Source: Bdellovibrionota bacterium
Lineage (GTDB): Bacteria; Bdellovibrionota_C; UBA2361
Assembly (NCBI GenBank): GCA_044352465.1
Contig: JBILDU010000017.1
Location: 1-37,275 of the forward strand
Direction: 5' to 3'
Length of the DNA stretch: 37,275 bases
The position numbers and the translations under genes are program-made. How positions within the stretch are numbered: position 1 is the stretch's first letter; each line of letters begins with the position of its first letter. A model generated the notes under the pieces. That model had not been told where the DNA came from, did not search any database, and saw nothing but the letters and a program-made list of their open reading frames with translations. Below, piece by piece: positions 1-37,275 of the stretch.

Positions 1-1775
1 TCGTCCGGGGTGAGCACCGCACGTTGCTGGACCTGCTCCTGAGTCCCGTCGTTTCGGCTTGCGAAGAACTCGATTATTTTTTTGTTCGAGCCTTTTGAAG
101 CGGTCTTAAACCGAATAGTCATCTGCCCAGTTTCTTTCGAGGCCCACTCCGCATCTTGAATGTCCAGCGGGGGCATTAAGATCTTCGTGCTGAAACCAGC
201 CAGCACCGAGTCCGCGTCGTCACCGTAGTTGGCTTTTACCTGAGCGATCGACTGAATAGCCGCGACGATACTGACGTTTCGTGAACGCAGGGTGTTGAGC
301 TTCACATGGATGTCGGGGAGGCGACCGAGGGAGCTTGCGAACTCGTCGATCACGAGCCCCACCGGTCGGGGGAGTGATACTCCGGGGCACTGCTCAGCTC
401 GTTTCGTTAAGAATCGCAGGATCTCCACGATGATAACGTTCGCCATCGGCCGAAGCATCTCGATCTCGGATTCGCGCAGCTCGATGATAAAGAGGGTCGG
501 CTCGGCGATGAGGCTCTCAAGATCGAGTTCGTTGGAGGCGGTGGTCGCACGAATCGCCGTGAGATCCCATGCGCTCAGTCGCATACCGAGCTCGGACATG
601 ATCGTATCAGCGTTCTGTGAGCCGGAGCGGGCGAGCTCAACGAAGGTGCGTGCTGTTCGGAGTGCATGGGGGTGGGCCTCGATCCAGTCGCACAGATTCT
701 TCATACCCGATTGCACGAGCTCGTGAATACGGGGCATCGAGAGCTTTTCTTTCGGGTCGTTGAGCAACCCAACCATGATGGCGTTGAGAATGGAAAGCGC
801 GTTGTTACGAAAAAACGGACTGTCCGACTTCGCTTGGGGCTGGTCAGTCGCCATGATAATCGTGTTGGCGATTAATTTAGCATCGGTATCGTCCTCGATC
901 TTCGACAGGATGTTCCAACTGAGGCTCCGCGCGGTGTCGAGCGGATTGAACAACATGATCTTCTTCTTCGGATTGTATTTCGCCGTCATGGCCGCGAGCT
1001 TTCGCCACATCTCCGGCTTTGAGTCTAAGATTATCGTCGAGCGATGGGGGCACAGACAGTCGCTGTACAAGATCGGTAAGATCATGCGCGAGGTCTTACC
1101 ACCACCGGTTTTGGCGATCGTGAGGATATGCCGATTACGGTCGTTTGAGGGAATGATGAGTTGCCCCTGTTTGACCGCGACTCCTTGGTTGCCGCGGAGC
1201 TCTGTCACATTTAAAACGGTCTCGTTTTTGCCTTTTGACTGGGTCCAAGCGACGATCTGTTCGTTACTTGCAAGGTCGCCAGAGCCAAGCTCGTTGGTTT
1301 TCGATCGCACCGGTCGAGCGACGCCGCTGCGCCGCAAAAAGCTCAACGGGTTCGGGATCGATACCCCTCCCGACTCAGTTGAACGCAGGAGGTTGAAGAC
1401 AACGAACCCAAGATAGACGACGATCGAAACGAAGAGCCCCTCTTCCCACACCGAACGAAACTCGGCTGGCGCGACGAAGAAAGAGAAGAGCGGTTCAACC
1501 AGTGGAAGCGGGGTCATGCTTTTACTCGGTTCATCAAAGCTTCGTGAGGCCGAGATAATGCTCTCGATGGTCGACTCACGTTGAAAGTAGTGGAGAAAGG
1601 CACCGTAAAAGCCTGCCACACCGAGGATACCGGGGCTAACCATTTCACCCCGCTGAAGATACTGATAGCCAAGCAGTGCTGCTGACAAGAGGGCCAGGGC
1701 AACGCCGGCACCGGTCGGAAGGGAGTAAAATCCGAATAGAATTTCAAGAAAGAGCCTCTCGATTCCTTGCAGCAT
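1..1775 (-). CDS. virD4: VirD4/TraG-family type IV secretion coupling ATPase (3' end beyond the window)
   Basis: Manual translation from ATG at 1775 (GGAGG RBS at 1788-1784) is open to position 1, about 591 codons. It has N-terminal hydrophobic segments, RHILTIAKTGGGKT Walker A (1115-1092), IILDSKPEM, LFNPLD..SLSWN, GLVIDEF Walker B (356-339), RSRNVSIVAAIQSIAQVKANYG and RAVLTPD, all T4CP hallmarks. It is absent from the ORF track because there is no stop in the window. Confidence 0.9.
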   Translation of the reverse strand, partial: MLQGIERLFLEILFGFYSLPTGAGVALALLSAALLGYQYLQRGEMVSPGILGVAGFYGAFLHYFQRESTIESIISASRSFDEPSKSMTPLPLVEPLFSFFVAPAEFRSVWEEGLFVSIVVYLGFVVFNLLRSTESGGVSIPNPLSFLRRSGVARPVRSKTNELGSGDLASNEQIVAWTQSKGKNETVLNVTELRGNQGVAVKQGQLIIPSNDRNRHILTIAKTGGGKTSRMILPILYSDCLCPHRSTIILDSKPEMWRKLAAMTAKYNPKKKIMLFNPLDTARSLSWNILSKIEDDTDAKLIANTIIMATDQPQAKSDSPFFRNNALSILNAIMVGLLNDPKEKLSMPRIHELVQSGMKNLCDWIEAHPHALRTARTFVELARSGSQNADTIMSELGMRLSAWDLTAIRATTASNELDLESLIAEPTLFIIELRESEIEMLRPMANVIIVEILRFLTKRAEQCPGVSLPRPVGLVIDEFASSLGRLPDIHVKLNTLRSRNVSIVAAIQSIAQVKANYGDDADSVLAGFSTKILMPPLDIQDAEWASKETGQMTIRFKTASKGSNKKIIEFFASRNDGTQEQVQQRAVLTPD

Positions 1776-2008
1776 GCCTGTAACCTCCGAGGTGCCTCCG
1801 CATGGACGTATAACGCCTCATTTCGATGGCCTTGCCTCGATGTCCTCGCAACGTCGATGCCTCGATCGTAGCACGTTTTCGTCGCAGTTAGACTTTCCCA
1901 TGTTATGGAGGAAGTTGGTGGGGGTGTCGCATAAAAGAGGGGCGTTTGAACACTTTGGAGGCGCCACAAATCCATTTATTTGGAGGGGTTAGCTGTTTAA
2001 TGCCCGGC

Positions 2009-3970
2009 CTAAGCCGCGCACTTGCCGCGCAAGAACGTCTCGACCGCTGCCTTCAGAGCCGCCGGCTCGATCGGTTTGCGGACGATTCCGAGCGCACCCG
2101 CTTCGAGCAGTGCCTCGGTGACATGGGGGGGCGCTCCGCTAAAACCCACGATTTTCAGATGGGGTGCGCGACGTAAGATCCGCCGCAACACGCTTGCCCC
2201 GCTCGTGCCGGGCATCACGCCATCGAGCAGAACGAGTCGGAGGGTTGCCGCATGCTCCCGCACAGCGCGAACGGCGCTGGCGCCATCGACTGCCGTCAGA
2301 GTTTGAAATCCGTGCTCGCGGAGTATCGCCGCCATCGTCTCGAGCACCATACGATCGTCATCCACGAGGAGGACCTCAGGGGCAGACAGCTCGGCCGCGG
2401 GTGGGGGGGCTCCAGTCGGGGAATCCGAAAGTTGGGCCGAGCTCGGGAGGTCGATAGCGAGAAGATATCCGCCATCCTTCTCTTTGCCGAAGATTATCGC
2501 GCCATTAAATCGGGCTACGGCCCGTTGCAGCTCTGCCGCGTCAGTCGGGGAGATTTCAGCCGGAAGCTCGCTGCCGCCGGTCTCGCGCACCGCCAGCCGA
2601 ACGAAAACGTTCCCGTCCTGTCCCGCGACTGGGCAGTCACTGGTCGTTATTGACCAGCTACCGTTTCGTGAACTGCGCGCCCACATCGCTCGTAGCGCGT
2701 GTTCAACGACATCGACAAGGGGCTCGTGGCGACCGAGAGCGGTGGTGTTGCTGCCGAAGGCGACCGATATCTTTAATCCCGAGGAGAAAAGATCTTTGAC
2801 GCGGTTGGTGGCAGCGAGGGTGACGAGGTTGAGGTCCACCGGCACTGCGGTTACGTCGGAACCATCGTCGGAGGCGCATAGCTGTCGGGTGAGATCGCCG
2901 GCACGGCCGGCAACCTCGGTAATCGCGGCAGCGATCCGCGTGACTGCAGCAGGATCGTCGGCATATTCGCCCAACATCGACGCGTGGCCGATGATTCGCT
3001 GCAGTGCGTTGTTACAATGATGCGCGAGTCCGAGCGCCACGGTATGGAGCCCTGCTATTTTTTGGAGCTCCGCCACTCGTGCTTCGAGTGTCATTTGGGT
3101 CGTCACATCGGAGATGCGTCCCAGAATTCCCGCCGGAACGCCGTGCTCAAGAATCGGGACAAATTCGATCGCTGCGACCGAGGTTACGGCTCCGATACGC
3201 ATCTCATGGCGGAAGATCTCTCCGCGAAGGAGCGCTTCGAGCGCCCGCTGGAGCTCCCGCCGAACGTCGTCGTGAGAGAACGCCTCAAGGAAAGGGGTGC
3301 CGGACGTGAATCGCTCCAGATGAAAGTTCGGATCCCCAAAATCGGTCGAGCGGTTGTCGCTGCACGCACGATGAAGATGCCCCAGTCGGAGATCGCGGTC
3401 GAGGGTGAAGACCGTGAAGGGCAGCGTCGCGACAATGCTGGCAGGTGAATCCAGCCGATTCGTGAGTCCGACCGACTCGGAGAGTTCGGTAGAGAGGTCG
3501 ATAACGAACCCCTCGAAGAGCGATTCTCCCTCTCGACTTCGCAGTCCGCCCCGACAATGAAGCCATCGCACCTGATTTGTATCGGGGCGAATCCACCGAT
3601 AGGTGGCTCGGTAACTGCCGTGTCCGTTGAGCGCACGCTCGAGATCGGCGAAGAGGCTGAAGCGATCATCGGGATGGACGTGACGCAAGAAAAGGTTGCC
3701 ATCGCGGGTAATGGCGACGTCATGGACCCCGAGAACAGTCGCGGCGTTCGGACTCCAGGAGAGGAGCGATTGAGCGCGGGGAGAGTAAACAAAGACGAAC
3801 ATCTGCCCGTCTGAGGTCAGTCCGTCGATGATATGGTGGTCGGAGAGAAGAGGAGCAAGGGGCGGGAGCGCACGTTTTGGGGATAGCGGTTGGGATAGCG
3901 GCGAGGGGTCGTGAGTTTCGTCCCCCCTTTGAGGCCTCGAGTTGTTCGAGTTTTCACCCCACGAACTCAA
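2009..3970 (-). CDS. PAS-domain hybrid sensor kinase/response regulator (CckA-like architecture) with degenerate HATPase domain
   Basis: PAS_3/PAC segment (HVHPDDR...YRWIRPD...RWLHCRG), a second PAS-like region, H-box GLAHHCNNALQRIIG, and a C-terminal receiver (VLLVDDD...LVLLDGVMPG...GFSG...IVRKP). Start codon uncertain. Confidence 0.85.
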   Translation of the reverse strand: MSSWGENSNNSRPQRGDETHDPSPLSQPLSPKRALPPLAPLLSDHHIIDGLTSDGQMFVFVYSPRAQSLLSWSPNAATVLGVHDVAITRDGNLFLRHVHPDDRFSLFADLERALNGHGSYRATYRWIRPDTNQVRWLHCRGGLRSREGESLFEGFVIDLSTELSESVGLTNRLDSPASIVATLPFTVFTLDRDLRLGHLHRACSDNRSTDFGDPNFHLERFTSGTPFLEAFSHDDVRRELQRALEALLRGEIFRHEMRIGAVTSVAAIEFVPILEHGVPAGILGRISDVTTQMTLEARVAELQKIAGLHTVALGLAHHCNNALQRIIGHASMLGEYADDPAAVTRIAAAITEVAGRAGDLTRQLCASDDGSDVTAVPVDLNLVTLAATNRVKDLFSSGLKISVAFGSNTTALGRHEPLVDVVEHALRAMWARSSRNGSWSITTSDCPVAGQDGNVFVRLAVRETGGSELPAEISPTDAAELQRAVARFNGAIIFGKEKDGGYLLAIDLPSSAQLSDSPTGAPPPAAELSAPEVLLVDDDRMVLETMAAILREHGFQTLTAVDGASAVRAVREHAATLRLVLLDGVMPGTSGASVLRRILRRAPHLKIVGFSGAPPHVTEALLEAGALGIVRKPIEPAALKAAVETFLRGKCAA

Positions 3971-4088
3971 TTGCGGTGGCTCCCGAATCTACACATGAGC
4001 TTCCGTCTGAGGGGCGCGGTATCTCCCCGCGCAACCATGTCCAGACGGTCTCACCATAGCTCGAAAACCACCCCGGCGGTATCCTTTT

Positions 4089-5228
4089 TTAGGGCTGCGG
4101 AGCGTGCTCAAGAACCTCCCGGAAAAGAGCCTCGTACCGGTCCGTGATAACGTCCCATCGGTAGAGTGTCTCGGCTCGGGCGCGGGCATCGTGCCGATGT
4201 CGCTCGAGACTTGCCGGATTCCCGACAAGCTCGGCCAGGAGCTCCCCAAGACGGTTGAAATCGTTCACCGGATAGAACTCACCGGCATCTCCCAAGACCT
4301 CCCGGTTCTCCGGCGTTCCATTGGCGACGACGCAATTCCCATGCGCCATCGACTCAACGAGAGCGGGATGAGTGCCACCGACCTCGGTGGCTTGGATGTA
4401 AAGGAGACAGTTACTCTGGAGCTCGTGATAGGCGTCCCCGAACTGGTATCCGGTAAAAATAACATTTGGTCCAGCCGCGCTTTTGACGGCGGCGATGTAT
4501 TCGCTGGCATACGGAGCGTCGCCCACGATAACGAGGGGCACCGCAAGATTTTGGGCTGAGTACGCCTGGACGACACCCAGGGCGTTATTCTCCGGCTCAA
4601 GCCGACTTACATACAGGATATATTGGCGTGGTCGTAAGTTAAATTTGGCGAGGGTCTCGCCTGGAGGCAAGGCGCGGGGAGCCGCACCGTAGGCGATGAC
4701 ACTTGATTCGGTGTTGAATCGCTCCCGATAGTAGTCGGCGATAACATGCGCATCCGACACAATCCGATCCGCAAATAACACCGAGCACCATTCTCCAAGG
4801 AGGTACCACATCCGGCCGAAGACGTTCCATTTACTACGGCGACGCTCAATACCATCGACGTTGATGACGAGGGGGAGCCCGCGGATTTTAACGAGGAAAG
4901 CAAAAGGGCTATTTGCGGCGTTGCACAGCAGCACGATATCGAATGCCCGACCGAACAGATTGAGAAAACTTGTGGCGGCGTGAAGGGGCGTTTCGGCGTA
5001 TTTATGCATCACCGTAGGTGTTGTGACGATGGTGACACCCCGGTAGGTCATTTCCTCAACCGTCGCACCGAAGCGCCGTCGGGCGTAGACGGTCACCGCA
5101 TGCCCCCGCTCGACGAGCCGGGTTGAAAGCTCCTCAGCAAACGTCTCAAATCCTCCGTATCGAGCCGGAATACCCCGGGTCCCCATGAGGGCTATGCGGA
5201 GAGGCTTTGATGACGAGGGAAGTGCCAT
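4089..5228 (-). CDS. DUF1972-containing GT4 glycosyltransferase
   Basis: IALMGTRGIPARYGGFETFAEEL, NVDGIE.RR.KW, VSRLEPENN, EVGGTHPALVESM. Confidence 0.9.
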   Translation of the reverse strand: MALPSSSKPLRIALMGTRGIPARYGGFETFAEELSTRLVERGHAVTVYARRRFGATVEEMTYRGVTIVTTPTVMHKYAETPLHAATSFLNLFGRAFDIVLLCNAANSPFAFLVKIRGLPLVINVDGIERRRSKWNVFGRMWYLLGEWCSVLFADRIVSDAHVIADYYRERFNTESSVIAYGAAPRALPPGETLAKFNLRPRQYILYVSRLEPENNALGVVQAYSAQNLAVPLVIVGDAPYASEYIAAVKSAAGPNVIFTGYQFGDAYHELQSNCLLYIQATEVGGTHPALVESMAHGNCVVANGTPENREVLGDAGEFYPVNDFNRLGELLAELVGNPASLERHRHDARARAETLYRWDVITDRYEALFREVLEHAPQP

Positions 5229-5509
5229 ATGGCGGGCGATATCTTAACTCAGATCAGTTTACGAAGGATGAAAAAGCGCGGCGAGCGAATAGTCCGAGTC
5301 CGTCTTCCACCTACATTTTCTTCAAACTCTCAGGCGGCGTTCTGCCCACTACCCCAGTGACATTAGGGCCTTAGCCTGGGCGCCGCTGTGCCCAACGTTC
5401 ATACCGCCGGCGCTCCATTCGTACCAGAGCTGCCCCGGAGGAGCAACGCGTTATACCGATTACCTCCCTACCTCTGAGCCCAGTGTGGGGATGAATAGCC
5501 TCCCGAAGT

Positions 5510-6025
5510 GTGGCAAACTTACAGCGCATGATATTCGATAACCGGGATAGCGATGGCGTTTCGGGGGGCTACTCACCCCTGGGTGGTCCTTTGGGCGATC
5601 CCGATGGGCTCCTCGACTTAAACGCCTTTCAACCGGGGCCGCCGCTCGGGCCGCAGGAACTGATCTCGCGCGCCCGTACCCAAGGGGTGTTGCCCCAAAA
5701 TATCGGTGCCGAAATCGAGGGCAATCCGGTTATCGAGCGTGCCGCGGTCTTATACCTCTCGCGCTACGACGATGTGGTACCTGTCACTGAATTCGAGGAT
5801 CGTTTTACCGCGGTGGTCATTGAAGCTGCCCGGCTGTTCCGTGCCGACGAACGAGAATTGCTTGATTCTGCCGATACCAAGGTGCGCGATGTGGTGAACC
5901 GCACTCTCGACCTCCTCGATGGAGGGGTCCTCCGTCCTGCGGAAGCGGAAGAGGCTATCACGTGGCCCGACCACCTACCGAAGATCGAGCAGATCGCCTA
6001 CGCACGACTTCTCGAGGGATTGTGA
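5510..6025 (+). CDS. Hypothetical acidic protein (start could be ATG 5528)
   Basis: The 171-aa ORF fills the intergenic gap and has a natural-looking composition. No recognised motif. Confidence 0.6.
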   Translation: MANLQRMIFDNRDSDGVSGGYSPLGGPLGDPDGLLDLNAFQPGPPLGPQELISRARTQGVLPQNIGAEIEGNPVIERAAVLYLSRYDDVVPVTEFEDRFTAVVIEAARLFRADERELLDSADTKVRDVVNRTLDLLDGGVLRPAEAEEAITWPDHLPKIEQIAYARLLEGL

Positions 6026-6231
6026 GCTCCCTCAGCCGAACGGTCGTTTCCTGGCAACTTTTGTCTTCTGCCGGGTGAGTTCCCTCACTTGCCGGAGCTC
6101 TCTCGGGCTAACGAGCGGCATGAAAAAACTGAGGGTGCTTGCCTCCATGGGCGATACTCAGATGGGCCATTCAGCTTAATACTCCGTCCAGAAAGTTTTT
6201 TCATCGGAGAACCAGCCCAGGGGTGGGAGCA

Positions 6232-7977
6232 CTAGCGCCCGCGGTGCTCGCGCCAATAACCCTCGACATAGCTTACCGCGGCTTTGAGCGCTGGCTCTGA
6301 GATATCGTTTATCCGATTGAGCGAGAGGCCTCTCATTCCGCTGTCATTAAGTACGGCGCCCCGCCGAATCAACTCAGCGAGGCACTCCGCAATCACACCC
6401 CGTTGGACTTCGACTTTCGGTTCAACAAAATTTAAGACTCGTTGCCGATTAATGGTGTGGTTGCCCGCAAAGAGCGAATCGTGATGGTGAAACCCGTGTT
6501 TCAGTACGGCGAGAGCAAGAGCACCGTCGAGTCCCGTCTTCTCGAGGTCACCGATTATCTGCACTTCGCGCTGTTCGATGGTCGCGCTCTGCTGTAGAGC
6601 TGGAGCTCCGTTCGTCTTTTCGTTCCGCTCCGCTAAGATATCGGGAAGTAGCTTCGCGGGGGGGGCGATGTTCGAGAGTTTAATCGCGGAACGAAGTTGT
6701 TCGAGATATTGAGGGAATGCCCTACTATCGAGGGTTAAAATGCGGTGTTCGAGCTTCAGGAGGGTGGGCGCCAATTCTTCGTCCACGTGACTACGACAAG
6801 CCCGGGTTAACTGATTAAAACGGTCCAGTGCGACCTTCGGCCCGACCTGTCGAGAGATTTCGTCAAGCGTTGCGTCAAATCTCTCCCCGCGACTTTCGAG
6901 GAGAAAGCCGAGCTTCGCGACTAAGTTGGTCCGCAAGGCTATCTCAGGGGTCGCGGCGATAGTCTCATGGAGCGGCTCCCGCTCGGTGTTGCTGATGCGG
7001 AGCCTTGCCATATCATCAAGCCGCTTCAGTTCACGGACAACGTGAGGATTCTCGGGGGTCATAGCGCGAGCGCTCATCGTCTCAATCAATGCCGGAATAG
7101 CTGCATCTCGCATGTCGGCCAAGATCGTGCGCAGCCCCTCCTCCTGAAAAGCCAAGAAGAGCGCGCTGGTATGGGTCACGTTGCCCTGCCGGTCCTTGAC
7201 GATGCTCGGAATCAAGACATCGAGTTCGGGTTTGGCCAACGACTCCAGCGCGTCAGTGATATCGCTGGCCCCGGTCGCTTCGAGCTGGTCGGATTTAAAA
7301 TGCCGTAGAACCGCCTTCTCCATCCCCGCCAAGGCGGAGTGAAAAAGTCGGAGCTTCTCAACGGTTCGATCGACGATACGGCTCTCACCCTCGCGGAGGT
7401 AGTTGACCCGGGCATTGAATGTATCGAGCACCCGATCTATCCCCGCATGCCACTCGTCGACATCCGTAATTGAGCTCGGGTCGTCTTTGACGACGATGAA
7501 GCCGACATCATCTTTGCCGCTCGTCGTCTTTCGTAGCACCATCGCGAGTGAGCAATCGGCTTGGCGGAGAAAGTCGATCGTCTCTCGATACGGTCCGAGT
7601 TGGGAGACTTCCTTGAGTGAATCGAGCAGCTGCTTCCCCGCATTGTTGACCGGCGTGAGTTCGCCGCGGATGGTGAGGACATCCTTGAGTGCACGGGTGT
7701 AACCGGTCGCGACGGCCAGAATGCGCAGTTCGTCGGGTGTCGGTACGGGAGCCTCCGTGGGGCGACGCTCCTGTAGCGCGCAGCGGCTGATTATTTCATC
7801 GGCGCTAGCGAGTATTGCATTGTGGGGACGTTCAGCCGACATACCCGGCTGAGCCTCGCGGTAAAGTCGGGCGAACTCGACTCCGATCTCCCGAGCGGCT
7901 TGACTCGAGAGACCCTCGGTTGAAGAGCCGACGGTCGGCTCACGATCTTTTTTAATACCGGTAGAGATTTCGCTCAT
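6232..7977 (-). CDS. Hypothetical alpha-helical protein, possible C-terminal winged-helix
   Basis: 581-aa ORF with ATG start, GGAG upstream and a helical, charged composition. No family recognised. Confidence 0.8.
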   Translation of the reverse strand: MSEISTGIKKDREPTVGSSTEGLSSQAAREIGVEFARLYREAQPGMSAERPHNAILASADEIISRCALQERRPTEAPVPTPDELRILAVATGYTRALKDVLTIRGELTPVNNAGKQLLDSLKEVSQLGPYRETIDFLRQADCSLAMVLRKTTSGKDDVGFIVVKDDPSSITDVDEWHAGIDRVLDTFNARVNYLREGESRIVDRTVEKLRLFHSALAGMEKAVLRHFKSDQLEATGASDITDALESLAKPELDVLIPSIVKDRQGNVTHTSALFLAFQEEGLRTILADMRDAAIPALIETMSARAMTPENPHVVRELKRLDDMARLRISNTEREPLHETIAATPEIALRTNLVAKLGFLLESRGERFDATLDEISRQVGPKVALDRFNQLTRACRSHVDEELAPTLLKLEHRILTLDSRAFPQYLEQLRSAIKLSNIAPPAKLLPDILAERNEKTNGAPALQQSATIEQREVQIIGDLEKTGLDGALALAVLKHGFHHHDSLFAGNHTINRQRVLNFVEPKVEVQRGVIAECLAELIRRGAVLNDSGMRGLSLNRINDISEPALKAAVSYVEGYWREHRGR

Positions 7978-8162
7978 GAGGGTGCTCCGCGAACGGCCGT
8001 CGACGGCTCACGCCTTAGCGGCGGAGGCGTCGAGAGCTCTGATTCTATCCGTTGATATGGCGGCGGCAGCAGCCCGCGTAGCTTTCGGCTTGCCTGGAAA
8101 ATAGTGCGCTTATCTAGTTGATATCGTGGGGGGGCCGGAGAGCTTTATGGCGCGGGGCGTAC

Positions 8163-8825
8163 TCAGTCTCTCTTGAGCAGCGCACTGACCTCGTGAAGTG
8201 TTCGACAAACAGGGTGGGGAGTCGTGGCGAGTCGGGCATGATCTTGGTGGCCGTGGCTCACAAGAATTACCGGGCATCCGAGCGCTCCACCGATCTCGGC
8301 GTCGTGATGGGTATCACCGACGATGAGGGCTTCGGCGGGGTCGATAGCTAGTTCGTGGAGAAGTCTTCGGGCGGTCTGCAGTTTCGATGTGCCGTCGTTT
8401 GTGGGATTGCCGAAGATTCCGCGGAAATGGGTCTCGATCTTGTAATGGGCCACGGTTTCCCTCAAGAGATCCTCCGGATAGGCGGAGAGGATAGCCTGCT
8501 TAAATCCCCGGGTCGTGAGTTCACCGAGCACCCCATGAGCGCCCTCGTGGAGGTCGCACTCAATCTTGCGCGCCTCGTACCGCTCCCCCCAGGCGGAGTG
8601 AATGACCGCATGGTCGAGTCGCTCCGGAGGAAACCCGAGGTGGTGGTAGTAGTCGGCTACCGGGAAGAGGAAATTCCGGCGGTGGTAGTGAATGTCGATC
8701 GAAGGGCCCCCGTGCGGGACGAGTACCTCATTGGTGACCTCGACGGTCAGCTCAACATCGTTCAGTAAGGTGCCGTTCCAGTCCCATAAGATATGCTTGA
8801 TACTCGAAGTGCTGAAAGTATTCAT
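8163..8825 (-). CDS. HAD-superfamily hydrolase (phosphoglycolate phosphatase-like)
   Basis: ILWDWNGTLLND motif I, ILSA motif II, K motif III, IVGDTHHDAE motif IV. ATG 8825 preferred over the ORF-track start 8882. Confidence 0.88.
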   Translation of the reverse strand: MNTFSTSSIKHILWDWNGTLLNDVELTVEVTNEVLVPHGGPSIDIHYHRRNFLFPVADYYHHLGFPPERLDHAVIHSAWGERYEARKIECDLHEGAHGVLGELTTRGFKQAILSAYPEDLLRETVAHYKIETHFRGIFGNPTNDGTSKLQTARRLLHELAIDPAEALIVGDTHHDAEIGGALGCPVILVSHGHQDHARLATTPHPVCRTLHEVSALLKRD

Positions 8826-9022
8826 GGAAATGACCCTAAAGAAATCCTCCTTATCCTGAGTGCGCGTGCCGCATCGCCTCATACTCGCGTTGCCGGCCTG
8901 GTGTCGCGCTGAGCGCTCCCGCCGAGCCCGTGGTTCCCCGTCACCTCTCTCGAGTGCCGGGGCTGCGCCCCCAGAGGGCCGTCCGAGTGCGACTTCGAGA
9001 GACAGCGCTCGATTTCATCTGT

Positions 9023-9054
9023 CTGCATCACCCAACTGAGTATGGGCGATGCAG
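9023..9054 (-). terminator. Stem-loop directly after the permease stop codon
   Basis: Minus strand CTGCATCGCCCA-N8-TGGGTGATGCAG: a 12-bp stem with one G.U pair. There is no U-tract, so terminator function is uncertain. Confidence 0.4.
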
Positions 9055-9055
9055 G

Positions 9056-9892
9056 CTAAGCGCGCGACCGATTCATCGAGAGACACGCGAGCCTCAGCAG
9101 CCAGCACACCCCAAGGGAGAGACCGAAGGTGCACACAACGGTTGCTCCGGTTGGGAGATCCAGGACGTATGAGGCTGTAATTCCAGCACCACTCGTTAGC
9201 GCCCCGACGACCCAGCCAACGGCCAATTGGCCTCCGGTGGTCCGGGCGAGGAGCGCGCCACACACCGCGGGCACGATGAGGAATGAGAAGACGAGGAGCA
9301 CCCCGGCCAACTCTGTTGAACTAGTTACCACGAATCCAAAGGTCGAGTAAAACAGCAGGTCCCACCATTTGACCTTGATCCCATGACGTTCCGCGCTGAC
9401 CGGATCCCGCGAGATAAGGAAAAAGTAACGCCGCGCGAGGTAATGAACCAAGCCGACGGCGACATATATAACCGTTATTTTGATGAGCTCTCCGTCGTGA
9501 ACAAAAAGGAGATGTCCGACGAGGAGTGACTTCAGCTCTTCACCCCCTTCGGGAGCGCGGCTAAGAATGAGAACAGCGAGCGCTGCTGCGATCACATAGA
9601 CGATACCGATAAGCGCTTCCTGGGGAACGGGGGAGTCCTTCAGGCGGGTGAGGGTAAGTACGATGGCTCCCAGAAATGTTGCTCCGAGCGCACAGAGATA
9701 TCCCTCGGGGGAATGGAGTCCGTATCCGAGGAGCATCCCAAACGTCGCACCACACGCCGCCACCTGAGCCAAAGCGAGGTCAACAAAGATGACTCCCCGC
9801 GCGACGACGTGAAGCCCAAGGTAGGCGTGCATGCCGCTGAGGATGAGACACGCCAAAAAGGGGCGATACATCAGCTCGATAAAATCCGTCAT
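9056..9892 (-). CDS. Zn/Mn-type (ABC-3) metal ABC transporter permease, ZnuB-like
   Basis: Polytopic hydrophobic protein with GLHVVARGVIFVDLALAQVAACG, EALIGIVY, GVLLVFSFLIVP and LDLPTGATVV. Confidence 0.9.
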   Translation of the reverse strand: MTDFIELMYRPFLACLILSGMHAYLGLHVVARGVIFVDLALAQVAACGATFGMLLGYGLHSPEGYLCALGATFLGAIVLTLTRLKDSPVPQEALIGIVYVIAAALAVLILSRAPEGGEELKSLLVGHLLFVHDGELIKITVIYVAVGLVHYLARRYFFLISRDPVSAERHGIKVKWWDLLFYSTFGFVVTSSTELAGVLLVFSFLIVPAVCGALLARTTGGQLAVGWVVGALTSGAGITASYVLDLPTGATVVCTFGLSLGVCWLLRLACLSMNRSRA

Positions 9893-10845
9893 CGACGTAA
9901 CGCTGCAACGATTGAGTGAATGTTAAAGTCGAGCATGGCGATGTAGCTCGATGCTTCAGGGAGTTCCCCAACATTCTGACAGATCCGAACAACTTTGGCA
10001 CCGCTCTTCGTGGCGACCGCTTCGGCAGCGTCGGTCGGATGAAACGTTGCTTGAACGATGGCGGTGACCTCGGCCTCGCGAACATAAGCGACGATCGCTT
10101 CGATATGCTGAGGGGAGGGGGGAATCCCCGGTTTCGGCTCGAGGAATCGCTCGCTCGTCAGTTTCAGGAAGTCGGTGAGATAGACCCACTCGTTGTGATA
10201 CGCGACGATAGCTCGTCCGCGGTATGGTGCGATGAGCTTTCGCCAACCGGCGATCGCTGCGGTAAGTTTTTCCGTAAAGGATTCGGTGCCGCGGCGGTAG
10301 GCTTCGCCGTTCGCCGGATCCAGGAGCGCGAGCTTCGCTCCGATGGCGTGGGCGATGGTTAGGCCGTTCTCGGGCGAGAGCCAATAGTGCGGATTGCCGT
10401 GAAGGTGGATGTCGCCGTGCGCCCGGGTCACCGCAGCGTTGGGGATCTCGAGCAACGTGATATTGTGTGACAGATCAAGTTCACGCTCTCCGCCCGGTCG
10501 GAGAGCTGGTTTGCCGGCTGCGTTGACCAGGGGCTCTCGCCACGCCTCAAGATCGAGTCCGCTGTGTATAAAAAGGTCAGCCCGCTTCAGTCGCAAAACA
10601 TCGCTTGGCCGTGGCTCGATGAAATGAGGATTGAAGCGGGGAGATGCTATCGCTGTTGTCGTTACATGCGCCCCGCCGATCGCTTGGGCGATGTCCGCGT
10701 ATGAGGCCAACGTCGTGACGACCCGCAGGGGCTCGGCGGTGGCACAGGTGCCACCGCCGAGCATCGCCCCGACCCCCGACATGCCCACCAAAAGGGCGCG
10801 TGTGACCGCGGTGAGTATTCGGCTTTTCCGAAAGAACGGGTGCAT
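9889..10845 (-). CDS. Metal ABC transporter substrate-binding protein, ZnuA/TroA family
   Basis: LRVVTT, NPHFIEPRPSD, GLDLE, GDIHLHGNPHYWLSP, AYH, LEPKPGIPPSPQH; hydrophobic N-terminal signal. Confidence 0.92.
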   Translation of the reverse strand: MHPFFRKSRILTAVTRALLVGMSGVGAMLGGGTCATAEPLRVVTTLASYADIAQAIGGAHVTTTAIASPRFNPHFIEPRPSDVLRLKRADLFIHSGLDLEAWREPLVNAAGKPALRPGGERELDLSHNITLLEIPNAAVTRAHGDIHLHGNPHYWLSPENGLTIAHAIGAKLALLDPANGEAYRRGTESFTEKLTAAIAGWRKLIAPYRGRAIVAYHNEWVYLTDFLKLTSERFLEPKPGIPPSPQHIEAIVAYVREAEVTAIVQATFHPTDAAEAVATKSGAKVVRICQNVGELPEASSYIAMLDFNIHSIVAALRR

Positions 10846-10852
10846 ACGCTTC

Positions 10853-12103
10853 CTACTGGATCATGTGTTTGTGGACACCGATAGCGAAGGTGCCCTGGAG
10901 AAAGAACCGATTGTCATCAGTTCCGTCGGCCAGGTCGGCCCGTTGATACTGGAGCCGCCACCGGGCGAATTCGCTTTGGTAGAAGGTAATCATCGCGTTA
11001 TACGCCTTATCGGCCGACTGCGCACTCGCCTCTTCGAGGAGGGTCGGCTCCACATAGTCGTACCGGGTTCCCACACCCCACCGATCCGCGAAGCGATAGT
11101 CCGCCAACGCGTAGAGGCCGTAGGGACTGTCGGCGTAAATCTCCTCGAGCCCGTCGTTGCCCGATGTTTCATCGCGTGATTGCAGATAGATCTCGCTCTG
11201 AAGCTTCAACTTATTACGGGGGGTCACATAGTGTATGAACGTTGCATCGATACCAAAAGCTTGGACCTCCGCGCTGCTGTCGTCGTCTTGCGAACCGAGC
11301 AGGTACGTTCCGCCGAGTTCAAACGATGAATCGTCCGAGATATCGAGGAAGTGAGCGAGGTGCCCATAGCCTGACGGACGCCGCCGGGTCTCTCCAAAAA
11401 GCTCACCGTCCTCGCCGACACCTCCCTCCATCACGCCGAGCGTGAGCTCTTGCGTAAAGGTGTCGCCCGAGAGTGGGGTAAAGACCGAGCCTTCAAGGCC
11501 GGTTCGAAAGAGGCCTTCGATTCCGAAGTAGCGTTGCACCACGAGTGGCTCATCGACCGTCTCGAGCGAATCGCGGTGTTGCGCCGTTGCTTTGCCCACC
11601 TTTTGCCGCATGCGCCCGATCCGAGCCAAGGTGTCGTAGGGAAGTCCCGAATAGGTGACCTTGGCCTCCTCGATATCGGGATCCTCGAAGTCAGAGAAGG
11701 TGAGCACCGTATCGAGCCGCGCATACGGGTCGATGTCGTGCCCGAAAACGACCTCGATCTCCCGCACACTCAATCGGTCGTTACCCTCCTCGTCCTCGGA
11801 GCTCCCCGTGCTTGAGGCCACGATGTCGGTAATGACACCGATATCGGGGAGAAACTGCGTTCGTGGGGTGGTTGGCTCCGAACCGGTGGGTCGAGTGGCC
11901 ACCGTTGCGGAGGTTGTGCGGGAGCCGCTCGCCCCTGAGAGCCGATCTATCGTCGCTTGCTGAGTTTGGACTTGGGACTCGAGTCTTCGCACCAGAGCCT
12001 CGAGCTCAGCCAGACGTTGACCTTCGGGCGGCGTGGGGCCCGCGAAAGCGGTCGAAGAGAGGAGGAAAAGAGTGGTCGAGAGAGTCGAGATAAAATTTTT
12101 CAT
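10853..12103 (-). CDS. Outer-membrane beta-barrel, putative metal-uptake porin/receptor
   Basis: Sec signal (..STAFA), coiled-coil N-terminus, PDIGVI, REIEVVFGHDIDPY, IEEA, alternating aromatic beta-strands, SEFARWRLQY, His-containing tail QGTFAIGVHKH; upstream of the znuA-like gene. Confidence 0.8.
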   Translation of the reverse strand: MKNFISTLSTTLFLLSSTAFAGPTPPEGQRLAELEALVRRLESQVQTQQATIDRLSGASGSRTTSATVATRPTGSEPTTPRTQFLPDIGVITDIVASSTGSSEDEEGNDRLSVREIEVVFGHDIDPYARLDTVLTFSDFEDPDIEEAKVTYSGLPYDTLARIGRMRQKVGKATAQHRDSLETVDEPLVVQRYFGIEGLFRTGLEGSVFTPLSGDTFTQELTLGVMEGGVGEDGELFGETRRRPSGYGHLAHFLDISDDSSFELGGTYLLGSQDDDSSAEVQAFGIDATFIHYVTPRNKLKLQSEIYLQSRDETSGNDGLEEIYADSPYGLYALADYRFADRWGVGTRYDYVEPTLLEEASAQSADKAYNAMITFYQSEFARWRLQYQRADLADGTDDNRFFLQGTFAIGVHKHMIQ

Positions 12104-12163
12104 AACTAAAACTTCTTCTTTTATGCCGAGATTCTACGCCACCGCGCTGTGAGCGCGGGGGAG

Positions 12164-12529
12164 CTATCGAGGACTCTCCGAGGTTGTCACCGCGGAGAGA
12201 GAGCTGCAGCGGTAACTGGGCGGCGGGTCGCGAGCGGATGTCGGCGCTTCGGGCTCAACCCCGCACGAGCTGGGGGGAGCTGGGGGTGTGAATCGCGTCT
12301 CTCCGCGGGGTGGCGGAGCATTCACGGGGGCGCTCGTAAGCGCGTGCCCACTCGCTTGGAGTGCCAGGCACTCGGTGCACAGGCTGGCGCGTGAGCTATG
12401 CTCGGGGGGATGTCCCTCGTGGGTATGGGGGAAAAATCGAAGGCTTACCATCACGCCACATGCAGCGAGCGCCAGGGCCAAGAGCGACCGTCGCCAGAGG
12501 CGCATTATGGTGGTGCGGGGTGGTTCCAT
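12164..12529 (-). CDS. DUF2946/CruR-like His/Cys-rich leader protein with RDPP arrest-like motif
   Basis: Basic N-terminus, hydrophobic helix, HTHEGHPPEH, CTEC, Pro-rich linker, then SARDPPP (12232-12218). First gene of the metal-uptake operon. Start could be ATG 12529 or 12505. Confidence 0.75.
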   Translation of the reverse strand: MEPPRTTIMRLWRRSLLALALAACGVMVSLRFFPHTHEGHPPEHSSRASLCTECLALQASGHALTSAPVNAPPPRGETRFTPPAPPSSCGVEPEAPTSARDPPPSYRCSSLSAVTTSESPR

Positions 12530-12536
12530 CGCCCGG

Positions 12537-12565
12537 ACCTTAGTGCAACTTGGGTGCGTTTGCAA
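12537..12565 (-). promoter_or_regulatory. sigma70-type promoter of the metal-uptake operon with an imperfect palindrome in the spacer
   Basis: Minus strand TTGCAA(12565-12560)-17 nt-TAAGGT(12542-12537). The spacer reads GTGCAAC-TTG-GGTGCGT on the + strand. Confidence 0.55.
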
Positions 12566-12860
12566 GTCGGTGGCGATTTGGGTCTCGTTTGAAGTGGTCG
12601 GCCAGTAAAGTAAGTGCTTTGATTTGCTCGGCTTTATGCGTTTTGCCGAGGGGGCAATGATGTCCCGTGTCGGGCCCGGTTCGGCGCGACGCTCAAAGTG
12701 AGTTGTAAACCCCGGTACGGTGTTTCAAGGCCGCCGCCGGTTATGCTTAGCCGCGCTGCTGTGATAGTATGCGCCGACTTCGTCGTTTTTCTATCCGTAA
12801 TTGAGCTAAAAGCCCAACGCTCTTTCGAGCATGACGTGGGCTCACGAGGTAGTAATCGCC

Positions 12861-13859
12861 ATGCAAGGAATCTCAGCTATCGTGCCCGTCTACAACGAGG
12901 AGGACAACGTTGTCCTTTCTTACAACGAGCTGACCGCGGTGCTCAGTTCGATGGGGTGTGAGTACGAGATTATCTACGTCGATGACGGCTCACGGGATAA
13001 CTCATTGCCGCGGCTGCGGCAGATTGCAGCTCAAGATGCCCGGGTGCGGGTGGTTCAGTTTCGGCGCAATTTCGGTCAAACGGCCGCGATGGCGGCGGGG
13101 TTTGATCACTCCCGTTTCGATACCGTGGTGACCCTCGATGGTGACCTTCAGAACGATCCTCGGGAGATCCCAGCGATGGTGCGTAAGCTCGCCGAGGGAT
13201 ACGACCTGGTGGCTGGATGGCGTAAAGATCGGAAAGACAAGCTTTTAAGTCGGCGTCTCCCGAGCGTCATCGCCAATTGGCTCATCTCCAAGTCGACCAG
13301 CGTGCAGTTGCACGATTACGGCTGCACCTTGAAGGTCATGACCGGTGAGGTTGCCCGGGGTATAAAGCTATACGGCGAGATGCACCGCTTTATTCCGGCT
13401 CTCGCCGGTGAGATGGGGGCTCGAATAGCCGAGGTGCCGGTGAATCACCGGGCGCGTCGTTTCGGAACCTCGAAGTACGGCATATCCCGGACGTTGCGGG
13501 TAATCCTCGATCTGATAACGGTGAAGTTCCTCCTCGGATACTCCAAACGTCCGATCCATCTTTTCGGAACACTGGGTCTTCTCTCCGGTGGTTTCGGAGC
13601 GCTGCTTTTGGCGATACTCACCTACCAGCGGATGTTTCAAGATGTCCCGATGGGCAATCGTCCGTTGCTGGCGCTCGGTGTGATGCTCGTGATTATCGGA
13701 CTTCAATTCCTTGTTTTTGGCCTTATCGGCGAGGTCCTGGCGCGGACGTACTACGAGTCGCAAGATAAGCGGATTTATGTGGTTCGCAAAGTTCACGAAC
13801 TCGGTGGTTCGAACGAGCCGACCGACGCAACGGTGTGGCCGCGGAAGGTGGCGAATTAA
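12861..13859 (+). CDS. GT2 polyprenol-phosphate glycosyltransferase (DPM1/ArnC-like)
   Basis: ISAIVPVYNEE, YVDDGSRD, FRRNFGQTAAM, TLDGDLQNDP, LYGEMHRFIP and two C-terminal TM helices; GAGG upstream of ATG 12861. Confidence 0.92.
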   Translation: MQGISAIVPVYNEEDNVVLSYNELTAVLSSMGCEYEIIYVDDGSRDNSLPRLRQIAAQDARVRVVQFRRNFGQTAAMAAGFDHSRFDTVVTLDGDLQNDPREIPAMVRKLAEGYDLVAGWRKDRKDKLLSRRLPSVIANWLISKSTSVQLHDYGCTLKVMTGEVARGIKLYGEMHRFIPALAGEMGARIAEVPVNHRARRFGTSKYGISRTLRVILDLITVKFLLGYSKRPIHLFGTLGLLSGGFGALLLAILTYQRMFQDVPMGNRPLLALGVMLVIIGLQFLVFGLIGEVLARTYYESQDKRIYVVRKVHELGGSNEPTDATVWPRKVAN

Positions 13860-13905
13860 CGGAGGATGGTACCCGCGCCGACTCCTTTTCAGATAACGGT
13901 TCTCC

Positions 13906-15099
13906 GTGGTGGGTATTTCCTTTGACCAGAGCGCGGTTGATGCAGTGGGCGTTGAGCCCGCGCCGCGTCAGGTGGCTGCGCGTCCTTTTCGCATCTTATT
14001 CGACGGTCGTAAGCTCGGACACGGGGGCATCGGGGTGTATGCTGAGAACCTTATCGCTGGGCTTGTCGAGACACCGGGTGTCGCCGTTGCTGTGGCGGGC
14101 GATCCGGTAAAGATCGAGGCGTACCCGTGGGCGGAGGCGGTCACGATCGTTCCCACCCAGGCTACCCCGTACTCCCTCAATGAGATTTTTGTGCTTGGCG
14201 CGGAGCTCAACGCGGTCCCGTGTGATGTCTTTCACACTCCGCATTACGTTTTGCCGTTTGGACTTCAGATGCCCACCGTTGTCACGGTACACGACCTCAT
14301 TCAGGTGACCCAGCCGGAGCGTTTTTACTACCCCGTGGTGGCTGGGGGGCTCATTCGCTCGGCGCTTCGTCGGGCGACGCGGGTTCTCACCGTGAGCGCT
14401 GCGAGTCAGCGAGAACTGTGTGCATTTGCTCGGACCGACAGGTTGTGTCGCAAGATTTCGATTATTCCCAACGCTGTCGATCCAACCTTTACCCGGCCCG
14501 TGGCCGAGTTGGGTATCGAGGGAAGTTTTAACCTGCCCTCACCGTATCTTCTTTCGGTTGTATCGATGGCGAAGCCCCATAAAGGGGTTGCGCCGCTGAT
14601 CGAGGCGTTCGCCTGGGCGCGCGAGCGGAGTATCGCGGTATCGAAGGCGACTCTCGCCCTGGTAGGATACGGAGCAAACGGTGAGGTGATCCGCTCATTA
14701 GCGAGTCGGTACGGCTGTAGCGATGCGGTCCGTATCCTCGGGCGAGTGACCAAGCCCGAGCTCGCCGCGTTGTACGCCGGTGCACGCGGGGTGGTGTGTC
14801 CATCGCGGGCCGAGGGCTTTTGTCTCCCGGTGCTCGAGGCTCACGCCGCGGGGACTCCGGTCGTCGTAACTCCGGTACCAGCGATCCAGGAGCTCGTAAC
14901 CTCGGCCGATGTGGTGTGTGATGACTTTTCAGTGGGAGCGCTTGGTCGAGGCATGATGACGTTTCTGGAGCGACCCGAGGTTACTTTCGGGGCGCGGGGT
15001 GAGGTTATTGCACAGTATAGCCGTCGCGCAGTCGCTGAGAGAGCTTTAGCCGTCTATCGCGAAGCGGCAACTCAGTTTCGGCGTGAGGCGGGTCGATGA
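13906..15099 (+). CDS. GT4 glycosyltransferase (MtfB-like)
   Basis: DGRKLGHGGIGVY, VVTVHDLI, KPHKG, PSRAEGFCLPVLEA. Start uncertain. Confidence 0.9.
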   Translation: MVGISFDQSAVDAVGVEPAPRQVAARPFRILFDGRKLGHGGIGVYAENLIAGLVETPGVAVAVAGDPVKIEAYPWAEAVTIVPTQATPYSLNEIFVLGAELNAVPCDVFHTPHYVLPFGLQMPTVVTVHDLIQVTQPERFYYPVVAGGLIRSALRRATRVLTVSAASQRELCAFARTDRLCRKISIIPNAVDPTFTRPVAELGIEGSFNLPSPYLLSVVSMAKPHKGVAPLIEAFAWARERSIAVSKATLALVGYGANGEVIRSLASRYGCSDAVRILGRVTKPELAALYAGARGVVCPSRAEGFCLPVLEAHAAGTPVVVTPVPAIQELVTSADVVCDDFSVGALGRGMMTFLERPEVTFGARGEVIAQYSRRAVAERALAVYREAATQFRREAGR

Positions 15100-16289
15100 A
15101 AGTAGCGTTGGTGCACGATTGGCTGACCGGACTTCGCGGTGGGGAGCGATGCCTCCAGGCGTTTCTAAAAATGTACCCCTCCGCTGATATATTCACGTTA
15201 CTGCATGTACCGGGCGCTACCGCTCCAGAGATCGATGCGCGGGTCAAAAAAACCTCGTTCCTTCAAAGACTCCCCGGTGTGGCGCGTTACTACCGGGCGC
15301 TCTTACCGTTGTTTCCGCGGGCGGTGCGGTCGTTCGATCTGCGCGGGTACGATCTGGTTATCTCTCTCAGTCACGCGGCGGCGAAAAACGTAGTTGTTCC
15401 TGAGGGAACGCTTCATCTTTGCTACTGCTTTACGCCGATGCGGTATATCTGGGACCAGGTGAGAGTCTACTTCGGGAGACTCACTCCGTTGTTGTGGCCG
15501 ATCATTCGGGCGCTCCGCTCGTGGGATCGGCGTGGAAGCAAGGGGGTCGATCGTTTTGTGGCGATCAGCGATTTCGTGGCGGCGCGGATTCGTTTCTTCT
15601 ATAAGCGTTCCGCAGAGGTCGTCTACCCCCCGGTTGAGACGAGCTGGATCTCTCCGGCGCAGCCGGGGACTCGCGGAGAAGCTTTTCTCTACGCGGGGGC
15701 GCTCGTGCCGTACAAACGTCCGGACCTCGTCGTGGCGGCTTTTCGGGAGATCGATGCACCGCTCTGGGTCGTCGGTGGTGGACCTGAGGAGGCCAAACTC
15801 AGAGCAATCGCGGGGCCGAACGTAACGTTCATGGGACGGGTGTCGGACAGTGAGCTAGGGGAGTATCTCCGACGGTGTCGTGCGTTGATCTTTCCGGGCA
15901 CCGAGGACTTCGGCATCCTACCGCTCGAATGTCTCGCTGCCGGTCGACCCGTCATCGGTCTCTACGATGGTGCCTTGCGGGAGACACTATCAGGGTTACG
16001 GCCGTGGGAGGAAAGTCGGGTTGATGGAACAGCTCCGACCGGGGTATTTATACCGAAGGGGCGGGGTGGCGAGGTTGCCGCGATCGTTGAAGCGGTCAAG
16101 ATATTTTGTGCGCAGGAGGACCGGTTCTCCGTTGAGGCGTGTGTTGCCCAAGCCCGTTGTTTTACCCCCGACCGTTTCTACCAGTCGTGGCACCGCGTGG
16201 TGCAGCGGTGCGTTGCAGAGCAAGCCCGTAGTGCCGCGGGAGTGCCCTCACCGCAGCTAACACCGGTGGGCGATGAGGCGCAGGTGTAA
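15096..16289 (+). CDS. GT4 glycosyltransferase (WbaZ-like, probable mannosyltransferase)
   Basis: MKVALVHDWLTGLRGGER, YCFTPMRYIWD, LVPYKR, EDFGILPLECLAAGRPVI; ATGA overlap with the upstream gene. Confidence 0.92.
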   Translation: MKVALVHDWLTGLRGGERCLQAFLKMYPSADIFTLLHVPGATAPEIDARVKKTSFLQRLPGVARYYRALLPLFPRAVRSFDLRGYDLVISLSHAAAKNVVVPEGTLHLCYCFTPMRYIWDQVRVYFGRLTPLLWPIIRALRSWDRRGSKGVDRFVAISDFVAARIRFFYKRSAEVVYPPVETSWISPAQPGTRGEAFLYAGALVPYKRPDLVVAAFREIDAPLWVVGGGPEEAKLRAIAGPNVTFMGRVSDSELGEYLRRCRALIFPGTEDFGILPLECLAAGRPVIGLYDGALRETLSGLRPWEESRVDGTAPTGVFIPKGRGGEVAAIVEAVKIFCAQEDRFSVEACVAQARCFTPDRFYQSWHRVVQRCVAEQARSAAGVPSPQLTPVGDEAQV

Positions 16290-16309
16290 GGAGAGGCTCT
16301 GACGGAGTC

Positions 16310-17713
16310 ATGTTAAAGCAAAAACGGCATTTTTTTGAGCTCCTCTTCGTTGCGGCGGATCTCTTCGTGGTATCGCTGGCGTGGTGTTGCGCCTACTGGC
16401 TCCGTTTTCAGACCGACTTTATCCCGGTCGAGAAGGGGATTCCTCCCTTTTCGAACTATTTCTCGATGCTCCTGTTTATTTGGGTCATCTGGGCGTTCGT
16501 CTTTCGACGGGTAGGATTATATCGGCCGATGCGAGGAGTGCGGCGGGTACGCGAGATGATGTTGCTTTTTCAGGCCAACATCTTCGCCTTGCTGTTACTG
16601 ATCGCGGTAACCTACCTCTTTCGGGAGAAGACGATGGAGTTCTCCCGTCTCGTCTTCGTGTACTTCGGAATCGGGGCGATCGTCTTCACGGTCATCGAAC
16701 GTTTTTTCTTGCGCGGGCTTTTACGGGAGGTTCGTCGCCAGGGGTACAACCTGCGGTACATGTTGATCGTTGGAGCGGGTAAGCTGGCGGGGGATATCGC
16801 CACGCGGATTCGCCTCCGGCGCGAACTCGGTATCCAGCTCATCGGTTGTTTATCGAAGGACGGGGTTGATAAAAAAGGGCCACGCGGGGTTCCGATCGTG
16901 GGAGCCTACGGTGATCTCGGGGAGATGCTGAAGACCCGCGACATCGACCAGGTCATGGTGGCCCTCCCCCTGGAAGATAATCATCTTCTCCCCGATATCA
17001 TGTCACGTATCGGTGACTCGCTCGTGGATATCAAAATCATCCCCGATCTCTACCAGTTCGTGAGTGTTGGTGGCGCGATTGAGGAGTTCGAGGGGCTCCC
17101 CGTCATTAGTCTTCAGGAGTCCCCGATCGATGGGATCAATCTGGTCACGAAGCGTATCCTTGATCTGACGCTCGCGTTGACGATAAGTATCGTCATTTCG
17201 CCGCTCCTCCTGCTTATCGCGATTCTGGTGAAAACGACCTCGCGCGGACCGATTTTTTATAAGCAAGAGCGGGTGAGCGTCGACGGGAGCTCCTTTTCTA
17301 TCCTTAAATTTCGCACGATGTACACCGATGCTGAAACCCACGGCCCGGGTTGGACAACGAAGGGGGATAGTCGGGTGACCCCGCTCGGTCGGTTCTTGCG
17401 GAGCTGGAGCCTCGATGAGCTTCCACAGCTTTTGAACGTCCTGCGGGGCGATATGTCGATCGTGGGGCCCCGTCCGGAGCGCCCCGTTTTTATCAACGAA
17501 TTCCGCCAGCGGATTCCCCGTTACATGCTGCGGCATAAGGTCCCCGCCGGGATGACTGGGTGGGCACAGGTCAATGGCTGGCGGGGGGATACGTCGATCG
17601 ACAAGCGGATCGAATACGACCTTTATTATATCGAGAACTGGTCGCTCGCCCTCGACCTCAAGATATTGTTCATGACGATATTCAAGGGGTTCCGCGACCG
17701 AAATGCCTATTGA
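16310..17713 (+). CDS. wcaJ: Undecaprenyl-phosphate glucose phosphotransferase (priming GT)
   Basis: Four N-terminal TMs, LIVGAG domain, [54 protein letters not shown]. Confidence 0.93.
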
Positions 17714-17846
17714 GGCGCCCCGACACGGCTTTGCCTTTTTGAGCTAAATTGTCTATACAACTTGGGAATCTCCTCCGAGTAGAGGCAGGAATTTTCAGTC
17801 CGCCGCCCTAGACGTTCGAGCGGCGCACCTTAGCGGAGTACCTACG

Positions 17847-19169
17847 ATGAACATCACAGTAGTTGGATCGGGATATGTTGGCCTTGTGGCAGGCGCTTGC
17901 TTCGCCGAGACCGGAAACGATGTCGTCTGCGTCGATAATGACCCGAAGAAGATTGAGCGACTGAAAGCCGGGGAGATCCCGATTTATGAACCGGGCCTTG
18001 AAGACCTCGTTGAGCGCAACTCGCGCGAAGGTCGTCTTAAGTTTACCACCTCTCTACAAGAGGGAGTTGAGTCGGGACGGGTGATCTTTATCGCGGTCGG
18101 CACCCCTCAAGATGAGGATGGGTCCGCCGATCTTACTCACGTGCTGGCGGTGGCGAAGGGGATCGGCCAATTCATGAACGGCCCCAAAATAATCGTTGAT
18201 AAGTCGACGGTCCCGGTTGGCACGGCGGAGCTGGTGCGCAAAGCGATTGCCCAAGAGACGAAGCATGAGTTCGAGGTCGTCAGTAATCCCGAGTTTTTGA
18301 AAGAGGGCGCCGCGATAGACGATTTTATGAAACCGGATCGGGTCGTTGTCGGTGTGCCGAGTGAGAAGTCGGGGGCGGTGATGCGTGAGCTCTACGCACC
18401 GTTCGTGCGCACCAATAATCCGATTCTCGTCATGGACGTGCCCTCGGCCGAGATGACGAAATACGCTGCCAACGCGATGCTCGCCACTCGTATCTCGTTT
18501 ATGAATGAGATCGCCAATCTGTGTGAACGGGTGGGCGCCGATGTGGATTCGGTGCGTGTCGGTATCGGTACCGATTCGAGAATCGGAATGAGTTTCCTTT
18601 TTCCGGGTATCGGCTACGGTGGTTCGTGCTTTCCGAAGGACGTCCAGGCACTTATTCGCACGGCCAAGAACTACGGCCTTACCTTTGAGGTTGCTCAAGC
18701 GGTTGAGGTAGTGAACAAAAAGCAAAAGTCGGTGATGAGTGCGCGAATACGGAGCCACTTCGGCGATGCTGGTGTCAAAGGTAAGAAATTTGCTTTGTGG
18801 GGACTCGCCTTCAAGCCGAAGACCGATGATACCCGCGAAGCTCCAGCGTTGACCGTGTGTGAGGAGCTCCTCGCATTAGGGGCAACGATTCAGGCGTTCG
18901 ACCCCGAAGCCAACGAGACTTTTAAGGCGCGAATCGGCGAGCCAGCCGGCTTAACCTACACCACCAACAACTACGCCGCGTTGGAGGGCGCTGACGCACT
19001 CCTCATCTGCACTGAGTGGAACGAGTTCCGTCGCCCGAGCTTCGAGCGGATGAAGAAGGCCCTCAAACACCCGCTGGTATTCGATGGGCGAAATATCTTC
19101 TCCCGGGCGGAGATGGAGAAGGAAGGCTTTACCTATTACTCAGTCGGCCGCCCAACGGTCGGCGCTTAA
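17847..19169 (+). CDS. ugd: UDP-glucose 6-dehydrogenase
   Basis: [51 protein letters not shown]. Confidence 0.96.
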
Positions 19170-19190
19170 TCGTTTCGGGGGAAAGGTTCC

Positions 19191-20132
19191 ATGGCGCGAA
19201 TTATCGTTACGGGTGGCGCAGGCTTCATCGGTTCACACCTGGTTGATGTGCTGCTCGCTCAGAAACACGAGGTTCTCTGCGTCGACAATTTCTTTACCGG
19301 GCGCAAAGAAAATATCGCGAAACATCTCCAAAACCCCCGTTTTGAATTGATTCGGCACGATGTGATCGAGCCCGTGCTGCTCGAAGCTGATGAAGTTTAT
19401 CATCTCGCCTGCCCAGCCTCTCCGGTGCACTACCAACATAACCCGGTCAAAACGATTAAAACGAACGTTCTCGGAACGATTAATCTTTTAGGTTTAGCGA
19501 AGCGCGTTGGGGCAAAGTTTTTGCTTGCTTCTACCTCGGAGGTATACGGAGACCCGCTCGTGCATCCGCAAGTCGAAAGTTATTGGGGGAATGTGAATCC
19601 CATCGGACCCCGCGCGTGCTACGACGAGGGTAAACGGGTGGCCGAAACCCTTGCGGTGAACTACCACGAACAGAACGGGGTTGATGCCAAGATCATTCGC
19701 ATCTTCAACACGTACGGACCCCGGATGCTTTTTGATGATGGACGGGTCGTCTCGAACTTTATCGTTCAGGCACTGAAAGGGGAGCCCATCACCGTCTACG
19801 GAAAAGGCGACCAGACCCGTTCGTTCTGTTACGTGGATGATCTGGTGCGGGGCATTATCGCCACGATGGAGCGCCCAGGATTTGTCGGTCCGGTGAACCT
19901 GGGTAACCCAAATGAGATGACGATTGTCGAGCTTGCTACGTTGATCCTCGAACTCACCGGTTCGAAATCCAAGCTTGTCTACGAGCCCCTTCCAAAAGAC
20001 GATCCGGTTCGACGGAAGCCAGACATCTCGCTGGCTGAACGGGAGCTCCACTGGAAGCCTACCTATGATGTGCGGGCAGGGCTCACGAAGACTATCGCTG
20101 ATTTCGAAGCACGGCTGCGCACGGAGGGGTAG
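19191..20132 (+). CDS. uxs: UDP-glucuronate decarboxylase (UDP-xylose synthase)
   Basis: [59 protein letters not shown]. Confidence 0.94.
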
Positions 20133-20138
20133 TTCTGT

Positions 20139-21080
20139 ATGGCCAAGGTTATCGTTACCGGCGGCGCCGGTTTTATCGGTTCGCATATCGTGGATCTCCT
20201 TCTCGCGCGGGGCCACGCGGTTGAAGTCATCGACGATCTCTCCTCGGGGCGGGTCGCCAATCTTCCGGCTGCGGTCAAACTGCATCAGCTGGATATTCGC
20301 TCCGTTGAGGCTCGACGCGTTGTCGAGCAGATGAAGCCGGATGGGATCATTCACGCGGCCGCCCAGATGTCGGTACGAATGAGTATGGAAGATCCGACCT
20401 TCGATACCTCGGTGAACGTCTCTGGACTCGTTAATATCCTCGACGCGCTCTCACGCTCGCGGAGTAGCGCGGCTGCGGCACCTTTCTTCGTCTTTCTCTC
20501 GACGGGTGGAGCGATTTACGGTGAACAAGAAAGCTTCCCCGCGACCGAGGCGCACCGCCTCCAACCCGCCAGTGTTTACGGTCTCTCCAAGCGAGTCGGT
20601 GAGCTCTACCTCGATTTTTGGGCGCGCGAACTCAACCTGCCTTTCGCCGCATTACGTCTCGGTAACGTGTACGGACCGCGGCAGAACCCCCACGGCGAAG
20701 CTGGGGTCGTGGCGATCTTCAATCAGAAGCTTCTGCGCGGAGAGACCCCAACGATTAACGGCTCGGGGGAGCAGACCCGCGATTTCGTCTATGTGAGCGA
20801 TGTCGCTCGCGCGGTCGTCACTGCGTTCGAGAAGCGGGTGAGCGGGATATTCAATGTGGGCACCGGAAAAGAGACCTCGGTCAACGCGCTCTATGCCCTA
20901 ATCGGTGACGCGGTGGGGCATCGCCCGAGCCCGCAGCGGGTTGCGGCGAAGGCGGGGGAGCAGATGCGAAGCGTTATCGACGCGAGTGCGGCGGATAGAG
21001 CGCTCGACTGGCGGCCAGAGGTTTCGCTGGAACGTGGTCTAGAATCCACAACGGCGTGGTTTCGCTCGGCGAACGGCTAA
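20139..21080 (+). CDS. NAD-dependent epimerase/dehydratase (UDP-glucose 4-epimerase-like)
   Basis: [43 protein letters not shown]. Confidence 0.92.
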   Translation: MAKVIVTGGAGFIGSHIVDLLLARGHAVEVIDDLSSGRVANLPAAVKLHQLDIRSVEARRVVEQMKPDGIIHAAAQMSVRMSMEDPTFDTSVNVSGLVNILDALSRSRSSAAAAPFFVFLSTGGAIYGEQESFPATEAHRLQPASVYGLSKRVGELYLDFWARELNLPFAALRLGNVYGPRQNPHGEAGVVAIFNQKLLRGETPTINGSGEQTRDFVYVSDVARAVVTAFEKRVSGIFNVGTGKETSVNALYALIGDAVGHRPSPQRVAAKAGEQMRSVIDASAADRALDWRPEVSLERGLESTTAWFRSANG

Positions 21081-21167
21081 ATTGCAGCGCGGGCCCTCGG
21101 AGGGCTATTGAGACGGGGCCCCGTGGGTTTGTTTCGTGTTCTGAATAAAACAGCGCTGGTGCGCGGA

Positions 21168-21196
21168 TTGACTTCACCCGACCTTCTGTTTACGAT
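21168..21196 (+). promoter_or_regulatory. sigma70 promoter of the aro operon
   Basis: TTGACT(21168-21173)-17 nt-TACGAT(21191-21196), upstream of aroF. Confidence 0.6.
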
Positions 21197-21264
21197 CCTC
21201 TTCTAGTCAAAGTTCCGGTTATTTCGGCGGGTTGAGTCCGCCGGTACCTTTCCGTTTCGGATGT

Positions 21265-22071
21265 ATGAAAAAGCAGTGGAACGATAACGGTGCGCGGCTG
21301 GTGAGCCGCGCGGGGCGCGATGGCGATACGATCGTCCGAGTACGAGCGGTGTCGTTTGGTGGCGATAGCTTCACTGTCATCGGGGGGCCGTGTGCGGTTG
21401 AGTCGGCCGATCAGATTAATCGATGTGCCGAGCTCAACGCTTCGTTGGGCGTTCATATGTTGCGGGGCGGTTGTTTCAAGCCCCGTACCTCGCCGTACAC
21501 TTTTGCGGGGCTCGGTGCCGAGGGAGTTCGGCTCCTCGCTGAAGCGGGGGGGCGGTTCGGCCTGCCCGTGGTGACCGAAGTCGGGTCGCAGGAGGAGATC
21601 GATCTGGTGCTTGAGGCTACCGATATGTTGCAGATCGGTTCGCGCAACATGTCGAATTTTAATCTACTCAAACTCGTCGGTCGAACCCGCAAGCCGGTCT
21701 TGTTAAAGCGTGGTATGAGCGCGACGGTCGATGAGTTTCTGTTGGCCGCTGAACATATCATGGCGGCGGGAAACGAGAATGTGGTGCTCTGCGAGCGCGG
21801 CATCCGTACGTTTGAGACCTCGACACGCGCCACACTCGATATCAGTGCGGTCCCGGTATTACGTGAGCGAACCCACCTGCCGATCATCGTGGACCCCTCG
21901 CATGCCGCCGGGATTCGCTCCCTTGTCGCGCCCCTCTCCCGAGCGGCGAAGGCCGTGGGCGCTCACGGAATCATCGTTGAGTACCACCCCGATCCTGATC
22001 AAGCACTGAGCGATGGTCCTCAATCGCTCAGCTTCCCACAGTTTGAGGCGCTCGCGCGGGAGCTCCTTTGA
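21265..22071 (+). CDS. aroF: DAHP synthase type I-beta, catalytic barrel only
   Basis: IGGPCAVES, LRGGCFKPRTSPYTF, QIGSRNMSNF, LLKRGMSAT, LCERGIRTFE, IVDPSH, ALSDG. ATG 21265 preferred. Confidence 0.94.
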   Translation: MKKQWNDNGARLVSRAGRDGDTIVRVRAVSFGGDSFTVIGGPCAVESADQINRCAELNASLGVHMLRGGCFKPRTSPYTFAGLGAEGVRLLAEAGGRFGLPVVTEVGSQEEIDLVLEATDMLQIGSRNMSNFNLLKLVGRTRKPVLLKRGMSATVDEFLLAAEHIMAAGNENVVLCERGIRTFETSTRATLDISAVPVLRERTHLPIIVDPSHAAGIRSLVAPLSRAAKAVGAHGIIVEYHPDPDQALSDGPQSLSFPQFEALARELL

Positions 22072-23177
22072 TGTCGTCTGATCGCATCTACAAGGTTCCC
22101 GTTATCAGCAACAGTAATGGGTATCGCTCCTCCTACACGGTTACCATCGGTGCCGGGCTCCTTGGACGGCTGAGCGAACTCATCATGTTCGAAAAGTTTT
22201 CGAGCGTTGGTCTTATCGTCGATGAGACGGTGAAGGATCTGTGGCTCGAACCGGTCATCGATTCGGTCTGTCGGCCGGTTACCGTTTTTGCAATACCACA
22301 AGGAGAGGATCAGAAATCGATTGAGATGACTCAACTACTGTGGCGTGAGTTCAGCGCCACGAAGCTCGACCGAGCGTCGATCATCTTGTGCCTCGGGGGC
22401 GGGGTTGTGACCGATCTCGGGGGGTTCGCTGCCGCAACGTTCATGCGGGGGATCGCCTGTGTCCACCTCCCGACGACGCTCCTTGGGCAGGTCGACGCCT
22501 CCGTCGGTGGAAAAGTCGGAATAAACTTCGATGGTCAGAAGAATCTCATCGGCGCTTTTGCCACGCCGCATGGAGTCATCGCCGATACAACGGTATTGGA
22601 GACACTGCCTGAGGTCGAGCGACGGAGTGGCTTGGCTGAGATGATTAAGCACGCGCTCGCGTTTGACCGCGACTACGCCGATGATCTGACCGACCTCGAC
22701 CCGCGTCTGCCCTTGCCTGCCGAGACGGCGCGGCTGGTTGCCCGTTCGGTGGAGTTGAAAGCCGCGATCGTTGAGCGGGATGAGCGCGAGGTCGGAATTC
22801 GGCGACTCTTAAATCTTGGCCACACGGTGGGTCATGCGCTTGAATCGTTGAGTCATGAAACGGAGAAACCGCTGCGTCATGGCGAGGCGGTGGCAATCGG
22901 CCTCGTCGCCGAGGCCCGGATCGCGGAGCTCGTGGGGCTACTGTCAGCGCGGGACCGGGCGCAGGTAAAGACCTTGATCGGTCGATTCGAACTGCCGGTT
23001 CGGCTCGATTGGGCGGTGTCCTCGGAAAAGGTCATCGACCGCATACTGCAAGACAAGAAGGTCTACGGTGGTGTTGTGCGGTGGCCGCTTCTCAGCGCCA
23101 TCGGTTCAGCGAAGCTCGATGTCGATGTGCCGCTCGATATCGTGCGCCAAGGTGTCGCCTATGTGGCCGGCTCTTAA
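22071..23177 (+). CDS. aroB: 3-dehydroquinate synthase
   Basis: GGGVVTDLGGF, PTTLLGQVDASVGGK, GLAEMIKH, LNLGHTVGHALE, HGEAV, DKK. Confidence 0.95.
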   Translation: MSSDRIYKVPVISNSNGYRSSYTVTIGAGLLGRLSELIMFEKFSSVGLIVDETVKDLWLEPVIDSVCRPVTVFAIPQGEDQKSIEMTQLLWREFSATKLDRASIILCLGGGVVTDLGGFAAATFMRGIACVHLPTTLLGQVDASVGGKVGINFDGQKNLIGAFATPHGVIADTTVLETLPEVERRSGLAEMIKHALAFDRDYADDLTDLDPRLPLPAETARLVARSVELKAAIVERDEREVGIRRLLNLGHTVGHALESLSHETEKPLRHGEAVAIGLVAEARIAELVGLLSARDRAQVKTLIGRFELPVRLDWAVSSEKVIDRILQDKKVYGGVVRWPLLSAIGSAKLDVDVPLDIVRQGVAYVAGS

Positions 23178-24975
23178 GGTCATTCCGACCGCTCACCCCC
23201 TGAAAGGTGTCGTGGAGGTTCCCGGCTCAAAGAGTTCGGGGGCCCGTCTTCTCATCGCCGCTGCGCTCGCGGAGGGAGAGTCGCTCATTCGTGGCCTCCC
23301 CCGTAACGACGATATCGAGGTGCTCATCGCTGCTCTGGTGAATCTCGGGATCGGTGTCGCGAGCGACCGCGACTGCGTGAAGGTGACGGGCCAGGGGGGA
23401 CGTTTCCGCGCTCCCGGAGGAACGATCGATATTCACCGTTCCGGAACCGCGCTACGGTTCCTTTTACCCCTCATCGCCATGGGCAGCGGTGCCCCGACAG
23501 TCCTGGACGGCGATTCCCGGCTGCGGGAACGTCCAGTCAAGCCCTTGGTCGAAGCGCTCTGCTCCCTCGGTTGTCTTATCGAAACTGAGGGCGCGGCGGC
23601 CCCGGTTGCGATTTCACCTGCGGGTATACCGGCGGGTGGTGCGGTCAGTCTCGATGCTACGGTGAGTAGCCAGTTTATCTCTGCGCTCCTTTTGGTGGGG
23701 CCACTTTTTCCGAACGGTCTTACCCTCAACCTCGTGGGTGCCCCTGTGTCGCGACCGTATCTCGAGCTTACGATCGAGCAGATGCGGCGGTGCGGGGTCG
23801 CGGTCGATAAGGTGAACGGCGAGGCGGGACTTTCTCTGCGGGTCTCCCCGCAAAAATATCGTGCGGCGGAATATGTTGTGCCCCCCGATGCCTCGACGGC
23901 GAGTTATTTTTGGGCCATCGGCGGAATCACCAACGGGGAGATCACCGTGCGGGGTCTCGATGTGGGGTCGCGTGAGCCTGACATGCAGGTGGCGATGGCG
24001 TTAGCGCAGATGGGGTGTGGGCTCGCCGGGGGGCGGGGGATCACCGTTGGGGGGCGGGGAAAGCTTCGCGCGATAACGGTTGACGGCGCACCTTTTCCCG
24101 ACGGGGCCATCACGGTCGCAGGCGTCGCCGCATTTGCAGATGGGGAGACTCGAATCGGGGGGCTCCGGACGTTGCGCTTCAAAGAGTCGGACCGGCTCAG
24201 CGCGGTTGTCGAGTTGCTCACGACTCTCGGGGTGGGGACGCGTGTTGAGGATGACGCGCTGTTTATTCGTGGTGGTGTCCCCCACGGCGGGCGTATCAAA
24301 ACCCACAACGATCACCGCTTGGCGATGATCGGCGGGGTCTTTGGGGCGCGGGTCGCGGGGGTTGAGATCGAAGCTCCCCATGTTGTTCGAAAATCGTGTC
24401 CCGAGTATTGGCGCTTGCTCGCCTCGTTAGGGGTTCGAACGGTCTGGGTGACGCCCCCCCTCGTCGCGCTTGTCGGTTTCATGGGTGCGGGGAAGACGAC
24501 CGTTGGGACGCTTTTAGGGCGTGAGCTTGGGATTCCCGTACTGGAGCTGGATGAGATGATTCGGGAAAAAGCCCACGCCGATTCGATCGCTGCGCTCTTC
24601 GAACAGGAGGGCGAGGCGGGGTTCCGTGAACGCGAACACGTGGCGCTGCAAGAGGCTTTGAGCGTCCTTCGGGCAACGGGAGGGGTGATCTCGACCGGCG
24701 GTGGCGTCGTCGAGCGTTCAGATAACACGGCGCTCCTCAGCGCTCACGCAACGGTGGTTCATTTAAATGCCCAATTCGGTACGATCGCAGCTCGGCTGGG
24801 CAACGATGAGGCGCGTCCCCTGTGGCGGAATCGTGATGCGGCGCGCGCTCTTTTCGAATCTCGAGCTTCGCGCTACCGTGCGGTGGCGGACCTCACCGTC
24901 GACACCGACGCTCTTTCGGCGAGCGATGTGGCTCGCGTCGTGGGTGAGCTTTGGTGTGAAGGAGTAGGACTGTGA
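23161..24975 (+). CDS. aroA: Bifunctional EPSP synthase / shikimate kinase (AroA-AroK fusion)
   Basis: AroA motifs PGSKS, SGTALRF, RERP, SSQFISALL, SRPY, RFKESDR, DHRLAM and KSCP continue without a stop into shikimate kinase motifs LVGFMGAGKTTVG, GEAGFRERE, ISTGGG and RPL. ATG 23161 preferred. Confidence 0.92.
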   Translation: MWPALKVIPTAHPLKGVVEVPGSKSSGARLLIAAALAEGESLIRGLPRNDDIEVLIAALVNLGIGVASDRDCVKVTGQGGRFRAPGGTIDIHRSGTALRFLLPLIAMGSGAPTVLDGDSRLRERPVKPLVEALCSLGCLIETEGAAAPVAISPAGIPAGGAVSLDATVSSQFISALLLVGPLFPNGLTLNLVGAPVSRPYLELTIEQMRRCGVAVDKVNGEAGLSLRVSPQKYRAAEYVVPPDASTASYFWAIGGITNGEITVRGLDVGSREPDMQVAMALAQMGCGLAGGRGITVGGRGKLRAITVDGAPFPDGAITVAGVAAFADGETRIGGLRTLRFKESDRLSAVVELLTTLGVGTRVEDDALFIRGGVPHGGRIKTHNDHRLAMIGGVFGARVAGVEIEAPHVVRKSCPEYWRLLASLGVRTVWVTPPLVALVGFMGAGKTTVGTLLGRELGIPVLELDEMIREKAHADSIAALFEQEGEAGFREREHVALQEALSVLRATGGVISTGGGVVERSDNTALLSAHATVVHLNAQFGTIAARLGNDEARPLWRNRDAARALFESRASRYRAVADLTVDTDALSASDVARVVGELWCEGVGL

Positions 24976-25790
24976 TCACCGGTAATACAAAGGTGTGCGT
25001 TATCTTCGGCGACCCGGTCGCCCATACCCTCTCCCCGGCTTTTCACGCCGCCGGTTATCGGGCGCTGGGGATTGAGCATGACTATACATTTGTCGCCGCC
25101 CGGGTGACCGCTACCGACCTGCCGAAAGCGATTTCGGGAGCGCGAGCGATGAATCTCCACGCGATCACCTGCACGATGCCGCACAAGGAGGCGGTGGTGC
25201 GGCTCCTCGACGGGGTCGATGAAGCTGCTCAAAGCATCGGTGCGGTGAATTCGATTGTGAATCGGGCGGGGCGTTTTCTCGGGTATAATACTGACTGGTT
25301 GGGAATTCGAAATTCGCTGGAGCGTCGCCGCGCTCTCCGCGGAGCCAAGGTCGTCGTTCTGGGAGCAGGTGGGACGGCACGAGCGGCCGTGTTCGGACTC
25401 ACGAATGCGGGGGCAGAGGTCACGATTTTGAATCGCTCCGTGGATCGGGCTGAGGCACTCGCGCTTGAGTTCGGGTGCGCGGGGGGCGACCTCAGTGCCG
25501 CTGAACCGCTGCAGCGAGCGGATATCGTTGTCCAAACGACCTCGGTCGGATTAAGCGATGAGTTGGCGAATCCCATCCCGGGGGCTCCTTTTCGCGCCGA
25601 TCAGTTGGTGCTTGATGTGATCTATCGCCCCCAGATGACCTCGTTTCTTCGCGCGGCGCAGTCGGTGGGGGCCACGATAATTACTGGGGAGGAGGTCTTC
25701 ATCGAGCAGGGGATCGCCCAGTTCGAGCTTTTTACCGGACTGACTCCACCCCGGGGGCCTCTTGAAGCTGTTTTGCGGAGCGCGCAGTGA
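24972..25790 (+). CDS. aroE: Shikimate dehydrogenase
   Basis: GDPVAHTLSP, TMPHKE, GAVNSI, GYNTD, LGAGGTARA, NRS, EQGIAQFELFTG. Confidence 0.95.
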   Translation: MITGNTKVCVIFGDPVAHTLSPAFHAAGYRALGIEHDYTFVAARVTATDLPKAISGARAMNLHAITCTMPHKEAVVRLLDGVDEAAQSIGAVNSIVNRAGRFLGYNTDWLGIRNSLERRRALRGAKVVVLGAGGTARAAVFGLTNAGAEVTILNRSVDRAEALALEFGCAGGDLSAAEPLQRADIVVQTTSVGLSDELANPIPGAPFRADQLVLDVIYRPQMTSFLRAAQSVGATIITGEEVFIEQGIAQFELFTGLTPPRGPLEAVLRSAQ

Positions 25791-26503
25791 TCGGGGTCGA
25801 TTCTCACCCGTTCTGCATCCCGTTGATCGTGGACTCCCTCGGAGAGATCGAGGCAACCTTAGAGAAACACGGCCACGAGACCCGCTACCTGGAGGTTTGG
25901 CTCGAGTACGTGCGGGACCGTACCCCGGAGAAAGTCGTGCAGCTTGCGCGCGCCAACCCCGGGCGATTTGTCTTCCATTTTCGGCGGTGTGAGCTGGCCC
26001 CGATCGAGACCTCCCTACAGGACCGGCTCGCCTTTTGGGAGGCGCTGCTTCCTCTCGATGTTTTTATCGACCTCGATGTGAATTCCCAACGAAGTGAGAT
26101 CGACTTCGTGCGCACCCACGGTCGCCGGGCCACCGGTATCGCCTCGTATCATAACTACGCCGCAACGCCGTCGCTTCCCGAGCTCCGCGCCATTGCGCGG
26201 CGTCTCCACCTCGAGTGGCCCGATGCGGTCGTCAAACTCGCGACGTTTTGTACGTCGCCCGATGAGAGCGAGAGCCTCATTCGACTTGAGCGCGAGCTTA
26301 CAGAGGAGACGATTTCTCACATCGTTGTTGGGATGGGTGAGTACGGCCGTGTGACTCGGATCGCGGGGGCGCGCGGCGGGAATCTCATGAATTTCACCCC
26401 GCTCACCTTAGAGGCTCGCTCAGCCGCCGGACAGATACCTCTTGGTGCCTTTCGGGAGGAGCTCGAGCGGGCCGAAACCGCGGCCAAGACCCCAGAGAGT
26501 TAG
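25787..26503 (+). CDS. aroD: Type I 3-dehydroquinate dehydratase
   Basis: IASYHNYAATP, VVKLA (Schiff-base Lys), GMGEYGRVTRI, SAAGQI; operon context. Confidence 0.88.
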   Translation: MIGVDSHPFCIPLIVDSLGEIEATLEKHGHETRYLEVWLEYVRDRTPEKVVQLARANPGRFVFHFRRCELAPIETSLQDRLAFWEALLPLDVFIDLDVNSQRSEIDFVRTHGRRATGIASYHNYAATPSLPELRAIARRLHLEWPDAVVKLATFCTSPDESESLIRLERELTEETISHIVVGMGEYGRVTRIAGARGGNLMNFTPLTLEARSAAGQIPLGAFREELERAETAAKTPES

Positions 26504-26556
26504 AGGGATAAAGAACCTATTGGACGGGGTGCGCCCCGCCGCGCTACCGTTGCGAC

Positions 26557-28044
26557 ATGAGTATCGATCGATTTTATTCGCTTGAAATTTTGGGTGCCCA
26601 TGTAGGGGGGGAGGTTGTGCCTGCTTCCGCGCGGGGCATTTCGGTGAGCGCCGTGACTGCCTCGAGTGAAACCCCGCCGCCGCGAGCGCTCTTCGCCGCA
26701 CTCAAAGGTGTCCGGGCCGACGGCCATGCCTTCGTTCAGCGGGCGATCTCGAACGGTTGTGTCGGGGCTCTGGTGAGCGATCCCGCCACTCTCGGCGATG
26801 CCCCCGGGTTGGTAGTAAAGGATACCCGCACAGCGTACGGAAAGATCGCTGCGTTCCTCGCTGGTTCCCCGTCAGAGCAGATGCGGGTTATCGGAATCAC
26901 CGGGACCAACGGCAAGACCACGACTCATTGGCTCCTGTATCATGCGCTTAATTATTTGGGTACCCCATGTATCCGAATAGGTACCCTCGGAGTCGCCGCG
27001 GAGCGTGTGCTGAACCTCCCCGGTGGGCTGACGACTCCCGACCCGGAGCTCGTTCACACTGTGCTCAAGCAAGCGCTTCAAGCAAAGTGCAACACCGCGG
27101 TGTTTGAGGTCTCGTCCCACGCCCTCGATCAAGCGCGGGTCGATGCGGTGTGTTTTGATGTGGGAGTTTTTACAAACCTGACGCGCGATCACCTTGACTA
27201 TCACGGCACGATGGAGGCGTATTTCGCGGCAAAAAAGAGGTTGTTTCATCTCGTGGCGGATTCGCCCAAGCGAACTCGGGGCGCGGTGATTAATCTCGAT
27301 GATCCGGTGGGGCCGGGGCTTCAGCGTGAAGTTCTCGCGCTCTCCCTGAACGATTTCTCTTTTGGCTTCTCGCCGGATGCGCCGCTGCGTATCCGGAGCT
27401 TCTCGCAAACAATCGCGGGTAGCGAGGTGACCCTTGAGTGGCAGGGCAAGGTGGCGACGATTCGCTCCCGGTTTGTGGGGCGCCATAACGCCTCGAATCT
27501 GGCGGCTGCATGTGGGGCACTGCTCGCCCTGCATGCACCGCTTGATGTGGCTGCGCGCGCCCTTGAATCGGTGCCGGAGGTTCCGGGGCGCCTTGAGCGG
27601 GTGCCCGCGAGGGAGCTCGGAATATTTGTCGATTACGCTCATACCCCCGATGCGCTTGAGAAAGCGCTCCAAACCCTGCGCGAGGTTACCACGGGGAAGC
27701 TCTGGGTGGTTTTCGGGTGTGGTGGGGATCGTGACAAAGGGAAGCGCCCGCAAATGGGGCTTGTTGCCCAAAAGCTCGCCGACCGAGTGGTCGTTACCTC
27801 CGATAATCCTCGTTCCGAGGTGCCGGGGGTGATCATCGACGATATCCTTGCTTCTGGAATTACCCCTTTTCTCGTTGAGACCGATCGGCGCCGCGCTATC
27901 GTCGGGGCTGTTACCGGCGCCGCACCGGGGGACCTCATCCTCATCGCCGGGAAGGGGCATGAGGATTACCAGATCGTCGGTACCGAAAAACTTCATTTCT
28001 CCGATGTTGAAGAGGCCTTGAATGCGTTAAAGTTGCGGTATTAG
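26557..28044 (+). CDS. murE: UDP-MurNAc-tripeptide (meso-DAP) ligase
   Basis: GITGTNGKTT, EVSSHAL, NLTRDHLDYH, VDYAHTPDAL, FGCGGDRDKGKR, TSDNPR, AGKGHE. Confidence 0.96.
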   Translation: MSIDRFYSLEILGAHVGGEVVPASARGISVSAVTASSETPPPRALFAALKGVRADGHAFVQRAISNGCVGALVSDPATLGDAPGLVVKDTRTAYGKIAAFLAGSPSEQMRVIGITGTNGKTTTHWLLYHALNYLGTPCIRIGTLGVAAERVLNLPGGLTTPDPELVHTVLKQALQAKCNTAVFEVSSHALDQARVDAVCFDVGVFTNLTRDHLDYHGTMEAYFAAKKRLFHLVADSPKRTRGAVINLDDPVGPGLQREVLALSLNDFSFGFSPDAPLRIRSFSQTIAGSEVTLEWQGKVATIRSRFVGRHNASNLAAACGALLALHAPLDVAARALESVPEVPGRLERVPARELGIFVDYAHTPDALEKALQTLREVTTGKLWVVFGCGGDRDKGKRPQMGLVAQKLADRVVVTSDNPRSEVPGVIIDDILASGITPFLVETDRRRAIVGAVTGAAPGDLILIAGKGHEDYQIVGTEKLHFSDVEEALNALKLRY

Positions 28045-28170
28045 GAGTGGCGATATTCTGTGATTGAGGTCGACTTTTTGCTGGGTTGCTGCGGCTCCGC
28101 GGGGTTACTTGGTGTGAGTCAGCAGAGAGCCGAAGCGCCCCTTTGAAATCAACTCTAGTTTTCGTCTGCT

Positions 28171-29595
28171 ATGCCGCTGTCCCTCACCAAAGAAAAGCTC
28201 GCCGAGGTCGTTAGCGGAGCGCTCCTCTCGACAGCTGAGAAGATGTCTTTTCATGGGGTCGTCTACGACTCTCGGGAGGTGGCTGGGGGGGAGCTTTTTG
28301 TGGCGCTTCCCGGTGCTCAAGCGCATGGACATACGTTCCTCGACCAGGCTTTTGGTCGGGGAGCTTCTTTGGCGCTCGTCGAAGACCGTCAGCTACTCGC
28401 CGACTCTCCGCACAAAGAACGGCTCGTCTGCGTGCCCGATTCGTTGAAAGCTTTTTGGGCGCTCGCCAAGTGGTGGCGCGAAGAGCTGGCTATCCCGGTC
28501 CTCGGAGTAACCGGTTCAGTTGGAAAGACTACCGTCAAAGAGATCGCGGCCGCGATTCTACTCCGGTACAAGCGGGGGATCTACTCGCTCAAGTCACATA
28601 ATAACCATGTGGGGGTTCCCTACACGATCTGTCGAGCCGATCGGACCCACGAGTGGGCGGTGCTTGAGATGGGGATGAACCATGCGGGGGAGCTCCGCGC
28701 TCTGACGGCCATAGCCCAGCCGAACGTGGCTCTCATCAACATCATCGCTCCGGCCCATATCGAGCATTTTGGGTCGCTTGAGGGGATCGCTCGAGCGAAG
28801 TTGGAGATAGCCGAGGGGTTACGGCCGGGGGGGGCGCTGGTGCTTAACGGGGACGATGAGGTGCTCCTTCCTGTTGCCGGTGAGCTGGGGAGACGGGGTG
28901 GGTCGACCTACTACTTCGGCTCGAAAGGCTCCCCCGATATGCTGGTTTCTGGAGTCACCTCGAAGGGGCTCGAGGGGCTGGTCTTTTCCCTATCCGGGAG
29001 TGAGCGGGTCGGGGGAGGGGCGACGGAGGCCTCAATGTCGATCTTAGGGCGCCATAATGCCCTCAACGGAGCGGCCGCGGCGCTCGGTGTTAAGCTTCTC
29101 TTCCCGGAGTTGACCCTTGGTGATATCGCTAAGGGGCTCGCCCAGTTCCAAGCGCCCCTTATGCGGCTCTCCATCAAGCTTTTAACCCACGAGCGGAAAG
29201 TTATCGACGACTCCTATAACGCGAATCCCCAGTCGATGCGGGCAGCGCTCGATATCGGTCGGGACCTCGTTGATTCGGGGCTTCGGGTGGGGCTGGTTTT
29301 GGGAGATATGTTGGAGTTGGGGGAGCGTTCCTCCGAGTACCACGCCGAGATAGGTGTCTACGCCGCCCGGATTAACCCAGTATTCTGTGTCACGGTTGGA
29401 CCGTTGTCCCGGGCGCTCTTCGAGGCTGTGCACGGGGCCGGGATCCCCGCTTTTCAGGCTGAGTCGCCTGAGGCTGCAGCCCATATTGCGAGAAAGTTTG
29501 CATTTGATATTTTGATCGTGAAGGCATCCCGCGGAACCGGTCTCGATCGCACGGTCAAGACTCTTGTCGAGCGCGATGGTGTCCTCGGAGAGTAG
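28171..29595 (+). CDS. murF: UDP-MurNAc-tripeptide--D-Ala-D-Ala ligase
   Basis: VTGSVGKTTVKE, NNHVGVP, LEMGMNHAGE, IDDSYNANP, LGDMLELG, VKASRG. Confidence 0.96.
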   Translation: MPLSLTKEKLAEVVSGALLSTAEKMSFHGVVYDSREVAGGELFVALPGAQAHGHTFLDQAFGRGASLALVEDRQLLADSPHKERLVCVPDSLKAFWALAKWWREELAIPVLGVTGSVGKTTVKEIAAAILLRYKRGIYSLKSHNNHVGVPYTICRADRTHEWAVLEMGMNHAGELRALTAIAQPNVALINIIAPAHIEHFGSLEGIARAKLEIAEGLRPGGALVLNGDDEVLLPVAGELGRRGGSTYYFGSKGSPDMLVSGVTSKGLEGLVFSLSGSERVGGGATEASMSILGRHNALNGAAAALGVKLLFPELTLGDIAKGLAQFQAPLMRLSIKLLTHERKVIDDSYNANPQSMRAALDIGRDLVDSGLRVGLVLGDMLELGERSSEYHAEIGVYAARINPVFCVTVGPLSRALFEAVHGAGIPAFQAESPEAAAHIARKFAFDILIVKASRGTGLDRTVKTLVERDGVLGE

Positions 29596-29665
29596 GAGTT
29601 TACGCCCTCCGCAGAGATGCTCGTGATAGCCGTCTAGCGCTCCCCGCGTTTTTCCAGGTGCGTTT

Positions 29666-30742
29666 GTGCTTTATCATCTTTTGTTCCCTCTTCACGAGCA
29701 CTACGGGTGGCTCAACGTGTTTCGTTACCAGACCTTTCGGGGAATGCTCGCGTTCCTGATCGCATTTGTTTTTGTCCTCGTTTTTCAGCCTATCTTTATC
29801 CGCTGGCTGCAAAATCGCGGGGTAAAAGGACAGCCGATCCGGGATGATGGTCCTAAAGATCATGAGGTTAAAAAGGGAACTCCCACGATGGGGGGGCTGG
29901 TCGTCATCGCCGGGATCGTGTGCGCTTCGGTGCTGTTGGTTGATCTGACAAATCCCTTTGTGTGGCTCACCCTCGGAATTCTCATCGCCTATGCGGTCGT
30001 TGGATTCGTCGATGATTGGCGCAAGATTACCCAGCAAAATACCAAGGGCCTCTCCAAACGGGAGAAGTTTTTCGCTCAGGTAGGGATCGCTGCCGTGGCG
30101 GGGGCGATCCTTACCTTTATGGGGTTTTCGACGGCCCTTACCGTACCGTTCTTGAAAGATCTCGGATTTAACCTCGGCATATTTTTCATCCCTTTCGTCG
30201 TCCTTGTCGTCGTGGGGAGCTCGAATGCAGTGAACCTGACCGACGGTCTCGATGGGCTCGCTATCGGGCCGGTCATGACAGTCTCGATTACCTACGCGAT
30301 CTTTGCCTATCTCACCGGACATGCCGGGCTCGCTGACTATCTGGGGCTTATCCACATCGCCGGGATGGGGGAGGTGGCTATTATCCTCGCCGCCATCTTT
30401 GCCGCTGGACTGGGATTTCTTTGGTACAACACCTTTCCCGCCCAAGTTTTTATGGGAGATATCGGGGCGTTGGCGTTGGGCGGCGTCTTAGGATTTATCG
30501 CGATACTCACCAAGCATGAGCTCATCCTCGTTGTGGCTGGGGGGATATTTGTCCTCGAGGCTGTTTCGGTTATTCTCCAGGTGTATTCGTTTCGGATGAC
30601 CGGTCGGCGGATATTTAAGATGGCTCCGATTCACCACCACTTTGAATTAAAGGGGTGGGCTGAGCCAAAAATCATCGTTCGATTTTGGATCATCTCGATC
30701 GTGCTCGCGCTTCTGTCGCTCACGACTCTGAAGCTGCGTTAA
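29666..30742 (+). CDS. mraY: Phospho-MurNAc-pentapeptide transferase
   Basis: KKGTPTMGG, GFVDD, NAVNLTDGLDGLA, FMGDIG, MAPIHHHFE. Confidence 0.97.
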   Translation: MLYHLLFPLHEHYGWLNVFRYQTFRGMLAFLIAFVFVLVFQPIFIRWLQNRGVKGQPIRDDGPKDHEVKKGTPTMGGLVVIAGIVCASVLLVDLTNPFVWLTLGILIAYAVVGFVDDWRKITQQNTKGLSKREKFFAQVGIAAVAGAILTFMGFSTALTVPFLKDLGFNLGIFFIPFVVLVVVGSSNAVNLTDGLDGLAIGPVMTVSITYAIFAYLTGHAGLADYLGLIHIAGMGEVAIILAAIFAAGLGFLWYNTFPAQVFMGDIGALALGGVLGFIAILTKHELILVVAGGIFVLEAVSVILQVYSFRMTGRRIFKMAPIHHHFELKGWAEPKIIVRFWIISIVLALLSLTTLKLR

Positions 30743-30761
30743 CCGTGAGGGGATTTTCGCC

Positions 30762-32270
30762 GTGAGTAGTGCCATCGATATGCGGTCGAGGTTGACCGCG
30801 CTCGTTTCTAAAAAGCAAAAAGTCGTTGTTGTAGGCCTCGGCATCACGGGGGTCGACACGGCGAGTTTTCTCTTGTCGTTGGGTGTAACGGTGGTCTGTG
30901 TCGAGCGCACCACCGAGGCGGTGTACAAATCGAAATCGAAATACTTCGATCGGGTTGAGGATCTGCGCCGTCGGGGTGCGCGGGTCGTTTTTGGATGCGA
31001 CGGCGAGGATGCGGCACCCCATCTCGTTGAGGTTGAGCTCGCTGTCCTCAGTCCTGGTGTGTCGCTCGAGTCCGCGATCGCGGGGGCACTCAAGGCGAGG
31101 GGGATCGCGATGGTGAGTGAGTTCGAGCTCGGCATCGAGTTGTCGCGTCAACCCGCGATTGTTGTTACCGGCAGTAACGGAAAAAGCACGACGGTAAGCC
31201 TTATCGAGGCGATGTTTAAAGCGGCCGGTTTGGCTGCGCGCCTTTGTGGCAATATCGGTACCCCCGTTATCGCCGGGGTCTCGAAGGAGGTAGTGCTCCG
31301 TGATATCTCCCCCCCGAAAGAGGTTCTCATCGTTGAGGCGTCGAGTTATCAGCTCGAGGCATGCTCCGTCATAAAGCCGAAGGTGGCGGTTCTGCTGAAC
31401 CTCTCGGATAACCATCTGGAGCGGCACGGCACCTTGGAGCGTTATCTCGGTGCAAAAGCACGGGTCTTCGCCCAACAGGATAGCACTGACTATGCGGTGC
31501 TCAATGCTGACGATCCCCACGCGCGTTCTCTCATCGCGAAGATGAAGGGGCGCGTGGTTCTTTTTGGTGCCGATGAAGCGCGATTGAAAGGGCATGATCA
31601 CGCTCGAATCGCTTTTGATCCAGCGAAGAGCTCCGATACTTTAAAGGTTGCGCTGCTGGGGGTGGTCTATGAATTCGACCTCTCTCAAACCGGGCTCCTC
31701 GGGCTGCATAATCGCTACGACATCGCTGCGGCGACGCTCGGAGCGCTCCTCCTGGGAGTCCCGGTAGAGGGGATTCAAAGGGCTATTCACGAATTCACCC
31801 CCTTGGAGCATCGCCTTGAAAGGGTTGAGGGTGTTTCTCGTGCGATCGTTGTGAACGACTCGAAGTCGACGACCGTTGCCGCGGCGGTGGCGGCGATCGA
31901 ATCGATGCGCGAAGTCTATCCCGAGCGAAAGCTCACGGTGATGCTTGGGGGGCTCGCCAAGGCGGGCTCATGGGAGCCTGTCATCACGACGTTGAGGCGT
32001 CATGAAGCGTTTTTAAAGCCCGTTATCTGCTTTGGGCAGGATGCGAACATAATTTCAAGCCACTGTCGGGCTGGTGCGATCCCGTGCCACAGCGCGAAGA
32101 CTCTCGCGGCGGGGGTTGCCCTGGCGCTTGAACAGTCCACACCTGACGACGTGGTGCTTTTGACCCCCGGGTGCGCAAGTTTCGATGAGTTCAGGGACTT
32201 TGAGGAGCGCGGGGAGCGATTTAAAGCGGTTGTCCAAACGTTCGCGTCGGACCGCTCCAGGGCTATTTGA
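30762..32270 (+). CDS. murD: UDP-MurNAc-L-Ala--D-Glu ligase
   Basis: GLGITG, SPGV, VTGSNGKSTT, GNIG, EASSYQL, HLERH, NDSK, PGCASFDEF. Confidence 0.95.
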   Translation: MSSAIDMRSRLTALVSKKQKVVVVGLGITGVDTASFLLSLGVTVVCVERTTEAVYKSKSKYFDRVEDLRRRGARVVFGCDGEDAAPHLVEVELAVLSPGVSLESAIAGALKARGIAMVSEFELGIELSRQPAIVVTGSNGKSTTVSLIEAMFKAAGLAARLCGNIGTPVIAGVSKEVVLRDISPPKEVLIVEASSYQLEACSVIKPKVAVLLNLSDNHLERHGTLERYLGAKARVFAQQDSTDYAVLNADDPHARSLIAKMKGRVVLFGADEARLKGHDHARIAFDPAKSSDTLKVALLGVVYEFDLSQTGLLGLHNRYDIAAATLGALLLGVPVEGIQRAIHEFTPLEHRLERVEGVSRAIVVNDSKSTTVAAAVAAIESMREVYPERKLTVMLGGLAKAGSWEPVITTLRRHEAFLKPVICFGQDANIISSHCRAGAIPCHSAKTLAAGVALALEQSTPDDVVLLTPGCASFDEFRDFEERGERFKAVVQTFASDRSRAI

Positions 32271-32327
32271 TTAGCCTGCCGGGGAGTCCTACACTACGAG
32301 CAGTCGTGTGGTGGGGAGAGCCTGTTG

Positions 32328-32765
32328 ATGGATCCTGAATTTAATCCGGGGAGAGGGCCGAAGCCTGAAGACCTTCAAAGGCTTTTGGCTGAGGATTTTG
32401 GGCTTGAAGGGCGCCGTTTTCTCGAGCAAAACGAGAGCCCCGAGACCGTCCGAGCGCTGAGCCAGCTCCTGACTGAGGAGCTCCACGCCCGTTTCGTATC
32501 GACTGACAGGGTAAAGGGACTCCATCCGGCGATCTCTGAGGAGGTGGCGCAGGCTGAAGCCTATAGCCTGAGCAGGCAGCTCCTGTGGCAGAAGGTCGGC
32601 GGGATGCTGGACCAGAGTCGGCCGATTTCGCTGTCCGATATGGACCAGGTCTTTCGGGGGACCGCGATGGCTACCCGGGAGGCGTTGGTGACGATTTGTC
32701 TAGGGCTTGACCTCGGGGTGAGCACAGTTCTTGAAGAGGCCCGTGTTCGCGGGTGGCGGGGGTAG
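32328..32765 (+). CDS. Hypothetical protein with a possible C-terminal Xre/Cro-type HTH
   Basis: 145-aa ORF with a GGGGAG RBS filling the murD-ftsW gap. The C-terminus LSRQLLWQKVG...ISLSDMDQVFRG...TREALVTICLGLDLGVSTVL follows the HTH_XRE hydrophobic pattern by eye. Confidence 0.6.
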   Translation: MDPEFNPGRGPKPEDLQRLLAEDFGLEGRRFLEQNESPETVRALSQLLTEELHARFVSTDRVKGLHPAISEEVAQAEAYSLSRQLLWQKVGGMLDQSRPISLSDMDQVFRGTAMATREALVTICLGLDLGVSTVLEEARVRGWRG

Positions 32766-32893
32766 ATCCCTTGGGGCACTCGGCGCTCCTCCCAAGGTCG
32801 AAACCGCCACCGCATGTGGCTAAAACCTCCCTGCCGTGTTCGTCATTTTCATGATTTAATCTCACGGTAACGTGCTTTCGCCTGAGGTGCGCC

Positions 32894-34048
32894 TTGAGTT
32901 TTACCGCTACCCTTCGAGTGCCTGAATCCCGCCGGGAGCTCAGAGCTCCGTTCATCGTTGATATGCCCATGGTCTTAACCACGGTGGGGCTCGTGCTCTT
33001 CAGCGTCATCATGGTCTACTCGACCACCGGGGTGCTCGCCCAGGAGAAGTTTGGCGACTCGCTGTTCTTTTTTAAGCGTCAAGCGGTGGCCGCGGGTATC
33101 GGGTTCGTTCTGATGCTCCTCTGTTCCCGGCTCGACATATCGATTCTGAAAAGGTTGTCACCGTACCTCTTCTTTGTTTGCGTTGGGCTTCTCATCCTCA
33201 CCATGATCCCGGGAATCGGTGACCGTGCCGGGGGCGCGCAGCGATGGGTGCAACTACCGTTCATGCGTTTTCAGCCGGTTGAGTTTATCAAGATAATGTT
33301 CGTTATCTTCATCGCTGGTTACTACTCGCGCCACGAAGGGGAGGTGGGCAATTTTCTCCAGGGCATCGTAAAACCTTTTTTCCTTTTCGGGTTTCTGGCG
33401 GTTCCGCTACTCCTCCAGCCTGACTTTGGCAGCACCGCGGTGATCGCGCTCGTTACCTTTGGAATGGCGGTGGCGCTGGGAGTGAAGCTGCGCTGGATTC
33501 TTATCGGTCTCGTGGGTGCGGCGATAATAGCGGGGGCACTCGTCTATTTGTCGCCGTATCGAATGATGCGAATCCTTAGTTTCCTCTCCCCAATGGCAGA
33601 TGCTTCAGGAAAAGGTTATCAACTCATCCAGTCCCTTATCGCGGTCGGTAGCGGTGAGATTACTGGTGTTGGGCTCGGCGGAAGTCAGCAGAAGCTCTTT
33701 TTCCTGCCCGCGGCGCATACTGATTTTATCTTCGCAGTGATCGCTGAGGAACTCGGATTTGTTGGTTGTCTCGCGGTTATCGCGGCCTTTCTGGTCTTCC
33801 TGTGGCGCGGTCTTGTGCTGGCAGGTAAACTCGCTGACGATACGTTCGAGTGCGCCCTGGCGGTAGGGCTTACCCTTCTTGTGGTAGTGCCGGCGTTCCT
33901 AAATATGGGGGTGGTGCTCGGTATCCTCCCCACGAAGGGAATGGTGCTGCCGCTCGTAGGGTATGGTGGGTCGAGTCTTATCGCCTCGCTCGTCGGTGTA
34001 GGGCTGCTCCTCGCATTGGCTCGTTCATTTCAAAGAAATGTCCGTTAA
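32894..34048 (+). CDS. ftsW: SEDS peptidoglycan polymerase FtsW
   Basis: GAQRW, FQPVEFIK, QPDFG, GYQLIQSLIA, QKLFFLPAAHTDFIFAVIAEE, PTKG, YGGSS; GAGG before the TTG start. Confidence 0.96.
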   Translation: MSFTATLRVPESRRELRAPFIVDMPMVLTTVGLVLFSVIMVYSTTGVLAQEKFGDSLFFFKRQAVAAGIGFVLMLLCSRLDISILKRLSPYLFFVCVGLLILTMIPGIGDRAGGAQRWVQLPFMRFQPVEFIKIMFVIFIAGYYSRHEGEVGNFLQGIVKPFFLFGFLAVPLLLQPDFGSTAVIALVTFGMAVALGVKLRWILIGLVGAAIIAGALVYLSPYRMMRILSFLSPMADASGKGYQLIQSLIAVGSGEITGVGLGGSQQKLFFLPAAHTDFIFAVIAEELGFVGCLAVIAAFLVFLWRGLVLAGKLADDTFECALAVGLTLLVVVPAFLNMGVVLGILPTKGMVLPLVGYGGSSLIASLVGVGLLLALARSFQRNVR

Positions 34049-35159
34049 CGAAACCTCAAAAGGCGGGGCTACAAAGTCACCCCGAATCCTTATCGCTGCG
34101 AGCGGTAGTGGTGGACACCTTTTTCCGGCGCTTCATATCGCTCGGGCGATCAAATCGGCGGCGCCCGACGCGCGGATCGAATTCGTTGGTTCGGGGCGGC
34201 CCCTGGAGGAAAAACTCATCGTTCAAAATGGATTCGTACGTCACGTCGTAAAGATTTCCGGAATTAAACAGCGGGGATTCCGCGGTTTAATCGATTTCTT
34301 CGCGGCGGTACCCCGGGCGTTTTCGCAACTGCGGGATATCTGTGCGGAGCTCAGTCCGACAGTCGTCGTGGGTGTCGGCGGCTATGTCAGTGTGCTCCCC
34401 GTGGTCTTTGCCAAGATTCGAGGGATACCAACCTGGATTCATGAGGCCGAATTGAAGCCGGGACTGGCGAATGCCTTTCTCGGTCTTTTCTCCGACCGGA
34501 TCTCGGTGGCGTTTCAAGAAGCGAAGATCCTTCGTCGGCGTGCCGTTGTGTATACCGGGCACCCCATTCGTGGGGGGCTTGGGGAGGTTCGTCGCGAGGC
34601 TCCCCGTGATCGGTTGACACGGCTCCTTATCCTCGGGGGGTCCCAAGGAGCCCAGGGAATCGATAACGCGGTGGGCGCCCTTGCCCCGTTCCTACGCGAT
34701 CGGGCGATCGAAGTTTGGCATCAATGTCGGCCCGAAAACGTAGCGCCCGTAGTAGCCGCATATCGTTCCCACGGCGTTGCCGCCCGGGTCGACAGCTTTA
34801 TCGATGACATGAGTGGGGCACTGCAGTGGTGCGACGTTATCATTAGTCGCTCTGGGGCGAGCGCGGTTATGGAGCTCAGCGTCGTGAATATTCCCACCAT
34901 CTTCGTCCCGTATCCTTTTGCCCAAGGTAACCACCAACTTGCGAATGCGCAGGTGCTCGCTGCCGCTGGAAAAGCTCTAGTCGTCGAGGAGGGGGAGGGG
35001 TTTCCGACTCGCCTCGAGGCCGCGTTGCGCCACCTTCTTGCCCCCGAAAACTATCGCCGGATGCTCGACACCCCCTATGAAGCCCGCTCGCTCGAAGCCG
35101 CCGATCGAATCGCTTCCGGCATCCTCGCTATCTCCAATCCCCCACCTCCAGGTCTCTGA
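34038..35159 (+). CDS. murG: Lipid I GlcNAc transferase MurG
   Basis: SGSGGHLFPAL, GVGGYVS, IHE..KPGLAN, GHPIR, LGGSQGA, SRSGAS, HQLANA. Confidence 0.95.
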   Translation: MSVNETSKGGATKSPRILIAASGSGGHLFPALHIARAIKSAAPDARIEFVGSGRPLEEKLIVQNGFVRHVVKISGIKQRGFRGLIDFFAAVPRAFSQLRDICAELSPTVVVGVGGYVSVLPVVFAKIRGIPTWIHEAELKPGLANAFLGLFSDRISVAFQEAKILRRRAVVYTGHPIRGGLGEVRREAPRDRLTRLLILGGSQGAQGIDNAVGALAPFLRDRAIEVWHQCRPENVAPVVAAYRSHGVAARVDSFIDDMSGALQWCDVIISRSGASAVMELSVVNIPTIFVPYPFAQGNHQLANAQVLAAAGKALVVEEGEGFPTRLEAALRHLLAPENYRRMLDTPYEARSLEAADRIASGILAISNPPPPGL

Positions 35160-35170
35160 GACTTGGAGGT
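35144..35170 (+). terminator. Stem-loop overlapping the murG stop codon
   Basis: ACCTCCAGGTCT-CTG-AGACTTGGAGGT: a 12-bp stem with one G.U pair and no U-tract. Confidence 0.4.
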
Positions 35171-35506
35171 CCGGCGGGGCTGATGGCGCGGTGTATCAAT
35201 CCGAAAATATTGATAAAAACTTAGTGGGCGTGTTTTTCTCCGCGCAAGATTCGCTAGAAAAGTCCGGTGGGCCGATCAGAACGCTCGTTTTGTAGGGTAA
35301 AAAGTAGTTTAGCTGTGGTGGGGTGGGTAAAATTGAGGCTGGTCGGCGTAATTCAGATGTGAGCGCACCAGGTTTTCTAGTCTGTTTTAGTCCCTCGTTC
35401 TCGTTCGGTTTTTACCGCACATCCCCTTTATTTCTGACCATAACGCCAGGTGGGGTGGAGGAATCAAAAAACCTCAGCCCGTGTAGGAATTTTTGGTTGG
35501 TTTTCT

Positions 35507-37275
35507 ATGTCCTCATCGCGTCTTGATACGCCAGTCGTGGCCACGCCTACCGGCGGTGAGCCGGCGACCGCGCCCGTGCAAAGCCAATCAACCGACCTCT
35601 CCACCCTTGGTATCAGCCGAGATTCGCTCAGCGCCGAGACAAAAACAGCTACTCCGAAAAATGCAGACTTCGATCCCTCCCTCAAGGTGACCGGCACCGA
35701 TCTCGATGTCGAGCGTGCTGAGAACGCCAAGGCCGTCCTCGGACTCGATCTCGATAAAGTTGCGTCTGATTACAAAGCTGCGAACGAGGCGCTTGCGGCT
35801 CGTCACGAGGAGCTCCAGAACGCTGGTTTCGAGGATGCGGCGGCTCCAGCCGGAATTCCAAATCTGCTCCGCTCGGCGGGGGCCGGGGGCAGCTCGGTTC
35901 GCGCTCTGCAGCAACAAGAGCTCGCTCAAAGCGAAGCGATGCTCCTCGCGGGAAAATCGAAAAAGAAGACCGGAAACCGCGAGGTCGATGATTTTATCGA
36001 ACTCCATCCGGAGCTCCTCCCCCTTGTGGCAAAGATTCAAGAGGAGCTCGCCGCAATCGAGCGGGCGCGCTCTGGTGGGAGTAATGGTCTTGAATCGAAG
36101 TCGAATCTCGAAGCTGCCCTTGATCGAGTTGCCACTCTCCTCGAGGGACAGCCGCTTGCCCCAGAGCTGCGGATGGGGAACCGGACCGCGCGAAATGCTC
36201 TCCTGGCTCTGGTAGGTGAATCGCTTCGGGATTCCTGTGAGGCTGCGCTCGATCGGTTCGCTCAATCCGCAGTAAGATCAGCTGAGGCGCGGCGGCTCGA
36301 CGTTACGGAGCGCCGTTCCGAAAACGTGGCAGAGCGTGCCCGAGAGCTAGAAGAGATCGAAAAACAGGCTCAAAGAATCGGACGTGAAAGGGGAGCTATC
36401 CTCGCGGCTCCTCGCCCGCCCGCGGCCGAGGCTCTTCAGGAGCTCGAGCTGCAGCGGCGGGAGCTCGAGCGAAGAATTCAGGCTCTCTTGGGCGGGGCCG
36501 AACCGGGCCAAGCCCATCTAGCCGCGGTGCTGAAACAGAGCGAGGACGCGGCTCGGGCACAGGTTGTATCAGAACATATCTACGAGCTTGCAAGAGATGT
36601 CCGACTCCTCGAGGGACGACGGGGTCAAAGCGTTGCTCACCGCGCCGCGCTCGAGCGACTCGCCGAATATCGGGAGAGCCAAGGTGATCTGATCCAGCGA
36701 AATGCCGCGGTGCGTGACGCATTGACCCGACATGAGGAGAGAGCCGTCCTGGATGCGGTACGGCTTTTAAGAAACGCGGACGCTGCAGCGCTGAATCTCT
36801 ATACCGCTGCGTGGGGATGGGGCACCGATGAGAAGTTGCTTCTCGCGACACTCAAGGGCCGGAGCGAATTCGAGCTCAAACTCCTGAAAGAAGTCTATCG
36901 TGAGCAGTACCAGCAGTCCATGGACGAGATGCTGGCAGCAGAGATTAATCGAACCGGCACTATCGAGAAGCAGATCTGGGCTGCAGCAAACGGAGACCCG
37001 AATCACCGTGGCGGCGAAGTTGTTGCGTTGTCAGCTACCGAGCTTTCCGCCGCGGCGCCTGAACGCTCGTCCGAGACGATCCGCGCAGCTTTGGTGTCAT
37101 CTGACCAAGCCCAGCTTCTCGCAGTCGAGCTGCACGAGCGGATCGCTGTATCCGCCGATCCAGCCCTTGAGCTCGCACAGATACGGGAGCGCGCCGGAAC
37201 TGCGGGGCTGTCTTTACAGGAGATCGAACAGGCCGGTGTTGCCCTCGGTTTCCAAGAGGTACTTCCGGCGATCGA
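35507..37275 (+). CDS. Large helical protein containing an annexin repeat (3' end beyond the window)
   Basis: Manual translation from ATG 35507 is open to the window end, about 589 codons. It has an S/T/P-rich N-terminus, a coiled-coil-like middle, and DAAALNLYTAAWGWGTDEKLLLATLKGRSEFELKLLKEVYREQYQQSMDEMLAAEI at 36779-36946. Not in the ORF track. Confidence 0.88.
   Translation, partial: MSSSRLDTPVVATPTGGEPATAPVQSQSTDLSTLGISRDSLSAETKTATPKNADFDPSLKVTGTDLDVERAENAKAVLGLDLDKVASDYKAANEALAARHEELQNAGFEDAAAPAGIPNLLRSAGAGGSSVRALQQQELAQSEAMLLAGKSKKKTGNREVDDFIELHPELLPLVAKIQEELAAIERARSGGSNGLESKSNLEAALDRVATLLEGQPLAPELRMGNRTARNALLALVGESLRDSCEAALDRFAQSAVRSAEARRLDVTERRSENVAERARELEEIEKQAQRIGRERGAILAAPRPPAAEALQELELQRRELERRIQALLGGAEPGQAHLAAVLKQSEDAARAQVVSEHIYELARDVRLLEGRRGQSVAHRAALERLAEYRESQGDLIQRNAAVRDALTRHEERAVLDAVRLLRNADAAALNLYTAAWGWGTDEKLLLATLKGRSEFELKLLKEVYREQYQQSMDEMLAAEINRTGTIEKQIWAAANGDPNHRGGEVVALSATELSAAAPERSSETIRAALVSSDQAQLLAVELHERIAVSADPALELAQIRERAGTAGLSLQEIEQAGVALGFQEVLPAI

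Follow-up and report, generated by a model that had tools for sequence, protein, structure and literature searches.

A putative metal-sensing arrest leader with an RDPP motif upstream of a porin, ZnuA and ABC-3 permease operon in a Bdellovibrionota bacterium

The locus analysed here raises the question of whether the small first open reading frame (ORF) of a metal-transport operon is a protein gene in the ordinary sense or a leader whose own translation sets the expression of the genes behind it. The ORF lies in a 37,275-nucleotide stretch of a Bdellovibrionota bacterium (NCBI assembly GCA_044352465.1, contig JBILDU010000017.1, positions 1 to 37,275), referred to as the window throughout. To our knowledge, the metal-sensing arrest leaders characterised by experiment comprise only two copper systems, CruR and CutF, which are opposite in direction. 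The analyses presented below favour, with a probability of roughly 0.6, the interpretation that the window ORF acts in cis as a true leader of the CruR/CutF (DUF2946-like) type, a nascent-chain metal sensor controlling a four-gene importer operon. What the first-pass annotation had treated as established, namely the layout of CruR proteins with their post-transcriptional control, and ribosome arrest at RAPP and RGPP, is found in print (PMC9426467; PMC12992588). The features of the leader and of its upstream region are the following:

12541..12565, minus strand: conserved non-coding block with two TTGCA cores, a candidate promoter/operator, 12-36 nt upstream of the ATG
12164..12529, minus strand: leader ORF, first gene of the operon, 121 aa, ATG to TAG
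12434..12490, minus strand: helix of signal-anchor or signal-peptide kind at the N-terminus, spanning about residues 14-32, its N-flank basic (from hydropathy, flank charge and the AlphaFold model)
12398..12427, minus strand: His cluster HTHEGHPPEH, residues 35-44; H35 is invariant in the leader alignment
12368..12379, minus strand: CxxC (CTEC), residues 51-54, putative metal ligands; both Cys are invariant
12221..12232, minus strand: RDPP, residues 100-103 (codons CGC GAC CCG CCG), the putative core of the arrest; R and both P are kept in all six leaders
12164..12220, minus strand: 18-codon tail and stop (stop at 12164-12166); Tyr106 (TAC, 12212-12214) occupies the position of the TAA in the related locus L001

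Translation of the ORF bore out the proposed order of a basic N-terminus (R5, R10, R13 and R14), a hydrophobic segment, HTHEGHPPEH, CTEC, a proline-rich linker (21% Pro) and SARDPPP. The hydrophobic segment covers residues 16-32, with a Kyte-Doolittle value of 2.12 over 17 aa, and a 17-aa hydrophobic window (2.12-2.74) is present in all six leaders compared, those of the window and of the related loci L001-L005. In each of them the charge distribution is of the N-in type, with a net +2 to +5 on the N-flank and a net -1 to -3 after the helix; the export signal was called from hydropathy, flank charge and the model helix. The AlphaFold model of the window leader showed a helix at residues 5-32 (pLDDT about 90) and a short helix at the CxxC, being otherwise unstructured and disordered past residue 61 (pLDDT about 50; pTM 0.28). 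By eye, an HxH or HH follows the helix in 6/6 leaders. A lipoprotein reading of LAAC (residues 21-24) was rejected, as inspection by eye found the Cys in four of the six leaders and an unconserved lipobox. From the sequence, the ATG at 12529 is preferred as the leader start over the TTG at 12565. The block at 12541-12565 is identical to L001 at 23 of 25 positions, with divergent flanks, and since it stands in different frames with respect to the ATG in the window and in L001, the block is non-coding. A scan for sigma-70 promoters between 11900 and 13000 returned 0 sites.

The related loci were found through the protein encoded immediately downstream of the leader, a porin-like barrel, and a small ORF of the same layout lies directly upstream of that barrel in all five. 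They carry the labels Pseudomonadota, Auribacterota, Omnitrophota, Nitrospirales and Bdellovibrionales, four of which fall outside the proteobacterial classes in which CruR homologs are mostly described (the labels being those of metagenome-assembled genomes), and their GC content ranges from 36% to 61%. Alignment of the six leaders left only M1, H35, C51, C54, P68, R100, P102 and P103 as invariant columns, so that the orthologous ORFs keep the R-x-P-P motif (R, P and P in 6/6); both Cys of the CxxC are likewise retained in the 9/9 leaders of a wider alignment. Outside these positions the leaders share 13-34% pairwise identity, as compared to 48-79% for the adjacent barrel across five loci, a contrast that matches a leader constrained in motif and spacing rather than a folded protein. 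An hhalign comparison between the two leader subgroups aligned the PHxH..CxxC segment over 33 columns, a modest link with an E of 3.6e-5 and a probability of 71%.

In a six-frame search of the window and L001-L005 (139,940 residues), the pattern C..C-(43-47 residues)-R.PP was found exactly once per source, always in the small ORF upstream of the barrel; R[ADGS]PP alone occurs 13 times in the 39,625 six-frame residues of the window. GC-rich DNA does yield spurious ORFs rich in Pro and Arg, and the window protein has no above-threshold family match, as would be expected of a functionless chance ORF in GC-rich intergenic DNA. This explanation is nevertheless refuted by the comparative data, because the same motifs at the same spacing recur in 5/5 related loci across the whole GC range and the full pattern is unique in every source, and we consider it scarcely credible.

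The family itself is very small. Index, profile and exhaustive searches together gave nine distinct proteins, and the conservation statistics therefore rest on few lineages. A single-sequence word-index search returned one match, and an exhaustive search of representatives returned three. Among the latter was P0008 (4998 aa, 12 matching stretches), which was rejected as a relative because it matches the low-complexity Pro-rich linker only. Two profile searches, with seven and six matches, added only the close relatives P0011, P0014 and P0015, and no further lineage.

The spacing between CxxC and R-x-P-P amounts to 45 residues in the window and in four relatives, and to 47 in L005. The value of 45 is also the published one for CruR and DUF2946: among more than 2000 DUF2946 proteins the distance from CxxC to RAPP is 45 residues, within 1-2, and copper regulation was strongly weakened when five residues were added (PMC9426467). 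The prototype of DUF2946/PF11162 is CruR (Bp2923) from Bordetella pertussis, which acts through Rho-dependent control (Roy et al., 2022; PMC9426467), and its arrest has been demonstrated in the PURE system with a toeprint (PMC12992588). As in CruR, the present leader is a small first ORF of a metal-transport operon followed by an outer-membrane transporter, with an export signal, an invariant CxxC, R-x-P-P 45 residues further on (C-terminal in the relatives) and a largely unstructured prediction. In contrast to CruR, an invariant His and an HxH cluster precede the CxxC in the present leaders.

The motif itself differs at its second position. In agreement with what had been noted, the window carries Asp where Ala or Gly is usual, its core being RDPP and not the RAPP or RGPP of characterised arrest peptides; the five relatives have RAPP (three), RDPP (one) and RSPP (one), giving three Ala, two Asp and one Ser over the six loci, against the Ala of CruR. 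In the arrest peptides ApdA and ApdP, replacement of the Ala of RAPP by Asp or Ser keeps arrest in part, and the tetrapeptides RDPP and RSPP are under-represented in proteomes (PMC12992588); there they are described as partially permissive mutants and avoided tetrapeptides, and not as a motif that any metal leader carries natively. In the consulted parts of the literature on arrest peptides and metal leaders, RDPP was met in PMC12992588 only. As RDPP is only partially permissive in two published peptides, arrest in the window may be weak or context dependent, and we propose that Asp at position 2 (or Ser, in the Bdellovibrionales-labelled relatives) would be a natural, weaker-arresting variant of RAPP.

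The stretch after the motif was also found to be as long as claimed, with 18 residues to the stop as compared to 1-3 in the five relatives and 3 in CruR (PMC9426467). Alignment of the DNA traced the tail to a change of stop codon to Tyr, the closest locus, L001, having TAA where the window has TAC. The same Tyr and tail are carried by P0007, an 89% identical protein. The tail is proposed to reflect a neutral or mildly modulating loss of the stop codon.

These observations also bear on whether the leader might act as a finished product, a stable small protein that is anchored in the membrane and binds metal (for instance a metallochaperone of the periplasm, or a subunit assisting the porin and ZnuA), in which RxPP would be incidental. 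Conserved His and Cys ligands, a membrane anchor and a conserved operon position beside metal-transport proteins would suit such a protein. Sequence that is barely conserved outside the motifs (13-34% identity), the modelled disorder past residue 61, the tolerance of the tail to stop-codon loss and an otherwise avoided tetrapeptide kept invariant at the extreme C-terminus and at a fixed distance from the CxxC speak against it, and we regard a stable protein as quite improbable.

An R-x-P-P core placed close to the C-terminal end, in a small secretory or membrane protein encoded upstream of a regulated gene, is at the same time the hallmark of ApdA, ApdP and SecM (RAGP), which monitor Sec or YidC (Sakiyama, 2021; Morici, 2024, PMC10951233; Fujiwara, 2025, PMC12992588). 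By analogy, pulling by Sec or YidC on the N-terminal helix, instead of metal, could free the RxPP arrest and tie the production of envelope proteins to export capacity, with the Cys and His in another role; the hydrophobic N-terminal segment of all six leaders is in line with such a monitor. The known monitors, however, precede sec or yidC genes, whereas metal-transport genes follow here, and a secretion sensor gives no reason for a CxxC and a His that never vary and keep a constant spacing of 45 residues, features shared with the CruR family of metal sensors. A monitor of secretion or membrane insertion thus appears very unlikely.

Membership in DUF2946 was not recovered by the family model. 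The first-pass annotation had suggested a DUF2946-like protein, but in the corresponding search the window leader, unlike CruR, failed to reach the Pfam model (PF11162) even at E <= 10; of the computational checks which that annotation had named, this alone did not come out in favour of its interpretation. Four of the five relatives matched it at 13.2-17.1 bits (E 0.009-0.16), below the gathering threshold of 23.7 bits, and the L002 leader had no PF11162 match in the Pfam search. The four sub-threshold matches are in register, extending from the His/CxxC zone up to the end of the profile, whose final position coincides with the second Pro. In the ESM Atlas, 16 among the 30 nearest clusters with a name carried the DUF2946 label, with a best score of 0.95, which is to be taken as a lead only. 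Two other identities for the window leader were rejected, DUF6276, its only Pfam match (E 0.013; 16 bits where the cutoff is 27), and the LptM signal (E 0.086, sub-threshold), both of which covered only the His/CxxC or signal segment. The window leader does have the DUF2946/CruR traits of a CxxC, a 45-residue spacing, an N-terminal hydrophobic signal (an export signal or N-in transmembrane segment occurs in over 95% of DUF2946 members; PMC9426467) and first position in a metal-gene operon. Searches at the Pfam threshold miss such leaders, and a search for motif plus spacing upstream of transport genes recovers them.

The genes that the leader presumably controls, in the order of transcription, are the following:

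10853..12103, minus strand: porin-like barrel of the outer membrane, 416 aa, beginning with a coiled coil; presumably the gene under control
9889..10845, minus strand: ZnuA/TroA-type periplasmic metal-binding protein, 318 aa (PF01297, E 2.5e-51)
9056..9892, minus strand: ABC-3 family permease, 278 aa (PF00950, E 1.2e-33)
8163-8882: HAD hydrolase, the next gene after the permease

The order leader, barrel, ZnuA and ABC-3 is conserved in the window and L002-L005, while L001 is cut after ZnuA. A cluster A-I metal ABC importer (ZnuABC/TroABCD type) would also include a cognate ATPase; no ATPase gene was found in the operon, in the window or in L002-L005, and the ATPase may be encoded elsewhere. 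The barrel reached 24.7 bits with Pfam BBP2, under the cutoff of 26.2, and no Pfam family above threshold; its best Foldseek matches were VhChiP, OmpT, Omp32, OprP and DcaP (TM 0.50-0.57, for a model with pLDDT 60), and a tblastn search against plasmids gave no match. For the binding protein, the best NCBIfam model was AztC, with a score far under the cutoff of that model. Its residues H74, H153 and H217 align with H76, H141 and E207 of YfeA and are invariant in 5/5 loci. The idea that the cargo is other than a TonB receptor therefore held, since a porin-like barrel with ZnuA/ABC-3 takes the place of the TonB-dependent receptor and PepSY_TM of CruR, and these cargo families are other than those listed for the DUF2946/CruR family. 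The three-His binding protein and the logic of an importer agree with zinc-repressed uptake, and the metal sensed is, by analogy, probably zinc. The CxxC taken alone is a copper motif in CruR, which counts against a sure assignment of the metal.

A link of small DUF2946-type ORFs to zinc homeostasis genes and to the Zur regulon is also known, from CzcI and the DUF2946 gene CC2720 of Caulobacter (PMC4176598). Those ORFs, however, precede Zn/Cd/Co RND efflux systems, and no C-terminal Pro motif is present in CzcI, whereas here the genes are for uptake and RxPP is invariant.

Between the leader and the barrel, and within the tail, two hairpins were identified:

12139..12161 (core 12142-12158), minus strand: leader-barrel hairpin, beginning 3 nt (extended arms) or 6 nt (core) after the stop
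12174..12199, minus strand: hairpin within the tail-coding stretch, with arms of 11 nt at 91% complementarity around a 4-nt loop, also present in minimum-free-energy (MFE) folds

The first of these, CCGCGCT-CAC-AGCGCGG at 12142-12158, is present as had been described, between the leader stop (12164-12166) and the barrel ATG (12103), and its 7-bp core extends to 10-nt arms with 90% complementarity. A role for it is unsupported, and the fold of the 67-nt intergenic stretch is unexceptional (z = -1.06; 31 of 200 shuffles fold as well). It is followed by no U-tract, and a terminator scan of the window spacer was empty; among the six loci, a hairpin with a U-run occurs in L002 only. Some hairpin lies between leader and barrel in each locus, that of L001 being a different one which starts at the homologous GCGCTC, and no RNA structure is common to the six stretches from RxPP to the barrel, whose MFE folds differ (z from -2.78 to +0.35). 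Between 11800 and 13000, the Rfam models yielded a single match at E <= 1, to an lncRNA at chance level (14 bits).

The hairpins are relevant to a switch of the polarity described for CutF of Rhodobacter capsulatus, in which copper induces a pause that melts a stem-loop over the Shine-Dalgarno sequence and turns an efflux/detoxification gene on (PMC9973294). Like the leader proposed here, CutF is small and exported, has a Cys/His metal site and a C-terminal Pro-Pro, and acts in cis on the next gene (PMC9973294), and CutF-like clusters are not all copper-specific, with His-only clusters found upstream of HupE/UreJ (Ozturk et al., 2023, PMC9973294; bioRxiv 10.1101/2025.02.05.636593). If the window leader worked in this way, metal on the exported nascent chain would induce or prolong the pause and the downstream genes would be metal-induced, for example through opening of RNA structure over the barrel ribosome-binding site. 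That CutF, of the same broad family, operates so, that an export-type N-terminus in 6/6 leaders would place the His/CxxC outside the cytoplasm and that hairpins precede the barrel in every locus are all compatible with this polarity. Partition-function folding with and without a 32-nt ribosome footprint on the stall site pointed the other way, since the accessibility of the barrel start region was unchanged in 5/6 loci, including the window (0.48 vs 0.48); unmasking of the ribosome-binding site, as in CutF, was accordingly rejected as a general mechanism. The exception was L003, where the RAPP codons pair with the Shine-Dalgarno region of the barrel in the MFE fold and the modelled stall raised accessibility from 0.36 to 0.49, in favour of the CutF polarity. 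Moreover, CutF has CxxxC and the present leaders have CxxC at the CruR spacing, the neighbours of CutF-like genes are listed as OEP/RND, TonB-like, PCuAC and HupE/UreJ and not ZnuA/ABC-3 or porin in the consulted parts of PMC9973294 and 10.1101/2025.02.05.636593, and a metal-induced importer made of porin, ZnuA and permease would be physiologically odd. Regulation of the CutF polarity is thus judged unlikely.

For the preferred reading, a metal-relieved arrest of the CruR type, the comparison establishes the conserved anatomy, the spacing and the synteny; the arrest, the metal involved, the sense in which the switch works and any part played by Rho are inferred by analogy, in the following way. 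A ribosome on the leader would arrest at R100-D101-P102/P103, with a peptidyl-tRNA ending in Arg-Asp-Pro and Pro-tRNA in the A site; the predicted register, in which the P site holds Pro102 and the A site Pro103, is taken from the CruR toeprint (PMC12992588). At that point the N-terminal helix, the His cluster and the CxxC, which lies 48-51 residues from the peptidyl-transferase centre, would be just out of the exit tunnel. Binding of metal, most plausibly Zn(II), to the nascent His/Cys site would change force or folding and relieve the arrest. When metal is scarce, the arrested ribosome would hold the downstream genes on, as in CruR, shielding the C-rich RNA after the motif from Rho, and when metal is sufficient the ribosome would proceed and terminate, and downstream expression would fall. 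As in CruR, the logic of an importer suits a switch in which metal relieves arrest and turns expression off. The C/G ratio after RxPP (1.0-2.0) exceeds that of the barrel gene (0.68-1.03) in 6/6 loci, which is weakly rut-like and a weak proxy for Rho. The spacer between leader and barrel measures 60 nt in the window and 44-95 nt across the loci, as compared to 162 nt in B. pertussis (PMC9426467), and these short spacers leave little naked RNA for Rho. Measured from RxPP to the start, a distance of 77 nt is recurrent.

In the literature searched, no paper was found that links CruR- or CutF-like leaders with ZnuA, TroA or ABC-3, and the searched supplementary files of PMC9973294 and PMC9426467 (apparently not including the neighbour table, File S1 of PMC9973294) contain no ZnuA, PF01297 or ABC-3. 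A wider interpretation, tentative and with the odds somewhat against it, is that the leaders form a rare, phylogenetically scattered branch of nascent-chain sensors, with the present one as its founding example, that would read zinc or another divalent metal by His and Cys and gate a so far undescribed import route, composed of the conserved coiled-coil porin and the ATPase-less ZnuA/ABC-3, with position 2 of the motif (Ala, Asp or Ser) tuned by lineage. The same ruler from CxxC to RxPP, combined with an invariant His and a zinc-type importer, offers a natural test of metal specificity and of the direction of the switch, while the variation of position 2 among Ala, Asp and Ser tests the limits of natural drift in the arrest core. 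The conserved barrel would be a candidate outer-membrane metal channel. If the wider interpretation is true, the CruR principle would reach beyond the TonB receptors for copper and include ABC importers, and RDPP and RSPP would become available as native arrest sequences.

The minus-strand ORF at 12164..12529, a putative metal-sensing ribosome-arrest leader peptide, has the layout claimed in the first-pass annotation: a basic N-terminus, a hydrophobic segment, HTHEGHPPEH, CTEC, a Pro-rich linker, SARDPPP and a tail of 18 residues follow one another in the order described. The Asp at the second position of the arrest motif (RxPP) and the long tail after it were likewise confirmed.

Features of the leader and of the genes downstream of it
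12164..12529, minus strand: leader ORF, ATG to TAG, 121 aa
Leader residues 35-44: HTHEGHPPEH, between the hydrophobic segment and CTEC
Leader residues 51-54: CTEC (CxxC)
12221-12232, minus strand, leader residues 100-103: RDPP within SARDPPP, after the Pro-rich linker and before 18 further residues
12174-12199, minus strand: second, longer hairpin, 11-nt arms, 91% complementary, within the tail-coding stretch
12142-12158: inverted repeat CCGCGCT-CAC-AGCGCGG, with 10-nt arms when extended (12139-12161)
10853-12103, minus strand: barrel gene, 416 aa, Pfam BBP2 below threshold (24.7 versus 26.2 bits)
9889-10845, minus strand: ZnuA-family binding protein gene (PF01297, E 2.5e-51)
9056-9892, minus strand: ABC-3 permease gene (PF00950, E 1.2e-33)

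Since searches with the leader alone detected almost no relatives, related loci were collected through the barrel protein. A word-index search with the leader returned one relative, 89% identical, and an exhaustive search against 1.84 billion representatives returned three matches, including the leader of locus L001 (E 5.7e-5); a 4998-aa protein among them was set aside as a low-complexity match to the Pro-rich linker. The barrel-based search gave 108 pattern matches, of which five were confirmed (L001-L005, on MAG contigs labelled Pseudomonadota, Auribacterota, Omnitrophota, Nitrospirales and Bdellovibrionales). All five carry a small ORF directly 5' of the barrel gene, encoding a basic N-terminus, a hydrophobic segment, H-x-H or HH, CxxC, a linker and R-x-P-P, followed by 1-3 residues and a stop; the C-termini are ARDPPVT, SRAPPR, PRAPPVLV, TRAPPAA and SRSPPLN, from L001 to L005. 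These leaders share 13-34% identity with that of the window, compared with 48-79% for the neighbouring barrel, and the only invariant positions in the six-way alignment are M1, H35, C51, C54, P68, R100, P102 and P103, so that R, P and P of the motif are conserved upstream of the same barrel family. The spacing is also maintained: 45 residues separate the second Cys from the Arg in five of the six loci, and 47 in L005. When the control pattern C..C-(43-47)-R.PP was run against all 139,940 six-frame residues of the window and L001-L005, it occurred once per source, always in the leader ORF. The gene order leader, barrel, ZnuA, ABC-3 is shared by the window and L002-L005, and L001 ends within the ZnuA gene.

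All six leaders have a hydrophobic window (KD 2.1-2.7), an N-terminal flank with a charge of +2 to +5 and a net negative stretch thereafter. In the Bdellovibrionales-type leaders (L005, 1804-2136, and the related protein P0014; RSPP, spacing 47), a second strongly hydrophobic segment (KD 2.65, residues 75-91), absent from the other leaders, lies between CxxC and RSPP. The predicted structure of the window leader has a helix at 5-32, a short helix at the CxxC (52-61) and disorder elsewhere (pTM 0.28); a similar appearance is reported for CruR, the DUF2946 (PF11162) prototype of B. pertussis (Roy et al., 2022, PMC9426467).

The features of CruR/DUF2946 proteins include an export signal, the CXXC motif and a C-terminal RAPP separated from it by 45 residues, give or take 1-2, and the addition of five residues to the CXXC-RAPP spacing of CruR strongly reduced copper regulation (Roy et al., 2022). 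The window leader has the CxxC motif, spacing, export signal and operon position of the CruR definition, with RDPP and a longer tail in place of the C-terminal RAPP. Membership of DUF2946 was not recovered by profile search: PF11162 gave no match to the window leader even at E <= 10, its sole Pfam match being DUF6276 (16 bits versus a cutoff of 27), and four of the five relatives scored 13.2-17.1 bits, below the cutoff of 23.7. These four sub-threshold alignments are in register: each extends from the His/CxxC zone as far as the final position of the profile, where the second Pro falls. A language-model search for look-alikes offers a lead, with DUF2946 assigned to 16 of the 30 named clusters closest to the leader (top score 0.95); without the filter for named clusters, 29 of the 30 nearest had no name. 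As a non-circular check, hhalign of the window/L001 subgroup against the other four lineages gave an E-value of 3.6e-5 and a probability of 71% over the PHxH..CxxC segment. From its sequence, the leader is CruR-like in architecture and probably represents a divergent branch of the CruR family.

The AlphaFold model of the barrel, built from a 6-sequence alignment (mean pLDDT 60), showed a long N-terminal helix and, after it, a beta-barrel to which DSSP assigns about 19 strands (18 when the split strand 321-336 is counted once). Its Foldseek matches are the 16-stranded porins VhChiP, OmpT, Omp32, OprP/OprO and DcaP (query-normalised TM 0.50-0.57). Together with the gene content, the model and these matches indicate a cargo consisting of a porin-like channel and a cluster A-I type importer and not a TonB-dependent receptor, in agreement with the earlier proposal that the leader does not serve a Cu TonB receptor. 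The barrel is unusually conserved for an outer-membrane protein (48-79% identity across five labelled lineages), with a coiled coil at its N-terminus and invariant motifs of acidic residues and His, among them a C-terminal H-K-H; no Pfam family matched it above threshold, and it is a candidate new metal-channel family. No ABC ATPase gene follows the binding protein and permease genes in the window or in the four complete related loci. The genes following the permease vary by locus (HAD hydrolase, ArsP permease, YceI), the HAD hydrolase gene of the window (8163-8882) lying 173 nt past the permease gene on the same strand. The remainder of the window, with no ABC ATPase or metalloregulator, is ordinary chromosome (polysaccharide synthesis, shikimate pathway, mur/ftsW cluster). 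A TraG/VirD4-type coupling protein fragment (3-1775, minus strand) lies at the window edge beside chromosomal genes, a 581-aa ORF (6232-7977, minus strand) had no match in Pfam and NCBIfam searches, and a 608-aa protein (35450-37273, plus strand) carries an annexin repeat.

The binding protein aligned best with YfeA, PsaA, ZnuA and TroA-type structures. Its residues were compared with the YfeA metal ligands His76, His141, Glu207 and Asp282, whose numbering agrees with the alignment.

Residues of the window binding protein aligned with the YfeA ligands
YfeA His76: H74, invariant in 5/5 orthologues
YfeA His141: H153, invariant in 5/5 orthologues
YfeA Glu207: H217, invariant in 5/5 orthologues
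YfeA Asp282 (fourth ligand): Cys289, Cys in 4/5 orthologues and Ala in L004

A three-His ligand set is a zinc-type pattern. This set, the best NCBIfam model (AztC, far below its cutoff) and the His/CxxC site of the leader favour zinc as the best guess, with Mn, Ni, Co and Cu as further possibilities. A short extra His run (H143, H147, H149) precedes the ligand His153, and H147 is invariant.

DNA alignment revealed that TAC (Tyr106, 12212-12214) of the window corresponds exactly to the TAA stop of L001, three codons past RDPP. Beyond Tyr106, reading continues through former spacer to the TAG at 12164-12166, crossing the hairpin at 12174-12199, which lies 22 nt past the RDPP codons; the reading frame closes 3-6 nt short of the inverted repeat at 12142-12158. 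P0007, the 89% identical protein, has the same Tyr and tail. RxPP and the barrel start are separated by 117 nt in the window, by 104 nt in L001, by 77 nt in L002, L003 and L004 and by 65 nt in L005, and the tail therefore reflects a moved stop, not inserted sequence. A leader that has done its work once the ribosome arrests should tolerate such a move. In three loci that are distantly related, exactly 77 nt lie between the last RAPP Pro codon and the start codon of the barrel gene (counted in L003 to an internal ATG at 2908), which may be coincidence or a spacing constraint.

The inverted repeat does lie, as first described, between the leader stop and the ATG of the barrel gene (12103). By itself it does not stand out: the fold of the 67-nt spacer has z = -1.06, and an equally good fold arose in 31 of 200 shuffles. 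A terminator scan of the spacer found nothing at this hairpin, no U-run occurs 3' of it, and no known RNA element was detected between 11800 and 13000 with Rfam. The intergenic folds of the six loci have no structure common to all, and a terminator-like hairpin with a U-run occurs in L002 only. Upstream of the leader, two non-coding blocks match L001 while their flanks diverge (12541-12565, 23/25; about 12735-12775, 31/41). The proximal block contains, on the minus strand, two TTGCA cores 18 nt apart and is readable as a weak -35/-10 pair, from which a transcript would begin at or beside the leader ATG; the block may be either a promoter or an operator.

The first-pass statements on CruR/DUF2946 and RAPP stalling are in print (PMC9426467, PMC12992588). 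In the CruR model, Rho-dependent termination is prevented by the ribosome while it is stalled at RAPP; when copper binds CXXC, the stall is lifted and the TonB-dependent transporter downstream is switched off (Roy et al., 2022). CutF of Rhodobacter capsulatus, of the same family, works in the opposite direction, with copper-induced pausing opening a stem-loop over the ribosome-binding site of the next gene (PMC9973294). CruR arrests in the PURE system, and from the toeprint one Pro codon occupies the P site and the other the A site (Fujiwara et al., 2025, PMC12992588). The same source counts RDPP and RSPP with the most under-represented tetrapeptides and reports that replacement of the RAPP Ala by Ser, Asp or Pro in ApdA/ApdP partially kept arrest. 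Experiments thus provide a precedent for the Asp variant as a weaker arrest core.

A CutF-style mechanism was examined by partition-function folding with and without a 32-nt footprint on the stall site. Accessibility of the barrel start region did not change in five of the six loci, L003 alone showing a gain (0.36 to 0.49). The stretch after RxPP has a C/G ratio of 1.0-2.0, above that of the barrel gene in all six loci, which agrees, though weakly, with a Rho loading site; the short spacers (44-95 nt) count against it. For an importer, the CruR direction would be the most economical: ribosome arrest on the leader would keep the importer genes on, and metal would release the arrest and turn them off. 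At arrest, the peptidyl-transferase centre would be 48-51 residues away from the CxxC and 58-67 residues away from the His cluster. The ribosome exit tunnel is usually quoted as holding about 30-40 residues, and a position of both sites just outside it would rationalise the fixed CxxC-RxPP ruler.

The literature searched contained nothing linking CruR- or CutF-like leaders with ZnuA, TroA or ABC-3; ZnuA, PF01297 and ABC-3 were absent from the supplementary files searched for PMC9426467 and PMC9973294 (Ozturk et al.), and RDPP appeared, in the literature examined, in Fujiwara et al. (2025) only. The CruR-type nascent-chain principle is already known. The leader described here is real, conserved and CruR-like, and by analogy would act as a metal-sensing arrest peptide. 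The present systems differ from the known ones in their native RDPP and RSPP cores, an added invariant His, a stop-loss tail, a rare and scattered distribution (9 distinct leader proteins in the collections searched), and a cargo of a conserved coiled-coil porin with a ZnuA/ABC-3 pair that has no ATPase gene.

Follow-up and report, generated by a model that had tools for sequence, protein, structure and literature searches.

A giant annexin protein of the Bdellovibrionota with annexin-like repeats preceding a conserved, predicted membrane hairpin

Annexin sequences in bacteria have been on record since 2006–2014; as far as the sources used here go, none of these proteins has been characterised biochemically and their function is not known (PMC10569963; PMC3894181). 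The survey of Kodavali et al. (2014) covers 17 species and describes nine bacterial domains with a GWGTD-type loop. According to the survey, one of its proteins, from Burkholderiales bacterium JOSHI_001, resides in the cytosol and is fixed to a membrane by an anchor that adjoins its annexin domains (PMC3894181). Zhang et al. (2012) furthermore describe PVC-delivered polymorphic toxins that contain single annexin domains (PMC3482391). Since bacterial annexins, including this membrane-anchored one, were described in 2014 (PMC3894181), the giant protein presented here does not form a new class. It belongs to a known but seldom encountered type of bacterial protein, here with a conserved arrangement that is new; a literature search yielded no report of annexins from Bdellovibrionota or of a cassette of annexin repeats and hairpin.

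The window is the whole stretch of 37,275 nucleotides that was analysed, and it corresponds to an entire contig (G000:C105:1-37275); hence, the assembly cuts the giant annexin gene. The 5' part of this gene (35507–37273, forward strand) comprises the first 589 of ~3,400 codons, starting with an ATG at 35507 (alternatively with a GTG at 35450) and showing no stop up to the window end. The open-ended frame put forward in the original prediction is real, and the peptide quoted for it is found in the translation. The 3' part was traced onto a second contig (G000:C67 11529-3100, reverse strand), which adds 2810 codons. Residues 1–583 of the C105 part align with residues 20–603 of the ortholog P0001, and residues 26–481 of the C67 part with its residues 627–1101; further alignments with orthologs are colinear as well. 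Because the end of C105 shares no DNA overlap of at least 12 bases with any contig end, the join relies on this colinearity, by which the two frames are one gene of ~3,400 codons. It was overlooked by the gene track as a consequence of being split over two contigs.

The N-terminal part of this very large protein is mostly helical. Residues 1–62 (35507–35692, forward strand) form a disordered Ser/Thr/Pro-rich N terminus with an AlphaFold2 pLDDT below 50, whereas residues 63–436 are predicted to be helical. A hydrophobicity scan of all 589 residues (Kyte-Doolittle of at least 1.4 over 19 residues) yields zero stretches and thus no Sec signal, in agreement with the first reading. In an alignment of 10 sequences, the most conserved block of the family covers residues ~95–236 (35789–36214, forward strand), with H167, P168, E169, L212, E213, G214, P216, A218, P219, L221, R222, and G224 being invariant. 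This block has no family match in Pfam or NCBIfam, and residues 60–300 have no usable match in the protein atlas. It is followed by long helical hairpins (residues 238–436; 36218–36814, forward strand) that lead to the annexin repeat and are modelled as helices 238–300, 307–328, 332–369, 375–398, and 400–436, with a pLDDT of mostly 81–94 from residue 271 onward. Residues 295–510 of C105 recur as residues 59–252 of C67 (blastp, 29.7% identity over 219 columns, E 2.5e-5); this is the single internal repeat at E ≤ 1e-2 in a self-BLAST of four family members.

Judged by profile and modelled fold, residues 419–499 (36761–37003, forward strand) are a genuine annexin repeat of five helices with an intact GxGT-38-D/E type II motif. 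Pfam Annexin (PF00191) matches residues 427–480 with 33.2 bits (E 5.7e-8), above the curated gathering cut-off of 25 bits and well beyond chance. In a six-frame search of the genome, the same profile scores 37.1 bits (E 1e-8) at 36785–36946, whereas none of the 14 control genomes yields a score above the cut-off. A phmmer search against the PDB finds annexin VI (1m9i) with E 2.4e-29. The AlphaFold2 pLDDT is 75–94 across residues 411–500, and VIA-align places 72–76 residues of the model on many solved annexin repeats at 1.5–2.0 Å (Z 12–12.8), aligning 73 of 73 residues of annexin I domain 1 (1bo9) at 1.7 Å. Sequence identity of residues 419–499 to single eukaryotic repeats in these superpositions is 20–28%. 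Foldseek with the whole 589-residue model gives nothing at E ≤ 1e-3, its best match being 1mcx (2e-2) in a list made up almost entirely of annexins; it was VIA-align that resolved the repeat.

The predicted type II Ca2+ site was placed correctly from the outset. Its AB-loop is G437-W-G-T440 (36815–36826, forward strand), the acidic cap residue is Glu479 (36941–36943, forward strand), and residues 441–478 in between amount to exactly 38. In the family alignment, the GxGT column is exact in 5 of 10 rows, reads GLGS in two near-identical rows, and is degenerate in three, while the cap column, read by eye, holds E or D in all 10. The label "eukaryote-type", on the other hand, does not hold. A homology search with the window protein yields 279 matches at E ≤ 1e-3, nearly all confined to residues ~420–500, and the nearest relatives outside the family are a mixture of annexins from bacterial MAGs and from animals, all at ~28–36% identity.

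Adjacent to this repeat lies a second five-helix unit without GxGT (residues ~505–589; 37019–37273, forward strand) that runs over the contig break. Its helices are modelled at 510–516, 522–530, 534–548, 552–566, and 570–579 with a pLDDT of 70–86, and the unit probably represents an annexin-like repeat that has degenerated. The second repeat suspected earlier is hence borne out as a modelled unit but not in sequence or superposition: the sequence repeat profile does not match it, and VIA-align over residues 419–589 covers 123–132 residues on two consecutive annexin repeats but with an rmsd of 24 Å.

The C67 part continues with more helical hairpins, five divergent annexin-like repeats, a helical linker of ~80 residues, a hairpin module, and a tail. 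The array of repeats (C67 residues 180–605) is modelled with a pLDDT of 83.6. Foldseek finds 96 matches to it at E ≤ 1e-3, with 1avc at the top (7.8e-8), and the best 50 of the 96 are all annexins or annexin fusions. VIA-align of the array onto whole annexin cores reaches Z ~11–12.6 over ~200–300 residues at an rmsd of 11–15 Å; residues 180–345 and 423–605 each fit two annexin repeats better (6.3–7.6 Å). In the model there are five repeats, with insertions, as against the four-repeat disc of the canonical annexin core. A local repeat profile matches residues 192–257 and 539–594, and the loops of these two recognisable repeats are LLGT and VAGT. The full GxGT loop is found in the repeat of the window only, and most repeats of the giant protein may, from their sequence, bind no Ca2+.

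The hairpin module is a Gly/Ala-rich region of ~260 residues, conserved over an alignment of 263 positions, whose first 40–50 residues have sufficient hydrophobicity to form a membrane hairpin of two helices. Its bilobed hydrophobic block (C67 residues 683–732) is flanked on both sides by Arg/Lys; all orthologs, as well as the paralog on contig C45, have one equivalent block of 40–50 residues. The last annexin-like repeat ends at residues 594–605, shortly before this block, and there is no signal peptide; by its hydrophobicity, the internal hairpin should anchor the protein in a membrane. The remaining tail of ~1,850 residues is charged, helical, and of low complexity, with an extreme acidic end common to the orthologs. 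Pfam, NCBIfam, and PDB profile searches assign no family to the module, the tail, the N-terminal block, or the C terminus of the C45 paralog. Atlas leads for the module were discarded for scoring 0.86–0.89 against a bar of 0.9, with 102–115 shared features. A transglutaminase-like C terminus of the C45 paralog was likewise dropped; its Cys...His...Asp pattern was seen by eye only, and searches gave no family.

Annexin repeats occur in 22 of the 91 genomes of the order, in proteins of two related architectures. The paralog on C45 carries five canonical annexin repeats and the same hairpin module, followed by two FHA domains; this paralog and relatives in genomes G058 and G068 score 167.9–197.2 bits over their five repeats. 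The module itself is present in 20 of 124 genomes, about 18 of them among the 91 of the order, and it is in these that annexin repeats followed by the module recur in giant proteins. Among 24 module-bearing frames of the order, 17 have a Pfam annexin match N-terminal to it in the same frame and two more were recognised by a protein scan. The annexin matches precede the module in all 14 distant frames that have both, with a spacing of 71–135 residues to the hairpin in 10 of these. This arrangement, kept across families, suggests that the repeats matter at the membrane.

The gene that closes the dcw cluster (34038–35159, forward strand) lies directly upstream of the giant gene; we take it to be murG from the MurG-type GSGGHLFPAL motif in its translation. 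The same order of dcw cluster, murG, and giant gene is found in a genome of the same genus (G001), in which murG is 68% identical. The giant protein is only 41% identical to its ortholog in the genus, compared with 68–95% for six neighbouring dcw genes. Its gene resembles the neighbouring genes in GC and GC3 and hence appears vertically inherited and chromosomal. Recent transfer from eukaryotes was rejected on the same GC and on the mixed origin of the nearest annexins. Downstream synteny was set aside as evidence; the C67 gene is followed by a class II aaRS-like gene that shares only 27% identity with the one behind the G016 ortholog.

Our preferred reading, tentative and a little short of an even chance, is that the protein serves as a scaffold or tether which its hairpin anchors to the cell's own membrane on the cytoplasmic side, where the annexin repeats would clamp Ca2+ and anionic lipids. 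Herein, the hairpin would fix the protein in the inner membrane with both long arms on one side, and the annexin repeats just N-terminal of it would lie on that membrane face. Intact GxGT...D/E sites (G437–T440/E479) would bridge Ca2+ to anionic phospholipid head groups, while the helical arms would act as scaffold or tether. The protein would thus be a Ca2+- and lipid-sensitive membrane scaffold and not a toxin, possibly sensing Ca2+ entry on envelope damage or, alternatively, serving envelope or division processes. The same-side, cytoplasmic placement draws on the absence of a signal peptide, the single hairpin, its Arg/Lys flanks, and the FHA domains after the module in the C45 paralog. FHA domains work in the eukaryotic cytosol too, and so they do not prove a location in the bacterial cytoplasm. 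Resting free Ca2+ in the bacterial cytoplasm is sub-micromolar, which is low for annexin sites. That an annexin can act inside bacteria is supported by bovine annexin A4, which is described to work through its Ca2+ sites when expressed in Escherichia coli (PMC10569963). For a bacterial annexin anchored to a membrane in the cytosol, the JOSHI_001 protein sets a precedent (PMC3894181).

The most serious alternative, possible but rather unlikely, is a delivered membrane effector that is exported without Sec, by a type III-like route or during predation, and inserts its hairpin into a prey or host membrane in the manner of Inc proteins. The annexin repeats would then bind Ca2+ and acidic lipids in the target, and the long arms would recruit or tether components. 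Several features that run counter to a scaffold of the cell's own membrane fit such a protein: the patchy distribution of the module and the fast divergence (41% ortholog identity) are typical of proteins facing other organisms, and the disordered Ser/Thr/Pro-rich N terminus without Sec signal, the bilobed hydrophobic block of 40–50 residues, and the coiled-coil–rich arms also describe injected membrane effectors. Annexin domains are, moreover, described as accessories of injected polymorphic toxins (PMC3482391). The genome contains three FlhA/SctV-type (FHIPEP) and three FliP/SctR-type genes, and one FHIPEP gene adjoins a small YscJ-type gene and a TPR gene, so that a non-flagellar type III-like exporter may be encoded. 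However, the additional FHIPEP copies are shared by 90 of the 91 genomes in the order, and the cassette by about 18; being order-wide, the copies do not covary with the cassette and are uninformative. The T6SS sheath (VipB) and the T4SS marker VirB4 gave no match in the genome, no chaperone or secretion gene was found beside the giant gene, and at ~3,400 residues the protein would be exceptionally long as a type III substrate. Domain content also lends no support to the original prediction of a secreted effector or toxin, as no toxin or enzyme domain exceeds the Pfam cut-off in the protein, its orthologs, or 15 distant relatives. Pfam toxin and peptidase families give no match at E ≤ 1 in P0003 and the orthologs P0001 and P0002, at E ≤ 10 in the tail pieces, and at E ≤ 1e-3 in the 15 distant frames, and no metallopeptidase was detected.

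It is improbable that the annexin repeats persist only as helical units from which a membrane-anchored, cytoskeleton-like coiled-coil protein is built, with Ca2+ and lipid binding lost or irrelevant. The loops are degenerate in most repeats of the protein and of its closest orthologs, including LLGT and VAGT of C67, the orthologs P0001 and P0002 fall below the Pfam Annexin cut-off, the C67 array superposes poorly on annexin cores, and the hairpin would by itself be enough for membrane attachment. Against this stand the full motif of the window repeat with the acidic cap in every aligned row and GxGT exact in half of them, the five strong repeats retained in the C45 paralog and in relatives in G058 and G068, and the conserved placement of annexin repeats before the hairpin. 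Very improbable, finally, is a giant polymorphic toxin with an unrecognised C-terminal toxin domain, helped across the target membrane by annexin repeats and hairpin: annexin domains do occur in such toxins (PMC3482391; PMC3894181) and the sub-threshold atlas leads for the module include PT-TG and LXG clusters (0.86), but no toxin family is detected in the protein, its orthologs, or the 15 relatives, the C-terminal region with its shared acidic end is no compact variable domain, the module matches neither PF14449 nor any other Pfam model, and the published annexins are described as always preceding a bona fide enzymatic toxin domain (PMC3482391).

It is conceivable, though we consider it doubtful, that the array, the linker of ~80 residues, and the glycine-rich hairpin module of ~260 residues constitute an undescribed conserved membrane-attachment cassette, which would define a giant-protein family (1,300–4,400 residues) of an uncultured order resembling Bdellovibrionota. 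The family would then act as Ca2+-gated membrane tethers or damage sensors, the bacterial equivalent of membrane repair by annexins, or else it could represent a new Inc-like effector class that brings its own annexin lipid clamp into the target membrane. A lipid clamp beside an integral anchor is a testable hypothesis for bacterial annexin repeats. The lineage offers a good entry point, with annexins in two architectures in 22 of 91 genomes, the same hairpin module after the repeats, and, within one genome, a repeat with a fully canonical predicted Ca2+ site along with a paralog of five repeats. It also adds new data to the question of whether annexins are ancestrally bacterial.

Chlamydial Inc proteins lack a Sec signal and have coiled-coil–rich exposed parts; their bilobed hydrophobic stretch of ~40–60 residues leaves the two ends on the same membrane side. 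The giant protein resembles them in its bilobed block (C67 683–732) and the lack of an N-terminal hydrophobic segment, a likeness of features. Inc proteins, by contrast, are much shorter and without annexin repeats, and a defined injectisome secretes them into the host vacuole membrane. With the PVC-delivered toxins, as described, the giant protein has in common its large size, the absence of a Sec signal, and the use of an annexin repeat as an accessory for membrane interaction; in those toxins, an enzymatic toxin domain always follows the annexin, and here neither such a domain nor a metallopeptidase was found (PMC3482391). The bacterial annexins of the 2014 survey are similar, by its descriptions, in their Pfam-level repeats, GWGTD-type loop, variable repeat number, additional non-annexin regions, and predicted transmembrane segments. 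The present lineage (MAGs labelled Bdellovibrionota/Oligoflexia) is outside the 17 species of the survey, in whose text "Bdellovibrio" occurs 0 times (PMC3894181). Compared by description with the JOSHI_001 protein, it likewise has annexin repeats next to a predicted anchor and no signal peptide, but none of the Colicin D and Pyocin_S toxin domains reported there (PMC3894181). In contrast to that protein, its anchor is part of a conserved module of ~260 residues, within ~3,400 residues that include long helical arms. Compared with eukaryotic annexins (A1, A2, A4, A5, A6, and the giardins), residues 419–499 superpose at 1.5–2.0 Å with the type II motif intact, and C67 residues 180–605 align along whole four-repeat cores, but poorly overall (rmsd 11–15 Å). 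Eukaryotic annexins are soluble proteins of ~320 residues (A6 ~670) that form a compact four-repeat disc and bind membranes reversibly, whereas the repeats here are embedded in a giant, predicted hairpin-anchored protein whose array apparently comprises five repeats with insertions.

The window closes inside an open reading frame of 589 codons (35507–37273, forward strand), which begins with ATG and is free of stops to the last full codon; this open frame and the peptide quoted from it were both recovered from the ORF listing and the raw sequence. Residues 427–480 match Pfam Annexin (PF00191) with a score of 33.2 bits against a curated cut-off of 25 (E = 5.7e-8). In a six-frame genome search, the match lies at 36785–36946 with 37.1 bits, and the cut-off is exceeded in 0/14 control genomes. 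The annexin repeat of the original prediction is confirmed; chance does not explain the motif. In a comparison with 1.84 billion representatives, the 589 residues have matches in 279 proteins when E is limited to ≤ 1e-3; of these, 35 reach ≤ 1e-10 and six ≤ 1e-30. Full-length relatives make up the top six; almost all the rest match only residues ~420–500, usually in three to seven stretches, and are therefore multi-repeat annexins. Sequence comparison of the final 196 residues with solved structures likewise finds annexins, among them annexin VI (1m9i, E = 2.4e-29). An AlphaFold2 model from a 10-row family alignment has a mean pLDDT of 72.3 (75–94 over residues 411–500). In this model, residues 419–499 superpose on single annexin repeats at 1.5–2.0 Å over 72–76 residues (20–28% identity, Z 12–12.8); annexin I domain 1, solved by NMR, is matched over its full length of 73 residues at 1.7 Å. 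Foldseek with the whole model gave weak matches (best E = 2e-2), those listed being almost all annexins. On four lines of evidence, from sequence and predicted structure, the segment is an annexin, and its recognition from the DNA was correct and is well supported. Both an HMM match and a structural match were obtained, contrary to the outcome that the original prediction named as refuting.

The loop GWGT (residues 437–440; 36815–36826) and the acidic cap Glu479 (36941–36943) were read from the raw forward strand with exactly 38 residues between them, as claimed; at the sequence level, the type II Ca2+ motif is intact. By eye, the cap column is acidic in all ten rows of the family alignment, whose loops read exactly GxGT in five rows, GLGS in two (near-identical rows of one organism), and are degenerate in three. 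According to Kodavali et al. (PMC3894181), the Trp of GWGTD, a plant-annexin trait, occurs in nine bacterial annexin domains.

Because the window is the complete contig C105 of the assembly (170 contigs, 3.13 Mb, 94.9% complete), the gene is broken off by the assembly. The end of C105 has no overlap of at least 12 bases with any contig end, but ortholog colinearity places the remainder on contig C67, whose minus strand opens within a frame of 2810 codons (11529–3100). Two long homologs are available, P0001 (2215 residues, a partial NCBI MAG protein) and P0002 (2666 residues). C105 residues 1–583 match P0001 20–603, C67 26–481 match 627–1101, and C67 496–996 match 1198–1700; the P0002 alignment agrees with this layout, and the multiple alignments of the family are colinear. 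By ortholog coordinates, the two pieces, which were analyzed separately throughout, meet within about ten residues. In the same-genus genome G001, the ortholog directly follows murF-mraY-murD-ftsW-murG as in the window, where the dcw cluster (21232–35159, forward strand) ends with murG. From this colinearity and shared context, the full protein would comprise ~3,400 residues. In G016, from a different family, the ortholog lies ~7.8 kb downstream of murG. The usual dcw continuation (murC, ftsQ/A/Z) is absent from the window, the giant gene following murG instead; the 347-base gap between them contains no consensus site resembling a promoter or terminator. An alternative GTG start at 35450 is in frame with the ATG, and the 19 codons of 35450–35506 encode ...VGIFGWFSM. 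This stretch is nearly unchanged in the same-genus ortholog, P0001 begins at the equivalent upstream codon, and FGW..M is discernible in the ortholog of genome G032, though whole-gene identity is only 41% (same genus) or 30%. Either the gene starts upstream of 35507, or 35450–35506 is a conserved leader element.

The same genome encodes a paralog of 1276 residues (contig C45, 53469–49642, minus strand; L020:243-4070:-). Its five annexin repeats score 167.9 bits, and it also has the Gly/Ala-rich module described below (129 bits with the module profile) and two FHA domains (59.9 bits). Its annexin loops read GWGTDE, GMGTDE, GLGTDE, one degenerate, and GLGTGN. The C-terminal region shows a Cys...His...Asp pattern and matched nothing in Pfam, NCBIfam, or the PDB. 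A profile of its five repeats scores the giant gene at C105 425–478 (27.5 bits), C67 192–257 (21.8 bits), and C67 539–594 (10.4 bits); in each of the G032 and G016 orthologs, it finds three strong repeats with a spacing of ~345 residues (381/728/1073 and 402/749/1085, respectively). For C67 residues 1–700, a predicted structure (pLDDT 83.6, pTM 0.64) gave 96 Foldseek matches at E ≤ 1e-3 (best 1avc, 7.8e-8), and the best 50 of the 96 comprise nothing but annexins and annexin fusion constructs. In VIA-align (Z up to 12.6), modeled residues 180–345 and 423–605 each fit two consecutive repeats at 6.3–7.6 Å, and 181–604 follows whole annexin cores, but only at 11–15 Å. Read from the predicted helix pattern, C67 appears to hold five consecutive annexin-like repeats at about 192–257, 258–345, 346–422, 423–535, and 537–605. 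The loops of the two recognizable ones are LLGT and VAGT; hence, a full GxGT occurs within the giant protein only in the window repeat. The suggested second, degenerate repeat of the window is partly borne out by a five-helix bundle without GxGT (residues ~505–589), which fits a second annexin repeat only loosely. C67 200–369 and C45 74–227 are 31% identical (E = 1e-9). Together with the shared parts, this indicates a common layout of five annexin repeats, a linker of ~85 residues, and the module.

The Gly/Ala-rich region starts eighty residues past the last annexin repeat of C67, with a strongly hydrophobic block of 40–50 residues (C67 residues 683–732), the putative membrane hairpin; every ortholog has one such block. 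In a 7-row alignment, the block is bordered by Arg/Lys on both sides and belongs to a conserved module of ~260 residues with motifs including VRMGxK, QxSR, APxQA, and ExTWxEGxGxGL. No entry in Pfam, NCBIfam, or the PDB matched it, and all protein atlas leads were sub-threshold. The ~1,850 residues that follow are charged, helical, and partly Pro-rich, and no known domains were found in them. By eye, this tail (P0003, the C67 protein, ~1000–2810; P0002) contains recurring short motifs common to orthologs, for instance a pair of '...GYLTEFD...' units past the module, a pair reading 'G(V/L)KVPR.EVE.G...L...RAER', and an acidic stretch at the very C terminus. Its length is very variable among relatives (whole frames 1,950–4,440 codons).

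Within the order, 22 of 91 genomes exceed the Pfam Annexin cut-off (28 at E ≤ 1e-3, against 0/14 controls), the annexin-bearing frames often spanning 1,400–4,400 codons. The module profile matches 20/124 genomes of the phylum set, 18 in the order and two elsewhere in the class. An annexin lies upstream in the same frame for 17 of the 24 module-bearing frames in the order by Pfam and for two more by protein scan; among the remaining five, G001:C57 and G032:C29 give weak repeat-profile matches. Annexin-like matches precede the module in all 14 distant frames fetched, with a gap of 71–135 residues in ten and 247–847 in four. The family of the N-terminal block (residues ~95–236) is far more narrowly distributed (8/41 relatives; eight loci in five MAGs among about 185,000 species, titled Bdellovibrionota (two), Oligoflexia, Deltaproteobacteria, and Pseudomonadota). 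On G041:C37, one annexin-module giant gene is followed directly downstream by a frame of 2007 codons (L049:11981-18001:+) that matches the module weakly (15.1 bits) and shows no annexin; this frame may be a tandem paralog. The giant gene is fast-evolving, since it is 41% identical to its same-genus ortholog versus 68–95% for six adjacent dcw genes. Its GC content is 0.605–0.613 (0.573 genome-wide), GC and GC3 resemble those of adjacent genes, and the nearest non-family annexins are a mixture of animal annexins and bacterial MAG proteins; there is no sign of recent acquisition from a eukaryote.

Domain order, annexin identity, the conserved module, and their fixed arrangement are observed, and a mechanism can be proposed around them. 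A single hairpin would place both protein arms on the same membrane side, with the annexin array, ~80 residues away, on that face. Intact sites such as G437–T440/E479 would bridge Ca2+ to anionic lipids; judging by its long helical arms, the protein may serve as a scaffold or tether. The leading reading, held at somewhat under even odds, places it in the producing cell itself, on the cytoplasmic side of the inner membrane. It is favored by the missing signal peptide, the basic residues on both sides of the hairpin, the FHA domains of the paralog, the failure to find toxin domains in the protein and its relatives or T4SS and T6SS markers in the genome, and two precedents: a cytosolic, membrane-anchored bacterial annexin (PMC3894181) and a mammalian annexin acting via its own Ca2+ sites inside Escherichia coli (PMC10569963).

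The main rival, a delivered membrane effector resembling the chlamydial Inc hairpin proteins, is less likely. In its favor are a disordered N terminus, a hairpin of bilobed form, patchy occurrence, and rapid evolution, as well as three genes of the FlhA/SctV type (FHIPEP) and three of the FliP/SctR type in the genome (C168 ~50000–55700, L044:6929-12738; C47 7400–9541; C117, C136, and C118). However, such genes are order-wide and do not track the cassette: 90/91 genomes have two to five FHIPEP matches, which makes extra type III-like export gates a lineage trait. Grouped with the C168 copy are a sigma factor, a TPR protein, and a small protein of the YscJ/FliF type; the C47 copy immediately follows Tad-pilus genes (CpaB, CpaF-type ATPase, TadB/C). 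A purely structural relic is improbable. The secreted toxin originally proposed is not supported, and an unrecognized polymorphic toxin is very improbable: no toxin family reached its cut-off in 15 frames scanned with Pfam, Annexin being the sole family at E ≤ 1e-3 in 13 (ten over cut-off), one frame having none, and frame L058 adding PRTase-CE at 20.4 bits, under its cut-off of 27.

Bacterial annexins are established, with 34 proteins from 17 species that include toxin, protease, and lipase fusions and transmembrane segments (PMC3894181), and annexin accessory domains have been described in injected toxins (Zhang et al. 2012, PMC3482391). Another unusual bacterial fusion is P0019, a metagenome protein of 988 residues named RelA/SpoT-type nucleotidyltransferase by its source, whose residues 43–114, near the N terminus, match the window repeat. 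No description of an annexin array with a hairpin module was found in the literature, although Supplementary Table S1 or Figure 2 of PMC3894181 might list a similar architecture; a bioRxiv preprint on giant genes does not mention annexin. What is new here is the lineage, the frequency of annexins within one order, the giant size, the lack of recognizable toxin domains, and a conserved arrangement that couples an annexin array to a hairpin module of no described kind.
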